In this document: positions 1 to 64,000 of the stretch, in pieces
Position numbering within the stretch: position 1 is the stretch's first letter
How the letters are laid out: each line of letters begins with the position of its first letter
Origin: Ktedonobacterales bacterium
GTDB taxonomy: Bacteria; Chloroflexota; Ktedonobacteria; Ktedonobacterales; DATBGS01
Direction: 5' to 3'
Assembly: GCA_036557285.1 (NCBI GenBank)
Contig: DATBHW010000016.1
Location: 6,995-70,994, forward strand
Length of the DNA stretch: 64,000 nucleotides
Notes under the pieces: model-generated
Database searches by the model: none
Seen by the model: the letters and a program-made list of their open reading frames with translations, nothing else
Told to the model about the DNA's origin: nothing
Made by a program: the position numbers and the translations under genes

Positions 1-47
1 AAAGCGCTCATCTCAAGTATACCGCAAACGTCAAGCCCCTAGCCTGC

Positions 48-1349
48 TTAGAAGAGCGCAGCGTCTGACCGCTTGCTAGCTTCCATTCGGCTCTTCACCA
101 CCTGTCCTGCTTTCATCACCAGCGCCAGTTTGCCCTGATCTTCCACTGCCGTGATATTGGCGAGCAGGTCGCTGTCAACGAGCAGCAGGTCAGCCAGCTT
201 GCCTTCTTCCAGTGTACCCACTTCTTTATCCAGATGCAGCAGCTTTGCTGCCTCACTCGTGCTGGCAACAATAGATTGCATCGGCGTCATTCCATGTTCC
301 ACCATCAGGCCCAACTCGCGGGCGTTGCGCCCGTGCGGTCCCACACCGCTATCGGTCCCCATTGCAATCTTCACCCCCGCCTGAATCGCCTTGCGAATGC
401 TGGCGGAATGATCGGCGACCACAGCGCGAGCCTTATTCACCACAATCTCTGGCAGCGCCCCAGGATTAGCCTCAGCAAAAGCAATGACATCGCGCGGCGC
501 TACCAGCGTCGGGACCAGATAGACGCTTTTGGATTTCATCATCTCGATAGCCTCGTCATCCAGCCAGATACCATGCTCAATCGAGGCGATACCTGCCTTC
601 AGCGCATTCTTGATACCAATTGTGGACTGCGCGTGCGCCATTGCGCGCTTGTAGTGTGTGCCTGCTTCATACACAGCGGCGCTAATTTCCTCAACAGTAA
701 ATTGCGGCGAAGACGGGTCATCGCCTGTAGAGAGGACACCGCCGCTGGTACACAGCTTGATCCAGTCGGCTCCAGCACGCAGTACCTCGCGTACCTTCTT
801 GCGCATCTCATCAACACCATCCACCACACTATGTGGCACATCCGGGTAATGAACCAGGCGCAGGTCTACGCAGCAGGGCATATATCCATCAGCGTGACCG
901 CCGGTCTGGCTCAGAATCGTGATCGCCACCAGCATGCGCGGCCCAGGAAAGAGGCCGCGCTCGACGGCTACCTTCACACCCGCAGGTGTGCCACCAGCGT
1001 CTCGCACCGTTGTGATGCCTGCCTCCAGCGTGGCTTGGCTGTTGGGTACGGCATAGAGCAGATTGAGCGAGGGCGGAGTCATGACGCGATCCGCCAGGCC
1101 CATGCCAGAGCGCATTGCCAGATGAACGTGGCAATCAATCAGGCCAGGAAGAAGTGTCATCCCATCAGCTTCGATCACTGTCGCGCCCTGGGGGACAGGA
1201 ACCGCCGCTCGCGCGCCAACTGCGCGAATGCGTTCGCCCTCAATTAAGATCGCGGCGTTGCTTATTGGGTCATGGCCGGTACCATCAAGCAACGTTGCCC
1301 CCAGAATCACCGTTGGCTCAGAGGCAGGAGTATGTGATGCAGCAGACAT
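48..1349 (-). CDS. amidohydrolase-superfamily metallohydrolase (imidazolonepropionase / Xaa-Pro dipeptidase-like)
   Basis: 433-aa ORF. Has the 'LLPGLIDCHVHL' HxH metal motif near the N-terminus and later 'MAHAQS', 'SIEHG' and 'AMGTDSG' segments typical of the fold. The overlapping plus-strand ORFs are Arg/His-rich shadows. Confidence 0.85.
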   Translation of the reverse strand: MSAASHTPASEPTVILGATLLDGTGHDPISNAAILIEGERIRAVGARAAVPVPQGATVIEADGMTLLPGLIDCHVHLAMRSGMGLADRVMTPPSLNLLYAVPNSQATLEAGITTVRDAGGTPAGVKVAVERGLFPGPRMLVAITILSQTGGHADGYMPCCVDLRLVHYPDVPHSVVDGVDEMRKKVREVLRAGADWIKLCTSGGVLSTGDDPSSPQFTVEEISAAVYEAGTHYKRAMAHAQSTIGIKNALKAGIASIEHGIWLDDEAIEMMKSKSVYLVPTLVAPRDVIAFAEANPGALPEIVVNKARAVVADHSASIRKAIQAGVKIAMGTDSGVGPHGRNARELGLMVEHGMTPMQSIVASTSEAAKLLHLDKEVGTLEEGKLADLLLVDSDLLANITAVEDQGKLALVMKAGQVVKSRMEASKRSDAALF

Positions 1350-1579
1350 CGCCGGTCCCTTTCTGTAGAGAGAATTGTACCCCTAGCATACCATAGAAGA
1401 GGTCTTGCCGATGCCCTTGCTTTTGCATGGAAAATGCAGTAGTCTCTCGCACCATTGCAACCTGAGCGGCATGCCATCCAGCCCCAACCGCGCGTAACAC
1501 CGTAGCGAATAGCTTATAAGAGTGTTTACGGAACTGCTCTCTACATAAAGCGGCTCCCTGGATAGAGGAAAGCAAGCGT

Positions 1580-3070
1580 ATGAGTACAGATATATTGCTA
1601 GCAAATACCTATTTTCTGAATCGTGACCCCACCGAACTCCGCAATATGCGGCCCTATGCCCCGCTGGGTATTCTCTATCTCGCTGCCCATGTGCGCCAGC
1701 AAGGCTATGCTGTCAAGGTTTATGACAACACCTTTCGCCCCGACGAACACGCCTTCTTTCGCGCGCTGGAAGAGAGCAACGCCCGCATCGTCGGCTTCCA
1801 CAGCATGTTTATCAGCCGTTCGTCCGCAGAACGGCTTATTCAGGGAGCCAAAGAGCGCGGCTGCACCGTCATTTGTGGCGGGCCAGATGCCACCGTCGCA
1901 CCTGACCTCTACCTGAAGACCTATGGCGCGGATTACGTTGCCTTCAGCGAGGGCGAACACACGATAGAAGAACTGCTCGGCCATCTGACCGGCAAGACGC
2001 AGACGCCGCTCAACAGTATCCAGGGCATCGCTTACCTCGACGAAAACAAAGAAATTGTGCAGACACCCTCGCGCGCCCTGATGCGACACCTGGATGCGCT
2101 GCCCGAACCGGCCCGCGACCTCATCGATCTGGGCGAGTACCTGCACGCCTGGAAGAAGCATCACGGCTTCACGTCGCTACATCTCATCACTTCGCGTGGG
2201 TGCCCCTTTGGGTGCGCCTGGTGCAGTCGCGCCGTGTTTGGCCGCAACTATCGCCTGCGCGACCCCGAACTGGTTGCCCAGGAGATCAGGCGCATCAAAG
2301 ATGACTGGAAGCCAGATCACATTCGCATTTCTGACGATATTTTTGGGGTCAACAAGCAGTGGATTATCCGCTGGCGGCAGGCAATGGAAGAGCACGACGC
2401 TGTAATTCCTTTTGAGTGCCTTTCGCGGGTGGACCTTCTGGCGCCCGAACTGCTCGATAACCTCAAAGCGGCTGGCTGCGTGCGCATCTGGTGCGGCGTG
2501 GAGTCCGGTTCCCAAAAAGTGCTGGACGCAATGAATAAAAACATCAAAGTCGAGGAGAGCTATCGAGCCGCGCAGTTGATGAAAGAACGCGGCATCAAGC
2601 GCGCCTTCTATATCATGCTGGGCTATCCAGGAGAAAAACGCGAAGACATCCAACGGACCAAAAAGCTCTTGCTCGATAACCTGCCTGAAACTGTCTCGAT
2701 CTCCGTCGCCCATCCCATTCGCGGCACGTTCTTCTATGATGCCGTCGAAGAATATTTAGGGCAGGAGCGCGAGGACTGGAAAGAAACCAGTGAGAACCGC
2801 CTGATGCACCCGGCGGAGTTTTCAGGCGTTTTCTACAAACGCCTGGTCAGCTATCTGACCACATTGGTCTACTTCCGCCAGCGTCCCTTGCTGGACCGCC
2901 GCAACCTGTATGACCTCCCCAAGCTGGCGGCGCTGCGCGTGCTGACCTGGTGGCATGGCTGGCGTAGCGAAGGCAAAGACCCCCGGCTGGCCCGTGTCCT
3001 TACTGTAGCGACGCAAGCCGGAGCAAAGCAAGCGGCAAGCGCCGAGGCCAAATTGCATCATGTTGCTTAG
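1580..3070 (+). CDS. B12-binding-domain radical SAM enzyme (COG1032 type), copy 1
   Basis: 496-aa ORF. N-terminal B12-binding-like Rossmann segment (PLGILYLAAHVRQQGYAVKVYD). Radical-SAM cluster motif 'SRGCPFGCAWCS' (CxxxCxxC). SD-like GAGGAA lies 9 nt upstream of the ATG. Confidence 0.85.
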   Translation: MSTDILLANTYFLNRDPTELRNMRPYAPLGILYLAAHVRQQGYAVKVYDNTFRPDEHAFFRALEESNARIVGFHSMFISRSSAERLIQGAKERGCTVICGGPDATVAPDLYLKTYGADYVAFSEGEHTIEELLGHLTGKTQTPLNSIQGIAYLDENKEIVQTPSRALMRHLDALPEPARDLIDLGEYLHAWKKHHGFTSLHLITSRGCPFGCAWCSRAVFGRNYRLRDPELVAQEIRRIKDDWKPDHIRISDDIFGVNKQWIIRWRQAMEEHDAVIPFECLSRVDLLAPELLDNLKAAGCVRIWCGVESGSQKVLDAMNKNIKVEESYRAAQLMKERGIKRAFYIMLGYPGEKREDIQRTKKLLLDNLPETVSISVAHPIRGTFFYDAVEEYLGQEREDWKETSENRLMHPAEFSGVFYKRLVSYLTTLVYFRQRPLLDRRNLYDLPKLAALRVLTWWHGWRSEGKDPRLARVLTVATQAGAKQAASAEAKLHHVA

Positions 3071-4868
3071 ACGGCTCTTTGCCACCACTACCGGCGCCAT
3101 TGTCTCCAAAGGCGCGGCTATCATCACGGCGCTGCTGCTCTTTCGCCAGCTACCAACAGCAGACATGGGCCGCTACACCGCCGCGTTCACGCTGGTGAGC
3201 TTCTGCGCCATCCTGGGCAACTCCGGGCTGAATCCGCTGACTACCCGCGAGATCGCCCGACGCGGCGAAGAAGGGTGGGGGTGGTGGACAGCTATCGCGC
3301 CCTTACGCCTGCTGCTGGCGCTCGGAGCGTATGGTCTGCTGGTGGTGATCGCTTTGTTCGTTCCTTCGCTGGTAGACCCACGCCTGGCGCTGGTGGCTGG
3401 GCTGCTCCTGGCGCCCGACGCGCTGGCCGGGGCGCTGGCTGCCACACTCGGCGGGATAGGCCAGGCCACGCTGGCAAGCTGGCTGGACGCCCTCAGCAAA
3501 CTTATCGGCCTGATCGCCACGCTGGCGCTTGTGGTGATCTGGCGCGCTGATGTGTTGGCGCTGGCCTGGCTGGCTGTGGCGCTGGCCGCAGGAACGCTGC
3601 TCTTCAACGGGCTGGCGCTGGTAAGCCAATGGCGCGGCACGCGATTGAACCACAGAGGTTGGCGCTGGAACCCCGGAAACTGGCGCATCCATCTGCGCCT
3701 GAGAGGTTCCTCAACTACCCCCTCTTCAGGTACCTTCTCTCCCTCTGATACACCAGATGGCCTTTCAGGCTCATCGAAGATAAGGCCGATCTGGACACAC
3801 GAGCATGCGCAAGAATCTCTCCTGACTGGGACGCGTGAAGGAGAAAAACCTTCTCGTAACCGGTCCTGGCGCCGGAGCGCGCTCAAATGGGAGATTGTTC
3901 GTCAACTGCCCAACCGCCTGCTCTCTGATTGGAAATATGCCCTGGCAGCGGCGCTGCCATTAGGACTGGGGGCGCTGGCCGCCACCTTCTATTTTCGCGT
4001 GGATACCCTCTTTCTCAGCGCCGCTCGTGGTGGACGCGCCGTCGCGTACTACAACGCACCCTACCAAATCGTTGAGGCCTTCTGGCTTATCTCCACCAGT
4101 TGGAACGCAGTCATGCTCCCAGTCCTGGCCCGGCATTACTCGCCGCGATTCGTTGAGCGTTCGATTGCGCTGCTGCTTAGTATCGGCCTGCCTGCCAGTC
4201 TGGTCATTACCTTTCGTGCCGATGATATAGTCATGCTGGTCTTTGGCCCAGCCTATTTGCCAGCAGTGCTGCCGCTGCGGTTGGTGATCTGGGTCGTACC
4301 CATCCTCTTCAGCTACGTTCCCCTGGTGACAGCCCTCTTCGTGCATGATCGCCAGCGCGATGTCTTGTACGTGCTGCTGGCGAATCTGGTGCTGGCGCTG
4401 CTGCTGAATGCCTTACTCATCCCACCCTACGGAGTAGCAGGCGCTAGTATCGCTACTCTGATTGTAGAGGCTATTGGACTCATTGGCTATGTGTGCATGG
4501 CGCGGCGCGCCAATCTAGGGGTTAGCTGGGCAAGTGGCCTGGTCGGGCCGCTATCCATCTGCGCTCCGCTCGCAGCAATTCTGCTGATTGGGCAGGCGCT
4601 GCCCTTCTTCTTTATTATGCCAGCCACGCTCATGCTCTGGGCAGCCCTGTTTGCCTTGTTTCGTCCCTGGGCAGGCTGGCCGATAAACCCGCAGTTTTTC
4701 TCTCCACAAGGGGCGCGGGGCCAGTTTGAGCGAGTACGAACAGAAACTGCGGGCCAGGAACGTGAAGACCGTGCTGATGGGCCTGGTCACGCAAACGCTC
4801 AGCCGCCAGCCGACGATACGATAGTCAATACACGCCAGCCAGCATCTCAAGGAACGGAGGTTTCGTGA
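3060..4868 (+). CDS. Wzx/MurJ-like polysaccharide (lipid-linked oligosaccharide) flippase with long internal hydrophilic loop
   Basis: 602-aa ORF made of many hydrophobic helices in two blocks, separated by a roughly 90-aa Arg/Ser/Gly/Pro-rich loop (about nt 3640-3900). The ATG overlaps the upstream stop by 11 nt. The family call rests on topology and composition only. Confidence 0.65.
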   Translation: MLLRRLFATTTGAIVSKGAAIITALLLFRQLPTADMGRYTAAFTLVSFCAILGNSGLNPLTTREIARRGEEGWGWWTAIAPLRLLLALGAYGLLVVIALFVPSLVDPRLALVAGLLLAPDALAGALAATLGGIGQATLASWLDALSKLIGLIATLALVVIWRADVLALAWLAVALAAGTLLFNGLALVSQWRGTRLNHRGWRWNPGNWRIHLRLRGSSTTPSSGTFSPSDTPDGLSGSSKIRPIWTHEHAQESLLTGTREGEKPSRNRSWRRSALKWEIVRQLPNRLLSDWKYALAAALPLGLGALAATFYFRVDTLFLSAARGGRAVAYYNAPYQIVEAFWLISTSWNAVMLPVLARHYSPRFVERSIALLLSIGLPASLVITFRADDIVMLVFGPAYLPAVLPLRLVIWVVPILFSYVPLVTALFVHDRQRDVLYVLLANLVLALLLNALLIPPYGVAGASIATLIVEAIGLIGYVCMARRANLGVSWASGLVGPLSICAPLAAILLIGQALPFFFIMPATLMLWAALFALFRPWAGWPINPQFFSPQGARGQFERVRTETAGQEREDRADGPGHANAQPPADDTIVNTRQPASQGTEVS

Positions 4869-6466
4869 AAGTACATCGCAGAGTTCTTTTCTATCAGCCA
4901 TATTGCTTCGACGGTTTCCCACGCATGCCGCTGCCTTTGATGTCGGTGGCGCGCATGGTAGATCGTGAGACCTTGGAGCCAATCATCTTCGATGCCAACG
5001 TTGATAAAGACGCGCTAGAAAAGCTGCTGGCCGCTGCTGCCGATAATCCCCTGCTGATTGCCATGAGCGTGATGCCCGGCGATCAAGTGGGCAATGCCTA
5101 TGAGCATAGTAAACTCTTGAAGGCTCGCTATCCTGATCTGCCCATCATCTGGGGCGGCTATTTCCCTTCCATGTATCCCGATACCTGTCTGAAGACTGGT
5201 ACGGTTGATGTGCTGGTCAAAGGTTATGGCGAACCAACGTTTGCCGAATTGATAGCACATTATGCCAGCGGCGGCGCTGCCGCTGATCTGAAGGGCATTG
5301 CTGGCACGATCTATCTGCGCGATGGCAAAATTGTCACCGAACGCCGACGGCTGCTGCAAGACCTCAACCGCTATCCGTCGCTGCCTTATGATCTGGTTGA
5401 TCTGCCGCGCTACATCGCGCCCACCTGGCACGCTGACCGCAACGTCTTCTACATCTCCAGCCAGGGCTGCCCCTATGAGTGCGGTTTTTGCGCCATTCCT
5501 GCTGTCGGGGGGCGCAAATGGGCCGCCTACGATGCCGACAGAGTGATCGAAGATGTCAGGTTCTTTGTCGAGCAGTATGATGCGAACGGCATCACCTTTG
5601 GCGACACCGAGTTTTTTGTTAGCGAAGCGCGCGTGCGCGGCATCGCGCAGGGGTTGATCGATCTGGGCAGCCCGGTGACGTGGTGGGCAATGGGTACGAT
5701 TGCCCGGCTGGTACACTTTCAAGAGTCTACCTGGCGTCTTCTGGAGCAGAGCCGCTGCGCGGGCATCTTCGTGGGCGCGGAATCTGGCTCTGATGAAACG
5801 CTCCAGGTCATGGGCAAGGCCAGCACCGTTGCTGATACTCTGCGCCTGGCGGAAATCTTCAAGCAGCACAGCATCCTACCAGAGTTTTCGTTCGTCCTGG
5901 GCTATCCACCGCATCCCGAAAAAGATATTGACGCCTCGCTAACGCTGATGAAGACCCTACGCGCGATGAATCGTAAAAGCCACTTTATCCCTCACGTTTA
6001 TACACCCTTGCCCGACACCGGCAACTTTGACCTGGCAACCGAACATCACTTTGCCTCGCCAACCACGATGGAAGGCTGGCTGGAGGGCCGCTGGCGCGAC
6101 TTTGGGCGCATGCACCATCCTCACACCCCCTGGCTGGAGGGCAGGCGTGGCAAGTTCCTGCACGATTTCGAGATCGTTGTGCAGTACAGCAACCGCGTCT
6201 GGGCCAACAAAGCGCCGGGGATGGTTGGACCAATCTCCTTCGCCTTGCTCAAAGCCTCCTGTTCGCTGCGCTGGCAGACCGGCTTTTTCCGCTATCCCTA
6301 TGAGTTGCAATTCCTCTGGAAAGCCGGGCGTGCTTTCGCCCGGCTGCGCGATGGAGAGATTCCCTTGCCGGGACCGCGCCCATCGTGGAAGCAGTATCGC
6401 TGGCGGCGGGCGCGACCAGGCAAGAGCCGCTCAGCCTTCCCCCCATTTCAGGAGGCTCGCGCATGA
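4865..6466 (+). CDS. B12-binding-domain radical SAM enzyme (COG1032 type), copy 2
   Basis: 533-aa ORF. The GTG start overlaps the flippase stop (GTGA) and has GGAGG 5 nt upstream. N-terminal B12-binding-like region. 'SSQGCPYECGFCAI' CxxxCxxC motif. Confidence 0.85.
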   Translation: MKVHRRVLFYQPYCFDGFPRMPLPLMSVARMVDRETLEPIIFDANVDKDALEKLLAAAADNPLLIAMSVMPGDQVGNAYEHSKLLKARYPDLPIIWGGYFPSMYPDTCLKTGTVDVLVKGYGEPTFAELIAHYASGGAAADLKGIAGTIYLRDGKIVTERRRLLQDLNRYPSLPYDLVDLPRYIAPTWHADRNVFYISSQGCPYECGFCAIPAVGGRKWAAYDADRVIEDVRFFVEQYDANGITFGDTEFFVSEARVRGIAQGLIDLGSPVTWWAMGTIARLVHFQESTWRLLEQSRCAGIFVGAESGSDETLQVMGKASTVADTLRLAEIFKQHSILPEFSFVLGYPPHPEKDIDASLTLMKTLRAMNRKSHFIPHVYTPLPDTGNFDLATEHHFASPTTMEGWLEGRWRDFGRMHHPHTPWLEGRRGKFLHDFEIVVQYSNRVWANKAPGMVGPISFALLKASCSLRWQTGFFRYPYELQFLWKAGRAFARLRDGEIPLPGPRPSWKQYRWRRARPGKSRSAFPPFQEARA

Positions 6467-7248
6467 CCCTCTCAACATCCCTGCGCCGCGTGCTGGGCCG
6501 ATACTCAGCTGCGCCTCAGCAGCTTGGTGTGCTGGAAGGGTATGCTCGCTGGGCAGCCACCTACGAGCAGGACATGGAAGGGCACCCGCTGGCCCTGGCC
6601 GAGTCCGGCGCTATTCTTGCCTTGCTGCCGTCATGCCAGGGCATCATCGCCCTGGATGCCGCCTGTGGAACGGGCCGCTACACCCGTATACTGGCAGCGC
6701 GGGGCGCGCGGCAGGTCATCGGCATTGATCAATCAACCGCTATGCTGGAACGCGCCCGCGAACTCAACACGCCTGAGCCTGGCGCTGAGATGCTCTTCAA
6801 GCAGGGAAACCTGCTCGATTTGCCGCTGGCTGATCACTCTTGCGATCTGGCAATTGTGGCGCTGGCGCTGGCTCATCTGGAAACCAGGCAACTCAGCCGC
6901 GCGTTTGCTGAGCTAAGTCGGATACTCAAACCAGGCGGCATGCTGCTCATGTCAGAGATGCACCCCTTTGGCGCGCTCACCGGGGGTCGCTGCCGCTTTG
7001 AGATACGCCAGGACAACCAGCAGCAGATTTATCATATTCAGACCCATACCCATCTGCACGAAGACTATCTTGCCGCCGCCAGCAATGCTGGTCTGGCTCT
7101 GGAAGCCCTGCGCGAGCCGCGCCTGTCACCCGATCTTTTCCCGGCCTTCGAGCGCGCCAATATGGGTACGTTTGCCCGCCAGTTTGCAGGATTTCCCCTC
7201 GCGCTGGTCTGCTGCTGGCGAGCCAGGGCAGAGAACCTGCCAACCTGA
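6463..7248 (+). CDS. class I SAM-dependent methyltransferase
   Basis: Motif I 'ALDAACGTGRYT' and 'ILKPGGMLLMSE'. I chose the internal ATG at 6463 because it forms an ATGA overlap with the upstream stop and has GGAGG 7 nt upstream. The longest ORF in the track starts at 6385. Confidence 0.8.
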   Translation: MTLSTSLRRVLGRYSAAPQQLGVLEGYARWAATYEQDMEGHPLALAESGAILALLPSCQGIIALDAACGTGRYTRILAARGARQVIGIDQSTAMLERARELNTPEPGAEMLFKQGNLLDLPLADHSCDLAIVALALAHLETRQLSRAFAELSRILKPGGMLLMSEMHPFGALTGGRCRFEIRQDNQQQIYHIQTHTHLHEDYLAAASNAGLALEALREPRLSPDLFPAFERANMGTFARQFAGFPLALVCCWRARAENLPT

Positions 7249-7295
7249 CATGATGACGGAACGAAGAGAGAACCATTAACAGAAGGGCAGAGCGT

Positions 7296-8255
7296 ATGAT
7301 TATCTCGAAACCCCGCTCGCTCCCCATCAGCGAGCAGCAGCCAGCGTCAGCAGCAGATGCGCGGCTGGCTGTGCTGCGAGGGTTGGCATACTCGGATATT
7401 TTCGATTACGCTCCAGACCGCTCTGCACTCTATTACACGCTGGAATACCCAGGCATCTCACGCGCTCGCTTCGAGCAAACCCTCCAGGAAATGCAAGCAG
7501 AAGGGACTATCATTGCTGACGACGAGCGATGCATGCTGGCGGGCCGAGAGGCGCTTTCAGCCATCTGGCGACGCCGCCAGCAGCAATCAGCACAGAAATG
7601 GCAGGCGGCCCGCCGCTATTCGGCGTTGATTCGCTGTCTGCCATTTATACGTATGGTCGCCGTCACCGGACCACTCGCTGTGCAAAGCGCCGAAGCCCCT
7701 GACGACATTGATCTCTTTCTCATTACCGCGCCGGGCCGTGTCTGGTTGGCACGCGCTCTGACCATCGTCATCGTGCGGCTGGCCGCGTTGTCCAGATTGA
7801 CCCTCTGTCCCAACTATTTGATTGCCACAGACGCGCTGGAGGTTTCCGAGCGCAACCTCTATACCGCGCGCGAACTCGTCCAGATGCAGCCGCTCTACGG
7901 CGCAGGCTGGCATCAGCAGCTACGCGCGCACAACCGCTGGACGCTGGACTATCTGCCCAACGCTGAGATCGCCGCTGCCCCTACCGCCCTCCCACTGGAT
8001 CGCTTGCCATATAGCACGCGTCTCTTGAAATCGCTAGGTGAACGTCTGCTAGGAGGGAAACCAGGCACAGCGATGGATCGCTGGGAAATGCGCCGCAAGG
8101 TGCGCAAGTTTCTTCGGGGGCGAGCGCCCGCTGCTCTTGAAGAAGCCAGTTTCACACCCGCGCAGTGCAAAGGGCATTTCAACGGCCATGCCGCTCGTAT
8201 TCTTCAGCACTTTCACGAGCGCATTGACGCCGTGTCAGCAGCCCAGGGGGAGTAG
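7296..8255 (+). CDS. hypothetical protein, possible nucleotidyltransferase-fold
   Basis: 319-aa ORF with SD-like GAAGGG upstream. The segment 'VAVTGPLAVQSAEAPDDIDLFLI' fits a minimal NTase G-x(n)-DxD pattern. I recognise no other motif. Confidence 0.55.
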   Translation: MIISKPRSLPISEQQPASAADARLAVLRGLAYSDIFDYAPDRSALYYTLEYPGISRARFEQTLQEMQAEGTIIADDERCMLAGREALSAIWRRRQQQSAQKWQAARRYSALIRCLPFIRMVAVTGPLAVQSAEAPDDIDLFLITAPGRVWLARALTIVIVRLAALSRLTLCPNYLIATDALEVSERNLYTARELVQMQPLYGAGWHQQLRAHNRWTLDYLPNAEIAAAPTALPLDRLPYSTRLLKSLGERLLGGKPGTAMDRWEMRRKVRKFLRGRAPAALEEASFTPAQCKGHFNGHAARILQHFHERIDAVSAAQGE

Positions 8256-8260
8256 AGCAC

Positions 8261-9781
8261 ATGGCTGCCAGGGGAATACTCACGTGGAGACAAGCGGGTA
8301 CTGGCGCTAATCTGATTGGCCGACTGGCGCTGGGACTGGAACGCCTGGCTCTGGCAGCGTTTATCATCACCATCTTGTTGCTCGGCTATTGGAGAGCCAT
8401 ACCGCTTAGCTGGTTCTCGCAAAGCTGGGCCGTCAGCAGCCAATATCAACTCGTGACCCTCTTCAATCCCCAATATCGGGCAATCATCCTCTATCCCAGC
8501 GACATCGCCGCTGCTGTAACAATTACGCTCTGCCTCCTTGGGCGCATTGCCGCCAGCATCACCCGACAGGAGCGTGCACCCCTGCGCTTCGGCCCGCTCT
8601 ATTTGATGCTCCCAGTGATCGGGATGGCGGCGCTTTCAGCTCTCAGTGCCACGCAGGCTGTTCTTCCCATTTTATCTCTCGAAATCGCGCTGCACCTGTT
8701 GTTCCTGGCAGCCCTGGTCATAGCCATCATTAATCTACGCCCTCCACTGTGGGCTGTAGCGGCGCCATTAGCGTTGCTGCTGGCAATAGAAGGGCTGCTG
8801 AGCCTGTTGCAGACGCTGGCGCAATCAACTTTGCTGGGTCCATTGCTCTTCAACTGGAGCCACAATATCACTGCTGCGCAGCCCGAAGCCAGTATCGTAC
8901 AATTGCCTGACGGGACACGCTGGCTGCGCGCCTATGGAAGCCTGCCCCACCCCAATATCCTGGGCGGGCTGCTGTGTCTGGCAATCCCAGTAGTCGCAGG
9001 CAGCTATCTGCGCCTGCCCCGCCGTAGCCTGGCCGCAGGCTGGCGGGCGTGGCTCCTGCTCATATCGCTCGGGCTGGGTCTGCTGGCGCTCTTACTCAGC
9101 TTTTCACGCGCAGCCTGGCTAGGTGTCTTCATCGCCGCACTCTGGGCGGGCTTACTCCTCTGGCAAAGGCGTCGTGTCGCCCGTCACCAGCCACCCGTTT
9201 CATCATTCGCTCCTCAGAACACCTCGCTCCATCTCTCTGAAGCAGCGCGGCGCCTGGCCTTTTTGTGCTTGCTCGGTGCTGGGCTGCTGGTTAGCCTGGT
9301 AGCAACGCTTGGCCCTGCAATACAATCACGGCTGCTCTTGAGCAACTCGACTCTGGAGCAGCGTTCGCTGAGCGAGCGAGCGATCTTACTAGAAGCGGGC
9401 GCAACCTTCTTCACACAGCACCCCTGGCTGGGGGTTGGCGCGGGCAACATGCCGCTTGTCGAACTCTCCTACCCTCCAACGCGCAATATAGGCGAATCCA
9501 CTCACAACGTTCCCATCGCTATTGCCGTCGAAACCGGACTCTTTGGCATGCTCCTCTGGCTGCTTCCTCCCATTGTCACGCTCTGGTACACCTGGGAGCG
9601 CCGCTTCGCGCTCTCAGCCGCCGGGCTGGCCGCATCCGTGGCGCTGATAGCTCTGAGCATTGTCGCACAGCTCGACCATTACCTCTGGACACAACCCACT
9701 GGCAGCCTCATCTGGTGGCTCGCCGTCACACTGGTGGCTCTTTGGAGCGAGCGCAGCAGCAACGAAGCCACGATACACTAG
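8261..9781 (+). CDS. O-antigen ligase / Wzy_C-domain polytopic membrane protein
   Basis: 506-aa ORF with at least 10 hydrophobic helices. The 'LLLSFSRAAWLGVFIAALW' region and a following periplasmic-type loop resemble O-antigen ligase-like proteins. It starts 5 nt after the previous stop. Confidence 0.7.
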   Translation: MAARGILTWRQAGTGANLIGRLALGLERLALAAFIITILLLGYWRAIPLSWFSQSWAVSSQYQLVTLFNPQYRAIILYPSDIAAAVTITLCLLGRIAASITRQERAPLRFGPLYLMLPVIGMAALSALSATQAVLPILSLEIALHLLFLAALVIAIINLRPPLWAVAAPLALLLAIEGLLSLLQTLAQSTLLGPLLFNWSHNITAAQPEASIVQLPDGTRWLRAYGSLPHPNILGGLLCLAIPVVAGSYLRLPRRSLAAGWRAWLLLISLGLGLLALLLSFSRAAWLGVFIAALWAGLLLWQRRRVARHQPPVSSFAPQNTSLHLSEAARRLAFLCLLGAGLLVSLVATLGPAIQSRLLLSNSTLEQRSLSERAILLEAGATFFTQHPWLGVGAGNMPLVELSYPPTRNIGESTHNVPIAIAVETGLFGMLLWLLPPIVTLWYTWERRFALSAAGLAASVALIALSIVAQLDHYLWTQPTGSLIWWLAVTLVALWSERSSNEATIH

Positions 9782-9882
9782 CAGAGCGCCTCTGCCACTG
9801 GCGGCAAACCTCGCCCGGCGCTACAATTTATCATTATCACCATCTTCTTACTATCAAAGAGTTTAGAAGGAGTTACCATCCT

Positions 9883-10752
9883 ATGCGTCGGGATAAACAG
9901 GCAGAGCCGCCATCTGACGACCATCAACCTCCCAGGAAACAGGCAAGGCAAACAGCGCCGCCCGCGCATCATGCTGTGCCGCCTGTACCAAATCCGAGTC
10001 TGAGCCGACGCGCTCGCCTGGGGCGACCAACCTCTGACGAGCAGCTTCTCCAGCGGCCCACGCGCAAGGAAGAAGCGCTCGCAATTGATTTTACCCACAC
10101 GGACCCCTGGCGTGTCCTGCGAATTATAGGCGAATTTGTCGAGGGCTTCGATACGCTGGCCCATATCCATCCTGCCGTGACCTTCTTTGGCTCGGCGCGT
10201 GTGCATCCAGCCGACCCCATGTACGAGGCAGCCTACCAGACCTCCAAACGCTTAGCGCAGGCAGGCTTTAATATTATCACTGGTGGCGGACCCGGCATCA
10301 TGGAAGCAGCGAACTGTGGAGCGGCGGACGGCGGCAGCAAATCGGTTGGCTGCAATATCGAACTACCACACGAACAGAGCCTCAACGCCTACGTGCAAAT
10401 CTCCATTAACTTCCGCTACTTCTTTGTACGCAAAACCATGTTTGTCAAATACGCCGAGGGCTTCGTGATCTTCCCTGGCGGCTTTGGCACTATGGATGAA
10501 CTCTTCGAGGCGCTCACACTCATCCAGACGGGCAAAGTGGAGATGTTCCCCGTCATCCTCTTTGGTTCGCGCTATTGGGAAGGGCTGCTCAACTGGATCA
10601 AAGCAACCATGCTGGCTGAAGGCAAAATCTCGCCTGAAGACCTCGATCTCTTGCAGATCACCGATTCGCCAGAAGAAGTCAGTCAGATCATCTTGAGCAA
10701 CTACCATACGAGGCAGAACGGCTCACCACCAATCCCTGGCACGCTGCGCTAG
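9883..10752 (+). CDS. LOG-family (TIGR00730-type) nucleotide 5'-monophosphate nucleosidase with Pro-rich N-terminal extension
   Basis: 'ITGGGPGIMEAANCGA' and 'PGGFGTMDELFEALTLIQT' signature motifs. The ATG at 9883 is preceded by AGAAGGAG. The track ORF begins at 9715. Confidence 0.85.
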   Translation: MRRDKQAEPPSDDHQPPRKQARQTAPPAHHAVPPVPNPSLSRRARLGRPTSDEQLLQRPTRKEEALAIDFTHTDPWRVLRIIGEFVEGFDTLAHIHPAVTFFGSARVHPADPMYEAAYQTSKRLAQAGFNIITGGGPGIMEAANCGAADGGSKSVGCNIELPHEQSLNAYVQISINFRYFFVRKTMFVKYAEGFVIFPGGFGTMDELFEALTLIQTGKVEMFPVILFGSRYWEGLLNWIKATMLAEGKISPEDLDLLQITDSPEEVSQIILSNYHTRQNGSPPIPGTLR

Positions 10753-10842
10753 CTGCTTCATGCGAGCTTGCCCGCAGAGCCGCGTCTCGGCGACTCAACG
10801 TCAGCTAGTGTAAATGTCGGCGCTGCAAAGCTCCTGTGGCGC

Positions 10843-10887
10843 GAGAAAAACAACGCCGCCTGGAGCCTTAGTGCACTCCAGGCGGCG
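10843..10887 (-). terminator. intrinsic terminator candidate for the 10913-11542 gene
   Basis: 12-bp perfect stem (10854-10865 cgccgcctggag / 10876-10887 ctccaggcggcg) with a 10-nt loop. It is followed on the minus-strand RNA by UUGUUUUUCUC. Confidence 0.6.
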
Positions 10888-10912
10888 CAGATAAATAGGT
10901 GACAACCAATCA

Positions 10913-11542
10913 TTATTCCCGTGAACGCGCCACAACGACACCATGCTCCTCGTCGTTTGGATCAGCCGCCCCAAGCTCCATCGCAAAGAGACCATCCAGG
11001 TCGCCAAGCTTACGATCAAGCCGATTGGCCTCATCCTTCAGCCATTCAGCCACCAATTCACAGGCTTCCTCTTTGCTGGAGGCTCGCACAACGGCGCGAT
11101 CCACTGCCAGAACTTCATTAGAAACGACATCCTGCTCCACGAGATACAGACCCAATCCCTCAAGGCGATCAGACGCTGTGTCTTGATGAGCTTCGGCTGG
11201 CAGCGGACGAAGGACCAGATCAGGTCCAAAAAGCACCACTTCCCCCTCCCAGGTCATCACTGTCATATCAGCCGATAAACGCCGCAACTCCATCACCATG
11301 CCCGGCCAGCACTCTTCCTCCGCAACCGCCCACATTTCCCGACCCAATGCCTGGCGTCGTTCTACATGCAACTGGCGGCCTATACCAGGCAGCACAGCCA
11401 GCATACGCTTCGGCGCCTCCGCAGAAACTATCGTCTCTGCATCCTCAAATAGAGCAGCGTCACCAGAGGACAACTCCCCATTCTCCTCATCTAGCAGCGT
11501 TTCTGGCATAGATATTCTCCTCACGAAGACCTGCTTGCTCAT
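10913..11542 (-). CDS. hypothetical acidic protein
   Basis: 209-aa ORF with natural-looking, Glu/Asp-rich composition. A strong terminator follows it. No motif recognised. Confidence 0.55.
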   Translation of the reverse strand: MSKQVFVRRISMPETLLDEENGELSSGDAALFEDAETIVSAEAPKRMLAVLPGIGRQLHVERRQALGREMWAVAEEECWPGMVMELRRLSADMTVMTWEGEVVLFGPDLVLRPLPAEAHQDTASDRLEGLGLYLVEQDVVSNEVLAVDRAVVRASSKEEACELVAEWLKDEANRLDRKLGDLDGLFAMELGAADPNDEEHGVVVARSRE

Positions 11543-11622
11543 TTGGTCTTCTATGCGTATTATAACGCCTGAGGGGGTGATTTCGCTACTGCCAAAGCTT
11601 CACATTTTCCACTGACCACGCC

Positions 11623-11651
11623 TTGACCCTTTTGCAGCCGTTGGCTATACT
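11623..11651 (+). promoter_or_regulatory. sigma70-type promoter for the PadR gene
   Basis: TTGACC (11623-11628), 17-nt spacer, TATACT (11646-11651), about 67 nt upstream of the ATG at 11719. Confidence 0.5.
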
Positions 11652-11659
11652 GACAACGG
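11638..11659. promoter_or_regulatory. inverted repeat overlapping the -10; candidate PadR auto-operator
   Basis: CCGTTG-N10-CAACGG dyad spanning the TATACT hexamer. Confidence 0.3.
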
Positions 11660-11718
11660 GACAAACCGAAGGGCCATCACTGGCGGCCAGGCCAGGGCTG
11701 AAGCAAAGGATCAGTAGG

Positions 11719-12303
11719 ATGGAAATTAGCGAACCGGCTGAATACGCCCTCTTGGGCTTGCTCTGGGATGGACCTCGTCATGGCTACGAATTGCATCGCG
11801 CCTTTGCTACCGACCAGGAATTAGGCGGCATCTGCCGCCTGGAACAGAGCCAGCTCTATGCCTTTCTGAAAAAGCTGGAGCAGCTGGGCTACCTCGAAAG
11901 CACGCTCGAACCCCAGGAGGGGCGTCCGCCCCGGCGCGTGGTGGGTCTGACCAGAAAAGGCCGACAAATGTTTCGCCAATGGATCGAAGCTCCCGTCCCC
12001 CGCCCACGCGAGGTGCGACTCCTCTTCCTCCTCAAGCTCTATTTTGCTCGCGCGTTTGGGGCAGAAACCATTCTCACCCTCATCACCCGACAAATCGAGG
12101 CATGCGAAGCCTTTCTCAAAAAACTCCATGAAGCGCCCCCTGGCTCTGTATCCAGCGAGGCGCTTCAGGATTTTCGCGTCATTGTCCACCGGGCGCGCAT
12201 CCGGCAGATCGAAGCAACGATTGGCTGGCTGGCAGAACTGCAACAACAGGCGCAAGCCATAGCCCTCTCTCCGACCAAAGAGAAAAGCGCCCAGACGCCT
12301 TGA
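11719..12303 (+). CDS. PadR-family transcriptional regulator
   Basis: N-terminal 'EYALLGLLWDGPRHGYELHRAF...LYAFLKKLEQLGYLES' winged-helix pattern typical of PadR. I chose the ATG at 11719; the track ORF starts at 11623. Confidence 0.8.
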   Translation: MEISEPAEYALLGLLWDGPRHGYELHRAFATDQELGGICRLEQSQLYAFLKKLEQLGYLESTLEPQEGRPPRRVVGLTRKGRQMFRQWIEAPVPRPREVRLLFLLKLYFARAFGAETILTLITRQIEACEAFLKKLHEAPPGSVSSEALQDFRVIVHRARIRQIEATIGWLAELQQQAQAIALSPTKEKSAQTP

Positions 12304-12401
12304 CACAAAAAGAAAAAGCCAATAACCCCCTCGCTTGCAGAGAAGTGAGGAAAGTATACCGGCTTCGACAACCTACGCTGCTTGAATGAACTCCCGGCGG
12401 C

Positions 12402-12527
12402 CTAGCGGTGCGAAGGCAAGCCAACCTTGGGATCGCCTGTGCGAATATGATAGGCCCACAAACCGGCAAATCCCAGGCAAGCAATACCCAACAGGGCTAT
12501 AACCGAGACGCCGTACCATCTGACCAT
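12402..12527 (-). CDS. candidate small single-pass membrane protein (41 aa)
   Basis: Not in the ORF track because it is under 60 aa. AAAAGGAG SD lies 5 nt upstream of the ATG at 12527. The hand translation MVRWYGVSVIALLGIACLGFAGLWAYHIRTGDPKVGLPSHR has one clear hydrophobic helix. It lies downstream of the GH13 gene on the same strand. Confidence 0.35.
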   Translation of the reverse strand: MVRWYGVSVIALLGIACLGFAGLWAYHIRTGDPKVGLPSHR

Positions 12528-12679
12528 GGTGGCTCCTTTTCTGCTTCAAGCGATTCAGCGATACGTGTCGCTGCCTCAACGCCTCGCAAACAGACCTGCT
12601 TGCAGGCAGCATCAGCGTTGGCGTCATTGGCAACGAGCTATTTCCTGCACAAAGCGCGCCAGAGCACTCGTATAGGCGC

Positions 12680-14146
12680 TCAGCGTGGCCGCCAGATTTG
12701 CGCCCCAAACGCTGGCAAGTCCAGACGAAGCGCCACATCTGGCTGGCTCTTCCCGCCCAGCACCGCGCTGGCAGTGCTCAACACCTCTCGTGCAGGCATC
12801 AGACCGGCTGGGAAGAGACCGTCTGGCAGTGCAACAGAAACAGGTGTCCTGTGGTTGGCAGCATTGACAACGACCAGCCGCCAATCGTTTTCCAGCGTCC
12901 AGCAAAACGCCAGCGCGGCTTCATTCTGTGCATCAATAAGTGTAAAAAGACCATCGTGGTAAATCGCCTGCCGCGTCTCACCGAGCAGCGCCCGATAGAA
13001 TGGCTCAATCAGCAGATCAGTCGCCTCCTCCAGACGGCGGCCAAGCTGCACAGGTGTTTTCACGCGCCATCCGGCAAGTTGCCCCTCATGTAGCAAACGC
13101 GCGCCTGGAATGAGCAAGCTTATCGCCGCCACGGCCAGGCTGCGCTGTGGGCCAAACGCCACCACCGCGCGCGCCTCATCATGGTTCTCGACAAAATGCG
13201 CCATCCGCGCTTGAAGGTCCAGAGGTCTGCCCAGCGCCACACGCAGACCTTCTACGTCGCCTTCAAGCAGCCGATCATACAAACCCTTATCATAAGTGTA
13301 ATCAAAGCCGAGCGCCTGCAATTCAGGCTCAGTCTCCCAGTACGCCTCAGCTAGAAAAGTAAAGTCGGGATGAGTTGCCTTGATAACAGGAATGATCTCG
13401 GCCCAGAACTCGGTCTCTGGTATTGGCCCGGCAGCAGCGCCCCAGGTAGTGCCAAACACACGATTCAAGAGCAGCATTGCCATATCACAGCGCACCCCAT
13501 CGCACTGATTGGCAAGCGTCTCAAGCGCGCTGCGAGCCAGGTTACGAGCAGAAGAGGCAAAGGCGTTGATCTGCGCGGTATCGCTCCAGGCGGGAAAATA
13601 AGGATCGCGCCCATGAGCCACAACATCACCGAGCGGCCCCTGAAAAAACGTCACCGGATCGGCGGCCAGCGCCTTTGTGTCTCCGTGAATAATGGCGTTC
13701 GGGTGTGTCGTCAGCCAGGGATGGTCAAAGGCGACGTGGTTGGGTACATAATCCAACAACAAGCGCAAGCCCCGCCGGGCAAGCTCCTTCCGACAGCGCG
13801 CCAGACCACTTGCCCCCCCTAGATAGTCATCAACCACATAGCGATGAACGGCGTAGGGTGATCCCACCACATCCTCTGGTTTGAGGTCAGGCAGCGCGCG
13901 GCGGTATTCATCGAGCGTTTGGGGGCGTCGGGCCAGATCGCGCGCCGCCGGACTTCGCTCCCAGACACCCATCAACCAGATAGCGTCAAACCCCCACGCC
14001 GCCAGCGCGTCATAGACTTCCGTTGGAATAGATTCCAGTGTAATTGGCCGACTATAGCGGCGACTCAGGGCAGTCAGCCAGGCCCAGGTATTGATCTCGT
14101 AGATCAGAGGATGCGTTCGTATCCTCAAGTGGTCCTCCTCAAACAA
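12680..14146 (-). CDS. GH13 alpha-amylase-family glycoside hydrolase/transferase
   Basis: 488-aa ORF. 'LLLDYVPNHVAFDHPW' (region I), 'GVRCDMAMLL' (region II, catalytic Asp) and 'FLAEAYWE' (region III Glu) are in canonical order. Confidence 0.85.
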   Translation of the reverse strand: MFEEDHLRIRTHPLIYEINTWAWLTALSRRYSRPITLESIPTEVYDALAAWGFDAIWLMGVWERSPAARDLARRPQTLDEYRRALPDLKPEDVVGSPYAVHRYVVDDYLGGASGLARCRKELARRGLRLLLDYVPNHVAFDHPWLTTHPNAIIHGDTKALAADPVTFFQGPLGDVVAHGRDPYFPAWSDTAQINAFASSARNLARSALETLANQCDGVRCDMAMLLLNRVFGTTWGAAAGPIPETEFWAEIIPVIKATHPDFTFLAEAYWETEPELQALGFDYTYDKGLYDRLLEGDVEGLRVALGRPLDLQARMAHFVENHDEARAVVAFGPQRSLAVAAISLLIPGARLLHEGQLAGWRVKTPVQLGRRLEEATDLLIEPFYRALLGETRQAIYHDGLFTLIDAQNEAALAFCWTLENDWRLVVVNAANHRTPVSVALPDGLFPAGLMPAREVLSTASAVLGGKSQPDVALRLDLPAFGAQIWRPR

Positions 14147-14202
14147 ATTGCTCCTTGTATTGTGTCGGCATTGTATCGCGTGGCGCTTCCAGCTTCCCTT
14201 CC

Positions 14203-15123
14203 TCAGTGGGAAAACCGCGCCACCCGCACCGCCTCATCGCGGTACATCAATAAGAAATTCCACAGCGCCAGGGCCGCAGCGGAAAGATGCCTGCCGCGCC
14301 GCCGCACCAGCGACCAATGGCGATGGACCGGGAAGCCCACCACATCCAGAATCACCAGCCGCCCGACGATCAACTCTAGCTCCAGCGCGCGCAGCGGCAT
14401 GACCGAAATGCCCAGGTCAGCCGTTACTGCTTGTTTGATTGCGCCGCTGCTGCGTAGTTCCATCCCCACATGAACCGGCGCGCCCTTTCCCAGAAAATGA
14501 TGCTCCACATCGGTTCTGGTTCCCGATCCTGCCTCGCGGAGCAGGAAAACCTCCTTGCTCAGTTCCTCAAGGGGGATATTCTTCATGCCCGCCAGGCGAT
14601 GGCGCGGCGAAGCAATCACCACCAGTTCATTGGGTACGAACTCAGCGACATCCAGATCATGGGTATCCTCAATCAACCCCATAACAGCCATATCCACCTC
14701 GTCATTCAGCAGCCGCTCTTGCACCGTAAAGCGATTGACCACATCCAGCGTCAGCTTCACATCAGGGTTCTGACGATGAAAGGCCCCCAGCACTGCGGGG
14801 ACAATATAAATGCCCGCCGTCGTGCTGGCCGCAACCTTCACCGTCCCACGTCGCGCGCCGCTTAGCTCTTCCAGCACAAGCTGTGTCTCATCCATCAGCG
14901 CAAAAATGCGCTCGCTATAACTCAGGAGTTCATTGCCAGCCTCGGTCAGCCGCAGCGTTCGGCCAACTTTCTCGAAGAGCGGCAGGCCAACACTGCGCTC
15001 CAGCGCCTTGACCTGCAAAGAGACCCCTGGCTGACTGAGAAACAGCACTTCCGCTGCCCGCGAATAGCTGCGCTGCTGCGCCACCGCCTGAAAAATGCGT
15101 AGTTGGTGCAGATTAATAAGCAT
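14203..15123 (-). CDS. LysR-family transcriptional regulator
   Basis: 'LHQLRIFQAVAQQRSYSRAAEVLFLSQPGVSLQVKALE' HTH followed by a substrate-binding domain. It is divergent from aceA-aceB. Confidence 0.9.
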   Translation of the reverse strand: MLINLHQLRIFQAVAQQRSYSRAAEVLFLSQPGVSLQVKALERSVGLPLFEKVGRTLRLTEAGNELLSYSERIFALMDETQLVLEELSGARRGTVKVAASTTAGIYIVPAVLGAFHRQNPDVKLTLDVVNRFTVQERLLNDEVDMAVMGLIEDTHDLDVAEFVPNELVVIASPRHRLAGMKNIPLEELSKEVFLLREAGSGTRTDVEHHFLGKGAPVHVGMELRSSGAIKQAVTADLGISVMPLRALELELIVGRLVILDVVGFPVHRHWSLVRRRGRHLSAAALALWNFLLMYRDEAVRVARFSH

Positions 15124-15191
15124 TTAGTTCCCCTTATCCCTTGACAAAAAAGTGATATGGAAAATTATACCGAATACACACCAGAGCTTTC

Positions 15192-15208
15192 ATCTATAAG
15201 CTATAGAT
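15192..15208. promoter_or_regulatory. dyad ATCTATA-N3-TATAGAT; candidate LysR-type binding site
   Basis: 7-bp perfect inverted arms (an ATC...GAT type dyad) in the AT-rich LysR/aceA intergenic region. Confidence 0.3.
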
Positions 15209-15528
15209 TATCAAATGGATAAAAAACTTATATGAACGATTATAATGGCAGCGGCAGGCTCCTGGTAAAAAAGCGAAACAATAGATGCGGCTACCTCAGG
15301 CCAATCAACATCAGGCTTCATAAGCATACGATCTTGAGGCAGATACATCGCCGCGCCTCGTGGAGATAAGGAAATATTTATTGATTCGATAAGTAACAGA
15401 GACTGGATTTTATAGGAAAACCCTGTTATGACTCTAATAACAACGTTTTGTGCCCGCTGCTTTGGGCGCTAGCGGGCCAGTGTCAGGCAGATGAACGAGC
15501 AAAATCGCCAGAAAGGACCAGATACCCG

Positions 15529-16803
15529 ATGACCCAATACCTTGCCGAACTGGCTACCACATGGAAAGAAGACCCGCGCTGGGCGGGCATCATTCGACCT
15601 TATGCTGCGGAGGACGTAGTGCGCCTGCGTGGTTCCATCCACATCGAATATACGCTGGCTCGCCTGGGCGCAAAACGCCTGTGGGAGCTTCTGCATACGG
15701 AGCCGTATATTGCCGCCCTGGGGGCGCTGACTGGCAATCAGGCCATGCAGCAGGTGAAAGCAGGCTTGCAAGCCATTTACTTGAGCGGCTGGCAGGTAGC
15801 GGCTGACGCCAACCTTGCCGGACACATGTACCCCGACCAGAGCCTCTACCCCGCTAACAGCGTTCCACAGGTCGTGCGTCGCATCAATCAGGCGTTGCAG
15901 CGCGCCGACCAGATTCATCATGCCGAAGGCAAGAACGGCATCCACTGGTTTGCGCCGATTGTCGCCGACGCCGAAGCAGGCTTTGGCGGTCCCTTGAACG
16001 TGTTTGAGCTAATGAAAGCCATGATCGAGGCCGGAGCCGCTGGCGTCCATTTTGAGGACCAACTTGCCTCCGAGAAAAAGTGCGGCCATATGGGCGGCAA
16101 AGTCCTGGTACCCACTGCAACCGCCATCAAGCATCTGGTCTCCGCGCGGCTGGCCGCCGACGTGATGGGCGTGTCCACACTCATTATCGCCCGCACCGAC
16201 GCCAACGGCGCGCACCTGATTACCAGCGACATTGACTCCCGTGACCATCGTTTCCTCACCGGGGAGCGCACTTCCGAAGGCTTCTTCCGCATACGCGCCG
16301 GGCTGGATACCGCCATAGCCAGGGGTCTTGCCTACGCTCCCTACTGCGACCTGATCTGGTGCGAAACCTCCGAGCCGAATATTGATGAGGCCTGCCGTTT
16401 CGCTGCCGCCATTCACGAGCAGTTCCCCGGCAAGCTCCTCGCCTATAACTGCTCCCCCTCCTTCAACTGGAAGAAAAAGTTGGACGCGCGCACCATCGCC
16501 ACCTTCCAGCAGCAGCTTGGAGAGATGGGCTACAAGTTCCAGTTCGTCACGCTGGCGGGCTTCCACGCCCTCAACTACAGCATGTTCGATCTGGCAAGCG
16601 AATACCGCGCGCGCGGCATGGAGGCGTACTCCGAACTGCAACAGGCCGAGTTTGGCCGCGAAGCCGATGGCTACAGCGCAACCCGCCATCAGCGCGAGGT
16701 GGGCACCGGCTACTTCGATGAGGTCGCGCTCGCCATTTCCGGTGGCGAAGCCTCTACCCTGGCTTTGACCGGCTCAACCGAACTGGCCCAATTCCACGCA
16801 TAA
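15529..16803 (+). CDS. aceA: isocitrate lyase
   Basis: '[13 protein letters not shown]' isocitrate lyase signature and full-length similarity pattern. I chose the ATG at 15529 ([18 protein letters not shown]); the track ORF starts at 15448. Confidence 0.95.
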
Positions 16804-16832
16804 GCCAATGACCGGCCACATATTCTATAATG

Positions 16833-16858
16833 ATACCGGAGCGAAATCGCTCCGGTAT
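16833..16858 (+). promoter_or_regulatory. intercistronic stem-loop between aceA and aceB
   Basis: 11-bp perfect stem (ataccggagcg / cgctccggtat) with a 4-nt loop, followed by a pyrimidine-rich tctcctgtctc. Confidence 0.4.
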
Positions 16859-16902
16859 TCTCCTGTCTCTGAGAAGAGCCTTCTGGCAGAAAGAAGCAAA
16901 CG

Positions 16903-18513
<1,611 letters not shown>

Positions 18514-18526
18514 GCAACTAGCCGAT

Positions 18527-19360
18527 TCACTTGCCAGCATTGGCGGCGCCAACCAGAGGCGCTGACTGATAAAAGAAACGATAGTCAGTCAGGTTGTTAT
18601 GGCGCGCCGAGGTCATATCCACATAGCCGCCGATGATCTGCTCGGCAAAGGGGCTGGCTGGAAGCGCCGATTTAGCCACCTGCCAGGAGCGTCGCCCTGG
18701 CTGATCGGCGGTGTCGCCGCTGAGGCGGACCCCCAGCCGGTCCATAATACGCATATTGCGCTGAGCCAGCGCAGGATGGGGGACATACATAGAGATGGTT
18801 GTATCGAGCGCGGCCAATTGCTCTGTAATCTGGTCGGGCCGATGCCCATAGTGAGCGCAGGCAGCTTGCGCCTCTTCAAGCAGCGCTTTCCTCGACAGCG
18901 TAAAGAGCGGCTCAAGCGCCCGAAGCAGATTCATACCTCGATTGAGCAGGACCAGCCGACCATGCGCCAGACGTTTCGCCAGCGGACTGGCGCTTTCCTG
19001 CTGCTGGATTATCTCCAACTGGCGCGTAATATCCCCAAAGGGCAGCGTATCCAGCCTGTGCTGAAGAAAATCCACAACCCCGGCGGTTTCTCCTGCCTGC
19101 CAGTCGCGCAAAAGTTCCAGGCACCGCCGCCCCTCGTAACGTTCTGCTGTCCTGGGTATACTGAGCAGGCGATCTTTGCGCTCGCACACCCACAGGGCAT
19201 GTAAATAGCGCACCGAGTCAGCAACCGAAAAAGCCGAGAAGCGCCGCTGCCCCTGCACCTCCTGAACATACTGAAAACTGGCCTCAAACTCCGGTTGCAG
19301 CCGCTCGAAAGCCGCAAGTTTTTCACCAACCAACAGTACCAATGATGTGTCCTGAGCCAT
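18527..19360 (-). CDS. hypothetical protein
   Basis: 277-aa ORF with AGGAGG 7 nt upstream of the ATG. Its composition is protein-like, unlike the Arg-rich overlapping plus-strand ORF. No motif recognised. Confidence 0.6.
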   Translation of the reverse strand: MAQDTSLVLLVGEKLAAFERLQPEFEASFQYVQEVQGQRRFSAFSVADSVRYLHALWVCERKDRLLSIPRTAERYEGRRCLELLRDWQAGETAGVVDFLQHRLDTLPFGDITRQLEIIQQQESASPLAKRLAHGRLVLLNRGMNLLRALEPLFTLSRKALLEEAQAACAHYGHRPDQITEQLAALDTTISMYVPHPALAQRNMRIMDRLGVRLSGDTADQPGRRSWQVAKSALPASPFAEQIIGGYVDMTSARHNNLTDYRFFYQSAPLVGAANAGK

Positions 19361-19712
19361 GATCTCACCTCCTGGCTTCTACTTGATGGCTTGCCCCAGA
19401 TGCCCTTCTCGTCTGGCTTTCCCAGGTAGGCGCCAGCGCCGCCAGAGCAGGCTTGCAGGAGAGCTACCATAGAGCTTTCTAGATAGGGTATACTATACCT
19501 GCACATTGGCATACGGGTGCAGGAGGCTGCCAAGGTTTTGCTGTATCCCCTGCATAACCCGGACCCTATTCCATACGTAAAACCACTAAACGTTACGCAT
19601 CTTAGATGCCGATTTCCCCCGATGGCCTGGCTCTGGCAGAAAGGTTGTGAAAACACACAGCCTCTTCGAGAACGCCCGATGGCCCTCTGTGGAACCCGGC
19701 GGGAGAAAAAGT

Positions 19713-21296
19713 ATGTTGCAAGCAGAGCCAGCCCCCGAACAGAAGGAGCAGCGCAGAAATCCTCCCCCAAAAGGTCTGGCCGTCTTAGGGGTACTGCGGC
19801 ATTCGGCCATGTTACGACTCTGGCTGGCTCAAGTCATCTATCTTAGCGTGCAATCGGCTGCCAGTTATGGCATGATTGTGCGTATGACCGATGAAACCGG
19901 CTCGGCCACCCTGGTCGGGCTGGTCCTGATTGCGCTGACCTTGCCCCCATTCCTGCTTGGTGCTCCGGCAGGGGCGCTGGTAGATCGCATGGATCGCCGC
20001 AATGTCCTCTGGGTCAGCAACGCCCTGCGCGCCCTGGCGACTGCGCTCTTTGTCCTGGCATTACTCGCCACTCCCCATGCATTTTACTCGATCTATCTCC
20101 TGGCTCTGTTATTTTCGTTGGTTGGCCTGTTCTTTACCCCGGCAGAGGGCGCGCTGATCCCCACGCTCGTCAATGAAGAAGAACTGCTGCCCGCCCTCTC
20201 GCTCTATAACCTGACGCTGAACGTCAGCCAGGCGGTAGGTTTGCTGGTGCTTGGGCCGCTCATGCTGAGTCTTCTACCAACCATCATCATCCCGCTGGGA
20301 GGCCAGCATCAACTGACTCTTCTGCCCATTGAAACACTCTTTGTCCTGATTACCCTCCTCTATCTTCTGGCTGCCGTTCTCATCCACAGTCTGCCCAGGG
20401 GCCGCCGACCAGCCCCGCGTTCCGCAGAAGTGCTGGCAAGCAGAGTAGCAGATGAAGACCGGCTGCACGATCCTCCGCTTTCAGGGCAGGCGCTGGCAAG
20501 CAATGTCGAACCAACCATCCCAAACTGGCAGCAGCTACGCACAGATTTACGCGATGGTTGGCAGCTCGTCCGAAAAGATGGCATCTTGTCCGATTCGCTT
20601 CTGCAAGCCTGCTTTGGCAGCCTGATGATGATGACCATTGCCGGACTGGCAACGATCTTCGTGGAACGCTTCTTGAACCTGCCCAGCAAAGATACTGCCC
20701 TCATCTTCACGCCGGCTGGCATTGGCATCGTCGTGGGTTCGCTGCTCATTCCTGTCGTAGTTTCTCACCTGGGTCAGATGCGAACCATCATCGTCGGAAT
20801 GATTGGCATGGCGGTAGGTATAGGGCTGCTCCCGGTGGCCCAGCACATTGCACAACTGGCCGCTCCAGACGATTGGTGGACAGAACCCACCTTCCTGCTC
20901 ATCGTAGCAGCCCTCACTACACTCGTTGGCTTCAGTCTGGATTTCATCATTGTCCCCGCGCAGGCAGAAATGCAGGAACGCTCGCCCGACGAGATGCGTG
21001 GGCGTGTGCTGGCGCTCTATCAAGCCCTCTTCAATGGCGGTTCTATCCCAGTCCTCCTCTTTATGGGAGCAGTGGCCGACCTGCTCGGCATTGTGGTAGT
21101 TCTCTATTTGATGGCGGGCCTCAGCCTTACGGTGGCGCTGCTCGCCACCCTGCGGGCGTTGTTCAGGAACCGCGAGCGTTCTCATCGCGGTTCGCTTCCT
21201 GTCGCTGTTCACAGCAAGCGGCCACATCAGTTACCCCAGCCCTGGATAGATGAGCACGCCAGCGCCGATGAGATGCCCGAAGGCGCTCCCCTATAA
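19713..21296 (+). CDS. MFS transporter (efflux type)
   Basis: About 12 hydrophobic helices and the MFS loop motif 'GALVDRMDRRNV' after TM2. The start is uncertain: ATG at 19713 or GTG at 19647. Confidence 0.8.
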   Translation: MLQAEPAPEQKEQRRNPPPKGLAVLGVLRHSAMLRLWLAQVIYLSVQSAASYGMIVRMTDETGSATLVGLVLIALTLPPFLLGAPAGALVDRMDRRNVLWVSNALRALATALFVLALLATPHAFYSIYLLALLFSLVGLFFTPAEGALIPTLVNEEELLPALSLYNLTLNVSQAVGLLVLGPLMLSLLPTIIIPLGGQHQLTLLPIETLFVLITLLYLLAAVLIHSLPRGRRPAPRSAEVLASRVADEDRLHDPPLSGQALASNVEPTIPNWQQLRTDLRDGWQLVRKDGILSDSLLQACFGSLMMMTIAGLATIFVERFLNLPSKDTALIFTPAGIGIVVGSLLIPVVVSHLGQMRTIIVGMIGMAVGIGLLPVAQHIAQLAAPDDWWTEPTFLLIVAALTTLVGFSLDFIIVPAQAEMQERSPDEMRGRVLALYQALFNGGSIPVLLFMGAVADLLGIVVVLYLMAGLSLTVALLATLRALFRNRERSHRGSLPVAVHSKRPHQLPQPWIDEHASADEMPEGAPL

Positions 21297-21400
21297 AAAG
21301 CTGGTGGCGCGCACGCGGGTGCTTGACAGAATGTAGCGCCTCTGGTAGCTGTATAGCAGGTCCATATCAATCTGCTTTATAGCCCATCGTCGAGAAAGCC

Positions 21401-22147
21401 ATGCTGAACCTGCTGTTGGTCGAAGATAACGAAAACCTGCGCCCTGCACTGGGTAGAGGGCTGGAAGACACCAGATCGGTGCGCGTCGGAGCTTCGTGCG
21501 GCAGCAGCGAAGAAGCCCTGGCGCTCTGCCTGGCCGATCCGCCTGATGTCATCCTGATGGACGTGCAGTTGGCAGGCGAGATGAACGGTATTGAGGCTGC
21601 TATTGCCATCCGGCGCGAGTTTCCGCGCTTGCCCGTCGTCTTCTATTCCATTCAGGACGATGACGTCTATTATCGCGCCTTTCGCCGCTCTGGCATCCTC
21701 AGCCACTATGCCTACGTGCGCAAATCCAACTACCTCCTGCCGCAGATGATCATACCTTTGCTGCGAGACGCCGTCGCCGGGCGCAGCTTCATTGACCCGG
21801 AGATTGAGTCGCGCGTTCAGGAAGTGCGCCAGAAAGACGAGGAATCGCCAATGGCCCTGCTAGAACCGAATGAGCAGGTGGTTGCCCGCCTCCTGGCGCA
21901 AGGCATGAGCAACGAACATATCGCCGCGCGGCTGGGTTTTCGTGATAAACGGACTATCAGCCGAACGAACGGACAAATCTACACGGCCTGGGGGCTCAAC
22001 GAAAGTACCACCGATGAGAAAGTGGCGCGGGTGCGCGCTATCCTGATTATCCGCGAAGGGCGGCTCATCCACTGGGATGAGCAGGGCGCGCCCCATATTC
22101 TTGACACACGCGGCCAATGGATACCTTACGACCTCGGAAAAGAGTGA
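21401..22147 (+). CDS. NarL/LuxR-family response regulator
   Basis: Receiver domain 'LLLVEDNE...DVILMDVQL' and a C-terminal LuxR-type HTH (ARLLAQGMSNEHIAARLGFRDKRTISRTNGQIYTAWG). Confidence 0.9.
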   Translation: MLNLLLVEDNENLRPALGRGLEDTRSVRVGASCGSSEEALALCLADPPDVILMDVQLAGEMNGIEAAIAIRREFPRLPVVFYSIQDDDVYYRAFRRSGILSHYAYVRKSNYLLPQMIIPLLRDAVAGRSFIDPEIESRVQEVRQKDEESPMALLEPNEQVVARLLAQGMSNEHIAARLGFRDKRTISRTNGQIYTAWGLNESTTDEKVARVRAILIIREGRLIHWDEQGAPHILDTRGQWIPYDLGKE

Positions 22148-22151
22148 CAGC

Positions 22152-24386
22152 ATGTTCCTCTATTATTTCCTCAACTGGGCCTTCCGAACAGTCTCTTTTT
22201 TTAATACCATCACCTTGCTATGGCTGGGGCTAACCGTCCTGCTCAATGCAGAACGGCGCCGCTGGGGAACCTGGGTAGCCTCCGGCGGCCTGCTCATCGG
22301 TGGTGCTTTTTTCGCCGCGCATTCAACTGTCGTGGGACGCATCTTCGACACTCTGGATACACAGGTCTCCTTCTGGTGGCGGCTGATCTGGCTCCCTTTT
22401 ATTTTCTCGCCATACCTCTGGTATCTGGTCATCGTCGGCTATACCGGCGTGCTGCGCGCGGGAGGCCATCGTGTCTGGCTCTTGCTGGTCAGTGCGCTAG
22501 GCTGCGTAGCGTTGGCGCTGCTGCTTTTCCCACATAATCTGCCCAGCTACGAAGAACTGACCGAGGGCAGTCCGCAAAGCGTTTTCTCTATCGCTGGTGT
22601 CCCGCTAGTCATGCTCATCTATCCCATCTACAGCGTCCTGTGTTTTGCCCTCGCGCTCTTCGCTCTCCACCATCCAGCAGGCTCCGAACGTTTCATGGGC
22701 GCCCTGGCGCAGCGCCGCGCGCTCCCCTGGCTCAGCGGTGCATCGTATGTCCTGCTTGCCGTCAGCCTTGGCGTTGGCGGTATTGCCACCTGGCTGATTG
22801 AGGGCCTGGAGTCACGGCAGATCATCTTTACCGCGCCAGCCACTCAGCAACTGCTCATGGCGTTTGATATACTCATTTCCACCTTGATCGCCGCAGCAGT
22901 GATCCTGGCTGGGCAAGGCATGGTTGCTTATGAAATCTTTACCGGCAAAGTCCTGCCGCGCGGTGGCCTAGCGCGTCACTGGCGCAACAGCCTGATTCTG
23001 GCAGCAGGCTACGGCGCAGCAGTCGCTGGAAGCCTGGTTCTGGCGATCAATCCTATGTATCCTCTTGTGCTGGCAACCCTCATCATGACCGCCTTTTACG
23101 GCCTGTTAAGCTGGCGTTCCTACGCCGAACACGAGCGCGGCATGGAGCGGCTGCGCCCGTTTGTCGCCAGCCAGCGACTCTACGAACATCTCCTCAAGCC
23201 AACCATCTCTCCTGAAGTTGATGTCGCCACTCCCTTCAAGGCGCTCTGTGAAGGCGTACTGGGTACCCAGGTCGCCTATCTCGCCGCCGTCGGACCGCTT
23301 GCGCCGTCTGGTGGGGTGATCCTTACATACCCTGCCAACACCTCGCTTGCGCTGCGAACACTCGCCAGCATCACAACCCGCTTTCACGCTCCCCAGGACA
23401 TCTGCATTCCCCTTGATCCCAACCAATATGGCGGCGCTGTCTGGGCTGCTCCCCTCTGGAGTGAACGCGGCTTGATCGGCGTACTGCTGCTGGGGAACAG
23501 GCGCGATGGCCGCCTTTATACCCAAGAAGAGATGGAGATTGCCCGCGCCACCGGCGAGCGTTTAATTGACACGCAGGCCAGCGCCGAAATGTCCCGCAGA
23601 CTGATGGCCTTGCAGCGCGAACGGCTGGCCGAAAGCCAGATTCTCGACCAGCGCACCAGAAGGGTGCTGCATGATGACGTATTGGCGCACCTGCACACCG
23701 CTATGCTCCGGCTCAGCAGCCCACAGGCAGGCGCCCCCGAAACAACGGCTGAAGTCGTCAAGCTGCTTGGAGAGACACATCATCAGATTGCCAATCTCCT
23801 GCGCGCCATGCCTATCACAACCACCCGCGAAGTCGCTCGCCTGGGCCTGATCGGCGCGCTTCGCCAGGTCATTGATACCGAACTTGCCGCAGCCTTTGAT
23901 AGCGTCACCTGGCAGATCGACCCGCAGGCAGCGCACAATCTGCAATACATTTCCGCTCTCGCTGCCGAAGTCCTCTTCTCCGCTGCCCGCGAGGCCATCC
24001 GCAACGCGGCCCGCTATGGACGCAACGGAGAACACAGCCGCGCTTTGCACCTGAAGCTCTCGGTTGCCCTGGCTGATGGCCTCCAGATAATGATTGAGGA
24101 CGATGGCGTAGGGCTGGATACAGCCGATCCACTCGTCAACAGCAGCGGCCAGGGGCTGGCGCTGCACAGCACTATGATGACCATTATCGGCGGCACACTC
24201 ACCGCAGAGAGCGGTCCAGCAGGGCTATCCACGCGTGTCACTCTGACGCTTCCTCTAGAACCCTCCTCTATTCCGCTGCTAGCCGAGACGGGCGTAAACA
24301 GCCCTGAACAGCGCGCCATCATAACTACCGGGCAGCCATTGCCAGACCCGCCGTCAGCTCCGGCTCAGCATTCAATAACTGCTTGA
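22152..24386 (+). CDS. membrane sensor histidine kinase (HisKA_3 type)
   Basis: Multi-helix N-terminal membrane domain and a central GAF-like region. H-box 'RRVLHDDVLAHLH'. ATPase motifs 'IEDDGVGL' and 'SGQGLALHS'. The ATG lies 4 nt after the regulator stop. Confidence 0.85.
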   Translation: MFLYYFLNWAFRTVSFFNTITLLWLGLTVLLNAERRRWGTWVASGGLLIGGAFFAAHSTVVGRIFDTLDTQVSFWWRLIWLPFIFSPYLWYLVIVGYTGVLRAGGHRVWLLLVSALGCVALALLLFPHNLPSYEELTEGSPQSVFSIAGVPLVMLIYPIYSVLCFALALFALHHPAGSERFMGALAQRRALPWLSGASYVLLAVSLGVGGIATWLIEGLESRQIIFTAPATQQLLMAFDILISTLIAAAVILAGQGMVAYEIFTGKVLPRGGLARHWRNSLILAAGYGAAVAGSLVLAINPMYPLVLATLIMTAFYGLLSWRSYAEHERGMERLRPFVASQRLYEHLLKPTISPEVDVATPFKALCEGVLGTQVAYLAAVGPLAPSGGVILTYPANTSLALRTLASITTRFHAPQDICIPLDPNQYGGAVWAAPLWSERGLIGVLLLGNRRDGRLYTQEEMEIARATGERLIDTQASAEMSRRLMALQRERLAESQILDQRTRRVLHDDVLAHLHTAMLRLSSPQAGAPETTAEVVKLLGETHHQIANLLRAMPITTTREVARLGLIGALRQVIDTELAAAFDSVTWQIDPQAAHNLQYISALAAEVLFSAAREAIRNAARYGRNGEHSRALHLKLSVALADGLQIMIEDDGVGLDTADPLVNSSGQGLALHSTMMTIIGGTLTAESGPAGLSTRVTLTLPLEPSSIPLLAETGVNSPEQRAIITTGQPLPDPPSAPAQHSITA

Positions 24387-24501
24387 ACTGTGACGAGGCA
24401 GCACTCGCCGCATCAACCCCCAACATATCAGTGATCGAAAGCAGACCTAGCAGAGCAGACACAATCGCATACGCCAGGTACTGCAAGAAACCGCTCAGCA
24501 T
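24325..24501 (-). CDS. candidate small hydrophobic protein (58 aa)
   Basis: Below the track cutoff. AAGGGGG SD lies 6 nt upstream of the ATG at 24501. The translation starts MLSGFLQYLAYAIVSALLGLLSI, a TM-like segment. Its 3' end overlaps the convergent kinase gene by 62 nt. Confidence 0.25.
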   Translation of the reverse strand: MLSGFLQYLAYAIVSALLGLLSITDMLGVDAASAASSQFKQLLNAEPELTAGLAMAAR

Positions 24502-24650
24502 AAAAGACCCCCTTTGCTCGCTTTGTTCCTGTCTACGCAGCGCCTCACGCTGCTATGCCGCAGGATACGTTCCCCCGACACTGCTCCCCGTGATGAGCGG
24601 CAGTGACATATAATTGGGGAAAAGGAACGAAAAGGGGAAAGTGAGCCAAG

Positions 24651-25397
24651 ATGGCTAGTGAAACATCATCGCTTGATGCCCTGGCTGAACGTTTTGCGCA
24701 TCCGTCGGTGCGAGTCATGGCCCGTGAATTGGCCCAAATGGCCCGCGATCTGGAGCGCGGAACACTGGCGTGGCCGCGCACGCCACCCGTTACTGCCTGG
24801 TTCAGCGCGGCACTGCCCGGATTGGAGAGCATCGAAGCAGCCCTGAATCAGCGGCGGGATAGGTCGCTGGCCGTTGATCAAAGTGATTGGGCCTGCTTCG
24901 CGCGAACCGTCCAGGCGGGAGCAGGTGCAGCAGATGATGCGGTCCAGCAGCCGCCTCTCAGAGCGCCGCATCCAGTATCGGTGATTGCGCTCCGGCTGGT
25001 CTGGGGGTCTGAGCGATTCCGCGAATTGCCAACGGTGATTCTGAAACCACCACCTGCCCCATTTCTGGAGCAGCTAGCACGCCTGCCCGCGCCAGAGCGC
25101 GCTGCGGCTCCAGAGCAGCTTGTTCAGGCAGTATCAGCATGGCTACAAGAAAGACAACCCCTTGCCGACCAGGAACACGCTTTGCTCACCGTCGGGGATG
25201 TGCGCGGCTTCGTGCGCGTCGTGGCCTCCTGCCGGGTCGTGGGCCAGCTACGCAAAGAAGTAACGCTGGAAGATGTCGCCGCTGGCTATCTGGCCTGGGC
25301 GCGTTTGCTGCGCGCCAACCTTGATCAGCTCAGCGACATCTCCAGCGGCTGGTGGTCCTCCACAGGCCGCCAGCCTGGCATTAGGCCAGATCGTTAG
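24651..25397 (+). CDS. hypothetical protein
   Basis: 248-aa ORF preceded by a purine-rich leader (GGGGAAAAGGAACGAAAAGGGGAAAG) and a TATAAT at 24609-24614. No motif recognised. Confidence 0.5.
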   Translation: MASETSSLDALAERFAHPSVRVMARELAQMARDLERGTLAWPRTPPVTAWFSAALPGLESIEAALNQRRDRSLAVDQSDWACFARTVQAGAGAADDAVQQPPLRAPHPVSVIALRLVWGSERFRELPTVILKPPPAPFLEQLARLPAPERAAAPEQLVQAVSAWLQERQPLADQEHALLTVGDVRGFVRVVASCRVVGQLRKEVTLEDVAAGYLAWARLLRANLDQLSDISSGWWSSTGRQPGIRPDR

Positions 25398-25427
25398 GCA
25401 GATGGCCCACTTTATCCCGAATCCGCG

Positions 25428-26837
25428 CTAGAGAGTCCCAAAATCCACCTGTCCAGCTTTCGAGAGATCAGGATTGAGAAAGACTATCGTATAGGGAGCC
25501 GGATCGGATGGAATCACCCAGGAATCGAAACCCACATCCTTACTCTCCGCTCCTGCCACCATCACCCCAATCGGCGCGTTGAACTGCGTATCCGCCCGCT
25601 TGCGATCTCCGTTGGGGTAGATCAGCAGATATTGCGCCCAGTCGCCATCCCCCACAAGAACTGGGGCGGCGGTATTATTGGTCACATGGAAGTAGACCCG
25701 CAGGAAGCGCGTCCCCTTTTGCGCCTGGCACCCGCAGGGGTTCCAGGTCACGGTGACAATCTTCGTAATCACCCCGGTAATGTTCCCATTGTCATACTTG
25801 ATCGGCTGGTTCAACCCCATGGTATGCGGAATCTCCTGATAGAGGGTGGGGTCATAGTCCCCGCCCAGCGGGATGTTCACCAGCACTTCGCTCGTCTCGC
25901 CGATCACCAGGGTCCAATCCGTGATCTTGACGGCCTTGGGTACCTCGAAGTAGAAAGCGTCAGTGGCTTTGAGGGGTTCGCCAAACTCCCCAGGAACTTC
26001 ATCCTTGGGGATGCCATGCCCCAGCCCAACATCAATCAGGCGTCCATCTGGACCCATGACTCGTCCAGTGACCAGGAATCCGCCATGCCTGGACGACTCA
26101 TAATCCACGTTGACCACAATCCTGAGAATAGTATCCTGGTCAGGATTAAAGTTCTGGAAGTCAGGCATCTGCTGAGCCTCAGTCGCGCTCACGACAGTAA
26201 ACATCACCCCAGCATAGATACCTGTGCGGTTAATGTTATCAAGCGTCTGGGTAGCCGCGCTGCTCCCAGGCGTATTGCCCGCGCCAGGCGTAGAGGCTGC
26301 CCCAGGGGTGCTGCCAGCGACAGGGTGGCTCGCTGGCGCGGATTTATGCAGCAGGAAAAAAGCCCCGGCGCCCAGCGCCCCGCCAAGTAGCAGAATGATA
26401 AGCAGAACGGTTAGAACCATCCGCTTGCCGCGCCCCTTCTGTGGCTTGGCCCAGGGAGCAACACCGCCCCCTGGCGTCATGACCGGCGGCGGGCCAGAGG
26501 CATACCCCGGCGGGGGCGGCAGATACGACGGCTGGCTCGGCCCCGAAGGATACGCCCCTGGCGCTCCCTGGTTCACTGCTGGCCCATTATACTGGCTATA
26601 GGGTGGCGTTGAGCCTACAAGCGGTGGAGGCGGGGGCGGAGGCGGCGCCAGTTGGGTTGGCGCGTTATCGCCCGCTGACGCTGGAGGCATCGAGGCCATC
26701 TGTGTAGGCGCGTTCGCGGCCATCTGCGCAGCCTTACTCTGAGAGGGCGCCTGCATGAGAGCGCCACAGTTTGGACAAAACCCCGCCCCTGTCGGGACAG
26801 GCTGGCTGCAACGAGTACAGAGTGTTGCTTGCTGCAT
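25428..26837 (-). CDS. zinc-ribbon / proline-rich / single-TM protein with DUF4352-like extracellular domain
   Basis: N-terminal 'CTRCSQPVPTGAGFCPNCG' zinc ribbon, a long Pro-rich linker including PPPPPPPP, and the TM helix 'MVLTVLLIILLLGGALGAGAFFLL'. The beta-rich C-terminal domain is called from memory of DUF4352 proteins. Confidence 0.7.
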   Translation of the reverse strand: MQQATLCTRCSQPVPTGAGFCPNCGALMQAPSQSKAAQMAANAPTQMASMPPASAGDNAPTQLAPPPPPPPPLVGSTPPYSQYNGPAVNQGAPGAYPSGPSQPSYLPPPPGYASGPPPVMTPGGGVAPWAKPQKGRGKRMVLTVLLIILLLGGALGAGAFFLLHKSAPASHPVAGSTPGAASTPGAGNTPGSSAATQTLDNINRTGIYAGVMFTVVSATEAQQMPDFQNFNPDQDTILRIVVNVDYESSRHGGFLVTGRVMGPDGRLIDVGLGHGIPKDEVPGEFGEPLKATDAFYFEVPKAVKITDWTLVIGETSEVLVNIPLGGDYDPTLYQEIPHTMGLNQPIKYDNGNITGVITKIVTVTWNPCGCQAQKGTRFLRVYFHVTNNTAAPVLVGDGDWAQYLLIYPNGDRKRADTQFNAPIGVMVAGAESKDVGFDSWVIPSDPAPYTIVFLNPDLSKAGQVDFGTL

Positions 26838-26943
26838 GGGAGCACTCCCCTCTCTCTAGATGAACGTCAACCCTGGCTGTCAACCCAAAGATACGAGCGC
26901 GTACTTTGCGATCTGGATTTCCGAAAGGAAGGCAGGACCATCC

Positions 26944-27606
26944 TTATGGCGCCGGAATCGTGGCGCCCGCATTAAAAACTGGATCGGTATAAGCAATATC
27001 ATCGGTTATTCCCTGCGCCTGGACGTGTTGTGTAGTCTTGACTACATACAGGTCTGACGCTCGTATCCAGAGTTCCGTAGGAACCGCAAGGTTATCCTGG
27101 TGAAGGATTCCCGAAACATGATAGGTCGTCTCCCCATTCACTGTCTCTTTGCCTAGATATTTGCCATTGTGCAGCTCATAATAGGGTTCGATGTTGGAAG
27201 TGTTCGATTGTGTGGCTCCATTCCGGGTGGTGGTGATCTTCTTGGTTGTATAATCGTAGATTTGATGGCGTGATAATGATGGCACACTGCTAAACTGCAC
27301 GTCGAGCAAGAAACGGTGCGGAGAGCGCGTGAACACAGCCTTTCCGCTACCAACAGCACTGCCTTGAGGTGATTGGACCATTTCGCTCAGCGTATACGTA
27401 ACATCCTGTGGCCCTCTTTCATGCGAGAGAGCCAGCAACTGGCTGACATTGGAGGGGTCTACCGTCGCGGTAGGTGTGGGAGGCGCTCCTGAAGGAGTAG
27501 CTGTCTGAGACCCTTCTCCTCCCTGGCTGACAGAACTGGCGCACGACGCAAGTAAAAAAAGTCCGAAGAGAAGGCATGCGAGATGCTTGACACGTATTGA
27601 TAGCAT
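26944..27606 (-). CDS. lipoprotein, function unknown
   Basis: Signal peptide with the lipobox 'LLLASC'. AGGAGG lies upstream of the ATG at 27606. Confidence 0.65.
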   Translation of the reverse strand: MLSIRVKHLACLLFGLFLLASCASSVSQGGEGSQTATPSGAPPTPTATVDPSNVSQLLALSHERGPQDVTYTLSEMVQSPQGSAVGSGKAVFTRSPHRFLLDVQFSSVPSLSRHQIYDYTTKKITTTRNGATQSNTSNIEPYYELHNGKYLGKETVNGETTYHVSGILHQDNLAVPTELWIRASDLYVVKTTQHVQAQGITDDIAYTDPVFNAGATIPAP

Positions 27607-27642
27607 GGTTGATCCTCCTGCGATCTGCGGTGCGTAAAGACT

Positions 27643-27783
27643 TCAATGATCGCCATTCGTGTTCGACGTTCCCGCAGCAGTTCCCAGACTGCAAGCGGCC
27701 AGGAAACCGCACAGGGTCAGCAGCTCAACCAGAAGTGGTAGCTTGCAACGGTTTGCTACAATGGGATACATGAATGGTCGCAT
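27643..27783 (-). CDS. candidate mini-lipoprotein precursor (46 aa)
   Basis: Below the track cutoff. GAGGGG SD lies 8 nt upstream of the ATG at 27783. Hand translation: MRPFMYPIVANRCKLPLLVELLTLCGFLAACSLGTAAGTSNTNGDH. It has the lipobox LAAC, which would leave a 16-residue mature peptide. It ends 36 nt before the next lipoprotein gene. Confidence 0.35.
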   Translation of the reverse strand: MRPFMYPIVANRCKLPLLVELLTLCGFLAACSLGTAAGTSNTNGDH

Positions 27784-27904
27784 GGTCAGTTCCCCTCATC
27801 CAATGAACATCTTAGTCTGCTCGTTCGCTTGTATTGGCCCGTGAACATATCCTCCCGACGCCATATCTACTATGAGGGAAACCTCAGCCAGATAAAAGCT
27901 CTGA

Positions 27905-27940
27905 CTGGCAGAACTACTCGCAGAATCACTGGCAGAAAGA
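27905..27940 (+). repeat. three tandem imperfect 12-mers upstream of the XRE-STAND regulator
   Basis: CTGGCAGAACTA / CTCGCAGAATCA / CTGGCAGAAAGA are contiguous and end 52 nt before the ATG at 27993. Confidence 0.6.
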
Positions 27941-27992
27941 GCGATTTTCCTGCTTACCCCTTCTGAGGCAAGAAAGAGGAGAAGAGCAGCCG

Positions 27993-30566
27993 ATGGCTTC
28001 TTTTGCGCAGACGCTCAGACGCTATCGCACGCAGCGCGGACTCACCCAGCAAGAACTGGCGGCATCCGCCCGCATCAGCGTGCGCTCCGTCACCGATCTG
28101 GAGCGCGGAGTCAGCCGCAGCCCGCACAAAGACACCATCGCTTTGCTGGCCGACGCCTTGCAGCTTTCGACGCAAGAACGCGCCAGCTTTCTTGAAGCGG
28201 CCAGGGGCCGGGGGACAGCCGCCACAGCCAGGGTAAGCGGCTTATTAGACCTCTTGCCACCGCTGACCTCGCTGATTGGCCGCGAGCGCGAAGAAGCCGC
28301 GCTGGTTCGGCTGCTTCAGCAAGAGCGCACGCGCCTGCTGACGCTCATGGGTTCGGCGGGCGTGGGCAAAACACGTCTGACAATGCAGGTTGCCCTGACC
28401 GTTCAGGAAGACTTCCCCGATGGGGTCTGCTTCATTGAACTGGCGGCGCTGCGTGATCCGGCGCTGCTGATTCCGGCCATCGCCCGGCATCTAGGCGTAC
28501 CCGAACGCGGAGCCACACCGCTCGAAGAAACGTTGGCCGCCGCCATCGGTGAACGCCAGATGTTGCTCGTACTGGACAATCTGGAGCAAATACTGCCCGC
28601 TGGCGCCAGTATCAGCAGACTCCTGGCGCGCTGCCCGCTCCTCAAGGCGCTCGTCACGAGCCGCGCTGCCCTGCGCGTGCGCGGCGAACACCGCTTCCCG
28701 CTGGCCCCACTGGCCTTTCCTAATCCTACCGATCTGCCGACGCTTCCTGAAGTAGCCTCCTATCCGGCGGTGGTCCTCTTTTGCCAGCGCGCCCAGGCCA
28801 TCACGCCGGATTTTGCCCTGCGCACCCAGGAGGACGCCCAGGTTATCGCCCGGCTTTGCCAGCGTCTAGATGGCCTGCCGCTGGCGATAGAACTGGCGGC
28901 GGCCAGGCTCAACATCTTCTCGCCCCAGGCCATGTTGCAGCGCCTTATCGGCCCGCAGGACGATTCCCCGCTGGATATGCTCAGCAGCCCCATCCAAGAC
29001 CTGCCTGACCGCCAGCAATCGGCACGCGCCGCTATCCAGTGGAGCTACGACCTGCTGGATTCACAGGAGCAGCAGGTCTTTCACACACTTTGCCTCTTCG
29101 AGAGCAGCGCCACATTGGCTGCCCTTTGCTCCGTTTCTGAGCGCGACGAGCAGACTATGCTCGCGTCGCTGGCTTCACTGGTTGATAAGAGCCTGGCCCT
29201 GCGCGACGAACGTGACACAGAAACACTCCGCTTCACTTGCCTGGAACTGCTCCGCGCCTACGGGGTCGAGCGATTATACGCCCAGGGAGAAGCCGAACAG
29301 ATGCAAGCGCGTTTCGCTGCCTATTATCGCGCGCTGGCAAAGGAAGCCGAGCGCGGCATTCCCAGCCCTCAGCAAGAACACTGGCTGCGCACGCTGGACC
29401 GCGAACTGCCTCATATCCGCACTGCGCTTCAGTGGTTCTTAGAGAACGCGCAGATCAAACAGGGTTTGCGTCTGGCGGCGGCGCTCACTCGCTACTGGAC
29501 ATTGCGCGGCTTCCTCTCCGAAGGGCGGCGCTGGCTAGAGGTCTTTCTTCCCCAGGCTACAGAGCAGAGCGCGCTCGCTCCCGAAGTTGCCCGCGCCCTG
29601 CTCTGTATCGGTGATCTCGCCTATCGTCAGGGGGCTTATGAGGAATCGCAGGCATTTTGCGAACAAGGGCTGGACCTGTGCCGCGCGCTGCAAAGCACTC
29701 CAGGGACCGCCTTTGCCCTGTGCCTGATCGGTAGAGTCAAAATGGATCAGAGCTACTATCAAGAAGCTGAAGACCACTTACGAGAGAGCCTTGCGCTCTT
29801 CCGCGCCCTGGAAGACACTCAGGGGATAGCGTTCGCGCTCAACCTGCTGGGCGCAACCTTTCTGTATCAGGAGCAATCGAAGCAAGCGGTCGTCTGCTAT
29901 GAAGAGGCGCTGGCGCTGTCACGCCAGCTCGGTGATCTCGAACAGATGGCGCGCAGCCTCAATGATCTGGGTACCATCCTCAAAGCGACGGACAGGCCGC
30001 GCGCTATTGCCATGCTGCAAGAGGCGCAGCGCCTGGGCAAGCGGATTGGCAGTCGGGCTGGGAGCGCAACACTCCTTTCCCACCTGGGACATGACGCTTT
30101 CGAGCATGGAGAATTCGCCCAGGCAGCGGAATATCATCGCGCCAGCCTGAAGGCGCGGCGCGAATTCGGCGATGTTGATGGCGTGGCCTTTTCGCTGTGC
30201 AATCTGGGCAACGCCGAGCGGGAATTGGGGCACGAAGAGGAGGCGAAACAGTTGTTCCTTGAGGCCATCCCGCTCATCCTGCGCACCAATTCGCGGCGAG
30301 GGCTGGCCCGCCTGCTGGAAGGGCTGGCAACGGGGGCCTGTGTCGCTGGCCGCCTGGAAGAAGCCGCCCGGCTCTGGGGCCAGGCCGATCAGGTGCGCCG
30401 CCTCGCCAATTCCCAGGACTCCACTCTGCGGGCTATACTGATGGAGCGCCATCTCTCCAAAGCGAAGCAGGAGTTGGGGCCAGAACGCTATGAGGCGGCC
30501 TTTCAAGAGGGCAGCCAGATGCCCTATGACTCCATTCTGAATGCCTTGCGCCAGAGCGATCAATAG
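27993..30566 (+). CDS. XRE-HTH / NB-ARC-type ATPase / TPR (STAND) transcriptional regulator
   Basis: N-terminal 'LTQQELAASARISVRSVTDLERG' HTH, Walker A 'GSAGVGKTRL', Walker B 'LLVLDNLE', and a C-terminal half of TPR-like repeats. Confidence 0.85.
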   Translation: MASFAQTLRRYRTQRGLTQQELAASARISVRSVTDLERGVSRSPHKDTIALLADALQLSTQERASFLEAARGRGTAATARVSGLLDLLPPLTSLIGREREEAALVRLLQQERTRLLTLMGSAGVGKTRLTMQVALTVQEDFPDGVCFIELAALRDPALLIPAIARHLGVPERGATPLEETLAAAIGERQMLLVLDNLEQILPAGASISRLLARCPLLKALVTSRAALRVRGEHRFPLAPLAFPNPTDLPTLPEVASYPAVVLFCQRAQAITPDFALRTQEDAQVIARLCQRLDGLPLAIELAAARLNIFSPQAMLQRLIGPQDDSPLDMLSSPIQDLPDRQQSARAAIQWSYDLLDSQEQQVFHTLCLFESSATLAALCSVSERDEQTMLASLASLVDKSLALRDERDTETLRFTCLELLRAYGVERLYAQGEAEQMQARFAAYYRALAKEAERGIPSPQQEHWLRTLDRELPHIRTALQWFLENAQIKQGLRLAAALTRYWTLRGFLSEGRRWLEVFLPQATEQSALAPEVARALLCIGDLAYRQGAYEESQAFCEQGLDLCRALQSTPGTAFALCLIGRVKMDQSYYQEAEDHLRESLALFRALEDTQGIAFALNLLGATFLYQEQSKQAVVCYEEALALSRQLGDLEQMARSLNDLGTILKATDRPRAIAMLQEAQRLGKRIGSRAGSATLLSHLGHDAFEHGEFAQAAEYHRASLKARREFGDVDGVAFSLCNLGNAERELGHEEEAKQLFLEAIPLILRTNSRRGLARLLEGLATGACVAGRLEEAARLWGQADQVRRLANSQDSTLRAILMERHLSKAKQELGPERYEAAFQEGSQMPYDSILNALRQSDQ

Positions 30567-30599
30567 GTTCATGACCAGAGGAAAGCGAAGAACAGCGAG

Positions 30600-31526
30600 A
30601 TGTCAGCGCCGCTGATTACCCTGACAACCGACTTCGGGCAGGCCGATGGCTACGTTGGCACGATGAAGGGCGTTATCCTCAGCCGCGCCACGCACGCACA
30701 GATCATAGACCTGAGCCATGAAATCCCCCCGCAAGGCATCGCGGCGGGCGCATTCGTCCTCTATCGCGCCTACCGCTACTTCCCGCCCCGGACTATCCAT
30801 GTAGCCGTCATTGATCCTGGCGTGGGTACTGCCCGGCGCGCCTTGCTGCTGATGACAGGCCAGGGTCGCTTTATCGGGCCAGATAACGGCCTCTTCAGCT
30901 ATGTACTGCGCGAGGCTATCGCCCTGGCCGCTGGATGGACCGGCACGCCCGCCAGTGTCCCCGCCGTCTGGCATCCAGACTTTGACCTCGAAGCCGTCCT
31001 ATCCACCACGGCGCGAGAGCGCCTGCCCACTGCCTACGCGCTGACCAACCCGGCCTACTGGCTGGAAGGGCCTGGCGCGCCCGCGCGAGCCGCAGGCGTC
31101 ACCTTCCAGGGCCGCGACCTCTTTGCGCCCGTCGCGGCGCATCTGGCGAATGGCGTCGCGCCCGCCGAACTCGGCCAGCCCGTCCCGCTGGAGAGCCTGA
31201 CGCTGCTGCCGACATCGAGACCCATCCGCTCGCCTGGCGTCATCGAGGGCCGCGTGATTGCCGTTGATCACTTCGGCAATCTGATCAGCAACATCGCGGC
31301 GGGCCTGCTGCCCACACTGGGACCGTTGGACGCGCTTCAGGTATCGCTTGGCGCATATCGGCTGCCGGGTGTTCATACCACCTACAGTGCGGCGCAGCCC
31401 GGCCAGCCGCTGGCCCTTATCAACAGCGCGGGCCTGCTGGAAATTGCCATCCGCGAAGGCCACGCCGCCCATCAGCTAGGCGGGCGCGTCAGCGACACCA
31501 TATTCTGTAGGAGCGCGAGCGGTTGA
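30600..31526 (+). CDS. SAM hydroxide adenosyltransferase / SAM-dependent halogenase family (DUF62) protein, variant
   Basis: 'LTTDFGQADGYVGTMKGVI', 'IDPGVGTARR', 'GPDNGL' and 'TFQGRDLFAPVAAHLANG' are present. The Gln at nt 31107-31109 sits where I recall a His (FHGRD) in hydroxide-type members. Confidence 0.8.
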   Translation: MSAPLITLTTDFGQADGYVGTMKGVILSRATHAQIIDLSHEIPPQGIAAGAFVLYRAYRYFPPRTIHVAVIDPGVGTARRALLLMTGQGRFIGPDNGLFSYVLREAIALAAGWTGTPASVPAVWHPDFDLEAVLSTTARERLPTAYALTNPAYWLEGPGAPARAAGVTFQGRDLFAPVAAHLANGVAPAELGQPVPLESLTLLPTSRPIRSPGVIEGRVIAVDHFGNLISNIAAGLLPTLGPLDALQVSLGAYRLPGVHTTYSAAQPGQPLALINSAGLLEIAIREGHAAHQLGGRVSDTIFCRSASG

Positions 31527-31565
31527 TTTCGCTTGTTATCTCGACAATTTCAGAAGGGATAGCTT

Positions 31566-32126
31566 ATGCTCACACTTTTCTATTCGCCTCATATGACCAG
31601 CGTTGATAACGAGGCCGGGCGCGCGTCCGGCCATGCCAATGTCCCACTCTCTGACGCTGGGCTTCAGCAGGCGCGCGAACTTGGGCAGCACTACGCCACA
31701 GCCGCCCTTGATGCCGTCTTCTGCTCCGACCTTCAGCGCGCCTCTCTGACGGCTGAAATCGCTTTCGCCGGGCGTGGACTACCCCTTGCACCAGATGCCC
31801 GCCTGCGTGAGTGTAATTATGGGTCACTGACACAGCAGCCGCCTGCTCAAATCGAAGCAGAGTTCTTGCAACGTATTGCCGAGCCATTCCCCAACGGCGA
31901 AAGCATGCGCATGGTCGTGCAGCGCGTGGGCGCATTTCTGCGCGATGTTCTGCGCGACTATGATGGGAAAACCATCGTCGTAATCGGCCATCGGGCCACC
32001 AAATATGGCCTGGAGTACTGGTGTGGGAATACTTCACTTGAGGAGATTGTCTCTGCGCCTTGGGAATGGCGAGACATTCCCATCTGGCGCTATGAACTGC
32101 ACGCCCACAACCTTGAGAAGTCGTGA
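31566..32126 (+). CDS. histidine phosphatase (phosphoglycerate-mutase-like) family protein
   Basis: N-terminal 'SPHMTSVDNEAGRASG' (catalytic-His segment of a subfamily lacking the canonical RHG Arg) and a distal 'VVIGHRATKYGLEYW' His motif. Confidence 0.75.
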   Translation: MLTLFYSPHMTSVDNEAGRASGHANVPLSDAGLQQARELGQHYATAALDAVFCSDLQRASLTAEIAFAGRGLPLAPDARLRECNYGSLTQQPPAQIEAEFLQRIAEPFPNGESMRMVVQRVGAFLRDVLRDYDGKTIVVIGHRATKYGLEYWCGNTSLEEIVSAPWEWRDIPIWRYELHAHNLEKS

Positions 32127-32243
32127 CAGAAGAGAAACCTGTTGCCAGCAAACGCGCAATTTCTGACCGGATGCGCTATAGTTGAGAAGAAACGTAACCG
32201 AGTCGCCCGCCCCACGTATTTTCAAGAAGAAAGGAGATACTCG

Positions 32244-33605
32244 ATGGCATCCTATCACTATCCGCCTGGCCCGAAACCGCGCCGCTTCTTCGGCAATATT
32301 CTGGAGTTCCGCCCCGACCAGTTGGGCTTTATCACCAATTTGCAGCGCACCTATGGCGACGCCGCTACCATGTATTTTGGCAAGACGCCCGCCGTCCTCT
32401 TCACCCGCCCCGAAGCCATCCGTTACGTACTGATCGAAAACGCCCGCAACTTCATCAATCGCCCCGTCTTCGAGACGCTGCGTCTGCTGCTGGGTGATGG
32501 CCTGCTCAGCATTGATGGCGATTTCCACCGCCAGCAGCGCCGCATGGTCCAGCCCGCCTTTCACAAGCAGCGCGTGGAAAGCTACCGCGATACAATGGTT
32601 GCCTGCGCCGAGCGCATGCTGGAAGAATGGACCCCTGGCAGCCAGCGCGACATCGCCAACGAGATGATGCGCGTCACTATGCGCATTGTCGCCAAAGCAC
32701 TCTTCAACGTCGATCTTGTCAGCCAGATCGACGCCATCAGCCAGGCGTTCTCCGAGGCCAGCGCCTATTCCCGGCGCTCGCGCGCGCCCTTCCAGTTCTT
32801 TCGTCTCAACCTACCCTTCACCACCTATGGCAAATATGTACGCTCGCGCAAATACCTGGATGACACGATGGCCGATCTCATTGCCCAGCACCGCGCCAGC
32901 GGCGAAGACAGCGGCGATGTTATCTCCATGCTGCTTCAGGCGCAGGATGAAGACGGCAGCACTATGACCGATCAACAGGTGCGCGACGAGACATTAACGC
33001 TGCTGGCTGCCGGACACGCCACCACCGCCAATACCCTCTCCTGGGCCTTCTATCTGCTCTCCAATCATCCAGAGCAGCGAAAGACGCTACTCGACGAGCT
33101 TCAGCGCGTGCTAAGCGGCAGAGCGCCAACGGTGGACGATCTGGCCCGGCTTCCCTATCTGGATATGGTCGTCAAAGAAGCGATGCGCCTCTATCCGCCC
33201 GCCTGGATGCAGCCGCGCTACACTGTGGACGACTTCGAGTATGGCGGCTATCATATCAAGCGCGGCACGATTATCCTGATGAGCCAGTGGGTGACGCATC
33301 GTTTGCCTGACCTCTGGCCGGAGCCAGACCAATTCAAGCCGGAGCGATTCCACCCCGAAACCGGCCAGAAATATCATCCGCAAGCATACTTCCCCTTTGG
33401 CGCAGGCTCGCGTATCTGCATCGGCATGCCCTTCGCCAACCTGGAGGCTCGCATCCTGCTTGGCGCCATCTTGCAGCGATACGTGCCACGCCTGGCCCCT
33501 GGCTTCCCCGTCGTGCCGCAGCCGATGGTCACGCTCTTCCCCAAGTTTGGCTTGCAGATGATTCTGGAGCCAGCCGCGAAAGTGGAAGCTATGCAGCCAG
33601 CCTGA
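32244..33605 (+). CDS. cytochrome P450
   Basis: 'FPFGAGSRICIGMPFA' heme-thiolate loop, 'EAMRLYPP' (ExxR region) and I-helix 'AAGHATTA'. AAGGAG lies upstream of the ATG at 32244. Confidence 0.9.
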   Translation: MASYHYPPGPKPRRFFGNILEFRPDQLGFITNLQRTYGDAATMYFGKTPAVLFTRPEAIRYVLIENARNFINRPVFETLRLLLGDGLLSIDGDFHRQQRRMVQPAFHKQRVESYRDTMVACAERMLEEWTPGSQRDIANEMMRVTMRIVAKALFNVDLVSQIDAISQAFSEASAYSRRSRAPFQFFRLNLPFTTYGKYVRSRKYLDDTMADLIAQHRASGEDSGDVISMLLQAQDEDGSTMTDQQVRDETLTLLAAGHATTANTLSWAFYLLSNHPEQRKTLLDELQRVLSGRAPTVDDLARLPYLDMVVKEAMRLYPPAWMQPRYTVDDFEYGGYHIKRGTIILMSQWVTHRLPDLWPEPDQFKPERFHPETGQKYHPQAYFPFGAGSRICIGMPFANLEARILLGAILQRYVPRLAPGFPVVPQPMVTLFPKFGLQMILEPAAKVEAMQPA

Positions 33606-33647
33606 AAGGGGAAAAGCAGCACACAGAGCCGCCGTGTTGACCCAAAC

Positions 33648-33661
33648 GTGAGCTAGCTCAC
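33648..33661. repeat. perfect 14-bp palindrome GTGAGCTAGCTCAC
   Basis: Read directly. It lies between the P450 stop (33605) and the next ATG (33738). Confidence 0.5.
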
Positions 33662-33737
33662 AGACTCCCTGTGAGAAGGGAGATAGAGTAGCAGGAACTC
33701 AGCATAAGAAACCAGTATCAGAAAGTTGAGGAACTGT

Positions 33738-34346
33738 ATGGCTCAGTCCACTCTCATCGGGAAACAATTCCAACGGCTCCCCCATCAACCGCTCTTGAAA
33801 ACGCTTCAGGCGCTCCCCAAAATACTGGCTATCACGCTGCTCGTCTTCAGCATACTGGCATTAACTGCGGCTATCTTGTTTGATGATCTGCTGGCTGATC
33901 CGTTTTCGCCTGTAGGTTCCCAGCCCACCTCCCTGCTCTATCTCCTCGTCGTGGCAGGTGGCTCGCTTCTGCTGGCGGCTGGCTGGCGTTTTCCCGCTGC
34001 GCGCCTCACTCTCTGGCAGAGCGCCCTGATCTTGCTCGGTATCTCGCTGGGGCTGGCGTTCAGTCTCCAGCACGTTGCTTATCAGTATACCTGCTGCATG
34101 TTCGCCTACCAGATTGGCTACGGCTATCCCTTTCCAGCAGCGGTACACTCTTTTGTATCAGAGAACTATCTCTCGTGGAGCCAGGTGTATGCGCTGATGC
34201 GCCAGCATCCCAATCTGATAGACCAGCGGCTCGCCTGGCCTTCGGTTATCGCCAACAGCATGTTCTATGCGCACGCCGTCCTCATCCCAGTCGTCACGCT
34301 TCGCGCCGGGCTGCGCCTCTTTGCGCGATTCGCCCACAGGCAGTAA
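33738..34346 (+). CDS. hypothetical integral membrane protein
   Basis: About 5 hydrophobic helices. GAGGAA lies 5 nt upstream of the ATG at 33738. Confidence 0.55.
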   Translation: MAQSTLIGKQFQRLPHQPLLKTLQALPKILAITLLVFSILALTAAILFDDLLADPFSPVGSQPTSLLYLLVVAGGSLLLAAGWRFPAARLTLWQSALILLGISLGLAFSLQHVAYQYTCCMFAYQIGYGYPFPAAVHSFVSENYLSWSQVYALMRQHPNLIDQRLAWPSVIANSMFYAHAVLIPVVTLRAGLRLFARFAHRQ

Positions 34347-34479
34347 GGTCACGCGCTATCGCCGTCTTTCTCTTCAGGTTCTACTCAAAAGCCGGGGGTG
34401 CTACTTGCGTGTACCGCTGCCAGGGACGGCAGCGCATCGTTCGCCAACGCGAACGCTGGCGCACCGAAGGAATGAGCGT

Positions 34480-35160
34480 TCAGCCTCGCGGCCCTTCGCC
34501 GAGCAGCGCCGCTATCATTCCCTGAACGAAGGCAATCTCATCCTGGCTGACCAGATGGCCCATGCCTGGATAGAGACGCATCGTCACCTGACCGCCCAGG
34601 CGTTGCAGCACGTCAGCCGTAAGCTCTACGCGCGCTTTGGGGATGTGCGGGTCAACATCGCTGCACCCCAGAAAGACCGGCGTACCCGCCAGCGCCCCCG
34701 GATACGCGCGCGGGGCATCGTCTGGGCCAATCAGCCCGCCGCTCAAGCCTACAATTCCACCATAGTGCCGGGCATGCCGCGCCACAAACTCCAGCGTCAG
34801 GCACGCGCCCTGCGAAAACCCCAGCAGGATCGTGCGCTCGGCAGGGATGCCTGCCCCCGACACCTGAGCCAGCGCGTGGGCCAGAAACGCCAGAGCAGAA
34901 GAGAGCCAGGGTTCATTGCTGGCAAACGGTTCCGTGAAGCGATTGGGATACCATGTATTCCCCGCAGCCTGCGGAGCCAGATAGGCAACGTCAGGCCGGG
35001 CCAGTTCGGCAGCCACTTCTAGAATATCAGCAGCAGACGCCCCGCGCCCATGTGCCAGTATCATCGCCAGCCGCGCCTCTACGAGCGCCGCGCCAGCGGC
35101 CAGAATCGGTTGGCCGCGATGCGGGCCGGTAATCTCAGGAGTCAAATCACTCATAGTCAT
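34480..35160 (-). CDS. phospholipase/carboxylesterase-family alpha/beta hydrolase (MhqD-like)
   Basis: 'LLGFSQGACL' GxSxG nucleophile elbow, a later 'CSDVDPHIP' Asp and 'GMGHLV' His. About 225 aa, as in this family. Confidence 0.8.
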   Translation of the reverse strand: MTMSDLTPEITGPHRGQPILAAGAALVEARLAMILAHGRGASAADILEVAAELARPDVAYLAPQAAGNTWYPNRFTEPFASNEPWLSSALAFLAHALAQVSGAGIPAERTILLGFSQGACLTLEFVARHARHYGGIVGLSGGLIGPDDAPRAYPGALAGTPVFLGCSDVDPHIPKARVELTADVLQRLGGQVTMRLYPGMGHLVSQDEIAFVQGMIAALLGEGPRG

Positions 35161-35771
35161 CCAACCTCATCGCCAGAAAGCGCCTGGCGAATGTGGCTTA
35201 CAAGTTGCTCAGGAGCGCCCGGTCGGCCACGCAGGCAGAGCCGATGGTTCGGCTGACCAGGCATTCTGAACATATCAGCTACCGGCTGGAAACCTGCCAG
35301 GATCATGCCTTTCTGTGAGGCAACATTATCACTATCCGCGCCAATCAAGGCCAGACGAAACCCTTGGGCGCGCAGTTCGCTGCTGATATATACCAGCAAG
35401 GCGGGATAAAGGCGCTGCCCGCGATAGGCAAGCAGCGTGGCACAATCCCAAATATAGGCTTCGCCTGGCCCCAGGCGGATACGCAGGCCCAACTCTCCAA
35501 TCCCCTCCTCGTCAAACGTCACCCAGCCATAGGCGGCAAGCGTTCCCTCCACCCAGGCGACATAGCAGCGCCGCCCCGCCGCGAAACGCTCAAGCGCCAG
35601 GGCTGGCTCTTCCAGCCCCATCGCCTGGGAAAGCGCGAGCGCCGCCTCCGCATTCACCCGCTCAAACCGCGCCTGGAGGCGCGGTTTGAGGTCATCTGGC
35701 AAAGGCTCCTCCAGATTCAGCATCCAGAACGTGCCAGCAGGCTGCGGGTCGAACTCGGAGGCAGGCGTCAT
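35157..35771 (-). CDS. GNAT-family N-acetyltransferase
   Basis: 'YIWDCATLLAYRGQRLYPALLVYISSELRAQGF' fits the acetyl-CoA-binding motif A. 4-nt overlap with the downstream gene. Confidence 0.65.
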   Translation of the reverse strand: MTPASEFDPQPAGTFWMLNLEEPLPDDLKPRLQARFERVNAEAALALSQAMGLEEPALALERFAAGRRCYVAWVEGTLAAYGWVTFDEEGIGELGLRIRLGPGEAYIWDCATLLAYRGQRLYPALLVYISSELRAQGFRLALIGADSDNVASQKGMILAGFQPVADMFRMPGQPNHRLCLRGRPGAPEQLVSHIRQALSGDEVG

Positions 35772-35776
35772 CTCGG

Positions 35777-36349
35777 CTATACCTCTGCTGCCACTCCCGT
35801 CAGAGAGGGCGCTCTGCGTTGGGTCAACTCGGTAATCGCGTCGGCCAGGTGGCTATCCTCGATGTTGTACGCGCCAGCCGCCACGCGGATACGATGCGCC
35901 GTGTTGAGAACATCGGCAACGGTACAGCCCTCCGGCGGCACAAACTTGTAACAGGCCATTTCGAGTAGTTGCCCGTTGGGATCGCGGAAGTAGATCGAAT
36001 GCATAAAGCCGCGATCAATCTCTCCCGTGTTCCAAATGCCGCGCTCGTTGAGCCGCCCAGCCACCTGGGTATAGACTGCCCGCGAAACCGTAAAAGCCAG
36101 GTGATGCAGGTTCCCAATTCCTTCCGGGTTTGGCGCGGGATCATTGACACGCGATGGGCGCACAAAGAACGTAATCAGCCGCCCGTCGCCTGTATCGAAA
36201 TACAGGTGCTCTTCGTCCGGCACATCCAGATTCGGCTGGGCCATCACCAGCGGCATTCCCAGCACGCCCTGGTAAAAGTCAATCGTGGCCTGCCGGTTCG
36301 AGCCAACGAAGGTAATGTGATGAACGCCTTGCGCTTGGATGTTGCCCAT
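35777..36349 (-). CDS. VOC-family (glyoxalase / ring-cleaving dioxygenase) protein
   Basis: 'GVHHITFVGSN...TIDFYQGVLGM' and 'LHHLAFTV' metal-ligand segments, plus 'HSIYFRDPNGQLLE'. Confidence 0.8.
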   Translation of the reverse strand: MGNIQAQGVHHITFVGSNRQATIDFYQGVLGMPLVMAQPNLDVPDEEHLYFDTGDGRLITFFVRPSRVNDPAPNPEGIGNLHHLAFTVSRAVYTQVAGRLNERGIWNTGEIDRGFMHSIYFRDPNGQLLEMACYKFVPPEGCTVADVLNTAHRIRVAAGAYNIEDSHLADAITELTQRRAPSLTGVAAEV

Positions 36350-36394
36350 ACGTGTGCCTCCAGGCTGTCTCGAAAAGGTCTGCGTTTCAGGTCA

Positions 36395-37216
36395 TTATAT
36401 CCTGAAAAAGAGGTGGCGAATCCGGTCAATCACCTGCGGGTCGCCGCTTGTCTCCCCGCCGGGGAAACGCTGGAACGAGGTCAGCACAAAATCCGAAGCG
36501 TCCCTGAAGTGGAACAGCGCCGCCACCCCATCCAGGTTCTCGGCAGGCGTAGCCGTATACGTACCATCTTTCACCGTCACGCGCCACTCGCCGCCCCATT
36601 CACCATCCACCTTAATGCCAAACTCGGTATCCAGCCCCCTGGCAGATTCCTGATCTACCGTGTACTGCATGAGGATGAACATATAGGGCACAAGGACGCC
36701 CGCTGACCGCTCGTCCATTTTGGCAGTCTTCTCGCCCAGGCCCCAGTTCATATCCCAGGTATGGACGCCATAGTCCATCACATGGAAGGCAGGATAGAAA
36801 AACGTTGGCAGCGGCCCCATATAGGGGTGCGTGACCATGAAGCCGCTCCACTCGTCGGCGGAGAGCGAATCAAAAATGGTAAGCATCTTGTTGGAATCGT
36901 CTTTGAGCCGCGAGATCACCTCTTCACGCGGCAGGCTGCGGAACTTCTGAGCCGCCTCATTGAGCTTCTCGCCCATGACCACCAGGCCCAGCGCCCCGGC
37001 CTCTTCGCCTTTGCGCGCCATCTCCCAACGCGAAAGATAGCCTTCAGTCACATCAATCATGTGCCCGGCGATGTCGCGTACTTCCCAATCATCGCAGCGC
37101 GTCTGCACCTGCCAGTTCCTGGAGTCATCCAGAATCCTGAAGAACTTGGCTCGCTCAGTGCGAACCACATCAAGTACCGTATCCTTGCCACCGAAATCCA
37201 TTGGATTGACTGTCAT
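36395..37216 (-). CDS. DinB / maleylpyruvate-isomerase-N-terminal-like (TIGR03083-type) protein
   Basis: 'W..QTRCDDWEVRDIAGHMIDVTEGY' resembles the MDMPI_N metal-binding helix. Called from memory of the family. Confidence 0.6.
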   Translation of the reverse strand: MTVNPMDFGGKDTVLDVVRTERAKFFRILDDSRNWQVQTRCDDWEVRDIAGHMIDVTEGYLSRWEMARKGEEAGALGLVVMGEKLNEAAQKFRSLPREEVISRLKDDSNKMLTIFDSLSADEWSGFMVTHPYMGPLPTFFYPAFHVMDYGVHTWDMNWGLGEKTAKMDERSAGVLVPYMFILMQYTVDQESARGLDTEFGIKVDGEWGGEWRVTVKDGTYTATPAENLDGVAALFHFRDASDFVLTSFQRFPGGETSGDPQVIDRIRHLFFRI

Positions 37217-37303
37217 GAGAAAAACCCTCCTTTGTGGTGCAAAGCGATAGTCGTCGGTGAGTATCCTCTTGATAAGTACCTATCTCCACCCCCTTTCTGG
37301 CCG

Positions 37304-38464
37304 TTACCACGCGGCGCGATAGATAGCCTCAAGCTGCGCCACGTCGGCCACTGGTTTCGGATTGCTCTGGACTGTTCGGCTTTGGAACGCTATCTGCGCC
37401 AGGCGCGGCAGGTCGGCTTCCTGAACATTGGCATCGCGCAATCGCCGGGGCAGATTCATCTGACCAATCAGGCGCGAGATATGCTGTATGGCATCCTCAG
37501 CAGCGGCTTCGGCGCTGCGGCCAGCGATTGCAATACCCATTGCCTCAGCCGCTTGAGCCAGTTGGGGGGCCGTCGCATCCAGATTGAAGCGCATCGCGTG
37601 GGGCAAGATGATCCCGTTTGCCACCCCATGCGGCACACCAACCGTCCCTCCCAGCACATGGCAGAGGCCATGATGCAGCGCCATCGTCACGTGCGCCAGA
37701 GCCATTGCCGCAAGAAACGAGCCGTTGAACATCTCGGTACGCGCCTCTGTATCATCGCCAACCGCATAGCAGCGAGGCAGCGCAGAGGTAATCAAGCGTA
37801 TCCCCTGGAGCGCCGCAGCCGTCGAGAGCGGGTTACGGGTGATTGAATAGAGCGCCTCGATGCAGTGCGCCAGCGCGTTAATGCCCGTTGAAGCGGTCAA
37901 CTCCGGCGAAAGGCTCAGCGTCAGCAGCGGATCATAGAGAGTGAGCCTGGGCGTTACGCGCGCATCAGTGACGGTGATTTTGCGCGACTCCCCTCCAACC
38001 TGGCGCGTGACGCCATAAACCGGCGTCATCTCTGATCCGGCATAGGTCGTCGGAATGGCAATGACCGGCGCCGACGGCTGCTGTATAGAAGAGGCGTGGC
38101 TTTCGGGCTGCCCGCCGCGCCTTTCCTCCAATGCCTGGCTGACGGCTTTCGCCATGCCAATCGCGCTGCCGCCGCCAAACCCAATAACGGCATCAATCCT
38201 GTTTGTCTCAGCCAGCGCCAGCGCCTCAGCCACCTGGAAATCAGGGACATGCGGCTGGATAGGTTCGTAAGTCGCCACTAACCGCCCAGCCAGAGCGCGC
38301 TGAACTTCGGCAAGCTGGCCGCTGCGCCGCAGTGAACCCGTAGAGCAGAGCATCAGCCGCTGCCAGTGAAAGCGATCCACCGTCTGACCTAGCTGAGCCA
38401 GCGCGCCAGCGCCAAAGATAATTTCCTGGGCATAGCTGGTGTAGTGAAACTCCTGCATCAGCAT
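37304..38464 (-). CDS. iron-containing alcohol dehydrogenase family, maleylacetate reductase-like
   Basis: 'IGFGGGSAIGMAKAV' Fe-ADH NAD motif, His-rich 'HVTMALHHGLCHVLGGTVGVPHG', and an N-terminus (F.Y....IIFGAGAL) typical of maleylacetate reductases. Confidence 0.8.
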   Translation of the reverse strand: MLMQEFHYTSYAQEIIFGAGALAQLGQTVDRFHWQRLMLCSTGSLRRSGQLAEVQRALAGRLVATYEPIQPHVPDFQVAEALALAETNRIDAVIGFGGGSAIGMAKAVSQALEERRGGQPESHASSIQQPSAPVIAIPTTYAGSEMTPVYGVTRQVGGESRKITVTDARVTPRLTLYDPLLTLSLSPELTASTGINALAHCIEALYSITRNPLSTAAALQGIRLITSALPRCYAVGDDTEARTEMFNGSFLAAMALAHVTMALHHGLCHVLGGTVGVPHGVANGIILPHAMRFNLDATAPQLAQAAEAMGIAIAGRSAEAAAEDAIQHISRLIGQMNLPRRLRDANVQEADLPRLAQIAFQSRTVQSNPKPVADVAQLEAIYRAAW

Positions 38465-38628
38465 CCCTCGACTTCAAGGAGGCTGGCGGTTGAAACCACT
38501 CCTGAAAGCAGTGGCTGCCAAACCTGCAAAGGAAGGGCTTTGCGGGCCGGATGACATTGCCAGGAGCAGTTTCAATCGCCAGTTACGACTGCTTCCACAA
38601 AAAGCGGAATCACATCGTCGCCAACTAG

Positions 38629-38660
38629 AGTATACAGACAGCGCGTCAACCAAACGTCAT
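38629..38660 (-). promoter_or_regulatory. candidate SARP box plus -10
   Basis: Read on the minus strand: aTGACGt-N4-tTGACGc, direct heptamers with 11-bp periodicity. The proximal heptamer ends 8 nt before TATACT (38634-38629). It lies 9 nt after the SARP gene stop and about 165 nt upstream of the maleylacetate reductase ATG. Confidence 0.35.
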
Positions 38661-38668
38661 CCACCGCG

Positions 38669-41600
38669 TCACGCCTGATACAATCTCAGCGCAGCCAGTT
38701 CGGCGCGGGCCTGGTGCGCCTCAAGCGTTTTGCGCGCTTCGCCAAGCAGAATGCGCCCCTCTTGAGCAGATGAGCCAGCGAAAAGCAGCGCCTCGCCCCA
38801 CGCTGCCTGGGTGCGCGCTCGTTCCAGGGGAAGGCTGAGCTTGTCTGCACGCTCCATCAGCCCGGCAAAAAGCGTATCGGCATCCGACCAGACACGGCGA
38901 GCCGCCAGCGCACGCGCACAGAGGCGCTCAGCCTGCATGCACAACAGCACGCGCCCCTGAGCGCGGCACGTCTCCAACGCCGCATCCAGATGCGGCTCAG
39001 CCTCGTCCAGACGATCATCCAGCAGCAGCGTCTCGGCAAGCCAGAGCAGCAAGCGCGTGCGTAAATGCCAGTAGCCCTTGTCGGTGATAAGCGCCAGCGC
39101 CTCCTCCAGCAGCGTCCTCGCACGCTCAAGGTCGTTCTGGCCGCGCGCCGCCAGTGCCAGACCTGCCCGATACCCAGCCTGCCGTTCAAGATGGCCCAGG
39201 TCTTCAGCAAGCATGAGGCCGCGCTGGAAGCACTCTGTTGCCGCCGCCCACTCGCCCAGATACAGGTGAATCTCGCCCTGCGTGCTTAAAAGATGGAGGA
39301 GAGCGCCAAGCAATTCGTGAGCCTCGGCCAACTGCTGTCCCTGCGCCAGTGCCCGCCGGGCAGCTTCAGGCTGCCCCAGCAAGAGACTGTGATAAGCAAG
39401 GTTATTATAGGCAAGCGCCTGGAAATAGTGCGCGCGCGACGACGCGGCATGATTTGCCGCTTCCGTGTACAGGTCTACAGCGCGTGCGAGTTCGCCACGC
39501 TGCGCGGCGACATTCCCAAGCTCAAAGAGGGTGGCGTAGAGTTCTTCGGAAGTATTGGCGAGCTTGTGAGCATTGACAGCTTCCTGAAGATGGCGTTCAG
39601 CGGCAGGCAGATCGCTCCCCTCCATCGCCAGGGCCGCGCCAAGCAGCCGGTGGCCTCGCTCCACCAGGCCCGTTTGCTCGCCCTCCTGAAGCGCCGCGCA
39701 GGCGAGCAGACCAGCCTCAGCCGCCGCAATGGCACCCTGGTAATCGGTGGTAACGAGCGCAAGTTCAGCCATCTCCAGGTGGGCGCTTGCCTGAGCCGCC
39801 ACGTCTGCGGTTTTGCGGGACCACTCCAGGCGCTGTTGATGCCAGTACGCCGCCAGATCAAGCTGACCCAGCCCTTGATGCAGCAGCCCCAGCGTGGCGC
39901 TCAACTGAAGCATCTCTTCAGCCGTAGCCATCGGCGCGAGCAGGTCATGCAGGTGACGCAGAAAATCTAACGCTTCGGCCCCGTCGTACTCTCGCGGCAG
40001 TTCCGCCAGAACGCGCAGCCCATACCGCCGAGCGCGGTCCACGTCTTCCCCCAGCACCGCATGCAAGGCTGTCTGGCGCAGCGGAAAGTGCTGCTGAAGC
40101 GCCGGGCAGGCTTCCAGCATCTCGGCCAGCCGACGGTGAATCCTCCTGCGGCGCAGATGGCTCAGGCGAGCGGCAACCGTCTCGCGCAGCAGGTGATGGG
40201 GCAGAGCGAAGGTATCGCTGCTCGTCTCAATTACCAACTGCCGCGCCAGCAGATCATCCAGAATCGCCAGCAGTTGATCGGGCTGGACGCCCAGGAACTC
40301 GCACAGCAACTCGAACGGCAGCGGCGCGTCGGCCACCGCCAGCACGTCCAACACATGGCGCGCTTCATCCGAAAGGTTGGCAAGCCGCCAGGCCAGCAGG
40401 TCATGAATCGTATCGGGTAGGGCGCTGGTCGTGCGCCAACGCAGCCAGCGGCTCATATCCAACTGCCAGCCATCGCCTACCGGCGTAAGCACCGCTTCAG
40501 CGCGCAACTGAGCCAGGATTTCCAGCAAGACAAAGGGGCTGCCCCCTGAACGCACATGCAGCCATTCCGCGACGGGCGCCACAGACATGGGGCTGATGCC
40601 CGATGACTGAAGGAGCGCCGTCACCGCTTCGAGCGCGAGGGGTGGCAGCGACAAGAGGTGCAGGTCGCCCTGATGGCTCCGTGACAGGACCAATCGCTGC
40701 AACGCGGGAATTGCCTCAGCGCGCTGAACCGTCCCGACCAGCAGCACTGGCAGGCTGCGCAGCCGCGTGGCGAGCAGGCTGAACAGATGCAGCGTTGAGC
40801 TGTTGGCCCAATGCAGATCATCAAGAGCCAGCAGCAGCGGCCCATCGCGGGCGAGCATGCGCATCGCCTGCATCAGCCGCCAGAAGAAACGCTCCTGATT
40901 ATCGGAGGCCGGACCGCCAGCGTCGGCCAGGAGATCGGTCAAATCGCCTAGTTCGGCGCTCTGAAAGGCTTCGAGAATCGGCCCATAGGAGAGCAAATCA
41001 TCGAACGGTGAACAGGAGCCTTGCAAGATGATCCAGCGCGGCGTTTCTTCCGACAGCCTGCTCACCAATTCATCCAGCAAGCGGCTCTTGCCACTGCCAG
41101 CCTCGCCTTGAATCAAGACAGCAGCGCCCCGGCCAGCAGCCGGACCCTGGCCGAGCGTCAGCAGTGTCTTAAGGAGCGCATCGCGGCCAATCAGCGGGAG
41201 CGCCTGCGGGCGGCTGCTGGTCAACCGCGCAGGTGTTCCAGCAGGCGACGGCACTCGCAGGCGCGATGTCAAGGCTTCACGGATGAGCGCCTGCGTTTCA
41301 GCGGACGGCGCCAACCCCAATTCTTGCCTCAGTTCCATCTCGAACTGGCGATACTGACGCAGGGCCGGGCCAACAGCCCGCGCGCGCAGATAGCAGCCAA
41401 TCAACCGCTGCTGCGCCTCTTCCGCCAGAGGCTCTAGCTGCACGATCCGCTGGAGATAGCCGATGGCTGCATCCCATGCCTGGCTGGCCTCCGCCTCAGC
41501 AGCCCGGCGATTGAGCGCATCAAGATAGCTCTGGCGCAGTTCAGCCTGCTCGAAGCGCATCCATTCCTCAAACAGCGGGGCATCATCGAGCGTAAAGCCT

Positions 41601-42001
41601 TGCAAGAAGGGGCCGTGATAGAGCGTGAATGCCTGGTCCAGCGCGCCCTCAGCGCCATTGGCGATCAATCGGCGAAACCGAACCGCATCACAGGCGTCCT
41701 CAGCAAGCTGGAGCGAGACCAGTTCCCCATCCCCAACTAGCGCGGCATCCGCGCCGTTGGCCTGGAGTGCCTGGCGCAGATGGTAGAGGCTGGAGCGCAG
41801 CGAGTGGCGCGCATTCTTTTCCAGCGAATCGCTCCAGAGCAGCGCGGCAAGGTGATCGCGCGTGTGGGCATGCCCAGTAGCCGCCAGATAGCACAGCAGC
41901 GCCCGCGCTTTCTGGTGATGCAGGGCCAGGGGCGCGCCCGCGATCTCGATATGCGCTGCCCCCAACAAACGAATTGCAATGGGAGTGAGGCCATCAGCCA
42001 T
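38669..42001 (-). CDS. SARP (OmpR-type wHTH + BTAD) / P-loop ATPase / TPR large regulator (AfsR-like)
   Basis: N-terminal 'IRLLGAAHIEIAG..LALHHQKARALLCYLA' and a BTAD-like region, Walker A 'GEAGSGKSRL', and long C-terminal TPR-like repeats. I chose the ATG at 42001 (AGGAGG 7 nt upstream); the track ORF extends to 42052. Confidence 0.85.
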   Translation of the reverse strand: MADGLTPIAIRLLGAAHIEIAGAPLALHHQKARALLCYLAATGHAHTRDHLAALLWSDSLEKNARHSLRSSLYHLRQALQANGADAALVGDGELVSLQLAEDACDAVRFRRLIANGAEGALDQAFTLYHGPFLQGFTLDDAPLFEEWMRFEQAELRQSYLDALNRRAAEAEASQAWDAAIGYLQRIVQLEPLAEEAQQRLIGCYLRARAVGPALRQYRQFEMELRQELGLAPSAETQALIREALTSRLRVPSPAGTPARLTSSRPQALPLIGRDALLKTLLTLGQGPAAGRGAAVLIQGEAGSGKSRLLDELVSRLSEETPRWIILQGSCSPFDDLLSYGPILEAFQSAELGDLTDLLADAGGPASDNQERFFWRLMQAMRMLARDGPLLLALDDLHWANSSTLHLFSLLATRLRSLPVLLVGTVQRAEAIPALQRLVLSRSHQGDLHLLSLPPLALEAVTALLQSSGISPMSVAPVAEWLHVRSGGSPFVLLEILAQLRAEAVLTPVGDGWQLDMSRWLRWRTTSALPDTIHDLLAWRLANLSDEARHVLDVLAVADAPLPFELLCEFLGVQPDQLLAILDDLLARQLVIETSSDTFALPHHLLRETVAARLSHLRRRRIHRRLAEMLEACPALQQHFPLRQTALHAVLGEDVDRARRYGLRVLAELPREYDGAEALDFLRHLHDLLAPMATAEEMLQLSATLGLLHQGLGQLDLAAYWHQQRLEWSRKTADVAAQASAHLEMAELALVTTDYQGAIAAAEAGLLACAALQEGEQTGLVERGHRLLGAALAMEGSDLPAAERHLQEAVNAHKLANTSEELYATLFELGNVAAQRGELARAVDLYTEAANHAASSRAHYFQALAYNNLAYHSLLLGQPEAARRALAQGQQLAEAHELLGALLHLLSTQGEIHLYLGEWAAATECFQRGLMLAEDLGHLERQAGYRAGLALAARGQNDLERARTLLEEALALITDKGYWHLRTRLLLWLAETLLLDDRLDEAEPHLDAALETCRAQGRVLLCMQAERLCARALAARRVWSDADTLFAGLMERADKLSLPLERARTQAAWGEALLFAGSSAQEGRILLGEARKTLEAHQARAELAALRLYQA

Positions 42002-42113
42002 GAGCAGACCTCCTGGTGTTCCAACAACGCTTCCCCATTGTACACCGAACATTCAGACCTGCACAGAGAGGTTCTTGCTCTGCTGTCCTGGTTGGCTGGC
42101 TGACAAGAGGGGA

Positions 42114-42142
42114 TTGACAGGTGATATGCTCCAGGTTAGAAT
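42114..42142 (+). promoter_or_regulatory. near-consensus sigma70 promoter
   Basis: TTGACA (42114-42119), 17-nt spacer, TAGAAT (42137-42142), about 130 nt upstream of the ATG at 42276. Confidence 0.55.
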
Positions 42143-42275
42143 AGAGTACGAATGAGGAAGTAGATTAGCGCTCGCAGGAAGGAGGCAAACAGTCTAAGAT
42201 CATTGCCTATGTTGGTAGGAGCCAGCTTATCCGCTTGCCAGATGTACATCTAGCAAACTCATGGAGGAAGACACC

Positions 42276-42620
42276 ATGTTTCACAAGAAGCTCATCATTG
42301 TATTGGCATTAGCCATTGCGCTCAATGGTCTGGCTCTCGGAGTTCTCCCCTCGTCCTCTGTAGCAAAAGCCGCCAGTCAGGCTAACCCCGTAGCAACGTC
42401 GCCTCTGCCCAGCGCCAATACACCGTATACCATCAGGTGGGTAGACCTGGAAGGCCATGATGTGAAAGTCTGGCACGGCACGTATGCCCAGGCGCTGCCA
42501 ATCCTCCAGCGGGAGGACGCAGAGCGTATCAAGAATCAACCCCCACAGACCCGGCCCGACTCTATAGGAGCCGGGCCATCTTTTGTGAAAAGACCCCTGA
42601 ATGACCGCGAGCCTCGATAG
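42276..42620 (+). CDS. small secreted protein, unknown function
   Basis: GGAGGA lies 7 nt upstream of the ATG at 42276. Signal peptide 'MFHKKLIIVLALAIALNGLALGVLPSSSVAKA'. The mature part is about 80 aa. Confidence 0.6.
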   Translation: MFHKKLIIVLALAIALNGLALGVLPSSSVAKAASQANPVATSPLPSANTPYTIRWVDLEGHDVKVWHGTYAQALPILQREDAERIKNQPPQTRPDSIGAGPSFVKRPLNDREPR

Positions 42621-42647
42621 GCGATAGGCTTCAGATACTCTTTCCTG

Positions 42648-42695
42648 CTATAAGCAGTTCCCCCCTTGAGGAAAACACTGCTTATGGTTTTTTTC
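42648..42695 (+). terminator. intrinsic terminator
   Basis: Stem ctataagcagt / actgcttatgg (9 perfect bp plus 2, one of them G-U) followed by a TTTTTTT run at 42688-42694. Confidence 0.6.
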
Positions 42696-42783
42696 CTCTT
42701 GCGAAGCTTGTTTTTTGGAGATATGCTGGTTCAATGGAACTCGTGCCAGTCCACTCATGACACTGTGAAAGGCAAGGTACATC

Positions 42784-43797
42784 ATGAGCAACCACCCCTT
42801 GAAGTTGGGGTATAAGGCTTCGGCAGAGCAGTTTGGGCCACGCCAGCTTCTCGACTTCTCCATTCAGGCCGAGCAGCTTGGCTTCGATAGCGTCTGGATC
42901 AGCGACCATTTCCAGCCCTGGCGACACACCGATGGACACGCGCCCTTTGCGCTCTCCTGGCTGGGGGCCTTGGGACAGCGCACCGAGCGCATTTTGATGG
43001 GGACGAGCGTGCTGACGCCCACCTTCCGCTATCCGCCAGCCATCATCGCGCAGGCGTTTGGGACATTGGGCGTACTCACCCCTGGGAGAGTGATCCTGGG
43101 CGTGGGGACCGGCGAATCGCTCAATGAGATTGCCGTCACAGCCGCCGAGTGGCCGCCAGCGAAAGAACGGTTAGATCGCCTGCGCGAAGCGGTTGCGTTG
43201 ATTCGGCGGCTCTGGACTGACGAATTTGTGAGCTTCGAGGGAACCTATTATCGAACGCGCAATGCCACTATTTATGATCGCCCCGACCAGTCCATCCCCA
43301 TCTACATCAGCGCGGGCGGCCCTGTCGCCGCCAGGTTCGCGGGCCGCGCTGGCGACGGGTTTATCTGCACCTCTGGAAAAGGCGATGCCCTCTATCGCGA
43401 TCAACTCCTGCCAGGGCTGGAGGAAGGGGCGAAAGCAGCAGGGCGCGATCCAGCCGCCATTGAGCGCACCATTGAGGTTAAAGTCTCTTATGATACAGAC
43501 CGCGAACGAGCGATGGCCGATACGCGCATCTGGGCCGCGCTGGCGCTTCCCGCAGAAGACAAGGTGGCTATTCACGACCCACGCGAGATGGAGCAAAAAG
43601 CCGCCAGCGTTGCCGACCAGGCGCATCGCCGCTGGCTCGTCTCGAACGACCCCGATGAGCATATCGAACAGATTCGTCCCTATATCGAACTGGGCTTCAC
43701 CCATCTGATCTTCCATGCCCCAGGAGACGACCAATCCCGCTTCCTACAACTCTACGCGAAAGACATCTTACCCCGGCTCAGAAATCGTTGGGGTTAA
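42784..43797 (+). CDS. fgd: LLM-class F420-dependent oxidoreductase, glucose-6-phosphate dehydrogenase family
   Basis: N-terminus 'LKLGYKASAEQFGPRQLLDFSIQAEQLGFDSVWISDHFQPW' and a length of about 337 aa match my memory of the FGD/TIGR03557 family. Confidence 0.8.
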   Translation: MSNHPLKLGYKASAEQFGPRQLLDFSIQAEQLGFDSVWISDHFQPWRHTDGHAPFALSWLGALGQRTERILMGTSVLTPTFRYPPAIIAQAFGTLGVLTPGRVILGVGTGESLNEIAVTAAEWPPAKERLDRLREAVALIRRLWTDEFVSFEGTYYRTRNATIYDRPDQSIPIYISAGGPVAARFAGRAGDGFICTSGKGDALYRDQLLPGLEEGAKAAGRDPAAIERTIEVKVSYDTDRERAMADTRIWAALALPAEDKVAIHDPREMEQKAASVADQAHRRWLVSNDPDEHIEQIRPYIELGFTHLIFHAPGDDQSRFLQLYAKDILPRLRNRWG

Positions 43798-44857
43798 ACA
43801 ACACACCATCCGCTTGCAGTGCCGCCGGATGAGGCGTATCATCAGGGTCAGTCGTAAAAAATGACGTGGGCGGCATGGTCGGGAGCAGGCGCTCTATCAG
43901 CACTTCATCCACCCGCGCCCCTGCCGCTTCGAGCGCCGCAAAGACCACCCCAATTACCGGCTCGAAGCGGCAGGGCGCCAGGCGCGCAAAGGGCGCTGTC
44001 TGCCGAACCCGTTCCAGAACCGCATCTGGCAGGACAGACGCGGGATGGTGAAAGACACCACCAGCCAGAACCAGGGGGAACGCTGTCCCTTCTATGCCAA
44101 CGCGCCGCGCCGCCGCCAGCACATACTCACCCAGCGCCCGCCCATGCTCCTGCACGATACGCCGCGCCACGAGATCACCGGCTTGCGCTTCATCCAGCAG
44201 GATAGGTGTCAGGCGACTCATATGATCGGGAGCCTGACGCTCGCGGCCCGTAAACAGATGCAGCAGCGCCTCGACGGAATCAAGGTGAAACAAGTCCAGC
44301 GCACGCGCGGTGAGCGTCGTCGGGGGTTCAATGCCCAACTCCGAGCGATAGACCGCCACCAGGGTACTCCGCGCGAGTTGATGACTGCCCTGGGTATCAT
44401 CCTGCCAGTGGCTGGTATGCCAGGTGCGGCCATCGGGCGCGCGAGCGCCGACCGCCGCGCCAGTGCCACAGATCAACGAGACACCGACCGCGCTAGAGAC
44501 ACCCGCGTGTAAGACGCCCAGCGCATCATTCTGCACGATGATCGTGCGTCCGAAACCGCGCGCTTCTAGCGCAGCACGCAGCAGCGCGAAATCTTCCGGC
44601 CAGTCAGCGCCAGCCATGTTGAACACACCCGCCACCAGATCAGACGCCTCGACATGCGCTATGCTCAACGCGCTCGTCACCGCGTGCTCGATATTGGCAA
44701 CCGCCGCAGCGGCAGAGTCGCCAGACTCTGGCGTCACTGGAGCGTTATAGATGTCTCCACAGCCCCCGCGCCCAACCCCCAGAATCGTTCCGTCCAGGGC
44801 CACCACCAGCGCCAGAGTCTTGGTATTGCCGCCATCAACACCCAGCACGCATTGCAT
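43778..44857 (-). CDS. BadF/BadG/BcrA/BcrD-type ATPase (N-acetylglucosamine kinase-like sugar kinase)
   Basis: 'VLGVDGGNTKTLALV' phosphate-1 motif and 'LICGTGAA' adenosine motif. I chose the ATG at 44857 (GGAGAG upstream); the track ORF runs to 45007 into the upstream gene. Confidence 0.8.
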   Translation of the reverse strand: MQCVLGVDGGNTKTLALVVALDGTILGVGRGGCGDIYNAPVTPESGDSAAAAVANIEHAVTSALSIAHVEASDLVAGVFNMAGADWPEDFALLRAALEARGFGRTIIVQNDALGVLHAGVSSAVGVSLICGTGAAVGARAPDGRTWHTSHWQDDTQGSHQLARSTLVAVYRSELGIEPPTTLTARALDLFHLDSVEALLHLFTGRERQAPDHMSRLTPILLDEAQAGDLVARRIVQEHGRALGEYVLAAARRVGIEGTAFPLVLAGGVFHHPASVLPDAVLERVRQTAPFARLAPCRFEPVIGVVFAALEAAGARVDEVLIERLLPTMPPTSFFTTDPDDTPHPAALQADGVLFNPNDF

Positions 44858-44885
44858 AACGCATCTCTCCAGCTTCATTTCTCCG

Positions 44886-46187
44886 CTAGCGGAGCAGGCG
44901 CTCTGGCAAATAACGCTGATGCGCCGCCGCCATCTCATCATAAAGCGCTTCTGCTGTATGCAGCGAGAACACCAATGGATGGCTCGCCAGCGCGCGAATC
45001 GCGTCAATGCGAGTTCCGCTCCAGGCGGACTCGGCAGTCAACGCCTGATATTCGCCAAGCATCTGCACCAGCCCGACCAGATGGCGCGGCATATGCCCTT
45101 GCATCAACGGAACAGCGCCATGACGATCTACAAACCCCGGAAGCTCGACCACCAGATCATCCGGGAAATCAGCGATGGCCCCCTGGTTGGGCACATTGAC
45201 ATATAACACTTCTTTACGGTCATTGTAGATGGCATCCATCGCATCAATGGCTAGTTCCAACTCGTGAATGCCTCCCCGCGAGCGCGTCGGATCGAGTTCT
45301 GGAGAATCTAGAGCGGCTTGTTCGCGGTAATGCGCCCAATAGTCTGGCACACTCGCCATAATATCTTGTGCGCGCGTGGTCGCTTTTGCTCGCTGTTCCG
45401 CCAGTACTTCTTCTCTGAAGTAATAATACTGGAAATAATGATTGGGCAGCGCATCCATCTGACAGGCCAAATCAATCATGCGCAGTTCATAGGCAGGCGT
45501 CTCAGGATCATGCAGCAGTTCCTCGCGCGCCCGGCGCAAGATGGGAATGAAATCGTGCCCATCGTACAGGTGACGCACGCTCCACGACCCGTGATTCAGC
45601 CCGATAGAAACGGCATCCAGCCTATCAGGGTCCAGACCAATCATCTCCGGGTAATCTCGATTGCTGGCAATCGGCCCCTCGCAGAGCGAGATGGTCGGGA
45701 TGGCCGTATGGTGTGTCACCGCTTCCGAAACAATATTGATCGGGTTGGTGTAATTAAAGAGGCGCGCATGGGGGCAGACCGCTTCCATATCGGCGATGAT
45801 GTCTTTCATCACATGAATGGAACGCAGCGCCATAAAGAAACCGCCTGGTCCCTGCGTCTCCTGGCCGATCACACCATGCTTGAGCGGAATACTTTCATCC
45901 AGATGACGCGCCTCGAACCCGCCAGGCCGGAAACTGGTCAGCACCGCGTTGCAATCGCGCAGGCCCGCGCGCCGATCTGTCGTCGTGGTAATCGTCAGGT
46001 CCAGCCCGCGCGCGCGCGCCATCTTGCAAGCAAGTGTTTGGACGACATCCAACCGATCCGGGTCAAGATCAATCAGCGACACTTCCGACCCGTTGAAGTT
46101 TTCGCCCTGCTGGACAAATGAGGCCATCGTGCCAGCAGCGCGGGTACTTCCTCCACCAATATACGCCAGTTTAATACGTGCCATCAC
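44886..46187 (-). CDS. glycoside hydrolase family 4 (NAD+/Mn2+-dependent 6-phospho-glycosidase/glycosidase)
   Basis: 'KLAYIGGGSTRAAG' N-terminal dinucleotide fold, 'NYTNPINIVSEAV' and 'SLCEGP' Cys motif, in the GH4 order. Confidence 0.85.
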   Translation of the reverse strand: MMARIKLAYIGGGSTRAAGTMASFVQQGENFNGSEVSLIDLDPDRLDVVQTLACKMARARGLDLTITTTTDRRAGLRDCNAVLTSFRPGGFEARHLDESIPLKHGVIGQETQGPGGFFMALRSIHVMKDIIADMEAVCPHARLFNYTNPINIVSEAVTHHTAIPTISLCEGPIASNRDYPEMIGLDPDRLDAVSIGLNHGSWSVRHLYDGHDFIPILRRAREELLHDPETPAYELRMIDLACQMDALPNHYFQYYYFREEVLAEQRAKATTRAQDIMASVPDYWAHYREQAALDSPELDPTRSRGGIHELELAIDAMDAIYNDRKEVLYVNVPNQGAIADFPDDLVVELPGFVDRHGAVPLMQGHMPRHLVGLVQMLGEYQALTAESAWSGTRIDAIRALASHPLVFSLHTAEALYDEMAAAHQRYLPERLLR

Positions 46188-46198
46188 CGTTTCTCTTT

Positions 46199-47290
46199 CT
46201 AAATATGGGTTGAAGCATCGCTACTCGTTGCCATGTTATTCTGTGCCTTCTGGAGCACAGCCGCTGCTCCTCCATCGCCATAGAGAAAGCAATGCGTCCA
46301 GTGTCCGTCCTCGAAGAGGGTACGTTCAGGAAAGCGTTCGCGGCAGACTGGCATGGCAAAGGGGCAGCGTGGATGAAAGCGGCAGCCGCTGGGTGGGTTG
46401 ATGAGGCTGGGAATCTCGCCGCGCGCAGGCAGCGACTTCACCTTGCCATCCGATTGCAGACTATCGGGGTCTGGCGCAGCGGAGAGCAGGAGTTGCGTAT
46501 AGGGGTGCTTTGGCCGCTGAATCACTTCTTCGCTCGGCCCTCCCTCCACCGTCTGCCCGGCATACATGACCAGCGTATCTTCAGCAAAATAGCGGGCGCT
46601 GGCAATATCATGCGTGATGAAGAGCAAAGCAAGCTGCTCCTCATCTTTCAGGCGCAGCATCAGGTTCAGGATGTCCAGGCGGATAGAGACATCCAGCATC
46701 GAAACCGGCTCGTCAGCAAGCAACACCTCTGGCCGCGCCGCCAGCGCGTGAGCGATAGCTACACGCTGGCGCTGGCCTCCGCTGAGCTGGTGCGGATATT
46801 TCTGAATAAATTGTTCGGCAGGGCTGAGGCTTACCCGATTAAGCAGCGCCAGAATCTGCTCGGTCTCCTCCTGTTTGCTGCGCGCGAGCTTGTGCAGCCG
46901 CAGCGGGCGCGACAGGTGATAGCGCACACTATGCACCGGATTGAGCGATGAAAAGGGATCCTGAAAGACCATCTGCACATGGCGCCGATAGGCGCGCAGG
47001 GCAGCGCCCTTCCCAGGTTTCACAGGTTCCCCTCGAAAGGTCATGATGCCAGAGGTCGGTTCATAGAGCCGCGCGAGCAGGCGAGCAATCGTGCTTTTGC
47101 CACTGCCGCTTTCCCCCACCAGCGCCAGCGCGCGGCCCGGATACAGCGCCAACGAGGTATTCTCGACAGCATGCACGACGTTCTGTCCACTAAAAAGCCT
47201 GACCTGCCGCAAAGGGAAATATTTACGTAAGTTTCGGGCTTCCAATACTGGCGACGAAGCGGAAAGCACGTCTGGCTGAGCAATCGTCAT
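46199..47290 (-). CDS. ABC transporter ATP-binding protein, Opp/Dpp F-type (only ATPase in the locus)
   Basis: Walker A 'GESGSGKST', signature 'LSGGQRQR', Walker B 'LLADEP', and a C-terminal oligopeptide-type Cys motif 'GCRFHPRCPFAMPVC'. Confidence 0.9.
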   Translation of the reverse strand: MTIAQPDVLSASSPVLEARNLRKYFPLRQVRLFSGQNVVHAVENTSLALYPGRALALVGESGSGKSTIARLLARLYEPTSGIMTFRGEPVKPGKGAALRAYRRHVQMVFQDPFSSLNPVHSVRYHLSRPLRLHKLARSKQEETEQILALLNRVSLSPAEQFIQKYPHQLSGGQRQRVAIAHALAARPEVLLADEPVSMLDVSIRLDILNLMLRLKDEEQLALLFITHDIASARYFAEDTLVMYAGQTVEGGPSEEVIQRPKHPYTQLLLSAAPDPDSLQSDGKVKSLPARGEIPSLINPPSGCRFHPRCPFAMPVCRERFPERTLFEDGHWTHCFLYGDGGAAAVLQKAQNNMATSSDASTHI

Positions 47291-48240
47291 TACGCCGCCT
47301 CCTCTACGGTAGCCCTACGCATCCCAAGTCGCTGCATTGCCTTGCGCAGCGCCAATTTCGGTGTGGATTCTTTGCGCAGCCGAGGGTTGGCAACCTCATC
47401 AATTCCAAAATTGAGATAGGCAAGTCCTGCGCCCAACAAGGCGATACACAGACCAGGCGGCAGGAACCACCACCAGGCCCCTTGCAGCAGCGCGCTGCCA
47501 TTCTGTGCAAAAAAGAGCATCACTCCCCAGCTAATCCCATTGAGATTGCCCAGACCAATATATTCCAGACCTGTCTCGGCCAGAATAGCATAAATAATCG
47601 TCCCCAGGAGTTCCGCCGCTACCAGCGCAATCTCGTTCGGAAAAATCTCGAAGAAGATGATACGCAGTGAACCTTCCCCCCTGGCGCGGGCAGCTTCTAC
47701 ATAGTCCCGGCTACACATCGAAAGCGTCTGCGCGCGCAAGACTCTTGCTCCCCAGGACCAACCGGTGACGATAATCACAATGCCCAGGGTCACGGTCCCA
47801 TTGAAGGGGAGGTAAACAGCCAGCAAGATAGCGAGCGGCAGCGTTGGAAGGACCAGGAACACATTCGTAGCTAGTTGGAACATCTCATCAATGACGCCTC
47901 CATAGTAGCCAGAGATCAGGCCAACCACCACCGAGAGGAGCGTTGTCAAGCCCCCCGCGATGAAGCCCAGCGCCACAGAGAAGCGCGCGCCCACGACTAC
48001 CTGAGCAAAGACATCCTGCCCGCTCAGCGTGGTACCCAGCCAATGGGCAGATGATGGTGGAACCAAAATATCGTCGGTAATCGCAATGGGGTCTTGTCGC
48101 ACAAAGAGCGGGCCAACCAGCGCGAGCAAAACAAAGAACCCGACAATACCAACCCCAAATGTCACCTTGCGATTCAGCGTTACCAGCCGCCAGAGGGTAT
48201 TCAGCCCCTGGGCAAAGGGCGAAGCTGTTTGTATCATCAT
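47290..48240 (-). CDS. ABC transporter permease (DppC/OppC type)
   Basis: 6-helix permease. Tandem ATG ATG at 48240/48237 is preceded by AAGGAGG. 1-nt overlap (TAATG) with the ATPase gene. Confidence 0.9.
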   Translation of the reverse strand: MMIQTASPFAQGLNTLWRLVTLNRKVTFGVGIVGFFVLLALVGPLFVRQDPIAITDDILVPPSSAHWLGTTLSGQDVFAQVVVGARFSVALGFIAGGLTTLLSVVVGLISGYYGGVIDEMFQLATNVFLVLPTLPLAILLAVYLPFNGTVTLGIVIIVTGWSWGARVLRAQTLSMCSRDYVEAARARGEGSLRIIFFEIFPNEIALVAAELLGTIIYAILAETGLEYIGLGNLNGISWGVMLFFAQNGSALLQGAWWWFLPPGLCIALLGAGLAYLNFGIDEVANPRLRKESTPKLALRKAMQRLGMRRATVEEAA

Positions 48241-48247
48241 TCCCTCC

Positions 48248-49228
48248 TTACTGGCGTACTCGCGGATCAAGAACGACATAGAGCAGATCGGACAGGAAAT
48301 TGGCGGCCAGCACCGCGATGGCAATGACCAGAAAGAGACCCTGGATCAGAGCAAAGTCTTTATTATTGACAGCTACCAGGAACGCATAGCCAATGCCCGG
48401 ATAATTAAAAACAATTTCTGTCAGCAAAGCGCCGCTGACCACAAAACCAAGTGAGAGCGCGAAGCTGGTGATATTTGGCAAGATCGCATTGCGCGCCGCG
48501 TACACAAACATGATGCGCCGGTCTGGCAGACCTTTCGCTTCAGCCATCAGAACATAATCTTCAGAGAGCGTGGTAATCATCATGTTGCGCATTCCCAGCA
48601 GCCAACCGGCAATAGAACTTACGATGATGGTGATGGCTGGTAAGATCGCATGCTCAATGGCGCTGAGGATAAAGGTCATATTCCAGCCAGGCACGGTGTT
48701 ATCTATGTCATAGCCGCCCAGGGTAGGAAACCAGTTAAGGAGAAAACCAAAGACGTAGAGAATAATCAGCGCAAACCAGAAATAGGGAATAGCTGAGAGA
48801 AACGTGAATACCGGCGGGAAGATCGTATCCATCGCTTTGCCACGCCGCCAGGCGACAATGACACCCAGGAACGTCCCCAAGGCAAAACTGATAACCAGCG
48901 TAACACCCACCAGCATCAGTGTCCAGGGAAGGTCTTGGGCAATAATCTTGGAGACAGGTGTGGGCAAATAGGTAATCGAGGCGCCCAGGTCGCCATGCGC
49001 CAGGTTGTTAAGGTACTGGAGGTATTGTGTCCACAACGAGTCATGGTTATTGACACCCAGCAGCACCTCCAGCGAATGGATCGTCTGGGGGCCGACCCTG
49101 CCATGCAGACGAGCTATCAGCGCCCGCACAGGGTCGCCGGGCGAAAGACGCGGTAAGAGAAAATTGAGCGTCACCGAAACCCAGAGCGCGACCAGATAAA
49201 AAAGAAGACGGCGTAGCAGGTGGCGCAT
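48248..49228 (-). CDS. ABC transporter permease (DppB/OppB type)
   Basis: 'MRHLLRRLLFYLVALWVSVTLNFLLPRLSPGDP' is the canonical DppB N-terminus. I chose the ATG at 49228 with AAGGAGGG upstream; the track ORF extends to 49456. Confidence 0.9.
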   Translation of the reverse strand: MRHLLRRLLFYLVALWVSVTLNFLLPRLSPGDPVRALIARLHGRVGPQTIHSLEVLLGVNNHDSLWTQYLQYLNNLAHGDLGASITYLPTPVSKIIAQDLPWTLMLVGVTLVISFALGTFLGVIVAWRRGKAMDTIFPPVFTFLSAIPYFWFALIILYVFGFLLNWFPTLGGYDIDNTVPGWNMTFILSAIEHAILPAITIIVSSIAGWLLGMRNMMITTLSEDYVLMAEAKGLPDRRIMFVYAARNAILPNITSFALSLGFVVSGALLTEIVFNYPGIGYAFLVAVNNKDFALIQGLFLVIAIAVLAANFLSDLLYVVLDPRVRQ

Positions 49229-49257
49229 CCCGACCCTCCTTAGCGAAGTAGTGATGC

Positions 49258-49295
49258 GAGGGGGATAACGGGAAACCGGGAGCGTTATCCCCCTC
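49258..49295 (-). promoter_or_regulatory. intercistronic stem-loop between the binding-protein and permease genes
   Basis: 13-bp perfect stem (gagggggataacg / cgttatccccctc) with a 12-nt loop and no U-tract. Confidence 0.45.
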
Positions 49296-49319
49296 TGTAG
49301 AACGAAGGGAAAACTGTCG

Positions 49320-51011
49320 CTAAGAAGCCGGTTGCAGGTGCAACAGGACGATCTCACTGTCCGGGTATTGATACGGGGAAGGCAAGGCGTAGGCGTTTTT
49401 CTCGTCGGGCCATCCGGTGAAGTTGGTACTGTTGTACTCATACCAGTATGGCTCATTTGTCAGCGGAATGGCTGGCATCTGCTCAACCATGATTTTCTGA
49501 ATCCCAGAGATCGCTTGCTGCTGAACAGCAGGGTCGCGGGAAGTGATGAACTGATTCAGCAATTGATCTGTGGTCGGGTCTATCCAGCGTTCCCAATCAC
49601 CATTCGCTGATTCTCCAATGGGCGCTGAGTTTGTGGAGAGCAAAAGCGAGGAATACAGGTTGTAGGGCGACGGCCCAGCGTAGGTTCCTTGCATGGAGAT
49701 TTCGTAATCGCCATTCGCTACATCGGTATAGAAAGCGTCTTCCGAGACTGTTTTGACCTTGAGTTCAATGCCGATAGCCTTGAGATCGCTTGCTATGACC
49801 GGAGCGCCTGCCACCCAATCCGAGTACCCCCCTGGTATCTCGAAGGAGTATGACATTCTGTGTCCTGCTGAATCAACATAGATGCCATCCGACCCTTTGT
49901 GGAAGCCAGCGCCTTCAAGCAATTGGATGGCCTTGGCAGTGTCCACCGTGAACTTGAGGTCTTTGTAGGCAGGGTCAAGGTATTTCTGGTCAACCGGTAA
50001 GAGGCCGGTGGGGTGGGCTGGAGTTTCATAGCCGCTTTCGGCGATCTTGGACCACTTATCGCGGTCAATTGCCAGGCTAATCGCCTGCCTAACCGCAACC
50101 TGATCGAAAGGCGCCTTCGTCAGGTTCACCAGAATGTACAACACGTCGCTGGGCGGGAACCAGAAGTGATTGTGAACCGGGTCGCGCTTCACAAACGTGT
50201 TTTGCAGGTTGGGGGCGTAAATGCTGTTCCAATCAACCTTTCCCTGATCCATTGCCAGCTCTGCCGTCGAATTGTCCTTGTACGCCGGGAAGCGAATCTC
50301 TTGCACTTTCGGCAAGCCCGGCTGCCAGTAGTTGGGGTTCTTCTTCATCTTGACAAGTTGGGGGGTGAATGACTCGACCATAAATGGCCCTGTGCCGACT
50401 GGTTGGGTATCGGCATACGTGGTCGGGTCCGCAATCGTAGACCAGATATGTTCGGGTACCATCCAGGTCTGCCCACCCACCGAGAACAGGGCGTCATCGT
50501 TCGGGCTGGCTAACGTGACCACAACCGTATTGTCGTCAGGCGCGCTGACATTACTGAGTATCGGTTGTGACCATAAGCCGTTCGTATCCAGGGCATCATA
50601 TTTCTTGAGGAGATTGAGTGTAAACACCACATCCTTGCTGGTGAACGGCTTCCCATCTGACCAATTCACACCCTGGTGCAGGTTAAACGTGATTTGCAAG
50701 CCATCGCTGGAGACCGAATAACTTGAGGCGAGCATACCCGTGTACTTGCCATCGAATCGATTAAAAAAGAGCAGAGTCTCGTAGAGCGTACCTTCCGATG
50801 AAGCAACGACGTTCGATGTGGCATCAAAAAACGGATTGAAGTTCTCGGTCCAACTGTCGGTCTGATTTGCCACAATGGTCAAGTAGCTGCGAGTCGGCCC
50901 CTTATTCCCTGGGTTCCCACAGCCGGCCAGCAGCATCGAGAATGCGACCAGCAGCACCAGGAATACCGATCTTTTCCTGATACCAGGGGAAGGACGGGGA
51001 TGATACATCAT
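49320..51011 (-). CDS. ABC substrate-binding lipoprotein, family 5 (peptide/oligosaccharide type)
   Basis: Signal peptide with the lipobox 'MLLAGC'. About 560 aa with a family-5 SBP pattern. ATGA overlap with the LacI gene. Confidence 0.9.
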   Translation of the reverse strand: MMYHPRPSPGIRKRSVFLVLLVAFSMLLAGCGNPGNKGPTRSYLTIVANQTDSWTENFNPFFDATSNVVASSEGTLYETLLFFNRFDGKYTGMLASSYSVSSDGLQITFNLHQGVNWSDGKPFTSKDVVFTLNLLKKYDALDTNGLWSQPILSNVSAPDDNTVVVTLASPNDDALFSVGGQTWMVPEHIWSTIADPTTYADTQPVGTGPFMVESFTPQLVKMKKNPNYWQPGLPKVQEIRFPAYKDNSTAELAMDQGKVDWNSIYAPNLQNTFVKRDPVHNHFWFPPSDVLYILVNLTKAPFDQVAVRQAISLAIDRDKWSKIAESGYETPAHPTGLLPVDQKYLDPAYKDLKFTVDTAKAIQLLEGAGFHKGSDGIYVDSAGHRMSYSFEIPGGYSDWVAGAPVIASDLKAIGIELKVKTVSEDAFYTDVANGDYEISMQGTYAGPSPYNLYSSLLLSTNSAPIGESANGDWERWIDPTTDQLLNQFITSRDPAVQQQAISGIQKIMVEQMPAIPLTNEPYWYEYNSTNFTGWPDEKNAYALPSPYQYPDSEIVLLHLQPAS

Positions 51012-52147
51012 TGAGTGCCTCCCATTGTTGAATTACTATGCTGCCAATCAACGTGGTAAATCGCTCCACAGGATTCGCGCACGATAAGACTGGTTGGAAG
51101 TTCGATGCGGATGGGCTGAGTGGGCCTACTCAGCCCATCCGCATCTGTCCTGCGTGGTTTGTTCACAAGTGATTGCCCATCATGAGGGGATTCCTCTGGG
51201 GGAAGGACTAGCGAGAGTAAAAGTTCAATCCCCTGCCGCCCCATCTCAAACGAAGGTTGCCTGATCGTCGTGAGAGGTGGGCGAACATGCGCAGACGGGG
51301 CGTCGTCATCAAAGCCAACCAACGCAACATCTTTGGGCACTAGCAGACCATACTCATCAGCAGCCACCAGGACGCCATAGGCCATTTGATCGGTTGCGGC
51401 AAAGATAGCCGTAGGCCGTTTCTCTGGCGGAAGCGCAAAAAGCTTGCTGGCACAGGCGCGCCCGGAAGGAGGCAGAAAATCACCCTCAAGCACAAGCTCA
51501 GGATCAGGAGTAATGCCTGCTTCTTGCAGTGCCCGCAGATAGCCCGCATGGCGATCATGGGAGGCCAAATACTCGGGTGGCCCTTGAATATGTGCGATAC
51601 GCCGATGGCCGAGATTGATAAGGTGGCGTACCGCCATATACGCGCCGGTTACATTGTCTGGCCGCACCCAAGAGGCACTATGTTCGGACTGATCATCAAT
51701 CACTACCACAGGCAGCCCCTGCTGATAGAGCCGCGTCAAGAGTGATGTAGCGCGACTGGGGAAGACGGCCAGGATTCCAGCCGTCAGGTGTGTCGCCAGC
51801 AGGCGGTTGATGATGTCGCTGCGGTTTTTGTCGAAATCTTCATCATTAAACGTGTAGAGAACGAGTTCGTAAGCTGTATTGTTGACAACCTCAGCAATTC
51901 CACGCATCAACTCAGGAATCATGGACCAGCTGAACGAGGGAACCAGCATACCGATCAGGCGGCTCTGGCCGCCCGCCAACCCGGCAGCCGTGATGCTGGG
52001 GACAAAACCCTCCCGCTCGATAATCGCCAGGACGCGCTCCCGCGTCTCCGAATCAACATCTGGTCGGTGATTCAGCACCCGTGAAACGGTAGTCCGCGAG
52101 ACGCCTGCCAACCGGGCAATATCGATGATCGTAACCTTCTTTGCCAT
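51008..52147 (-). CDS. LacI-family transcriptional regulator
   Basis: 'VTIIDIARLAGVSRTTVSRVLN' HTH and a periplasmic-binding-like core. GAAGGGG SD upstream. Confidence 0.9.
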   Translation of the reverse strand: MAKKVTIIDIARLAGVSRTTVSRVLNHRPDVDSETRERVLAIIEREGFVPSITAAGLAGGQSRLIGMLVPSFSWSMIPELMRGIAEVVNNTAYELVLYTFNDEDFDKNRSDIINRLLATHLTAGILAVFPSRATSLLTRLYQQGLPVVVIDDQSEHSASWVRPDNVTGAYMAVRHLINLGHRRIAHIQGPPEYLASHDRHAGYLRALQEAGITPDPELVLEGDFLPPSGRACASKLFALPPEKRPTAIFAATDQMAYGVLVAADEYGLLVPKDVALVGFDDDAPSAHVRPPLTTIRQPSFEMGRQGIELLLSLVLPPEESPHDGQSLVNKPRRTDADGLSRPTQPIRIELPTSLIVRESCGAIYHVDWQHSNSTMGGTQ

Positions 52148-52171
52148 CGGACCCCTTCTATGTCAGGCAGT

Positions 52172-52219
52172 TTGCTTGTGAACGATTCCGGAAACGATTC
52201 CGGAATCGTTCACAAGCAA
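52172..52219. promoter_or_regulatory. 20-bp perfect inverted repeat; candidate LacI-family operator
   Basis: TTGCTTGTGAACGATTCCGG (52172-52191) / CCGGAATCGTTCACAAGCAA (52200-52219) with an 8-nt spacer. Contains a direct 12-mer duplication AACGATTCCGGA x2. It abuts the -10 of the promoter below. Confidence 0.5.
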
Positions 52220-52246
52220 GTATACCAGAAACTACACAGAAGTCAA
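52219..52246 (-). promoter_or_regulatory. sigma70-type promoter of the LacI-ABC operon
   Basis: Minus strand: TTGACT (52246-52241), 16-nt spacer, TATACT (52224-52219), immediately upstream of the inverted repeat. Confidence 0.5.
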
Positions 52247-52263
52247 GGTGTATTTCGGCAATT

Positions 52264-54132
52264 TTAATCGCCGCTGCGGAGAGGCGCGCGTAGATGCGTA
52301 TCAAGAAAGCGCGCAATAGCCGGATAGACGATCAGATGCGTTGAGCGTTTCGTGAACTGGTGCCCCTCATCATCGAAGCGCAGATACTCCACCGGCACAT
52401 TCCTGCGGCGCAGGGCTTCCACCATCTGTTCCGCCTCGCTGACCGGCACGCGCGGATCGTTTGCGCCATGCGCCACGAAGAGCGGCGCGGTAATCCGATC
52501 TACAGCGTGAATAGGCGAGATGTGTTCCAGAAAATCGCGGTCCCGTTCCAGGCTGCCATATTCAGCCTCGCGCAGCTTGCGCCGCCAGGGTCCAGTGTTT
52601 TCCAGAAATGTCACGAAGTTAGCAATGCCCACCAACTCGACGCCTGCCGCCCACACCTCTGGAGAGGTGGTCAGCAGGGAAAGAACCATGAAGCCGCCAT
52701 AGCTGCGCCCCATCACCGCAATCCGCTGTGGATCAGCAATGCCCTGCTCTGCCAGCCAGCGCGCCGCTGGCGGCAAATCGGCCACAGAATCCATACGCAG
52801 CCGCACATCATCCAGGCTCTGATATTCGTACCCATAGCCAGTGCTGCCGCGCACGTTGGGCGCAAGCACGACAAAGCCTGAGCCAACCAGATACTGAATC
52901 ACCGAGTTATAGTTTGATGAGTTTGGGCGGAACTGGCCTTCTGGCCCGCCATGCACATAGACAATCGCTGGCAGCCTGCGCGCTTCCATATCTTGCGGCA
53001 GATAGAGAAAGGCCGGAATCTGGCGGCCATCAAACGTCGGGTAATGGACCAGCGCGGGCGCTACCAGATGTTCGCGCGCAATACCGCCGCGCGCGCTGCG
53101 AGTGGCGCGCCAGAGTCTTGTTTCGGCAACATCCCACACCCAGACATCAGGCGCGTCATCGGCGGTATCCAGCGTGAAAGCCAGCCGCGCGCCATCGGGC
53201 GACCACTTCAGATCATGGATCGTGCAGGCTGGCAATGTCGGTGTTGGTAAGCTGCGCCGCTCTGCCCAGCCTGCCGCAGCATCAACGATCTCCAGCCGCG
53301 AATACCCCTCCTCATTTGTCACCAGCGCCAGGCGAGTGCCATCATCGCTCACCGCCAGTTCCTCAGTATCCCAGGATATATCGCGCAGAAACGTCATCTC
53401 TGTCGTTACCAGGTCAAGCCACGCCAGCGAGAGATAGCTGCGATTGCGGTCACTTAAGAGATAGAGTCCTCGGCCATCTGCTGACCAGGCCGCCTCAACA
53501 TGGCTGGCGGGGCCATCCCCAATCTCCGGCGTCAGCGGGCGCGCCTCGCCGCTTTCAATGTCCAGCAGCAGCAGTTGATTGCGGATATTGGACTCGACTC
53601 GGCTGATCAGGAGCGAACGCCCATCAGGCGCATAGCGCACCGGATGATTCGTCCCATCGTGGCGCAGGATAAGCCTGGGCGAACCACCCGCGAGCGTCTG
53701 CTCGTACACATCGAAGAAACGCGGATCGCGCGCATTGCTGGCAAAGGCGATCTTCATCCCATCGGGCGACCAGCCCCCAAACTCGTGAATGATCTCAGGG
53801 GCTGAGGTCAGCGGCCTTACCGTTCCGCTCTCAGCCTCAAGCAGCCAGAGCTGCGTATGTTCGTTGCCGCCGACATCTCCGGCCACCAGGATCGTTTCAT
53901 CTGTTGGCGAGTAGGCTGCCCTGGAAGCGCGCTCGCCGCGAAACGTAAGCTGCTCAGGCCAGGCAGAAACCGGCGCATGCACATCAACTGGAATCCTCCA
54001 AACCTCGGCCACACCCGTAATATCGGTAAGAAAAGTGAGCCGCTGCCCATCTGGCGAAAAGCTCGCTCCAGACGCCGAGCGTATATTGAGATAGCTCTCA
54101 AAACCGTAACGCGAGTTCCGGGTAGTCTCCAT
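52264..54132 (-). CDS. S9-family serine peptidase (prolyl oligopeptidase / acylaminoacyl peptidase type)
   Basis: N-terminal beta-propeller-like repeats. C-terminal 'MGRSYGGFM' GxSxGG nucleophile, 'AHGANDPRV' Asp and 'DEGHQF' His. The start is ATG 54132 or GTG 54168. Confidence 0.85.
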   Translation of the reverse strand: METTRNSRYGFESYLNIRSASGASFSPDGQRLTFLTDITGVAEVWRIPVDVHAPVSAWPEQLTFRGERASRAAYSPTDETILVAGDVGGNEHTQLWLLEAESGTVRPLTSAPEIIHEFGGWSPDGMKIAFASNARDPRFFDVYEQTLAGGSPRLILRHDGTNHPVRYAPDGRSLLISRVESNIRNQLLLLDIESGEARPLTPEIGDGPASHVEAAWSADGRGLYLLSDRNRSYLSLAWLDLVTTEMTFLRDISWDTEELAVSDDGTRLALVTNEEGYSRLEIVDAAAGWAERRSLPTPTLPACTIHDLKWSPDGARLAFTLDTADDAPDVWVWDVAETRLWRATRSARGGIAREHLVAPALVHYPTFDGRQIPAFLYLPQDMEARRLPAIVYVHGGPEGQFRPNSSNYNSVIQYLVGSGFVVLAPNVRGSTGYGYEYQSLDDVRLRMDSVADLPPAARWLAEQGIADPQRIAVMGRSYGGFMVLSLLTTSPEVWAAGVELVGIANFVTFLENTGPWRRKLREAEYGSLERDRDFLEHISPIHAVDRITAPLFVAHGANDPRVPVSEAEQMVEALRRRNVPVEYLRFDDEGHQFTKRSTHLIVYPAIARFLDTHLRAPLRSGD

Positions 54133-54157
54133 GTTCCTTAACGCCTTTCCTGCTCTG

Positions 54158-54190
54158 AATAAAACCACTGCTTCTTGATCTAAGAAGCAG
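54158..54190 (-). terminator. possible terminator/attenuator hairpin after the monooxygenase gene
   Basis: 9-bp stem (cugcuucuu / aagaagcag) with a 5-nt loop containing the stop codon, followed by UGGUUUUAUU. The next start codon is only about 25 nt away, so the function is uncertain. Confidence 0.3.
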
Positions 54191-55346
54191 CTCGCCCCTT
54201 GCCTGTCCCAATCGTCTCCTCGCTGGCGCGCGCCTCTTTGGCAATCAAATCAGCGGCAATGGGCGCTTCGCGGGAGATATTGAAGAGCGTGCCACGAATG
54301 TTGTAATTCATCCCTACAAAATAGAGATGAGGGACGCCAGCAGCCCGCAGGCCATCCATCAGCGGGCGACCAGCATCATCCAGGGTAATAACATCAGCGA
54401 GATAGCGCAGCGCGGGCCGATAGCCTGTTGCCAGGATAATGCTGTCAAAGTCAGCCATTTGCCCGTTTGCAAAACAGACGCCCGCAGGCGTGAAATGCTC
54501 GATTGCGCCAGCAACGCGAATAGCTCCTTGCCGCGTATGCTGCAAGAGGTCCAATCCAATGATCGGAATCCCTGCGCCATCCAGAACACCCTGCGTTGGG
54601 CGTGGCACGCCTGCCCGCGCCTGGCGCTGTGCTGATCGGCGCAGCAGCACCGGAGCAATCAATCCCGTCACAGAGCGCGGCAGCACAGCGATGAGATGCG
54701 CCCACCACTGAATGGGTACCCCCAGCAGGTTCAACGGCACGACATTTGCTCCCGCGCGGATAGAGATCGTTGGTGTCAGGCCATGTTCCGCCAGATCGAT
54801 GGCAATCTCCGCTCCGGTGTTCCCGGCCCCGATCACCAGAACCCGCTCTCCGGCGTATGGCGCCGCGTTCTGATAGGCGGCGGCATGAAGCACGCGCCCC
54901 TTGAAAAGCTCCATATCACGATAGGTTGGGGTAAGGGGCTGGCTGAACATACCAGCCGCTGAAACAAGCGCCTGGGCGTGATACTCGCCCTTCGTCGTCG
55001 TCACGCGCCAGCCGCCCTCCTCTGGCACGACATGTGTCGCCGTGCAGTTCGTCTCAATCGCCAGCCCAAAGTGATCGGCATAAGCGGCCAGATACTCGGC
55101 AACCTGGGAGCGCGAGGGATAGCGGGGAAAAGCGCGCGGCATGGGGAAGCCGGGCAGACCAGAGAGACGTTTGACCGTATGGAGATGGAGCCGCTCATAC
55201 AGCCGCAGCCAGGTATAGCCCACAGCATCGCCTGCTTCCAAGATCAGAGGACTAATACTACGCTGCTTGAGGCACATGCCAGTAGCCAGCCCCGCCGGAC
55301 CAGCGCCAACAATAATGACGGGCGCTGACTCAACCGCACGACCCAT
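54180..55346 (-). CDS. FAD/NAD(P)-dependent flavin-containing monooxygenase-like oxidoreductase
   Basis: 'IIVGAGPAGLA' FAD fold and a second 'VIGAGNTGAEIA' NAD(P) fold. I chose the ATG at 55346 (AGGAGGGAAAGC upstream); the track ORF extends to 55457. Confidence 0.8.
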   Translation of the reverse strand: MGRAVESAPVIIVGAGPAGLATGMCLKQRSISPLILEAGDAVGYTWLRLYERLHLHTVKRLSGLPGFPMPRAFPRYPSRSQVAEYLAAYADHFGLAIETNCTATHVVPEEGGWRVTTTKGEYHAQALVSAAGMFSQPLTPTYRDMELFKGRVLHAAAYQNAAPYAGERVLVIGAGNTGAEIAIDLAEHGLTPTISIRAGANVVPLNLLGVPIQWWAHLIAVLPRSVTGLIAPVLLRRSAQRQARAGVPRPTQGVLDGAGIPIIGLDLLQHTRQGAIRVAGAIEHFTPAGVCFANGQMADFDSIILATGYRPALRYLADVITLDDAGRPLMDGLRAAGVPHLYFVGMNYNIRGTLFNISREAPIAADLIAKEARASEETIGTGKGRAAS

Positions 55347-55493
55347 GCTTTCCCTCCTGAGCAACGAACAATCACGGCTTACGCCGACAGCTTGCCAGCT
55401 TCTTGCTGAAGAAGAGCCAATCCCCTCGCTCCTATGATACACTGTAGCCTGCCACACGAGAAGGTGTATAAGTCGCTAAATGGAGAAAACTAG

Positions 55494-56213
55494 ATGGATT
55501 TCAGCAGCAAAGTCGCCGTTCTCACAGGCGCTGGCGGTGGCTGGGGGCGCGCGGTAGCCCTCGCTTTTCTGAACGCCGGAGCCTCTGTCGTCGTCGTGGA
55601 GCGCCCGGAGGTGTGCGCCGAAAGAGCAGGCTGGAAAGCAGAACTGGGGAAGCCAGGCGAACAGTTGACCCTGCTTCCAGGCAACGTCTTTGATGAAGCC
55701 AGTGTAGAGGGTATCGTCAAGGATGTACTGGCGCGACATGGTCATTTAGATGTGCTGGTGAATATGGTTGGCGGGTTTGCCGCCGGTCAACCCGTGCATG
55801 AAATGAACCCGGAAACCTGGGAGCGTATGCTCCAGTTGAATCTGCGTTCCGCCTTTCTTTGCTCAAAGCACGCGGCCCACCCCATGATTCAGCAGCGATG
55901 GGGCCGCATCATCACCATTTCTTCGCGCGCGGGCGTGCAGCCTGGCCCCAAAGCGGCGGCTTACGCTGCATCGAAAGCAGCGGTCATCTCGCTGACCGAA
56001 TCGCAGGCCGAAGAACTTAAAGACGATTTCATTACGGTAAACACGGTCTTGCCCAGCATTGTTGATACCCCCGCGAATCGTCAGGCTATGCCAAAAGCCG
56101 ACTTTTCCCGCTGGCCCAAAGGTGAGGAGATCGCTCCGGTCATCCTCTTCCTTGCCTCGGAGGAAGCGAAGTTGATCAATGGCGCGGCCATTCCGGTGTA
56201 TGGCCGGGCCTAG
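55494..56213 (+). CDS. short-chain dehydrogenase/reductase (SDR)
   Basis: 'VLTGAGGGWGRA' cofactor motif, 'NMVGG', and 'YAASKAA' YxxxK. Confidence 0.9.
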   Translation: MDFSSKVAVLTGAGGGWGRAVALAFLNAGASVVVVERPEVCAERAGWKAELGKPGEQLTLLPGNVFDEASVEGIVKDVLARHGHLDVLVNMVGGFAAGQPVHEMNPETWERMLQLNLRSAFLCSKHAAHPMIQQRWGRIITISSRAGVQPGPKAAAYAASKAAVISLTESQAEELKDDFITVNTVLPSIVDTPANRQAMPKADFSRWPKGEEIAPVILFLASEEAKLINGAAIPVYGRA

Positions 56214-57243
56214 CGTCATGCCCTCCTGGGGGTGATCGGGTTGCTTCTGATTCCGACTGATCGGCGGCAGACGCTTCCGGCGCTGCGCCGTTTGAGGACG
56301 GCTCTTCTGCTGCTGGCCTTTCTGCTGATGGCGTCTCAGGAAAGCGGCGATGGATGATGGCATTGTGAAGCATGGTGGGTACATCTTCCGGGGTTTCACG
56401 ATGACCGGCCAGCCAGGAATTGATCTCCGCGCCCATCAGCAGCAGGAAAGCGAAGTAATAAAAGAAGGAAAGGAGAAGGAGCAGAAAACCAGCCGTTTCG
56501 CCATATTTTCCCGGACGAATGAGCGCGCTGGCAATCCAGGGAAAGAGCAGTTCATAGACAACCAGAAACAACGCCGCCAGGGCGGCCCCCGGCCAGCTAT
56601 TACGCCAGCCGACATGGCGGCTAGGTACCAGCAGGTAGATTGCCAGCAGCCAGATAAACGCCGCGAGATACGCCCCCGCAAACACGGCAATCTGGGCTAT
56701 TAATCCAGGTGGCTGGGTATGCCAGACCTGCTGGACAACTGTGGTGGTGAGCAATGAAGGAATGGCTGCTCCCAGAAACATGATGGGGGCCAGAAGCACA
56801 AACAGCGCCGTCAGGCCAAGCGCCACCAGTTGCTGTCCAAGCACCGAGCGTGGTCGTTCACGATAGATGATTGCGAAACAATCATCCATCCTGACAACAA
56901 GGCGCGAGCCGAACAAGAGCGCCGAAATCAAGCCCACCACCAACAGCACGCCAGAGGATTGCTTCAGATCATTCGTGACCGCTACGATGACGTGGCTCGA
57001 TATTTGCGCGGGAAAGACTTGCTCAAGTGCAGCAATCAGTTTCTCCTCTGTGCCAGAGCGCAGCCCTTGCAGCGCCAGGCCCACCCCGCCGATGAGCAGT
57101 AGAAAAATCGGCACCGTTGCCAGCAAAAGATAGTACGCCAGCATCCCGGCCAGATCAAAAATCCAGTCGTTGAATGCTTTATAACAAAAGCGTATTGGCA
57201 CAGTGCGTCGCAGCGCCGACCAGTTGATGCGAAGCAAGCGCAT
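56176..57243 (-). CDS. YihY/BrkB-family membrane protein
   Basis: 'FNDWIFDLAGMLAYYLLLATVPIFLLL' N-terminal signature and 6 helices, with a hydrophilic C-terminal tail. I chose the ATG at 57243 (GAGGTGGGG upstream). 38-nt convergent overlap with the SDR gene. Confidence 0.8.
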   Translation of the reverse strand: MRLLRINWSALRRTVPIRFCYKAFNDWIFDLAGMLAYYLLLATVPIFLLLIGGVGLALQGLRSGTEEKLIAALEQVFPAQISSHVIVAVTNDLKQSSGVLLVVGLISALLFGSRLVVRMDDCFAIIYRERPRSVLGQQLVALGLTALFVLLAPIMFLGAAIPSLLTTTVVQQVWHTQPPGLIAQIAVFAGAYLAAFIWLLAIYLLVPSRHVGWRNSWPGAALAALFLVVYELLFPWIASALIRPGKYGETAGFLLLLLSFFYYFAFLLLMGAEINSWLAGHRETPEDVPTMLHNAIIHRRFPETPSAERPAAEEPSSNGAAPEASAADQSESEATRSPPGGHDARPGHTPEWPRH

Positions 57244-57374
57244 CTTCCCCACCTCTGCTCATATTTAACACTCGCCAGGTTGATCTATGAAAATACAAAC
57301 GCACGATATATTCCAAATTGCAGATAGGACAGGCATCTTCTTCTATCGAGTGCCATCAGAGTCCATGCCAGATA

Positions 57375-58628
57375 TTATGAACTGATCCACTCCACCACAT
57401 GCGCTTCCGTGAGGTCAGGGACTTCTAGCTTGCGCATCAGGCGATAGATCACCGCTTCGGGGACAGGATTGGGGCGCGCGGCATTCCTGCGCAGCATCTC
57501 ATCAAAGGGGGCTTCTACATAGACGATGCGAACCCTCGCGTGATATGAGGTGAAAAAGTCGATCAACTGTGAGCGCAGCAAACGGGTAACATTGGTCGCA
57601 TTCCACACAAAGAATTGCTGTTTGCGCATCAATGCGCGCGCCTGCTCTTTCGCCACTTGAATCACCCGCCCTTGCTGTGCTTCAGAGGCAATCTTCAAGT
57701 CCTGGCGCAGACGATCAAGGGAAACTATCGGCCAATCCGAGCAATGTTCTGCTATCCAGCGGTCTTTTCCCACGCCGGGCAGCCCGGCCATCAACACTAC
57801 CTCAAAGCGCGAATCATCATAGGCCGTATACTCCGGGTCTCTGCCCTCGCCGCGAAAAAACAGGAAACGGCTCTGCGCGTTCGCAAACGACCTGGGGCCG
57901 TGATAACACCGCTGCTCCTGGCAGAACTCGCGGAAGAGTTCGATGCGTCCCAGCAATGCCTGCTGGTCGGCGCAGATGCGCCCCCTGACATCCACCTCTG
58001 CCAGCAGCGCCAGCCTATCCAGGCGAACCGTCTGGCTGGCTTCAATCACCGCACGTTCAGGAGCCGACTTTTCCAGAAACCATAGAGGCAAGCCGTGATA
58101 GCGAACCAGTTTAGCAATCCGCTCCCGCTGAGCAAAGGGCGCGGGCGCGCGAGCCGCAGGCGAGACTGCGGGAACCCAGTTCCCGCAAGCGCCCGCGCCT
58201 TCGGCGGCGGGCGCGCGAGCCGCAGGCGTGTCCAGGCCGATGCCTCGCCATAAAATCTCCCTTGCCAGCGATTCACCTTTGCGGGCATGCTTCTTCGAGC
58301 TAATCCTACCATCTGGCTCGACGACAGTACACGCTGGTTTCGCCACGTCATGCAGCAGGGCGGCGGCAAACAGCGCCTCGCGTTCCTCTTGAGGCAAAGC
58401 GCGCCATTCGTCTAACACGATCAAAGCTTCCGCAACCATGCGCGTGTGAATCAGCACATCCCCTTCGGCATGAAACAGCGGGTCTTGCGGCGTGTCTCGC
58501 ATCGCCTGTATCCAGTCACACTGCGCCTGGATGCGCTCCCACGACAATCGCCAATCTGGCGGCATGGGGCAAAAGGGAAAAGACCAGCTTTGTATATTCT
58601 CTCGCTCGTCGTTCACAGCCTGCCTCAT
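57375..58628 (-). CDS. HD-domain phosphoesterase fused to P-loop polynucleotide kinase (HD-Pnk-like end-healing enzyme)
   Basis: N-terminal 'FHAEGDVLIHT...AALLHDVAKP...KKHARKG' (H..HD..H pattern) and C-terminal 'VVLMAGLPGVGKD' Walker A kinase module. Same strand as the ligase gene and 14 nt after it. Confidence 0.8.
   Translation of the reverse strand: MRQAVNDERENIQSWSFPFCPMPPDWRLSWERIQAQCDWIQAMRDTPQDPLFHAEGDVLIHTRMVAEALIVLDEWRALPQEEREALFAAALLHDVAKPACTVVEPDGRISSKKHARKGESLAREILWRGIGLDTPAARAPAAEGAGACGNWVPAVSPAARAPAPFAQRERIAKLVRYHGLPLWFLEKSAPERAVIEASQTVRLDRLALLAEVDVRGRICADQQALLGRIELFREFCQEQRCYHGPRSFANAQSRFLFFRGEGRDPEYTAYDDSRFEVVLMAGLPGVGKDRWIAEHCSDWPIVSLDRLRQDLKIASEAQQGRVIQVAKEQARALMRKQQFFVWNATNVTRLLRSQLIDFFTSYHARVRIVYVEAPFDEMLRRNAARPNPVPEAVIYRLMRKLEVPDLTEAHVVEWISS
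58141..58228. repeat. 22-bp perfect direct repeat pair flanking a 44-bp GC-rich segment with an internal hairpin, in-frame inside the HD-Pnk gene
   Basis: GCGGGCGCGCGAGCCGCAGGCG occurs at 58141-58162 and 58207-58228, offset 66 nt (22 codons). Internal 9-bp stem tgcgggaac/gttcccgca at 58167-58187. It encodes PAARAPA...PAARAPA. Confidence 0.7.
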
Positions 58629-58642
58629 TATCTCGTGTGCGC

Positions 58643-59428
58643 TTAGAAGAGCCGGACGCCAGGTTTCAGGCCGTTGGGAATGATCGGGCGATCAAGCCAA
58701 TGGCTGTCGGAGTCGAGGACCGTTTGCAGAAAGCTGGAGCGCACATATTTATAGCGCCCCTGCACCTGCCCACCTTCCTCGACCTTGATATATAAGCCTT
58801 CCATCAAACCGCTTTGATCGGTCTTAGGTAAGACCAGTCTGGCGTCCAGATTTCTTACAGTGCAGATCGATTCCAGGCGGCGCAGAGAATCCGGGGCAAT
58901 AAAGTGCGATGGGCCGACCAGCGCCGTCAGTTCCCGCAACGACTTCACCTGCCCCTCGTAAAGCACCTTGACCGACGCGACAAAAGGCGCTTGCTTCAGC
59001 AGTTTCCTGCGCCTCTGCGTGCTGAGAAAGACGGCATTTACTTTGTCGAACAGATCAAACTCCAGAAAATAATGGGGCAAGTCAGTGTAGAAGATACTGT
59101 GTTTGGCATACAACCACTCGCCATACATCACATAGCGATCAGCCAGCGCGTCCCATAAGTCGGTGGTGTAGCGCCCGGCCCAGGCTTTGAGAAGGTGAAA
59201 ATGTTTTTCTCGTTCGCCGCCAACCAGGTAATGCCCCCGGCTTTGCAGGAGCAATCGGCCATCAGGGTTAAAGCTCACCGCGCTGTTAGCCCCATCCATC
59301 TTTTCTTCCACCACCAGATAGCGCCCTGCAAGCTCTTGAAACGAAGCAACGCTCACATCTTCATCGCCCGGCTGCAAGCCGGAGCCTTCGATATGCCGTG
59401 TGCGTGGATATTTATAAATCTCGCTCAT
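58643..59428 (-). CDS. ATP-dependent polynucleotide (RNA) ligase, nucleotidyltransferase-domain-only type
   Basis: 'YPRTRHI' N-terminus, 'VVEEKMDGAN' (motif I lysine), 'VMYGEWL' (III), 'EGLYIKV' (IV) and 'RYKYVR' (V). ATGA overlap with the upstream methyltransferase gene. Confidence 0.8.
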   Translation of the reverse strand: MSEIYKYPRTRHIEGSGLQPGDEDVSVASFQELAGRYLVVEEKMDGANSAVSFNPDGRLLLQSRGHYLVGGEREKHFHLLKAWAGRYTTDLWDALADRYVMYGEWLYAKHSIFYTDLPHYFLEFDLFDKVNAVFLSTQRRRKLLKQAPFVASVKVLYEGQVKSLRELTALVGPSHFIAPDSLRRLESICTVRNLDARLVLPKTDQSGLMEGLYIKVEEGGQVQGRYKYVRSSFLQTVLDSDSHWLDRPIIPNGLKPGVRLF

Positions 59429-60126
59429 CCCTGCCCCATCTTTGCCACGATCAGGATATGGTTCAGAACATAACTCACGTTCACATGCAGCGCCCCTTGC
59501 TCTGTCAACAGCGCCCTCAACGTGCGCTCGTCAAACAGATGAATATGCTCAGGGTTATGGTCTTCTTTGGATGGTATTGAGCAGATAAGACACCTGCTTG
59601 CCACCCGGCAGACTTCCGCCAGCGCCTTTGTAGTATCGGGGATATGCTCCAGCACCTCCAGCATCGTAACCACATCAAAGCTGCGATCAGCAAACGCCAG
59701 CGAAGTGACATCCATCTTCAACGCCGTAAGCTGCGTCATACCGCCAGCATGTACCGCTTGCATATCCGCCACACGATAATCAAGCAGATCAAGCGCCGTG
59801 ACGGGCAGATCGGGAAATTCGGTGAGCAGCGGCCAGAGAAACGCGCCCCTGCCGCTGCCAATGTCAAGCAGGTTACACGGCTGAAGACCCTTTAGAACAC
59901 CCAGCGCCTTCCTGACACGCGGCAGTTCCATCGTTCGCTTAAACCGATGCAAGCGGAGTCCCTGGCTAATGCCAAATTGAATAACCTGCTCCAGCGCCTC
60001 ATCAGAAAGGTCATTGAGCGGTTGAGCAAACAATGGCCTATGCTGCTCCGCTAGAGGGGTATGCAGCAGCTTTCCGCGCACAAAGGCAGCCGCAAGCCGT
60101 GAATAATAAGCTGGGGCGCTGCTCAT
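59425..60126 (-). CDS. class I SAM-dependent methyltransferase (small, Hen1-catalytic-domain-like features)
   Basis: 'LLDIGSGRGAF' motif I, 'VTALDLLD', and 'VVTMLEVLEHIPD' followed by 'NPEHIHLF'. Confidence 0.8.
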   Translation of the reverse strand: MSSAPAYYSRLAAAFVRGKLLHTPLAEQHRPLFAQPLNDLSDEALEQVIQFGISQGLRLHRFKRTMELPRVRKALGVLKGLQPCNLLDIGSGRGAFLWPLLTEFPDLPVTALDLLDYRVADMQAVHAGGMTQLTALKMDVTSLAFADRSFDVVTMLEVLEHIPDTTKALAEVCRVASRCLICSIPSKEDHNPEHIHLFDERTLRALLTEQGALHVNVSYVLNHILIVAKMGQG

Positions 60127-60192
60127 GGGTGCCAGGCCTCATCCTTTGGGAAATCGGCTGAAGTATAGCACATGGGGCCGCAAAGCAGATGA

Positions 60193-60840
60193 TTACACGA
60201 TCCAGTCGCGGCGCTCAGCGAAGGCATACAGCGCCCGCTCCTGGGAGGGTGCTTCTACCGCGCCCGTACAGACGGCGCGAACCGTTCGCAGGGCTTCTGC
60301 CGGGCTGGCGCCGCTGCGAATGAGATAAGCGGTCAGGACGGTTCCGGTGCGCCCCTGGCCCATCAGGCAATGGACCACTACTGCGCGGCCAAGCGCGTGC
60401 TGCTCATCAATAAACTCAAGGGCGCGCACGAGTTGTGCTGTCGTTGGAGGGGTCAGGTCTGGCACAGGCAGATGTAATACGGCCAGATCATGCCGCGCCA
60501 GAGCTTCAGCGTTCAGTTGCGTTTCAGTAAGCGAGAGGACCGCGCCGATACCTTGCTGATTCAGCCAGAGCAGATCATCATCCAGCCTATCGGCTTCTTC
60601 AGAGTGGGCATCTTTTTCGCGCGCGAAAGGATTACCTCCACCTCTGCCGCCTGGACGTGGGCAGCCTGCCAGCAAGCCCTCAATCAACCAGTAAAAACCG
60701 CGCATAACCTTCTCGCTATCCTCCTTCGCCTTTCTTGCGTCCTTCTTGCTTGAAGTGTACCATCTGGCGCTGATTGGCAAATCAGTCTTCCAGCCAGGTT
60801 TGTGCTTTTCTCCGCCTGCCCAAAGGTCTAGGTAGCTCAC
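60193..60840 (-). CDS. dual-specificity (cysteine) phosphatase-fold protein
   Basis: 'VVVHCLMGQGRTGTVLTAYL' HCX5R(T) P-loop, with 'LPVPDLTPP' as a candidate general-acid loop. The start is uncertain: GTG 60840 without an SD, or ATG 60705 (MRGFYWLIEGLLAGCP). Confidence 0.75.
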   Translation of the reverse strand: MSYLDLWAGGEKHKPGWKTDLPISARWYTSSKKDARKAKEDSEKVMRGFYWLIEGLLAGCPRPGGRGGGNPFAREKDAHSEEADRLDDDLLWLNQQGIGAVLSLTETQLNAEALARHDLAVLHLPVPDLTPPTTAQLVRALEFIDEQHALGRAVVVHCLMGQGRTGTVLTAYLIRSGASPAEALRTVRAVCTGAVEAPSQERALYAFAERRDWIV

Positions 60841-61005
60841 TCAACAGAAGGGGGATGTGGCCGCGCTCACCGCATTGTATGCTCAGAGTGTCCTACCGAG
60901 TCACGCCAACGGGCTGAGTTCACAAGCTATCACCACCAGGCTATTTACAAGACACAAGGTTTTGGCCCGTTCAGAGCGGCAGGAGTACCAGAGGAGAAGA
61001 TTACA

Positions 61006-61941
61006 ATGGCAGAGAAACAAGGCCAGCCATCAGTGCTGAGTCAGTTTTCAGATCAATTAGCAACCGTCGTCGAGCGCGCCGCGCGCTCCATCGTTACCGT
61101 CGCAGCCAGACCGCGCCAGACCGCAACCGGCATTCTCTGGCAAGCCGGGCAAGAAACCATCATTCTCACTGCCGATCATGTCATCGAGCGCGAAGAAGAT
61201 ATTACCCTTACCCTGCCGGACAAGCGCGAAGCGAAGGCTCAGCTTATTGGCCGCGATCCCAGCACTGACCTGGCCGCGCTCCGGCTGAGCGGCGTGGAAC
61301 TGGGCGCGGAGAACGTCGCCGCAGAAACCAGCGAAGGGCTGCGCGTCGGCCATCTCGTCCTGGCGATTGGGCGGCCATCATCAGACGGGCCGCGTGTTTC
61401 GTTTGGCGCGGTCAGCTCTATTGATGGCCCCCGGCGCTCCTACCAGGGCAGCGAGATCGAAGGCGTTATCTATGCCGATGTAACGCTCTATCCTGGCTTC
61501 TCAGGCGGGCCACTCGTCGATCTTTCAGGGCGCGTGGTCGGTCTGAATAGCTCGCAGCTTACCCGCCAGAACAGCAGCGCGCTTCCCGTCGTGACACTGC
61601 GCCGCGTGGCAAACACGCTGCTGACACATGGGCGTGTGCGGCGCGGATACCTTGGGGTCGGCACCCAGCAGGTGCCTTTCCCTGCCGCGCTCGCGCAAAA
61701 GGGCGGTATCACCCAGCAGACGGGCCTGTTGATCGTCGCCGTCGAGCCTGGCAGCCCGGCAGAGAAAGCAGGCTTGCTGATCGGCGATCTACTGGTTTCG
61801 CTGGGCGGCCAGCCGACAACGGATGGCGCGACCCTGCGCGCCCAGCTTGGGGCTGATCAACTGGGCCAGGCGCTCCAGGCGAAAATCTTCCGTGGTGGCG
61901 AGCCGCGCGACATCAATATCACTGTTACCGAACGGTCCTAG
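61006..61941 (+). CDS. S1C trypsin-like serine protease with C-terminal PDZ domain (HtrA/DegP-like)
   Basis: Triad contexts 'LTADHVI', 'TDLAAL' and 'GFSGGPL'. PDZ-like 'GSPAEKAGLLIGDLLVSLGG'. Confidence 0.85.
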   Translation: MAEKQGQPSVLSQFSDQLATVVERAARSIVTVAARPRQTATGILWQAGQETIILTADHVIEREEDITLTLPDKREAKAQLIGRDPSTDLAALRLSGVELGAENVAAETSEGLRVGHLVLAIGRPSSDGPRVSFGAVSSIDGPRRSYQGSEIEGVIYADVTLYPGFSGGPLVDLSGRVVGLNSSQLTRQNSSALPVVTLRRVANTLLTHGRVRRGYLGVGTQQVPFPAALAQKGGITQQTGLLIVAVEPGSPAEKAGLLIGDLLVSLGGQPTTDGATLRAQLGADQLGQALQAKIFRGGEPRDINITVTERS

Positions 61942-61985
61942 CTTTCACTATCCTCCAGGCGGATCGCCAGGAAGGAATCGCTTCT

Positions 61986-63014
61986 ATGTCAACAGAACAA
62001 AACACTACCAACCCTCTCTCTGAGGAGCTTGCCAACCTGACCGAGTTGGTGCGCGCCAGCGTCGTGCAGGTGCATGAAGGGAGCCGAGGCATCGGGTCAG
62101 GCATCATCTGGCGTCTCGAAGCGCCCGATGCTGACGGCGAAGCCGACGCGACTATCATCACCAACGCCCACGTTGTACGCGCCGCTGGCGAAAAGACGCT
62201 CACATTGCAGCTTGCCGATAACCGCAAGATTCAGGGGACGCTTATCGCCGTCGATCCGGCGCACGATCTGGCTGCGCTGCGCGTGCATACCAGCAGCCTT
62301 CATCCGGCGCAGATCGGCGACTCCACAAAGCTGCGAGTGGGCGAACTGATGCTGGCGGTAGGCCATCCGCTTGGGCGCATTGGGGCGCTGACGTTTGGCG
62401 TCTTGGCGGCTCGCGCGCCCGCCGATCCCGACATACGGCTTGAGCCAATCGAGCCTGCCAGGGACGCGGAAAAGCACCCGGCGTCAGATGGCGACACACC
62501 CCCAGGACGGGAGAGGCGGCTGCAAGGGGTAGATTTTATTCAGGCAGATATTCGCCTGTATCCTGGTAACTCCGGCGGGCCGCTGGCCGACGCGCAGGGC
62601 CGCGTCGTCGGCGTCAACGCGATGGTTGGCGGGGGTCTGGCCTTTGCCATACCCAGTCGCGTTGTGGAACAATTCCTGTTAGAAGTCGGCCAGGCAACAT
62701 CGCAGGTATATCTTGGCGTGCAGGTGCTTACCGCGCCCCTACCCGCAGCCCTACGCCAGCGGTTGGGCATCCAGCAAGAGACAGCGGCGCTGGTGTTGGA
62801 GGTAGAAGCTGGCAGCCCCGCAGAAGCAGCGGGCATAATAGTAGGTGATGTCGTGTTAGCGGTTCAAGGACAGGCCGTCCACGATGTTCAGTACATCTCG
62901 CGGCTCTTGCGCCGCGCCAGGCCAAGCAGCGGCCAGGGATTGACGCTCTCGCTGCTGCGCGGCGGCGAGCGCCTGGAACTCTCGCTGCTCCCAGAGGTAC
63001 GCGCCGCTGCATAA
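61986..63014 (+). CDS. S1C trypsin-like serine protease with PDZ domain, paralogue with an inserted loop
   Basis: 'ITNAHVV', 'HDLAAL' and 'GNSGGPL'. PDZ-like 'GSPAEAAGIIVGDVVLAVQG'. About 45 extra residues lie between the Asp and Ser contexts (ARAPADPDIRLEPIEPARDAEKHPASDGDTPPGRERR). Confidence 0.85.
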   Translation: MSTEQNTTNPLSEELANLTELVRASVVQVHEGSRGIGSGIIWRLEAPDADGEADATIITNAHVVRAAGEKTLTLQLADNRKIQGTLIAVDPAHDLAALRVHTSSLHPAQIGDSTKLRVGELMLAVGHPLGRIGALTFGVLAARAPADPDIRLEPIEPARDAEKHPASDGDTPPGRERRLQGVDFIQADIRLYPGNSGGPLADAQGRVVGVNAMVGGGLAFAIPSRVVEQFLLEVGQATSQVYLGVQVLTAPLPAALRQRLGIQQETAALVLEVEAGSPAEAAGIIVGDVVLAVQGQAVHDVQYISRLLRRARPSSGQGLTLSLLRGGERLELSLLPEVRAAA

Positions 63015-63133
63015 CATATTTTTGATAAGAGCCTGACGTGCCAGGAGACCCTGATGTGGGAGGCATTCTCTTCCCACTCAGGGCTGCTGGCGCGAACAAC
63101 TATTTTTCATCTGCACAGAGAGGCGACCCAGCA

Positions 63134-63847
63134 GTGCGTGTCTACGTTGTCTCAACTTATCCAACCGTTCGCGCCGGACTCAGCGCGCTGGTGCGCGGGC
63201 AAGAGGGCTGGACGGTCATCGGTGAGATGGCTCCAGATGCCATCCTGCGCGCCAGCAGCGCGGGCCTCATCAGTGATCGTGAAAATCCGCCGGATGTCGT
63301 GCTGGCTGATCTGGACGGTTCAGAGGACAGCGATGCTATTGATGCGTGGTTGGGGGCGCTGCGCCCACAGCGCGGCATCGTGGTCCTGGGCGCGTCTCAA
63401 TCTCCCAACTCTAACACCCGCAGAGATCAAGAACTATTACGACTCCTGGGAAGTATGGCGCGCGTCGTTGCCGACCAGAGCTTAGGTTTTGGCGCGCTCC
63501 AACGTGACGCTACCGGCGAAGAGATTGTGGCCGCTATCTCTGCCGTTGCCGGTGGCCTGATTACCCTTGACCGCCGACTGGCGAGCGACCTGCTAGCGCC
63601 CCCCGAACGCGCGCAGCCACCGATGCCTGAGCGCCTGGCAGATGCCGAGGAGCCACTTACCGCGCGAGAATTAGAGGTGCTGCAACTGCTGGCAGAGGGA
63701 TTGCCCAATAAACTGATTGCCGCGCAGTTGCACATCAGCGAACACACCGCAAAGTTTCACGTCTCCGCGATTATGCTGAAGCTCGGCGCGGCGAGCCGCA
63801 CAGAAGCCGTGACTCTAGCTGCCCGGCGCGGCCTGCTGATTCTTTAA
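63134..63847 (+). CDS. LuxR-family regulator with atypical receiver-like N-domain (orphan)
   Basis: C-terminal 'LTARELEVLQLLAEGLPNKLIAAQLHISEHTAKFHVSAIMLKLG' HTH and N-terminal 'VRVYVVSTYPTVRAGL...DVVLADLDG'. The start is GTG 63134 (AGAGAGG upstream) or GTG 63038. Confidence 0.7.
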   Translation: MRVYVVSTYPTVRAGLSALVRGQEGWTVIGEMAPDAILRASSAGLISDRENPPDVVLADLDGSEDSDAIDAWLGALRPQRGIVVLGASQSPNSNTRRDQELLRLLGSMARVVADQSLGFGALQRDATGEEIVAAISAVAGGLITLDRRLASDLLAPPERAQPPMPERLADAEEPLTARELEVLQLLAEGLPNKLIAAQLHISEHTAKFHVSAIMLKLGAASRTEAVTLAARRGLLIL

Positions 63848-64000
63848 GAGAAACTGGGAAATTATCGGATTGGATTTCTCTTTTTTCTGATAGGCTCTAG
63901 GTTCCACCAACTATTGGGGGGACGCCACTTGTAGCGCCGCCATCTTGGCGGCTAACGCTGCGCCAGGGCGAACGTTCGCCCGCCAGGCCACCGGACCAGC

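Follow-up and report, generated by a model that had tools for sequence, protein, structure and literature searches.

An operon of six coupled genes

What might an operon make that joins two radical SAM enzymes to a flippase and a Wzy_C-domain membrane protein, with no glycosyltransferase beside them? The locus lies in a 64-kb stretch of DNA, here called the window, from a soil Ktedonobacterales (Chloroflexota) MAG. An original prediction, made from the nucleotide sequence alone, had proposed a dedicated pathway acting on an envelope glycan or lipid around the flipping step. All six genes are on the plus strand. A radical SAM enzyme of class B architecture (rSAM1, or R1; positions 1580-3070; 496 aa) is followed by an MOP/PST-type, Wzx-like flippase (3060-4868; 602 aa) and by a second radical SAM enzyme of class B architecture (rSAM2, or R2; 4865-6466; 533 aa). 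A class I SAM-dependent methyltransferase (MT; 6463-7248; 261 aa from ATG 6463), a protein of an unannotated family that we call UNK (7296-8255; 319 aa), and a polytopic Wzy_C-domain protein (8261-9781; 506 aa) complete the set. The first two genes overlap by 11 nt (3060-3070), the flippase and rSAM2 genes share GTGA at 4865-4868, and the rSAM2 and MT genes share ATGA at 6463-6466. The remaining gaps are 47 nt (7249-7295) before UNK and 5 nt (8256-8260) before the Wzy_C gene. Shine-Dalgarno-like GGAGG/AGGAGG motifs occur 5 to 7 nt upstream of GTG 4865 and ATG 6463. The longest MT reading frame begins at GTG 6385, and ATG 6463 is favored as the start because of the AGGAGG motif in front of it. 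An RNA contig (6364-6534) bridges the rSAM2/MT junction, and others cover UNK (7297-7447, 7516-7666, and 7973-8155); a metatranscriptome contig covers flippase positions 3665-3829. The translationally coupled six-gene operon is real, and the open reading frames, junctions, motifs, and domains originally claimed were all present when rechecked.

The gene upstream (48-1349) is divergent to the operon, and the downstream neighbor belongs to the LOG family and is conserved in only part of the relatives; the operon ends therefore fall inside the window. Pfam scans of 56 window ORFs over the 64 kb yielded no glycosyltransferase, sugar-nucleotide enzyme, or chain-length regulator. The scanned set comprised the ORFs of 200 aa or more that were not shadow ORFs, except four without a match (33726-34346, 34267-35022, 35969-36706, and 36761-37846). 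Likewise, no gene for a priming phosphoglycosyltransferase was found in the operon or the 64-kb window.

The two radical SAM enzymes

Domain searches and gene order agree on two enzymes with B12-binding and Radical_SAM domains on either side of the flippase. In Pfam, rSAM1 showed an N-terminal B12-binding domain (64 bits) and a Radical_SAM domain (97 bits), and rSAM2 the same domains at 56 and 50 bits, all above gathering cutoffs. Their cluster motifs are CPFGCAWC and CPYECGFC, respectively, and at 25% identity the two are distant paralogues. Placement against NCBIfam models put neither enzyme in a characterized family: no curated family cutoff was reached by either, and the top model for rSAM1, BchE, reached 139 bits where 481 is required, with no equivalog attained. 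A literature search found no paper describing a locus of such make-up, so the earlier statement that the combination matches no characterized locus stood.

The AF2 model of rSAM1 (pLDDT 89) resembles most closely the folds of AprD4 (TM 0.71/0.77, E 1e-23), MgmA, and TsrM. AprD4 had the top TM-score but came second in PDB sequence matches, where MgmA/QCMT (PDB 9CCB) was the top match for both rSAM1 (2e-23) and rSAM2 (4.6e-14); MgmA/QCMT also gave the top Foldseek E-value for rSAM1 (7.6e-24). The leading PDB sequence matches of rSAM2 were MgmA and AprD4. MgmA/QCMT, the methyl-coenzyme M reductase glutamine C-methyltransferase, is only 22% identical, and its model TIGR04014 gave 129 bits (cutoff, 360). 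The host is no methanogen, and no conserved gene for a protein substrate was found. AprD4, the paromamine 1,2-diol dehydratase, has the domain architecture of the operon's rSAMs and acts on a carbohydrate, as do GenK/GenD1 and MoeK5 of secondary metabolism, and we count the rSAM1 fold toward a sugar substrate because this top TM-score neighbor acts on a carbohydrate. However, identity to AprD4 is only ∼21%, the NCBIfam model for AprD4 gave 81 bits (cutoff, 500), and AprD4, GenK/GenD1, and MoeK5 handle soluble antibiotic intermediates rather than polymers of the envelope and lack an NTase partner. AprD4 is a sugar diol-dehydratase that is not known to use cobalamin. With this as the closest fold to the modeled rSAM1, cobalamin use by rSAM1 and rSAM2 is unproven, and the B12-dependent methylation originally proposed is not established.

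The methyltransferase and the membrane proteins

The flippase matched Polysacc_synt in Pfam at 59 bits (cutoff, 28.2) and MurJ weakly. Simple hydropathy prediction gave it 13 hydrophobic segments, and it carries a hydrophilic low-complexity insert at residues ∼195 to 300. MT matched Methyltransf_11 and Methyltransf_25 (83 bits, above Pfam gathering cutoffs) and obtained only generic scores, at the level of UbiE/BioC/CpaM, in NCBIfam. The last protein matched Wzy_C at 68 bits (cutoff, 31.7), which places it in the superfamily of O-antigen ligases, polymerases, and O-oligosaccharyltransferases. The same hydropathy method gave it 11 hydrophobic segments, and a search for a PDB sequence relative found none.

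The UNK protein

Pfam and NCBIfam searches gave no family match for UNK, which belongs to a family of 6,757 clusters at 50% identity. In its AF2 model (pLDDT 90.9), the N-terminal domain is a winged helix of the canonical helix-first type, which Foldseek matched to DtxR (probability 0.99). The NTase domain matched MntA (probability about 1), and Foldseek returned no whole-chain match. The motif TG..(x11)..DDIDL is present, and its DxD is invariant in the family; the C-terminal helical domain after the NTase domain has CPNY and KGHF motifs, which are invariant too. NTP_transf_2 was a weak Pfam match in 16 of 44 family members, and the window UNK matched no NTase HMM. On the strand that follows DxD, where the invariant CPNY stands instead, we recognized no third catalytic carboxylate; this reading comes from an alignment and a secondary-structure map rather than a structural superposition. 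UNK is predicted to be a winged helix joined to a minimal nucleotidyltransferase of the MNT/Pol-beta type.

Proteins with the NTase fold of the LicD/fukutin/FKRP type, which decorate glycans from CDP-activated donors, are encoded in glycan loci and are sometimes fused to glycosyltransferases. Their DxD is comparable to the G..DDID of UNK. However, none of the 44 UNK family members had a LicD Pfam match at an E value of ≤1, and no FKRP or LicD entry was among the top 50 Foldseek matches, the nearest being MNT antitoxins. UNK also has the additional N-terminal winged helix.

Conservation of the module across Chloroflexota

Comparison of gene neighborhoods revealed six-gene synteny in five or six other Ktedonobacterales contigs: the order is complete in L006, L007, and L010 and is kept in L008, L009, and L089 as far as sequence is available. 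The rSAM1 orthologues are 84 to 93% identical within Ktedonobacterales and 36 to 51% identical in other Chloroflexota, where they adjoin or are fused to UNK. Across 77 species-representative loci, R1 lies directly 3' of UNK in 64; 4 of these pairs are fused in one ORF, 33 overlap or abut, 24 are within 150 nt, and 3 are within 400 nt. Pairing or fusion of UNK and R1 was seen across hundreds of species. Gene fusions of at least six independent kinds link the components. In L006, one continuous ORF of 1084 aa comprises the flippase and rSAM2, rSAM2::MT occurs in L092, and UNK is found elsewhere as GT4::UNK, UNK::GT4, GT2::UNK, and Wzy_C::UNK (the last in P0161/L090), with R1 next on the contig after both GT2::UNK and Wzy_C::UNK. 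Synteny in relatives, translational coupling, and these Rosetta-stone fusions argue that the genes are a functionally linked unit. Of 41 long loci, defined as those with at least 6 kb on each side of UNK, 34 have a class I methyltransferase together with UNK-R1. Judged by these neighborhoods, the core conserved throughout Chloroflexota consists of UNK and an rSAM1-type enzyme, in most cases along with a class I methyltransferase. Of the dedicated pathway first proposed, the association with the glycan and membrane steps that surround flipping was borne out, by the L006 fusion and those of UNK; the six-gene set itself is not the conserved unit, the core being smaller and much more widely distributed.

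Within 10 kb of UNK, 30 of the 41 long loci have a gene for a flippase, Wzy_C protein, GT4, GT2, GT-A, or GT-C; a Wzy_C gene is present in 18 loci and a flippase gene in 13. The closest outside relative, L092, is collinear (R1 - R2::MT - UNK - GT2 - Wzy_C) and has GT2 in place of the Ktedonobacterales flippase. The lack of glycosyltransferase genes originally noted held within the window but proved peculiar to Ktedonobacterales, since GT4, GT2, GT-A, and GT-C genes adjoin or are fused in the relatives' loci. Genes for GT87 and PMT/ArnT-like GT-C proteins also occur beside UNK-R1. GT4 genes are common in genomes, and their co-occurrence could partly be background. Clusters in relatives also contain PNP_UDP_1 nucleosidase-like or deaminase-like amidohydrolase genes, consistent with by-product salvage in which 5'-deoxyadenosine and SAH would be removed, a role that we infer. 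In 11 of the 41 long loci there is no recognizable glycan gene within 10 kb of UNK-R1; glycan-free examples are L088, the group L014/L016/L022/L040, and the four-rSAM clusters L013/L035/L074.

Proposed pathway and its alternatives

On balance, and with modest confidence, we think that the module tailors a lipid-linked envelope glycoconjugate in the cytoplasm by radical and methyl chemistry, and that flipping and Wzy_C transfer follow. The gene content, synteny, fusions, and fold-level identities described above were observed directly; the substrate, chemistry, and order of steps we infer. Weighing against this reading are the lack of glycosyltransferase, priming, and sugar-nucleotide genes in the window, the long loci in which UNK-R1 has no glycan gene nearby, and, for UNK as an NTase, the missing HMM match and third carboxylate. 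Glycosyltransferases encoded elsewhere in the genome would build a polyprenyl-phosphate-linked (or nucleotide-activated) saccharide at the cytoplasmic face. Both class-B-type rSAMs would modify it, by C-methylation at unactivated carbons or by an AprD4-like dehydration or deoxygenation, and the class I methyltransferase would contribute an O- or N-methyl group. UNK, as an obligate partner of rSAM1, would most likely put a nucleotidyl or phospho-linked group on the sugar substrate; the radical step could use that group as a handle or as a leaving group, much as Fom1 serves Fom3. Alternatively, it may attach the modified unit in a LicD-like manner. The MOP flippase would carry the completed lipid-linked unit to the other side of the membrane, and the Wzy_C protein would transfer or polymerize it onto the final acceptor. 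To our knowledge, Chloroflexota lack LPS, so the LPS core is excluded as that acceptor and the protein is not a literal O-antigen ligase.

Several known systems resemble parts of this scheme. Wzx/Wzy-dependent assembly of O-antigen, capsule, and EPS (with WaaL, Wzy, and PglL-type enzymes) likewise combines an MOP/PST flippase with a polytopic Wzy_C protein, and its adjacent GT4, GT2, and GT-A genes recall the relatives of the operon. The operon itself has no glycosyltransferase, priming transferase, sugar-nucleotide gene, or chain-length regulator, and no described Wzx/Wzy locus has a core of an NTase-like protein and a B12-type rSAM. The GtrA/B/C, ArnC/ArnT, and mycobacterial GT-C/GT87 systems follow the same modify-flip-transfer logic, with a polyprenyl-phosphate-linked unit and a polytopic outer enzyme. 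However, they use GtrA or ArnE/F rather than an MOP-type flippase and a classical GT-C rather than Wzy_C, and radical SAM tailoring is foreign to them. In the fosfomycin pathway, a nucleotide serves as the handle on the rSAM substrate, through the cytidylyltransferase domain of Fom1 and the cobalamin rSAM C-methyltransferase Fom3. This pairing of a nucleotidyltransferase with a class B rSAM parallels UNK adjacent or fused to R1, although the likeness would be mechanistic only: Fom1 has a Rossmann/MobA-like transferase fold and UNK a Pol-beta/MNT-type fold, Fom3 was missing from the PDB and NCBIfam matches of the rSAMs, and the context is phosphonate in one case and envelope glycan in the other.

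We consider it unlikely that the substrate is instead a membrane lipid or glycolipid, with the rSAMs methylating or cross-linking acyl or isoprenoid chains or tailoring a glycolipid head group, and the flippase and Wzy_C-like protein then redistributing or anchoring the lipid. Chloroflexota are known for mid-chain-methylated lipids, and the two rSAMs gave NCBIfam scores with HpnJ (132 and 86 bits), a ladderane-type lipid rSAM (112 and 82 bits), and HpnR (88 and 42 bits) that are as weak as those with all other families, but all lipid families scored 4 to 15 times under their curated cutoffs. The GT2 recurring beside or fused to UNK has matches like Glyco_transf_21, a family that includes glycolipid synthases. 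Three of the best 80 loci come from Acidobacteriota bins, which also speaks for a lipid, although the Acidobacteriota contig L016 may be mis-binned, being syntenic with Chloroflexota loci L014, L022, and L040. Moreover, no recurrent fatty-acid, isoprenoid, or glycerolipid gene was found near UNK, and its recurrent partners, GT4, GT-C, Wzy_C, and MOP, are typical of a polyprenyl-linked glycan pathway. Somewhat less probable still is a fragment of an ordinary exopolysaccharide or O-antigen-type cluster in which the rSAMs are routine sugar tailors and UNK is an accessory or regulatory protein without catalysis. The standard Wzx/Wzy components, the plain GT4 and GT2 genes of relatives, and the resemblance of the UNK winged helix to a DNA-binding domain would suit it, but the obligate pairing or fusion of UNK with R1 in hundreds of species and the invariant DxD, CPNY, and KGHF motifs speak against it, and fusion to enzymes is not what one would expect of a regulator. 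That a 2026 review of B12-rSAMs lacks the words polysaccharide, glycan, and lipid also argues against routine tailoring; GenK and MoeK5 are among the sugar-acting enzymes that it lists. These two enzymes work on secondary metabolites.

A peptide or protein substrate, recruited by the UNK winged helix, methylated by the rSAMs and methyltransferases in the manner of MgmA, Mmp10, or proteusin systems, and exported by a MOP/MATE-like transporter, seems improbable, slightly more so than the ordinary cluster. The top PDB match of both rSAMs to MgmA/QCMT, a 134-bit score for the RiPP rSAM model ApyD in NCBIfam, and a weak match of the flippase to the tryglysin MATE exporter WgkD point in its direction. 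So do the B12-rSAM paralogues of some relatives, which number as many as three inside 10 kb around UNK (four on the L074 contig), and, in some relatives including glycan-free clusters, a HemK-like N-methyltransferase (NPPY motif) with a SPASM-type rSAM, a pair more typical of peptide or protein modification. No shared precursor was evident, however, among intergenic small ORFs (25 to 130 aa) of ∼85 loci, the commonest being a cold-shock-domain protein in 3. The PqqD/RRE fold has a strand-first topology, unlike the helix-first winged helix of UNK. The fusion partners of UNK are GT4, GT2, and Wzy_C, not peptide-processing domains, and the breadth of its family is housekeeping-like, unlike that of typical RiPP clusters. 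Chance adjacency of unrelated genes, for which only the absence of glycosyltransferases in the window speaks, is effectively refuted by the coupled junctions, the synteny in six relatives, and the fusions.

Tailoring of a lipid-linked envelope glycoconjugate is thus the reading that we prefer. The six-gene operon is the local form of a Chloroflexota-wide UNK-rSAM module, and this pairing of UNK with a B12-type rSAM, previously undescribed, is repeatedly linked to envelope-sugar genes across the Chloroflexota.

Organization and expression of the operon

The operon comprises six plus-strand ORFs, encoding a radical SAM enzyme (rSAM1; 1580-3070), a flippase (3060-4868), a second radical SAM enzyme (rSAM2; 4865-6466), a methyltransferase (6463-7248), a protein of an unannotated family that we call UNK (7296-8255), and a Wzy_C protein (8261-9781). 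The junctions described in the original prediction (an 11-nt overlap, GTGA, ATGA, and gaps of 47 and 5 nt) were all borne out, as were the motifs CPFGCAWC, CPYECGFC, and DDIDL, and good Shine-Dalgarno motifs precede GTG 4865 and ATG 6463. Pfam matches, each above the gathering cutoff, were to B12-binding and Radical_SAM for rSAM1 and rSAM2, Polysacc_synt for the flippase, Methyltransf_11/25 for the methyltransferase, and Wzy_C for the last gene.

The upstream gene is divergent, and so no upstream gene lies on the operon transcript. That gene, a Xaa-Pro-dipeptidase-like amidohydrolase (48-1349), was considered as a member of the system since the clusters of two relatives (L001 and L087) contain an amidohydrolase; it was rejected as unproven. 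The L087 amidohydrolase is deaminase-like, and tblastn gave no link between the two. Downstream lies a LOG or lysine-decarboxylase-like (TIGR00730) gene on the plus strand (9715-10752), whose longest ORF shares 67 nt with the 3' end of the Wzy_C gene. This ORF has a low-complexity N-terminal extension of about 150 amino acids, the conserved part starting near 10132. Judged by gene order in relatives it is probably outside the operon, and we rejected it as a member: it is found downstream in L007 to L009, but L006 and L089 have a sigma-70 region-4 gene instead.

The window DNA has exact matches in soil metagenomes, and two soil metatranscriptomes contain short contigs identical to parts of the flippase gene (3665-3829), the rSAM2/methyltransferase junction (6364-6534), and the UNK gene (three contigs). 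The operon genes are thus probably transcribed, with at least one junction (rSAM2/methyltransferase) cotranscribed; coverage is very low, and the contigs may stem from carried-over DNA. The sparse, short contigs document expression and one junction-spanning fragment and stop short of the operon ends. A promoter and terminator scan over the operon gave counts no different from those of shuffled sequence.

In Pfam scans of 56 window ORFs, taking in the non-shadow ORFs of at least 200 amino acids, neither a glycosyltransferase nor a sugar-nucleotide enzyme nor a chain-length regulator was detected. The combination of glycosyltransferases, priming transferase, and sugar-nucleotide genes in one locus that marks a conventional O-antigen or exopolysaccharide (EPS) cluster was likewise not seen among these ORFs; genes of this kind were encountered only in relatives outside the Ktedonobacterales. 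Elsewhere in the window are an ordinary glyoxylate shunt arrangement of isocitrate lyase and malate synthase genes beside a divergent LysR regulator gene (15448-18513 and 14203-15123), and, on the plus strand (30600-33605), a gene for a SAM hydroxide adenosyltransferase (DUF62; fluorinase/chlorinase superfamily) followed after about 0.6 kb by a cytochrome P450 gene, a SAM-cleaving enzyme thus being paired with an oxygenase. The products of four consecutive minus-strand genes (57375-60840), namely, an AAA_33 kinase-like protein, a PF09414 RNA ligase, a class I methyltransferase, and a dual-specificity phosphatase, resemble an RNA-repair cassette of the Pnkp/Hen1 type. At 61006-63014, a tandem pair of HtrA-like trypsin-PDZ protease genes precedes a LuxR-type regulator gene.

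Distribution and synteny

UNK and rSAM1 have their best relatives in Ktedonobacterales metagenome-assembled genomes, with 72 to 79% identity for UNK and 84 to 93% for rSAM1. The full six-gene order was found in L006, L007, and L010, and the same order over the available sequence in L008, L009, and L089; in the loci compared, this order is conserved only within the Ktedonobacterales. When one genome per species was scanned by pattern and tblastn, at least 553 UNK relatives were recovered. By their labels, the best 80 of these are from Chloroflexota except for three Acidobacteriota bins, and among the lineages represented are the Ktedonobacterales, Anaerolineae, Caldilineales, Ardenticatenaceae, Promineifilaceae, Chloroflexia, Thermomicrobiales, Limnocylindria, and one member of the Dehalococcoidia. 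An exhaustive HMM search placed 6,757 clusters at 50% identity in the UNK family (E ≤ 1e-3), 2,747 of them at E ≤ 1e-30.

The gene directly after UNK encodes an rSAM1-type enzyme in 64 of the 77 loci with enough downstream sequence, and a single gene separates the two in 4 further loci. Among the 64, the pair is fused in 4 (L019, L045, L070, and L082), overlaps or abuts in 33, and is spaced by up to 150 nt in 24 and up to 400 nt in 3. Of the 41 long loci, those with at least 6 kb available on both sides of UNK, 40 had an rSAM1-type enzyme, 34 had a class I methyltransferase, and 16 had an rSAM2-type paralogue; a locus usually has one to three B12-type radical SAM enzymes. By gene neighborhood, then, what is conserved phylum-wide in Chloroflexota is a core of UNK and an rSAM1-type enzyme. 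The dedicated pathway tentatively proposed in the original prediction was right in direction; its unit is this pair and not the six genes together.

UNK or rSAM1 copies also occur in bins labelled Acidobacteriota, Polyangiaceae, and Myxococcales (L016, L054, and L081; proteins P0276 and P0281). The synteny of L016 is also seen in Chloroflexota loci, and P0276 and P0281 share 84% identity with the window rSAM1, which suggests mis-binned contigs and not transfer; L016, from an Acidobacteriota bin, may be such a case. Outside the Chloroflexota, a Candidatus Kryptonium thompsonii contig (L093) encodes an rSAM1-type enzyme of 44% identity, with a methyltransferase and a beta-propeller protein and without UNK.

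The UNK protein

UNK matched no Pfam and no NCBIfam model. An AlphaFold2 structure built on a 44-sequence alignment of the family had a pLDDT of 90.9, and Foldseek matched residues ∼20 to 85 to a DtxR-type winged helix and the central part to MntA, a minimal nucleotidyltransferase (probabilities, 0.99 to 1.0; ∼1 for MntA). These matches were at the domain level, and no full-length analogue was found by Foldseek. The N-terminal domain is predicted to be a DtxR-like helix-first winged helix and not a PqqD-like RRE. A nucleotidyltransferase signature, T-G..(11)..D-x-D (T124-G125 .. D137-I-D139), is invariant in the 44 sequences; together with the modeled alpha/beta core it agrees with the hG[GS]-x9-13-DxD motif that defines the Pol-beta superfamily (MNT type). 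A CPNY strand and a C-terminal KGHF are also invariant. Pfam NTP_transf_2 matched 16 of the 44 members weakly (best E value, 2.8e-4; the window UNK not among them), Polbeta matched 6 weakly, and the alignment profile gave a single candidate in the PDB, an MNT antitoxin, at an E value of 1.6. The label "nucleotidyltransferase-like" attached to this protein by the original prediction is therefore supported at the level of predicted fold. As read from the alignment and secondary-structure map, the strand after the DxD motif (residues 170 to 177) contains the invariant C-P-N-Y but lacks an acidic residue; with no third carboxylate identified there, nucleotidyl transfer by UNK is putative. UNK does not appear to belong to the LicD or FKRP families, with no LicD match in the 44 members (E ≤ 1) and none in the top 50 Foldseek matches.

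The two radical SAM enzymes

Both rSAM1 and rSAM2 have the class B architecture, in which a B12-binding-type Rossmann domain at the N terminus precedes a radical SAM TIM barrel with a CxxxCxxC motif (CPFGCAWC and CPYECGFC, respectively), and they are paralogues with 25% identity. Neither reached the equivalog cutoff of any NCBIfam model (BchE, HpnJ, HpnR, MgmA, PhpK, ladderane-type lipid radical SAM, AprD4, ApyD, BzaD, and others). The scores of rSAM1 against the cutoffs were 139/481 for BchE, 134/750 for ApyD, 132/578 for HpnJ, 129/360 for MgmA, 112/360 for the ladderane-type model, 88/650 for HpnR, and 81/500 for AprD4, and rSAM2 scored lower on each of these models. The best PDB sequence matches were MgmA/QCMT (9CCB) and AprD4. 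With scores so far under the cutoffs, assignment of either enzyme to a known family was rejected.

The rSAM1 model (pLDDT, 89) superposes on MgmA, AprD4, TsrM, OxsB, CysS, and TokK. E values were equal, at ∼1e-23, for MgmA, AprD4, and TsrM, and the top TM-score was for AprD4, a paromamine 1,2-diol dehydratase that is not known to use cobalamin. With this spread of matches the chemistry may be C-methylation or a sugar dehydration of the AprD4 type, and cobalamin use is putative. As to the archaeal and bacterial tetraether or ring-forming lipid enzymes (Tes, GrsA/B, and GDGT-MAS), no PDB chain described as a lipid-acting radical SAM enzyme was found among the sequence matches (E ≤ 1e-3) or the top 50 Foldseek matches.

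Membrane proteins, fusions, and glycan-gene context

The flippase belongs to the MOP (Wzx-type) class by its Polysacc_synt score of 59 bits against a cutoff of 28.2, and its MurJ score of 23.8 was below the Pfam cutoff. Simple hydropathy gave 13 hydrophobic segments, about 12 to 14 transmembrane segments being expected for this class. A hydrophilic insert of about 100 amino acids, rich in Ser, Thr, Pro, and Arg (window 3640-3960; residues ∼195 to 300), separates its two halves; the alignment with the L010 orthologue breaks exactly there (query 217 to 308), indicating that the insert is variable. The last gene product, with 11 hydrophobic segments, is a Wzy_C superfamily member (68.3 bits against a Pfam cutoff of 31.7) that could act as ligase, polymerase, or O-OTase. 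Searches of PDB sequences with the flippase and the Wzy_C protein gave no matches, and hence no solved Wzy_C relative is detectable by sequence.

Five fusions were found among the top 150 UNK family representatives: GT4::UNK (P0128 and P0186), UNK::GT4 (P0143), GT2::UNK (P0133; locus L091), and Wzy_C::UNK (P0161; locus L090). In the last two, the rSAM1 gene comes next on the contig, starting within the fused ORF, and P0133 is preceded by a Wzy_C gene and two GT4 genes. The other operon components are fused as well, the flippase to rSAM2 in one continuous 1,084-residue ORF in L006 (5788-9042) and rSAM2 to the methyltransferase in a 719-residue ORF in L092 (11532-13691). L092 holds the closest rSAM1 relative outside the Ktedonobacterales (50% identity), and its order of rSAM1, rSAM2::methyltransferase, UNK, GT2, and Wzy_C is collinear with the window operon, with a GT2 in place of the flippase.

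In 30 of the 41 long loci, one or more glycan-assembly families are represented within 10 kb of UNK; 18 loci have Wzy_C, 17 have GT4, and 13 have a flippase. Recurring neighbors of the UNK-rSAM1 pair are class I methyltransferases, MOP flippases, Wzy_C proteins (some with an Ig-like insert), GT4s, a membrane GT2, GNT-I-like GT-A, PMT/ArnT-like GT-C, GT87, and a PNP_UDP_1 nucleosidase-like protein. By our estimate, which assumes few copies per genome, the co-occurrence of Wzy_C and MOP flippase with the pair is far above background. The lack of a glycosyltransferase remarked on in the original prediction thus holds for the window but not for the system: with such genes adjacent or fused in relatives, and a GT2 where the flippase stands in L092, their absence is a trait of the Ktedonobacterales arrangement.

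Some neighborhoods have features of their own. The nucleosidase-like gene is found in L046 (7581-8354) and 14 other loci, and L087 encodes a deaminase-like amidohydrolase (15694-16962) with weak matches to 5'-deoxyadenosine and MTA/SAH deaminases; such enzymes might remove by-products of the radical SAM and methyltransferase reactions. In an Anaerolineae-type arrangement (L001, L030, L051, and L087), an alpha-glucan set of two GH57, GT5/GT4 glycogen-synthase-like, GlgC-like, and GH77 genes lies directly upstream of the module, and GT87 and two PMT/ArnT-like GT-C genes follow it. A variant cluster (L013, L035, L074, L044, and similar loci) runs UNK-R1-R2-R1'-MT-(HemK-like NPPY N-methyltransferase)-R2'-(SPASM-like rSAM), where R1, R2, and MT are the rSAM1, rSAM2, and methyltransferase types; it has up to four B12-type radical SAM enzymes and no glycan gene within reach. 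The UNK-rSAM1 core may serve more than one pathway.

Function of the operon

We consider it modestly probable that the operon tailors and exports an envelope glycoconjugate. Modification of a lipid or glycolipid is an unlikely alternative; the weak HpnJ and ladderane-type similarities and a GT21-like GT2 would suit it, but lipid genes do not recur at the loci. It is quite unlikely that the locus is a fragment of an ordinary EPS cluster in which UNK has an accessory or regulatory role, a reading disfavored by the fusions and the invariant catalytic-type motifs. Peptide or protein modification we regard as very unlikely. The MgmA similarity, the HemK-like N-methyltransferase and SPASM-type radical SAM enzyme of some relatives, and the 11 of 41 long loci without glycan genes point that way, but no small ORF is common to more than three loci, the winged helix of UNK is not RRE-like, and the fusions go to glycan enzymes. 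A RiPP cluster was rejected: in the search for a conserved precursor-peptide gene, clustering gave a cold-shock-domain protein as the most widely shared intergenic small ORF, in 3 of ∼85 loci, and no RRE domain was recognized in UNK. Chance adjacency of the genes is effectively excluded.

For the tailoring and export of an envelope glycoconjugate, the components and their linkage are observed, and from them we infer the steps. A lipid-linked saccharide would be built by glycosyltransferases encoded elsewhere and tailored at the cytoplasmic face by UNK and rSAM1, with rSAM2 and the methyltransferase. The flippase::rSAM2 fusion would put rSAM2 at the flippase, and the rSAM2::methyltransferase fusion would join the radical and methyl steps. 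The product would be exported by the MOP flippase and attached or polymerized outside by the Wzy_C protein. UNK could install a nucleotidyl handle or leaving group, in the manner of Fom1/Fom3 or of ANT-like sugar O-nucleotidylation, or could transfer a phospho-linked substituent, as LicD does. A more specific proposal, which we put forward tentatively and with some doubt, is that UNK and the rSAM1-type enzyme form an unrecognized two-component enzyme, a single polypeptide in some lineages, in which a Pol-beta-type nucleotidyltransferase would nucleotidylate, or phospho-transfer onto, a sugar in a lipid-linked glycan of the envelope and the class B radical SAM enzyme would then C-methylate or deoxygenate it, a phylum-wide and undescribed envelope sugar modification of Chloroflexota. 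If this is true, the pair would provide the first envelope-polysaccharide substrate for class B radical SAM enzymes.

A literature search on B12-radical SAM enzymes of Chloroflexi/Chloroflexota with O-antigen ligase or Wzx found nothing relevant, and the words polysaccharide, glycan, and lipid are absent from a 2026 review of B12-radical SAM enzymes. The components come from known superfamilies; the core of nucleotidyltransferase-like protein and B12-radical SAM enzyme is undescribed, very widespread, and experimentally approachable. The natural fusions would serve as evidence of physical association, and UNK::rSAM1, flippase::rSAM2, and rSAM2::methyltransferase are ready constructs for biochemistry.

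Little is known of the envelope chemistry of the Chloroflexota, a phylum abundant in soil, sediments, and wastewater. UNK, which lacks a Pfam or NCBIfam model, is tied to a cobalamin-type radical SAM enzyme, and is fused to GT4, GT2, and Wzy_C in relatives, points to a conserved, uncharacterized envelope modification, and its nucleotidyltransferase-like family gains a concrete candidate role. Class B radical SAM chemistry, which acts on antibiotics, cofactors, and proteins, may extend to glycans of the cell surface, and the operon offers candidate genes for unusual methylated or deoxy sugars, and possibly for cobalamin-dependent envelope assembly, in the Chloroflexota.

What the first reader, a model, noticed from the sequence alone, without database searches (positions are those of the whole stretch)
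57375..60840. Four-gene putative RNA end-healing / sealing / marking cassette: Cys-phosphatase, SAM methyltransferase, ATP ligase, HD-Pnk
**Seen in the sequence.** Four same-strand genes are tightly linked.
- The methyltransferase stop overlaps the ligase start (ATGA at 59425-59428).
- The ligase to HD-Pnk gap is 14 nt, and the phosphatase to methyltransferase gap is 66 nt.
- The ligase ORF carries covalent nucleotidyltransferase motifs in order: KMDGAN, YGEW, EGLYIKV, YKYVR.
- The 417-aa ORF has an N-terminal HD-type H..HD..H pattern and a C-terminal GLPGVGKD P-loop kinase.
- The methyltransferase has GSGRG, then a LEVLEH...EHIHLF acid/His pattern.
- The phosphatase has HCLMGQGRTG (HCX5R).

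**Established knowledge.**
- HD-Pnk (2',3'-phosphoesterase plus 5'-OH kinase, characterised from Runella slithyformis) is typically paired with a LIG gene as an end-healing/sealing module.
- The separate Pnkp/Hen1 system adds a 3'-terminal 2'-O-methyltransferase that makes the repaired junction resistant to re-cleavage.
- DSP-fold cysteine phosphatases include RNA 5'-phosphatases (baculovirus BVP, PIR1/DUSP11).

**Inference.** This locus looks like a hybrid. It is an HD-Pnk/LIG core, translationally coupled to a small standalone methyltransferase with no Hen1 N-terminal domain, and preceded by a DSP-fold phosphatase. I do not know of a characterised example of this architecture. It could be a heal/seal/immunise system against ribotoxin or phage-induced RNA breaks.
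Basis: partly seen in the sequence, partly recalled or inferred. Interest (0 to 1): 0.75.

Follow-up and report, generated by a model that had tools for sequence, protein, structure and literature searches.

The report
RNA break-repair operon with mini-Hen1 methylase
This is a three-gene bacterial operon (methyltransferase, RNA ligase, end-healing enzyme) of a widespread but biochemically unsolved RNA-repair family, while the neighbouring phosphatase gene is probably only a local neighbour and not part of the machine.

Summary
All four ORFs, their junctions and their motifs are real. They lie on the minus strand of a Ktedonobacterales (Chloroflexota) chromosome.

**Core module.** The conserved unit is MT–LIG–HD-Pnk.
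- Among 80 genome loci holding a LIG homologue, HD-Pnk follows LIG in 65 of 73 evaluable loci.
- The same methyltransferase family sits directly upstream of LIG in 43 of 72 loci, across at least 10 phyla, often with the same ATGA overlap.
- This methyltransferase family is also found fused to an Rnl2-like RNA ligase.
- A profile-profile comparison aligns its four invariant residues (E157, E160, H161, H194) with the metal-binding residues of Hen1.
- It therefore looks like a "mini-Hen1" that lacks Hen1's N-terminal domain.

**The phosphatase.** The DSP gene does not travel with the module.
- It is adjacent only in the window's closest relatives. There it is usually separated from MT by 400–900 bp containing an opposite-strand ORF.
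- Homologues at 62–68% identity sit in unrelated contexts.
- It resembles DUSP23 and archaeal PTPs, not the RNA 5'-phosphatases.
- A conserved extended −10 box lies between DSP and MT.

**Verdict.** This is a heal / (probably) 2'-O-methylate / seal operon, a variant of the Runella LIG/HD-Pnk cluster. The four-gene reading is only partly supported.

The parts
59425..60126 (-). MT: a 233-aa class I SAM methyltransferase ('mini-Hen1'). It has an ~80-aa helical N-terminal extension, motif I LDIGSGRG (59845-59868), LEVLEH (59644-59661) and PSKEDHNPEHIHLF (59533-59574).
   Evidence: Pfam Methyltransf_11 at 2.5e-14. E157, E160, H161, D189, N191 and H194 are invariant in 29 orthologues. hhalign against Hen1 methyltransferase domains gives probability 97.3% and E 2.6e-11, with all four Hen1 metal-ligand positions matched. 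The AF2 model has pLDDT 89.5. The gene sits upstream of LIG in 43 of 72 loci.
59425..59428 (-). ATGA overlap between the MT stop codon and the LIG start codon, indicating translational coupling.
   Evidence: Read directly from the sequence. The same 4-nt overlap occurs in 14 of 33 adjacent MT-LIG pairs across loci and in L090.
58643..59428 (-). LIG: a 261-aa ATP-dependent RNA-ligase-type covalent nucleotidyltransferase with no appended substrate-binding domain. Motif I is K43 (KMDGAN, 59285-59302), motif III is YGEW, motif IV is EGLYIKV and motif V is YKYVR.
   Evidence: Pfam RNA_ligase at 7.5e-35. The motif residues are invariant in 14 homologues. The top Foldseek matches of its AF2 model (pLDDT 62.8) are RNA ligases: REL1, NgrRnl, Rnl3, T4 Rnl1 and Rnl2.
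57375..58628 (-). HD-Pnk: a 417-aa protein. The N-terminal HD phosphoesterase has H53, H61, H93-D94 and H114 (about 58275-58472). The C-terminal P-loop polynucleotide kinase covers aa 277-404 (about 57417-57800) and carries GLPGVGKD at 57762-57785.
   Evidence: Pfam HD at 1.2e-5 and AAA_33 at 1.3e-22. The catalytic residues are invariant in 8 homologues. The gene lies downstream of LIG in 65 of 73 loci.
60127..60192 (-). The 66-nt DSP-MT spacer. It holds an extended -10-like box, TGCTATACT (60162-60170), 35 nt upstream of the MT ATG, and a GGATGAGG Shine-Dalgarno-like site. This is the predicted promoter of the MT-LIG-HD-Pnk operon.
   Evidence: The same TGCTATACT box lies 34 nt upstream of the MT start in relative L087 and also occurs upstream of MT in L001. 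It occurs once in the window. This is a prediction only; the generic promoter scan did not call it.
60193..60705 (-). DSP: a 170-aa DUSP23-like cysteine phosphatase with the HCX5R loop (60343-60372) and a candidate general-acid Asp in PVPD (60457-60468). It is a probable neighbour and at most a lineage-specific accessory.
   Evidence: Pfam Tc-R-P, PTP-SAK and DSPc. PDB matches: 25xa at 7.6e-29, DUSP23 at 2.7e-18, BVP at only 4e-4. Synteny is limited to close relatives.
58149..58229 (-). An 81-nt in-frame insertion (27 aa, TPAARAPAAEGAGACGNWVPAVSPAAR) after the Pfam HD match (aa 58-125), well upstream of the kinase domain (aa 277-404). It is unique to this genome.
   Evidence: It is absent from all 7 aligned homologues. 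It carries two perfect 22-nt direct repeats 66 nt apart plus a palindrome.

Best explanation
**What it is.** The functional unit is a three-gene operon, MT-LIG-HD-Pnk (60126 down to 57375, minus strand). It repairs RNA breaks that carry 2',3'-cyclic-phosphate (or 3'-phosphate) and 5'-OH ends.

**Proposed steps.**
1. The HD domain of HD-Pnk opens and removes the 2',3'-phosphate, leaving a 2'-OH/3'-OH end.
2. Its P-loop kinase domain phosphorylates the 5'-OH.
3. The small SAM methyltransferase, a relative of the Hen1 catalytic domain that keeps the Hen1 metal-binding tetrad, most likely 2'-O-methylates the 3'-terminal ribose.
4. LIG is adenylylated on K43 by ATP, transfers AMP to the 5'-phosphate and seals the break. 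This leaves a junction that a transesterifying ribonuclease cannot cut again.

**Complex formation (inferred).** LIG is a bare nucleotidyltransferase domain, and it is translationally coupled to MT. MT probably works in a complex with LIG, through its conserved ~80-aa N-terminal extension, and may be needed for sealing, as Hen1 is for Pnkp.

**The DSP gene.** The upstream DUSP23-like phosphatase is most likely a separately transcribed neighbour. At most it is a lineage-specific accessory.

**Shown versus inferred.**
- Shown here: domain identities, conserved catalytic residues, conserved gene order and gene fusions.
- Inferred: RNA as the substrate, 2'-O-methylation, complex formation, and the order of the steps.
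For: **Domain identities.**
- Pfam assigns all domains.
- The catalytic residues are invariant across homologues.
- The LIG model matches RNA ligases best.

**Conserved gene order.** The survey covered 80 genome loci from Chloroflexota, Bacteroidota, Bacillota, Melainabacteria, Planctomycetota, Myxococcota, Spirochaetota, Pseudomonadota and others.
- HD-Pnk lies downstream of LIG in 65 of 73 evaluable loci.
- MT lies within 300 bp upstream of LIG in 43 of 72.
- The ATGA overlap occurs in 14 of 33 adjacent MT-LIG pairs.
- No conserved gene lies upstream of MT.

**Link to RNA.**
- The MT family is fused to an Rnl2-like ligase (RNA_ligase plus T4_Rnl2_C) in P0398, P0373 and P0376.
- Related loci add a second, Rnl2-like ligase.
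- Some add a protein combining an MJ1316 cyclic-end-recognition domain, EEP, a 2H-phosphoesterase and a PAP-type nucleotidyltransferase.

**Hen1 likeness of MT.**
- hhalign of the MT family against Hen1 methyltransferase domains gives probability 97.3% and E 2.6e-11.
- E157, E160, H161 and H194 align with Hen1's E..EH...H positions.
- The better-scoring PDB methyltransferases (RebM, AtmM, 3mgg) lack this E-x-x-E-H set in the printed alignments.

**Published precedent.**
- Runella HD-Pnk is a 2',3'-phosphoesterase plus 5'-OH kinase. Its LIG self-adenylylates but did not ligate any of the 3'-OH/5'-PO4 DNA or RNA substrates tested (PMC6097658).
- Hen1 is required to activate the Pnkp ligase (PMC4411300).

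**DSP as a neighbour only.**
Against: - No enzyme of this exact operon has been assayed.
- MT scores far below the Hen1 family cut-off (TIGR04074: 21.5 bits against 340).
- Foldseek of the confident MT model returns generic small-molecule O-methyltransferases. Hen1 is not among the top 50.
- The identity of the Hen1 metal ligands is taken from memory of the literature. It was checked here only through the 52-residue spacing.
- MT is absent from 40% of LIG loci, so it is not obligatory for LIG/HD-Pnk function.
- In some close relatives MT is separated from LIG.
- Runella HD-Pnk also acts on DNA ends, according to the title of the paper cited.
- The window has no terminator between DSP and MT, so read-through co-transcription of all four genes is not excluded.
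- An unrelated DSP sits directly after HD-Pnk in one Chloroflexaceae lineage (L035).
Confidence: 0.7

Rival explanations
1. This is the first reader's model: an integrated four-gene cassette. The DSP-fold phosphatase acts on RNA ends (a 5'-tri- or monophosphate, a 3'/2'-phosphate, or a junction 2'-phosphate) and takes the place that Tpt1 holds in the Runella cluster.
For: - The DSP is on the same strand, 66 nt from MT, with no terminator-like site between them.
- The DSP-MT-LIG-HD-Pnk order mirrors the Runella order Tpt1 / MTase-HIT / LIG / HD-Pnk.
- The DSP hits Pfam PTP-SAK, a DSP family named after predicted multi-domain RNA-repair proteins.
- A different DSP, only 31% identical and with PTP-SAK as its best hit, lies 22 nt (ORF coordinates) after HD-Pnk in Chloroflexaceae L035. 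A decayed copy is present in L033.
- DSP and MT stay adjacent in several relatives (L001, L002, L081, L087).
Against: - The DSP is adjacent in only 2 of the 80 surveyed LIG loci as a close homologue, and in one further lineage as a distant homologue.
- In relatives the DSP-MT gap is about 390-920 bp and carries an opposite-strand ORF.
- DSP homologues at 62-68% identity sit among unrelated genes.
- In L091 the DSP is decayed while MT is intact.
- The closest solved relatives are DUSP23 and archaeal PTPs, not BVP-type RNA phosphatases.
- A conserved -10-like box lies in the spacer.
Confidence: 0.2
2. The module is real, but MT is not a 3'-terminal 2'-O-methyltransferase. It could methylate a base or a 5'-phosphate, or a non-RNA substrate. 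Alternatively it could serve mainly as a structural activator of LIG.
For: - The best sequence and structure matches are sugar and small-molecule O-methyltransferases: RebM at 1.3e-10, AtmM, MftM at 6.9e-17.
- MT fails the Hen1 family threshold.
- It lacks the Hen1 N-terminal domain.
- It has a 12-residue deletion relative to Hen1 next to the fourth metal ligand.
Against: - All four Hen1 metal-ligand positions are matched by invariant residues.
- The family is fused to an RNA ligase.
- The family is found almost only next to LIG in the loci surveyed.
- Sugar-hydroxyl methylation is itself what the best-matching enzymes do.
Confidence: 0.2
3. The module heals and seals DNA nicks (3'-phosphate/5'-OH), or acts on both nucleic acids, rather than being an RNA repair system.
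For: - Runella HD-Pnk is described as a DNA/RNA end-healing enzyme in the title cited.
- Some databases name LIG homologues 'DNA ligase III'.
- Runella LIG did not seal any of the RNA or DNA substrates tested.
Against: - LIG belongs to PF09414 RNA_ligase, and its model matches RNA ligases ahead of DNA ligases.
- Its partners in related loci are RNA-specific: an Rnl2-like ligase, an MJ1316 cyclic-end domain and a 2H phosphoesterase.
- A Hen1-like ribose methyltransferase has no role on DNA.
Confidence: 0.08

Closest known systems
Runella slithyformis LIG / HD-Pnk repair cluster (Munir & Shuman 2017; Munir et al. 2018, PMC6097658)
   Same: - A PF09414-type ligase gene lies immediately upstream of an HD(N)-P-loop kinase(C) gene.
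- An AdoMet methyltransferase gene lies just upstream of the ligase.
- The architecture is found in many phyla.
- The window's HD-Pnk is 31% identical (E 8e-68) to the homologue in a Spirosomataceae locus, the family that contains Runella.
   Different: - There is no Tpt1 and no HIT domain.
- MT is a stand-alone 233-aa protein overlapping LIG by ATGA, not a fusion protein separated from LIG by 152 nt.
- A DSP gene occupies the position upstream of MT.
- I could not compare directly with the Runella sequences, and I did not test whether the Runella MTase domain belongs to this MT family.
Bacterial Pnkp/Hen1 and Pnkp1-Rnl-Hen1 RNA repair systems (PMC4411300)
   Same: - The same four chemistries are clustered: 5'-kinase, 2',3'-phosphoesterase, ATP-dependent ligase and SAM methyltransferase.
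- MT aligns with the Hen1 catalytic domain, including the four metal-ligand positions.
- In both systems the methyltransferase gene is adjacent to the ligase-bearing gene.
   Different: - The parts are not orthologous. The phosphoesterase is an HD domain, not a calcineurin-type one.
- The ligase is a bare 261-aa PF09414 domain, not an Rnl4-type ligase.
- MT lacks the ~260-aa Hen1 N-terminal ligase-activating domain and scores 21.5 bits against a cut-off of 340 for TIGR04074.
- HD-Pnk scores 29 bits against a cut-off of 750 for TIGR04075.
Phage T4 Pnkp + Rnl1/Rnl2 heal-and-seal pathway
   Same: The logic is the same: kinase and phosphatase healing followed by ATP-dependent sealing. The LIG model resembles Rnl2-family ligases (REL1, T4 Rnl2), NgrRnl and T4 Rnl1.
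   Different: - The T4 phosphatase is of the HAD type.
- T4 has no methyltransferase.
- The T4 ligases carry extra substrate-binding domains that LIG lacks.
'Swiss Army Knife' DSP-PTPase domain family (Pfam PF22784 PTP-SAK; from memory, defined by the Burroughs & Aravind 2016 survey of RNA repair systems, which could not be read here)
   Same: The window's DSP and the Chloroflexaceae DSP next to HD-Pnk both match this family, at 8e-16 and 5.8e-19.
   Different: - The window's DSP is a stand-alone protein whose best Pfam hit is Tc-R-P.
- Its close homologues occur in non-repair contexts.

Membership tests
HD-Pnk (Runella type) | N-terminal HD phosphoesterase domain with the H...HD...H metal motif | tested here: met
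   Pfam HD scores 26 bits against a cut-off of 22. H53, H61, H93, D94 and H114 are invariant in 8 homologues.
HD-Pnk (Runella type) | C-terminal P-loop 5'-OH polynucleotide kinase domain | tested here: met
   AAA_33 at 1.3e-22. The Walker A residues G282-K288-D289, together with D305, R308 and R385, are invariant. There is weak similarity to the bacterial Pnkp kinase model.
HD-Pnk (Runella type) | Gene lies immediately downstream of a putative ATP-dependent ligase | tested here: met
   The gap is 14 nt in the window. The arrangement holds in 65 of 73 loci.
HD-Pnk (Runella type) | 2',3'-phosphoesterase and 5'-OH kinase activities | not testable with these tools
   This needs enzyme assays.
ATP-dependent RNA ligase (covalent nucleotidyltransferase, PF09414) | Motifs I (KxDGxN), III, IV and V in order, and a family HMM score above threshold | tested here: met
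   121 bits against a cut-off of 27. K43, D45, G46, N48, E104, E210, K215 and K227 are invariant.
ATP-dependent RNA ligase (covalent nucleotidyltransferase, PF09414) | Nucleotidyltransferase fold closest to RNA ligases | tested here: inconclusive
   The top 39 Foldseek hits (E<=1e-3) are mostly RNA ligases: REL1 at 2.5e-6, then NgrRnl, Rnl3, Rnl1, Rnl2 and Trl1. However, the model has a pLDDT of only 62.8 and TM scores of about 0.4-0.5. A sequence search of the PDB found nothing.
ATP-dependent RNA ligase (covalent nucleotidyltransferase, PF09414) | Appended N- or C-terminal substrate-binding domain, as in Rnl1-Rnl5 | tested here: not met
   The protein is 261 aa and the Pfam domain spans residues 37-229. 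Only short conserved tails remain.
Bacterial Hen1 (TIGR04074) | Full-length family model score at or above the cut-off | tested here: not met
   21.5 bits against 340.
Bacterial Hen1 (TIGR04074) | N-terminal Pnkp-binding, ligase-activating domain | tested here: not met
   MT is 233 aa. Its ~80-aa helical N-terminal extension has no Pfam match.
Bacterial Hen1 (TIGR04074) | Metal-binding tetrad E-x-x-E-H ... H in the methyltransferase domain | tested here: met
   hhalign gives probability 97.3%. E157, E160, H161 and H194 align with E108, E111, H112 and H160 of the Hen1 alignment, and all are invariant in both families. The identity of the ligands comes from memory of the literature.
Bacterial Hen1 (TIGR04074) | 3'-terminal ribose 2'-O-methylation | not testable with these tools
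   This needs an enzyme assay.
DSP / PTP cysteine phosphatases | HCX5R(S/T) P-loop with an upstream general-acid Asp, and a family HMM score above threshold | tested here: met
   The P-loop is H112-C113...R119-T120 and the Asp is D83 in PVPD. DSPc scores 53.2 bits against 33.5, and Tc-R-P scores 72.5 bits.
RNA 5'-phosphatase branch of DSPs (BVP, PIR1/DUSP11) | Closest similarity is to that branch | tested here: not met
   BVP (1yn9) scores 4e-4, against 2.7e-18 for DUSP23, about 1e-16 for archaeal PTPs and 7.6e-29 for 25xa.
   A close DSP homologue is adjacent in only 2 of 80 loci. More distant homologues lie elsewhere. One independent case exists in Chloroflexaceae.

The most novel reading that the evidence does not exclude
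MT-LIG-HD-Pnk may be a second, independently assembled 'repair with immunity' machine built from parts that are not orthologous to Pnkp/Hen1. In this reading the mini-Hen1 methyltransferase both installs a 2'-O-methyl mark and acts as the obligatory partner of a bare-nucleotidyltransferase ligase, activating it and binding the substrate. This would explain why the Runella LIG self-adenylylates but did not ligate any of the substrates tested. In a few lineages a DSP-fold phosphatase would have been recruited as an extra end-processing step, analogous in position to Tpt1.
Probability: 0.3. Interest if true: 0.7.

Novelty: new variant of a known kind. Interest (0 to 1): 0.45.

Why it matters
The LIG/HD-Pnk family is spread over many bacterial phyla. 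More than 7,700 LIG homologues were scored. Its natural substrate and its sealing activity are still unknown: the only ligase studied self-adenylylates but joined none of the substrates tested.

Three results here give a concrete and cheap hypothesis for the missing factor, namely to test LIG together with MT and SAM.
- Most members carry a dedicated, translationally coupled methyltransferase.
- That methyltransferase keeps the Hen1 metal site.
- The same methyltransferase family is fused to an Rnl2-like ligase elsewhere.

The results also suggest that junction-immunising RNA repair evolved more than once. For genome annotation, this methyltransferase family is currently labelled 'UbiE' or 'class I SAM-dependent methyltransferase' and could be renamed.

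Tried and rejected
- **Foldseek of the MT model.** The model is confident, but the search returned only generic class I O-methyltransferases and could not separate Hen1-like from other methyltransferases. The profile-profile comparison was needed instead.
- **PDB sequence and profile searches with LIG.** These found nothing.
- **LIG structure model.** The AF2 model from a shallow alignment was poor, with pLDDT 62.8.
- **Defence and RNA scans.** PADLOC gave no defence-system hit apart from a weak generic methyltransferase match. There was no Rfam match in 55000-64000 and no tRNA in the window.
- **Generic promoter and terminator scan.** It called nothing on the minus strand between the genes. 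The extended -10 box was found by comparing relatives. Across loci, TGnTAnnnT occurs upstream of MT in 12 of 41 cases against a 9.6% background. This supports MT being the first gene in the operon, but the evidence is weak.
- **P0426.** This 832-aa protein looked like an MT-LIG fusion. It is a frameshift-ridden read-through, so I discarded it.
- **HD-Pnk insertion as a structured element.** It folds no better than shuffled sequence, with z = -0.94.
- **Literature that could not be read.** The survey most likely to have catalogued this architecture (Burroughs & Aravind 2016, PMC5062991) was not held. Nor were the HD-Pnk paper (PMC5237116) or the Hen1 active-site paper (PMC3039143). Statements about them rest on citations in other papers or on memory.

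Full report
**1. Observation**

Four co-oriented ORFs lie on the minus strand.
- Phosphatase: 60193-60840 as listed, from a GTG start.
- Methyltransferase (MT): 59425-60126.
- Ligase (LIG): 58643-59428.
- HD-kinase (HD-Pnk): 57375-58628.

The sequence read confirms three junctions.
- ATGA stop/start overlap of MT and LIG.
- A 14-nt LIG to HD-Pnk gap.
- A 66-nt phosphatase to MT gap.

All quoted motifs are present at the stated order.

Pfam confirms every domain assignment.
- RNA_ligase, 7.5e-35.
- AAA_33, 1.3e-22, plus HD, 1.2e-5.
- Methyltransf_11, 2.5e-14.
- DSP-type phosphatase families: Tc-R-P 4.7e-20, PTP-SAK 8e-16, DSPc 3.5e-14.

One correction is needed. The phosphatase almost certainly starts at ATG 60705, giving 170 aa.
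- That exact protein is the form held from NCBI.
- Its homologues are 162-177 aa long.
- Only the JGI gene call uses the GTG at 60840.

The closest genome loci are from Ktedonobacterales MAGs. Base composition is unremarkable across the region.

**2. The conserved unit**

I fetched 80 genome loci around LIG homologues (53-80% identity). They come from Ktedonobacteria, Chloroflexaceae, Anaerolineae, Thermoactinomycetaceae, Bacteroidota, Melainabacteria, Planctomycetota, Myxococcota, Spirochaetota, Pseudomonadota and others.

tblastn with the four window proteins gave these counts.

| Feature | Count |
|---|---|
| HD-Pnk downstream of LIG | 65 of 73 evaluable loci |
| Orthologue of this MT (41-77% identity) within 300 bp upstream of LIG | 43 of 72 evaluable loci |
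| Close DSP homologue in the locus | 2 loci (L001, L002) |

- The 4-nt overlap between MT and LIG recurs in 14 of 33 adjacent pairs.
- It is seen again in a metagenomic relative, L090.
- No other gene is conserved upstream of MT.

The conserved unit is therefore LIG-HD-Pnk, in most cases with MT in front of it.

**3. Evidence that the substrate is RNA**

- The LIG structure model is of modest quality (pLDDT 62.8). Its best matches are RNA ligases: T. brucei REL1, Naegleria Rnl, archaeal Rnl3, T4 Rnl1 and Rnl2, and Trl1. Most DNA ligases rank below them.
- In Chloroflexaceae and some Bacteroidota a second ligase is inserted between LIG and HD-Pnk. It is Rnl2-like (RNA_ligase plus T4_Rnl2_C).
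- In L057 and L064 there is also a ~985-aa ORF. L057's was scanned against Pfam and has four domains: MJ1316 (RNA cyclic-end recognition), EEP, a 2H phosphoesterase and a PAP-type nucleotidyltransferase.
- A profile search with the MT family against 1.8 billion representative proteins found 221 clusters at E<=1e-30. Nearly all are stand-alone proteins of about 210-240 aa.
- One clade is different: the complete MT, including its N-terminal extension, is fused to the C-terminus of an Rnl2-like RNA ligase (P0398, with P0373 and P0376 as truncated copies).
- A further apparent MT-LIG fusion, P0426, is a frameshift artefact.

**4. What the methyltransferase is**

In 29 orthologues the following are invariant.
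- The SAM motif: D88, G90, G92, R93, G94.
- E157, L159, E160, H161.
- P185, D189, N191, H194.
- H223.

The N-terminal ~80 residues are also conserved and are predicted to be helical. The model has pLDDT 89.5.

A profile search of the PDB places the C. thermocellum and Anabaena Hen1 methyltransferase domains among the hits.
- 3jwi scores E 1.9e-8.
- It is the longest alignment.
- It is the only printed alignment sharing E-x-x-E-H.

I then made a direct test.
- I fetched five annotated Hen1 genes from plasmids.
- I aligned their catalytic domains.
- I ran hhalign against the MT family.
- The result was probability 97.3% and E 2.6e-11 over 140 columns.
- MT residues E157, E160, H161 and H194 fall on the invariant Hen1 positions E, E, H (EVIEH) and H (HxDH).
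- The spacing of these positions (52 residues) matches the C. thermocellum Hen1 Mn2+ ligands E366, E369, H370 and H418 as I recall them from the literature.
- MT has a 12-residue deletion before the last ligand.

Against membership of the Hen1 family:
- TIGR04074 scores 21.5 bits against a cut-off of 340.
- There is no Hen1 N-terminal domain.
- Foldseek returns generic O-methyltransferases.

I therefore call it Hen1-like in its catalytic site, but not a member of the Hen1 family.

**5. The phosphatase**

Its nearest solved relatives are as follows.

| PDB relative | E-value |
|---|---|
| 25xa, an uncharacterised DSP | 7.6e-29 |
| Human DUSP23 | 2.7e-18 |
| Archaeal PTPs | about 1e-16 |
| Baculovirus RNA 5'-phosphatase (BVP) | 4e-4 |

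Genomic contexts of its homologues fall into two groups.
- At 76-81% identity (L081, L087) the whole region is syntenic: a GerE regulator, two trypsin-PDZ proteases, DSP, MT and further genes. However, the DSP-MT gap is about 450 bp and holds an opposite-strand ORF of 69-86 aa that the window has lost.
- At 62-68% identity (L083, L084, L086) the DSP sits among unrelated genes.

Viewed from the MT side:
- L090 has MT-LIG-HD-Pnk without a DSP.
- L089 has MT alone beside the GerE/protease block.
- L091 has a decayed DSP plus an intact MT and no adjacent LIG.
- L002 has 4.4 kb between MT and LIG.
- L087 has no LIG within 470 bp after MT.

DSP-MT adjacency is therefore local synteny within one clade, in a region that rearranges.

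An extended -10-like box is also present.
- TGCTATACT lies 35 nt upstream of the MT start in the window (60162-60170).
- It lies 34 nt upstream of the MT start in L087.
- It is also found upstream of MT in L001.

The one argument for a functional link is an independent case. A DSP only 31% identical, with PTP-SAK as its best Pfam hit, lies directly after HD-Pnk in Chloroflexaceae L035 and is decayed in L033.

**6. Mechanism**

Step by step, with the basis of each:
- HD phosphoesterase and P-loop kinase healing. These are established for the Runella enzyme (cited in PMC6097658) and inferred here from conserved residues.
- 2'-O-methylation of the healed 3' end by MT. This is inferred from section 4.
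- Adenylylation of LIG at K43 and sealing. This is inferred from the motifs. Self-adenylylation has been shown for Runella LIG, but no strand joining was seen with the substrates tested.

LIG is a bare nucleotidyltransferase domain, and the Pnkp ligase needs Hen1 for activity (PMC4411300). I infer that MT and/or HD-Pnk supply substrate binding or activation within a complex. The conserved translational coupling fits that idea.

**7. Comparison and novelty**

The locus belongs to the known LIG/HD-Pnk kind. The published Runella cluster already has an AdoMet methyltransferase (fused to HIT) and Tpt1 upstream.

What differs here is a stand-alone methyltransferase that overlaps LIG, the absence of Tpt1 and HIT, and a neighbouring DSP.

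The system is analogous, but not orthologous, to Pnkp/Hen1 and Pnkp1-Rnl-Hen1.

I rate it a new variant of a known kind, of moderate interest. The window's own instance adds little. The family-level results (MT conservation, the Hen1-type metal site, the Rnl2-MT fusion) are a useful lead for an unsolved enzyme system.

**8. Limits**

- Only the best 80 of 152 confirmed LIG loci were surveyed.
- ORFs in the loci were called mechanically.
- The promoter is a prediction.
- No Runella sequence was available for direct comparison.
- The key comparative-genomics survey could not be read.

Noticed in passing
window 58149-58229 (minus strand, inside HD-Pnk): An 81-nt in-frame insertion encodes 27 Ala/Pro/Gly-rich residues after the Pfam HD match (aa 58-125), well upstream of the kinase domain (aa 277-404). 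It is absent from all 7 aligned homologues. It carries two perfect 22-nt direct repeats (58141-58162 and 58207-58228) and a palindrome, GCGGGAACTGGGTTCCCGC. A 22-mer with 2 mismatches also occurs at 31077-31098. The insertion folds no better than shuffled sequence (z = -0.94). Its origin (slippage or duplication versus a small repeat element) is unresolved.
   Followed up: partly
L081 6598-6807, L087 6597-6857, and L002/L001 between DSP and MT: Close relatives carry a small opposite-strand ORF (69-86 aa, no Pfam match) in a DSP-MT spacer of about 400-900 bp. The window has lost it, and this loss is what brings DSP to within 66 nt of MT.
   Followed up: partly
P0398 (561 aa), P0373, P0376: This is a clade of natural fusion proteins. 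An Rnl2-like RNA ligase (RNA_ligase plus T4_Rnl2_C) is followed by the complete MT of this family, including its N-terminal extension.
   Followed up: partly
L033 8815-9876, L035 2738-3799; L057, L064, L065: A second ligase of about 350 aa, Rnl2-like, is inserted between LIG and HD-Pnk in Chloroflexaceae and some Bacteroidota. These loci therefore encode two different RNA ligases side by side.
   Followed up: partly
L057 10002-12959 (similar-sized 990-aa ORF at the same position in L064, not itself scanned): A 985-aa protein combines four domains: MJ1316 (RNA cyclic-end recognition), EEP nuclease/phosphatase, a 2H (LigT-like) phosphoesterase and a poly(A)-polymerase-type nucleotidyltransferase. 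It is encoded between the Rnl2-like ligase and HD-Pnk.
   Followed up: no
window 61006-63847 (plus strand) and 56176-57252 (minus strand): Two tandem trypsin-PDZ (HtrA-like) protease genes and a GerE/LuxR-type regulator diverge from the DSP gene. A BrkB/YihY-family membrane protein follows HD-Pnk after 122 nt. Both flanks are conserved only in the closest relatives (L081, L002).
   Followed up: partly
L089 3952-4797: In one relative, an orphan MT with no adjacent LIG lies next to a divergently oriented microbial poly(ADP-ribose) glycohydrolase (PARG_cat_microb) gene. This may be relevant given the Tpt1 / ADP-ribose link of the Runella cluster.
   Followed up: no
L073 10067-11068 (also L069, L074): A WYL-WCX regulator gene lies directly downstream of LIG-HD-Pnk in Raineyaceae (Bacteroidota) loci.
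   Followed up: no
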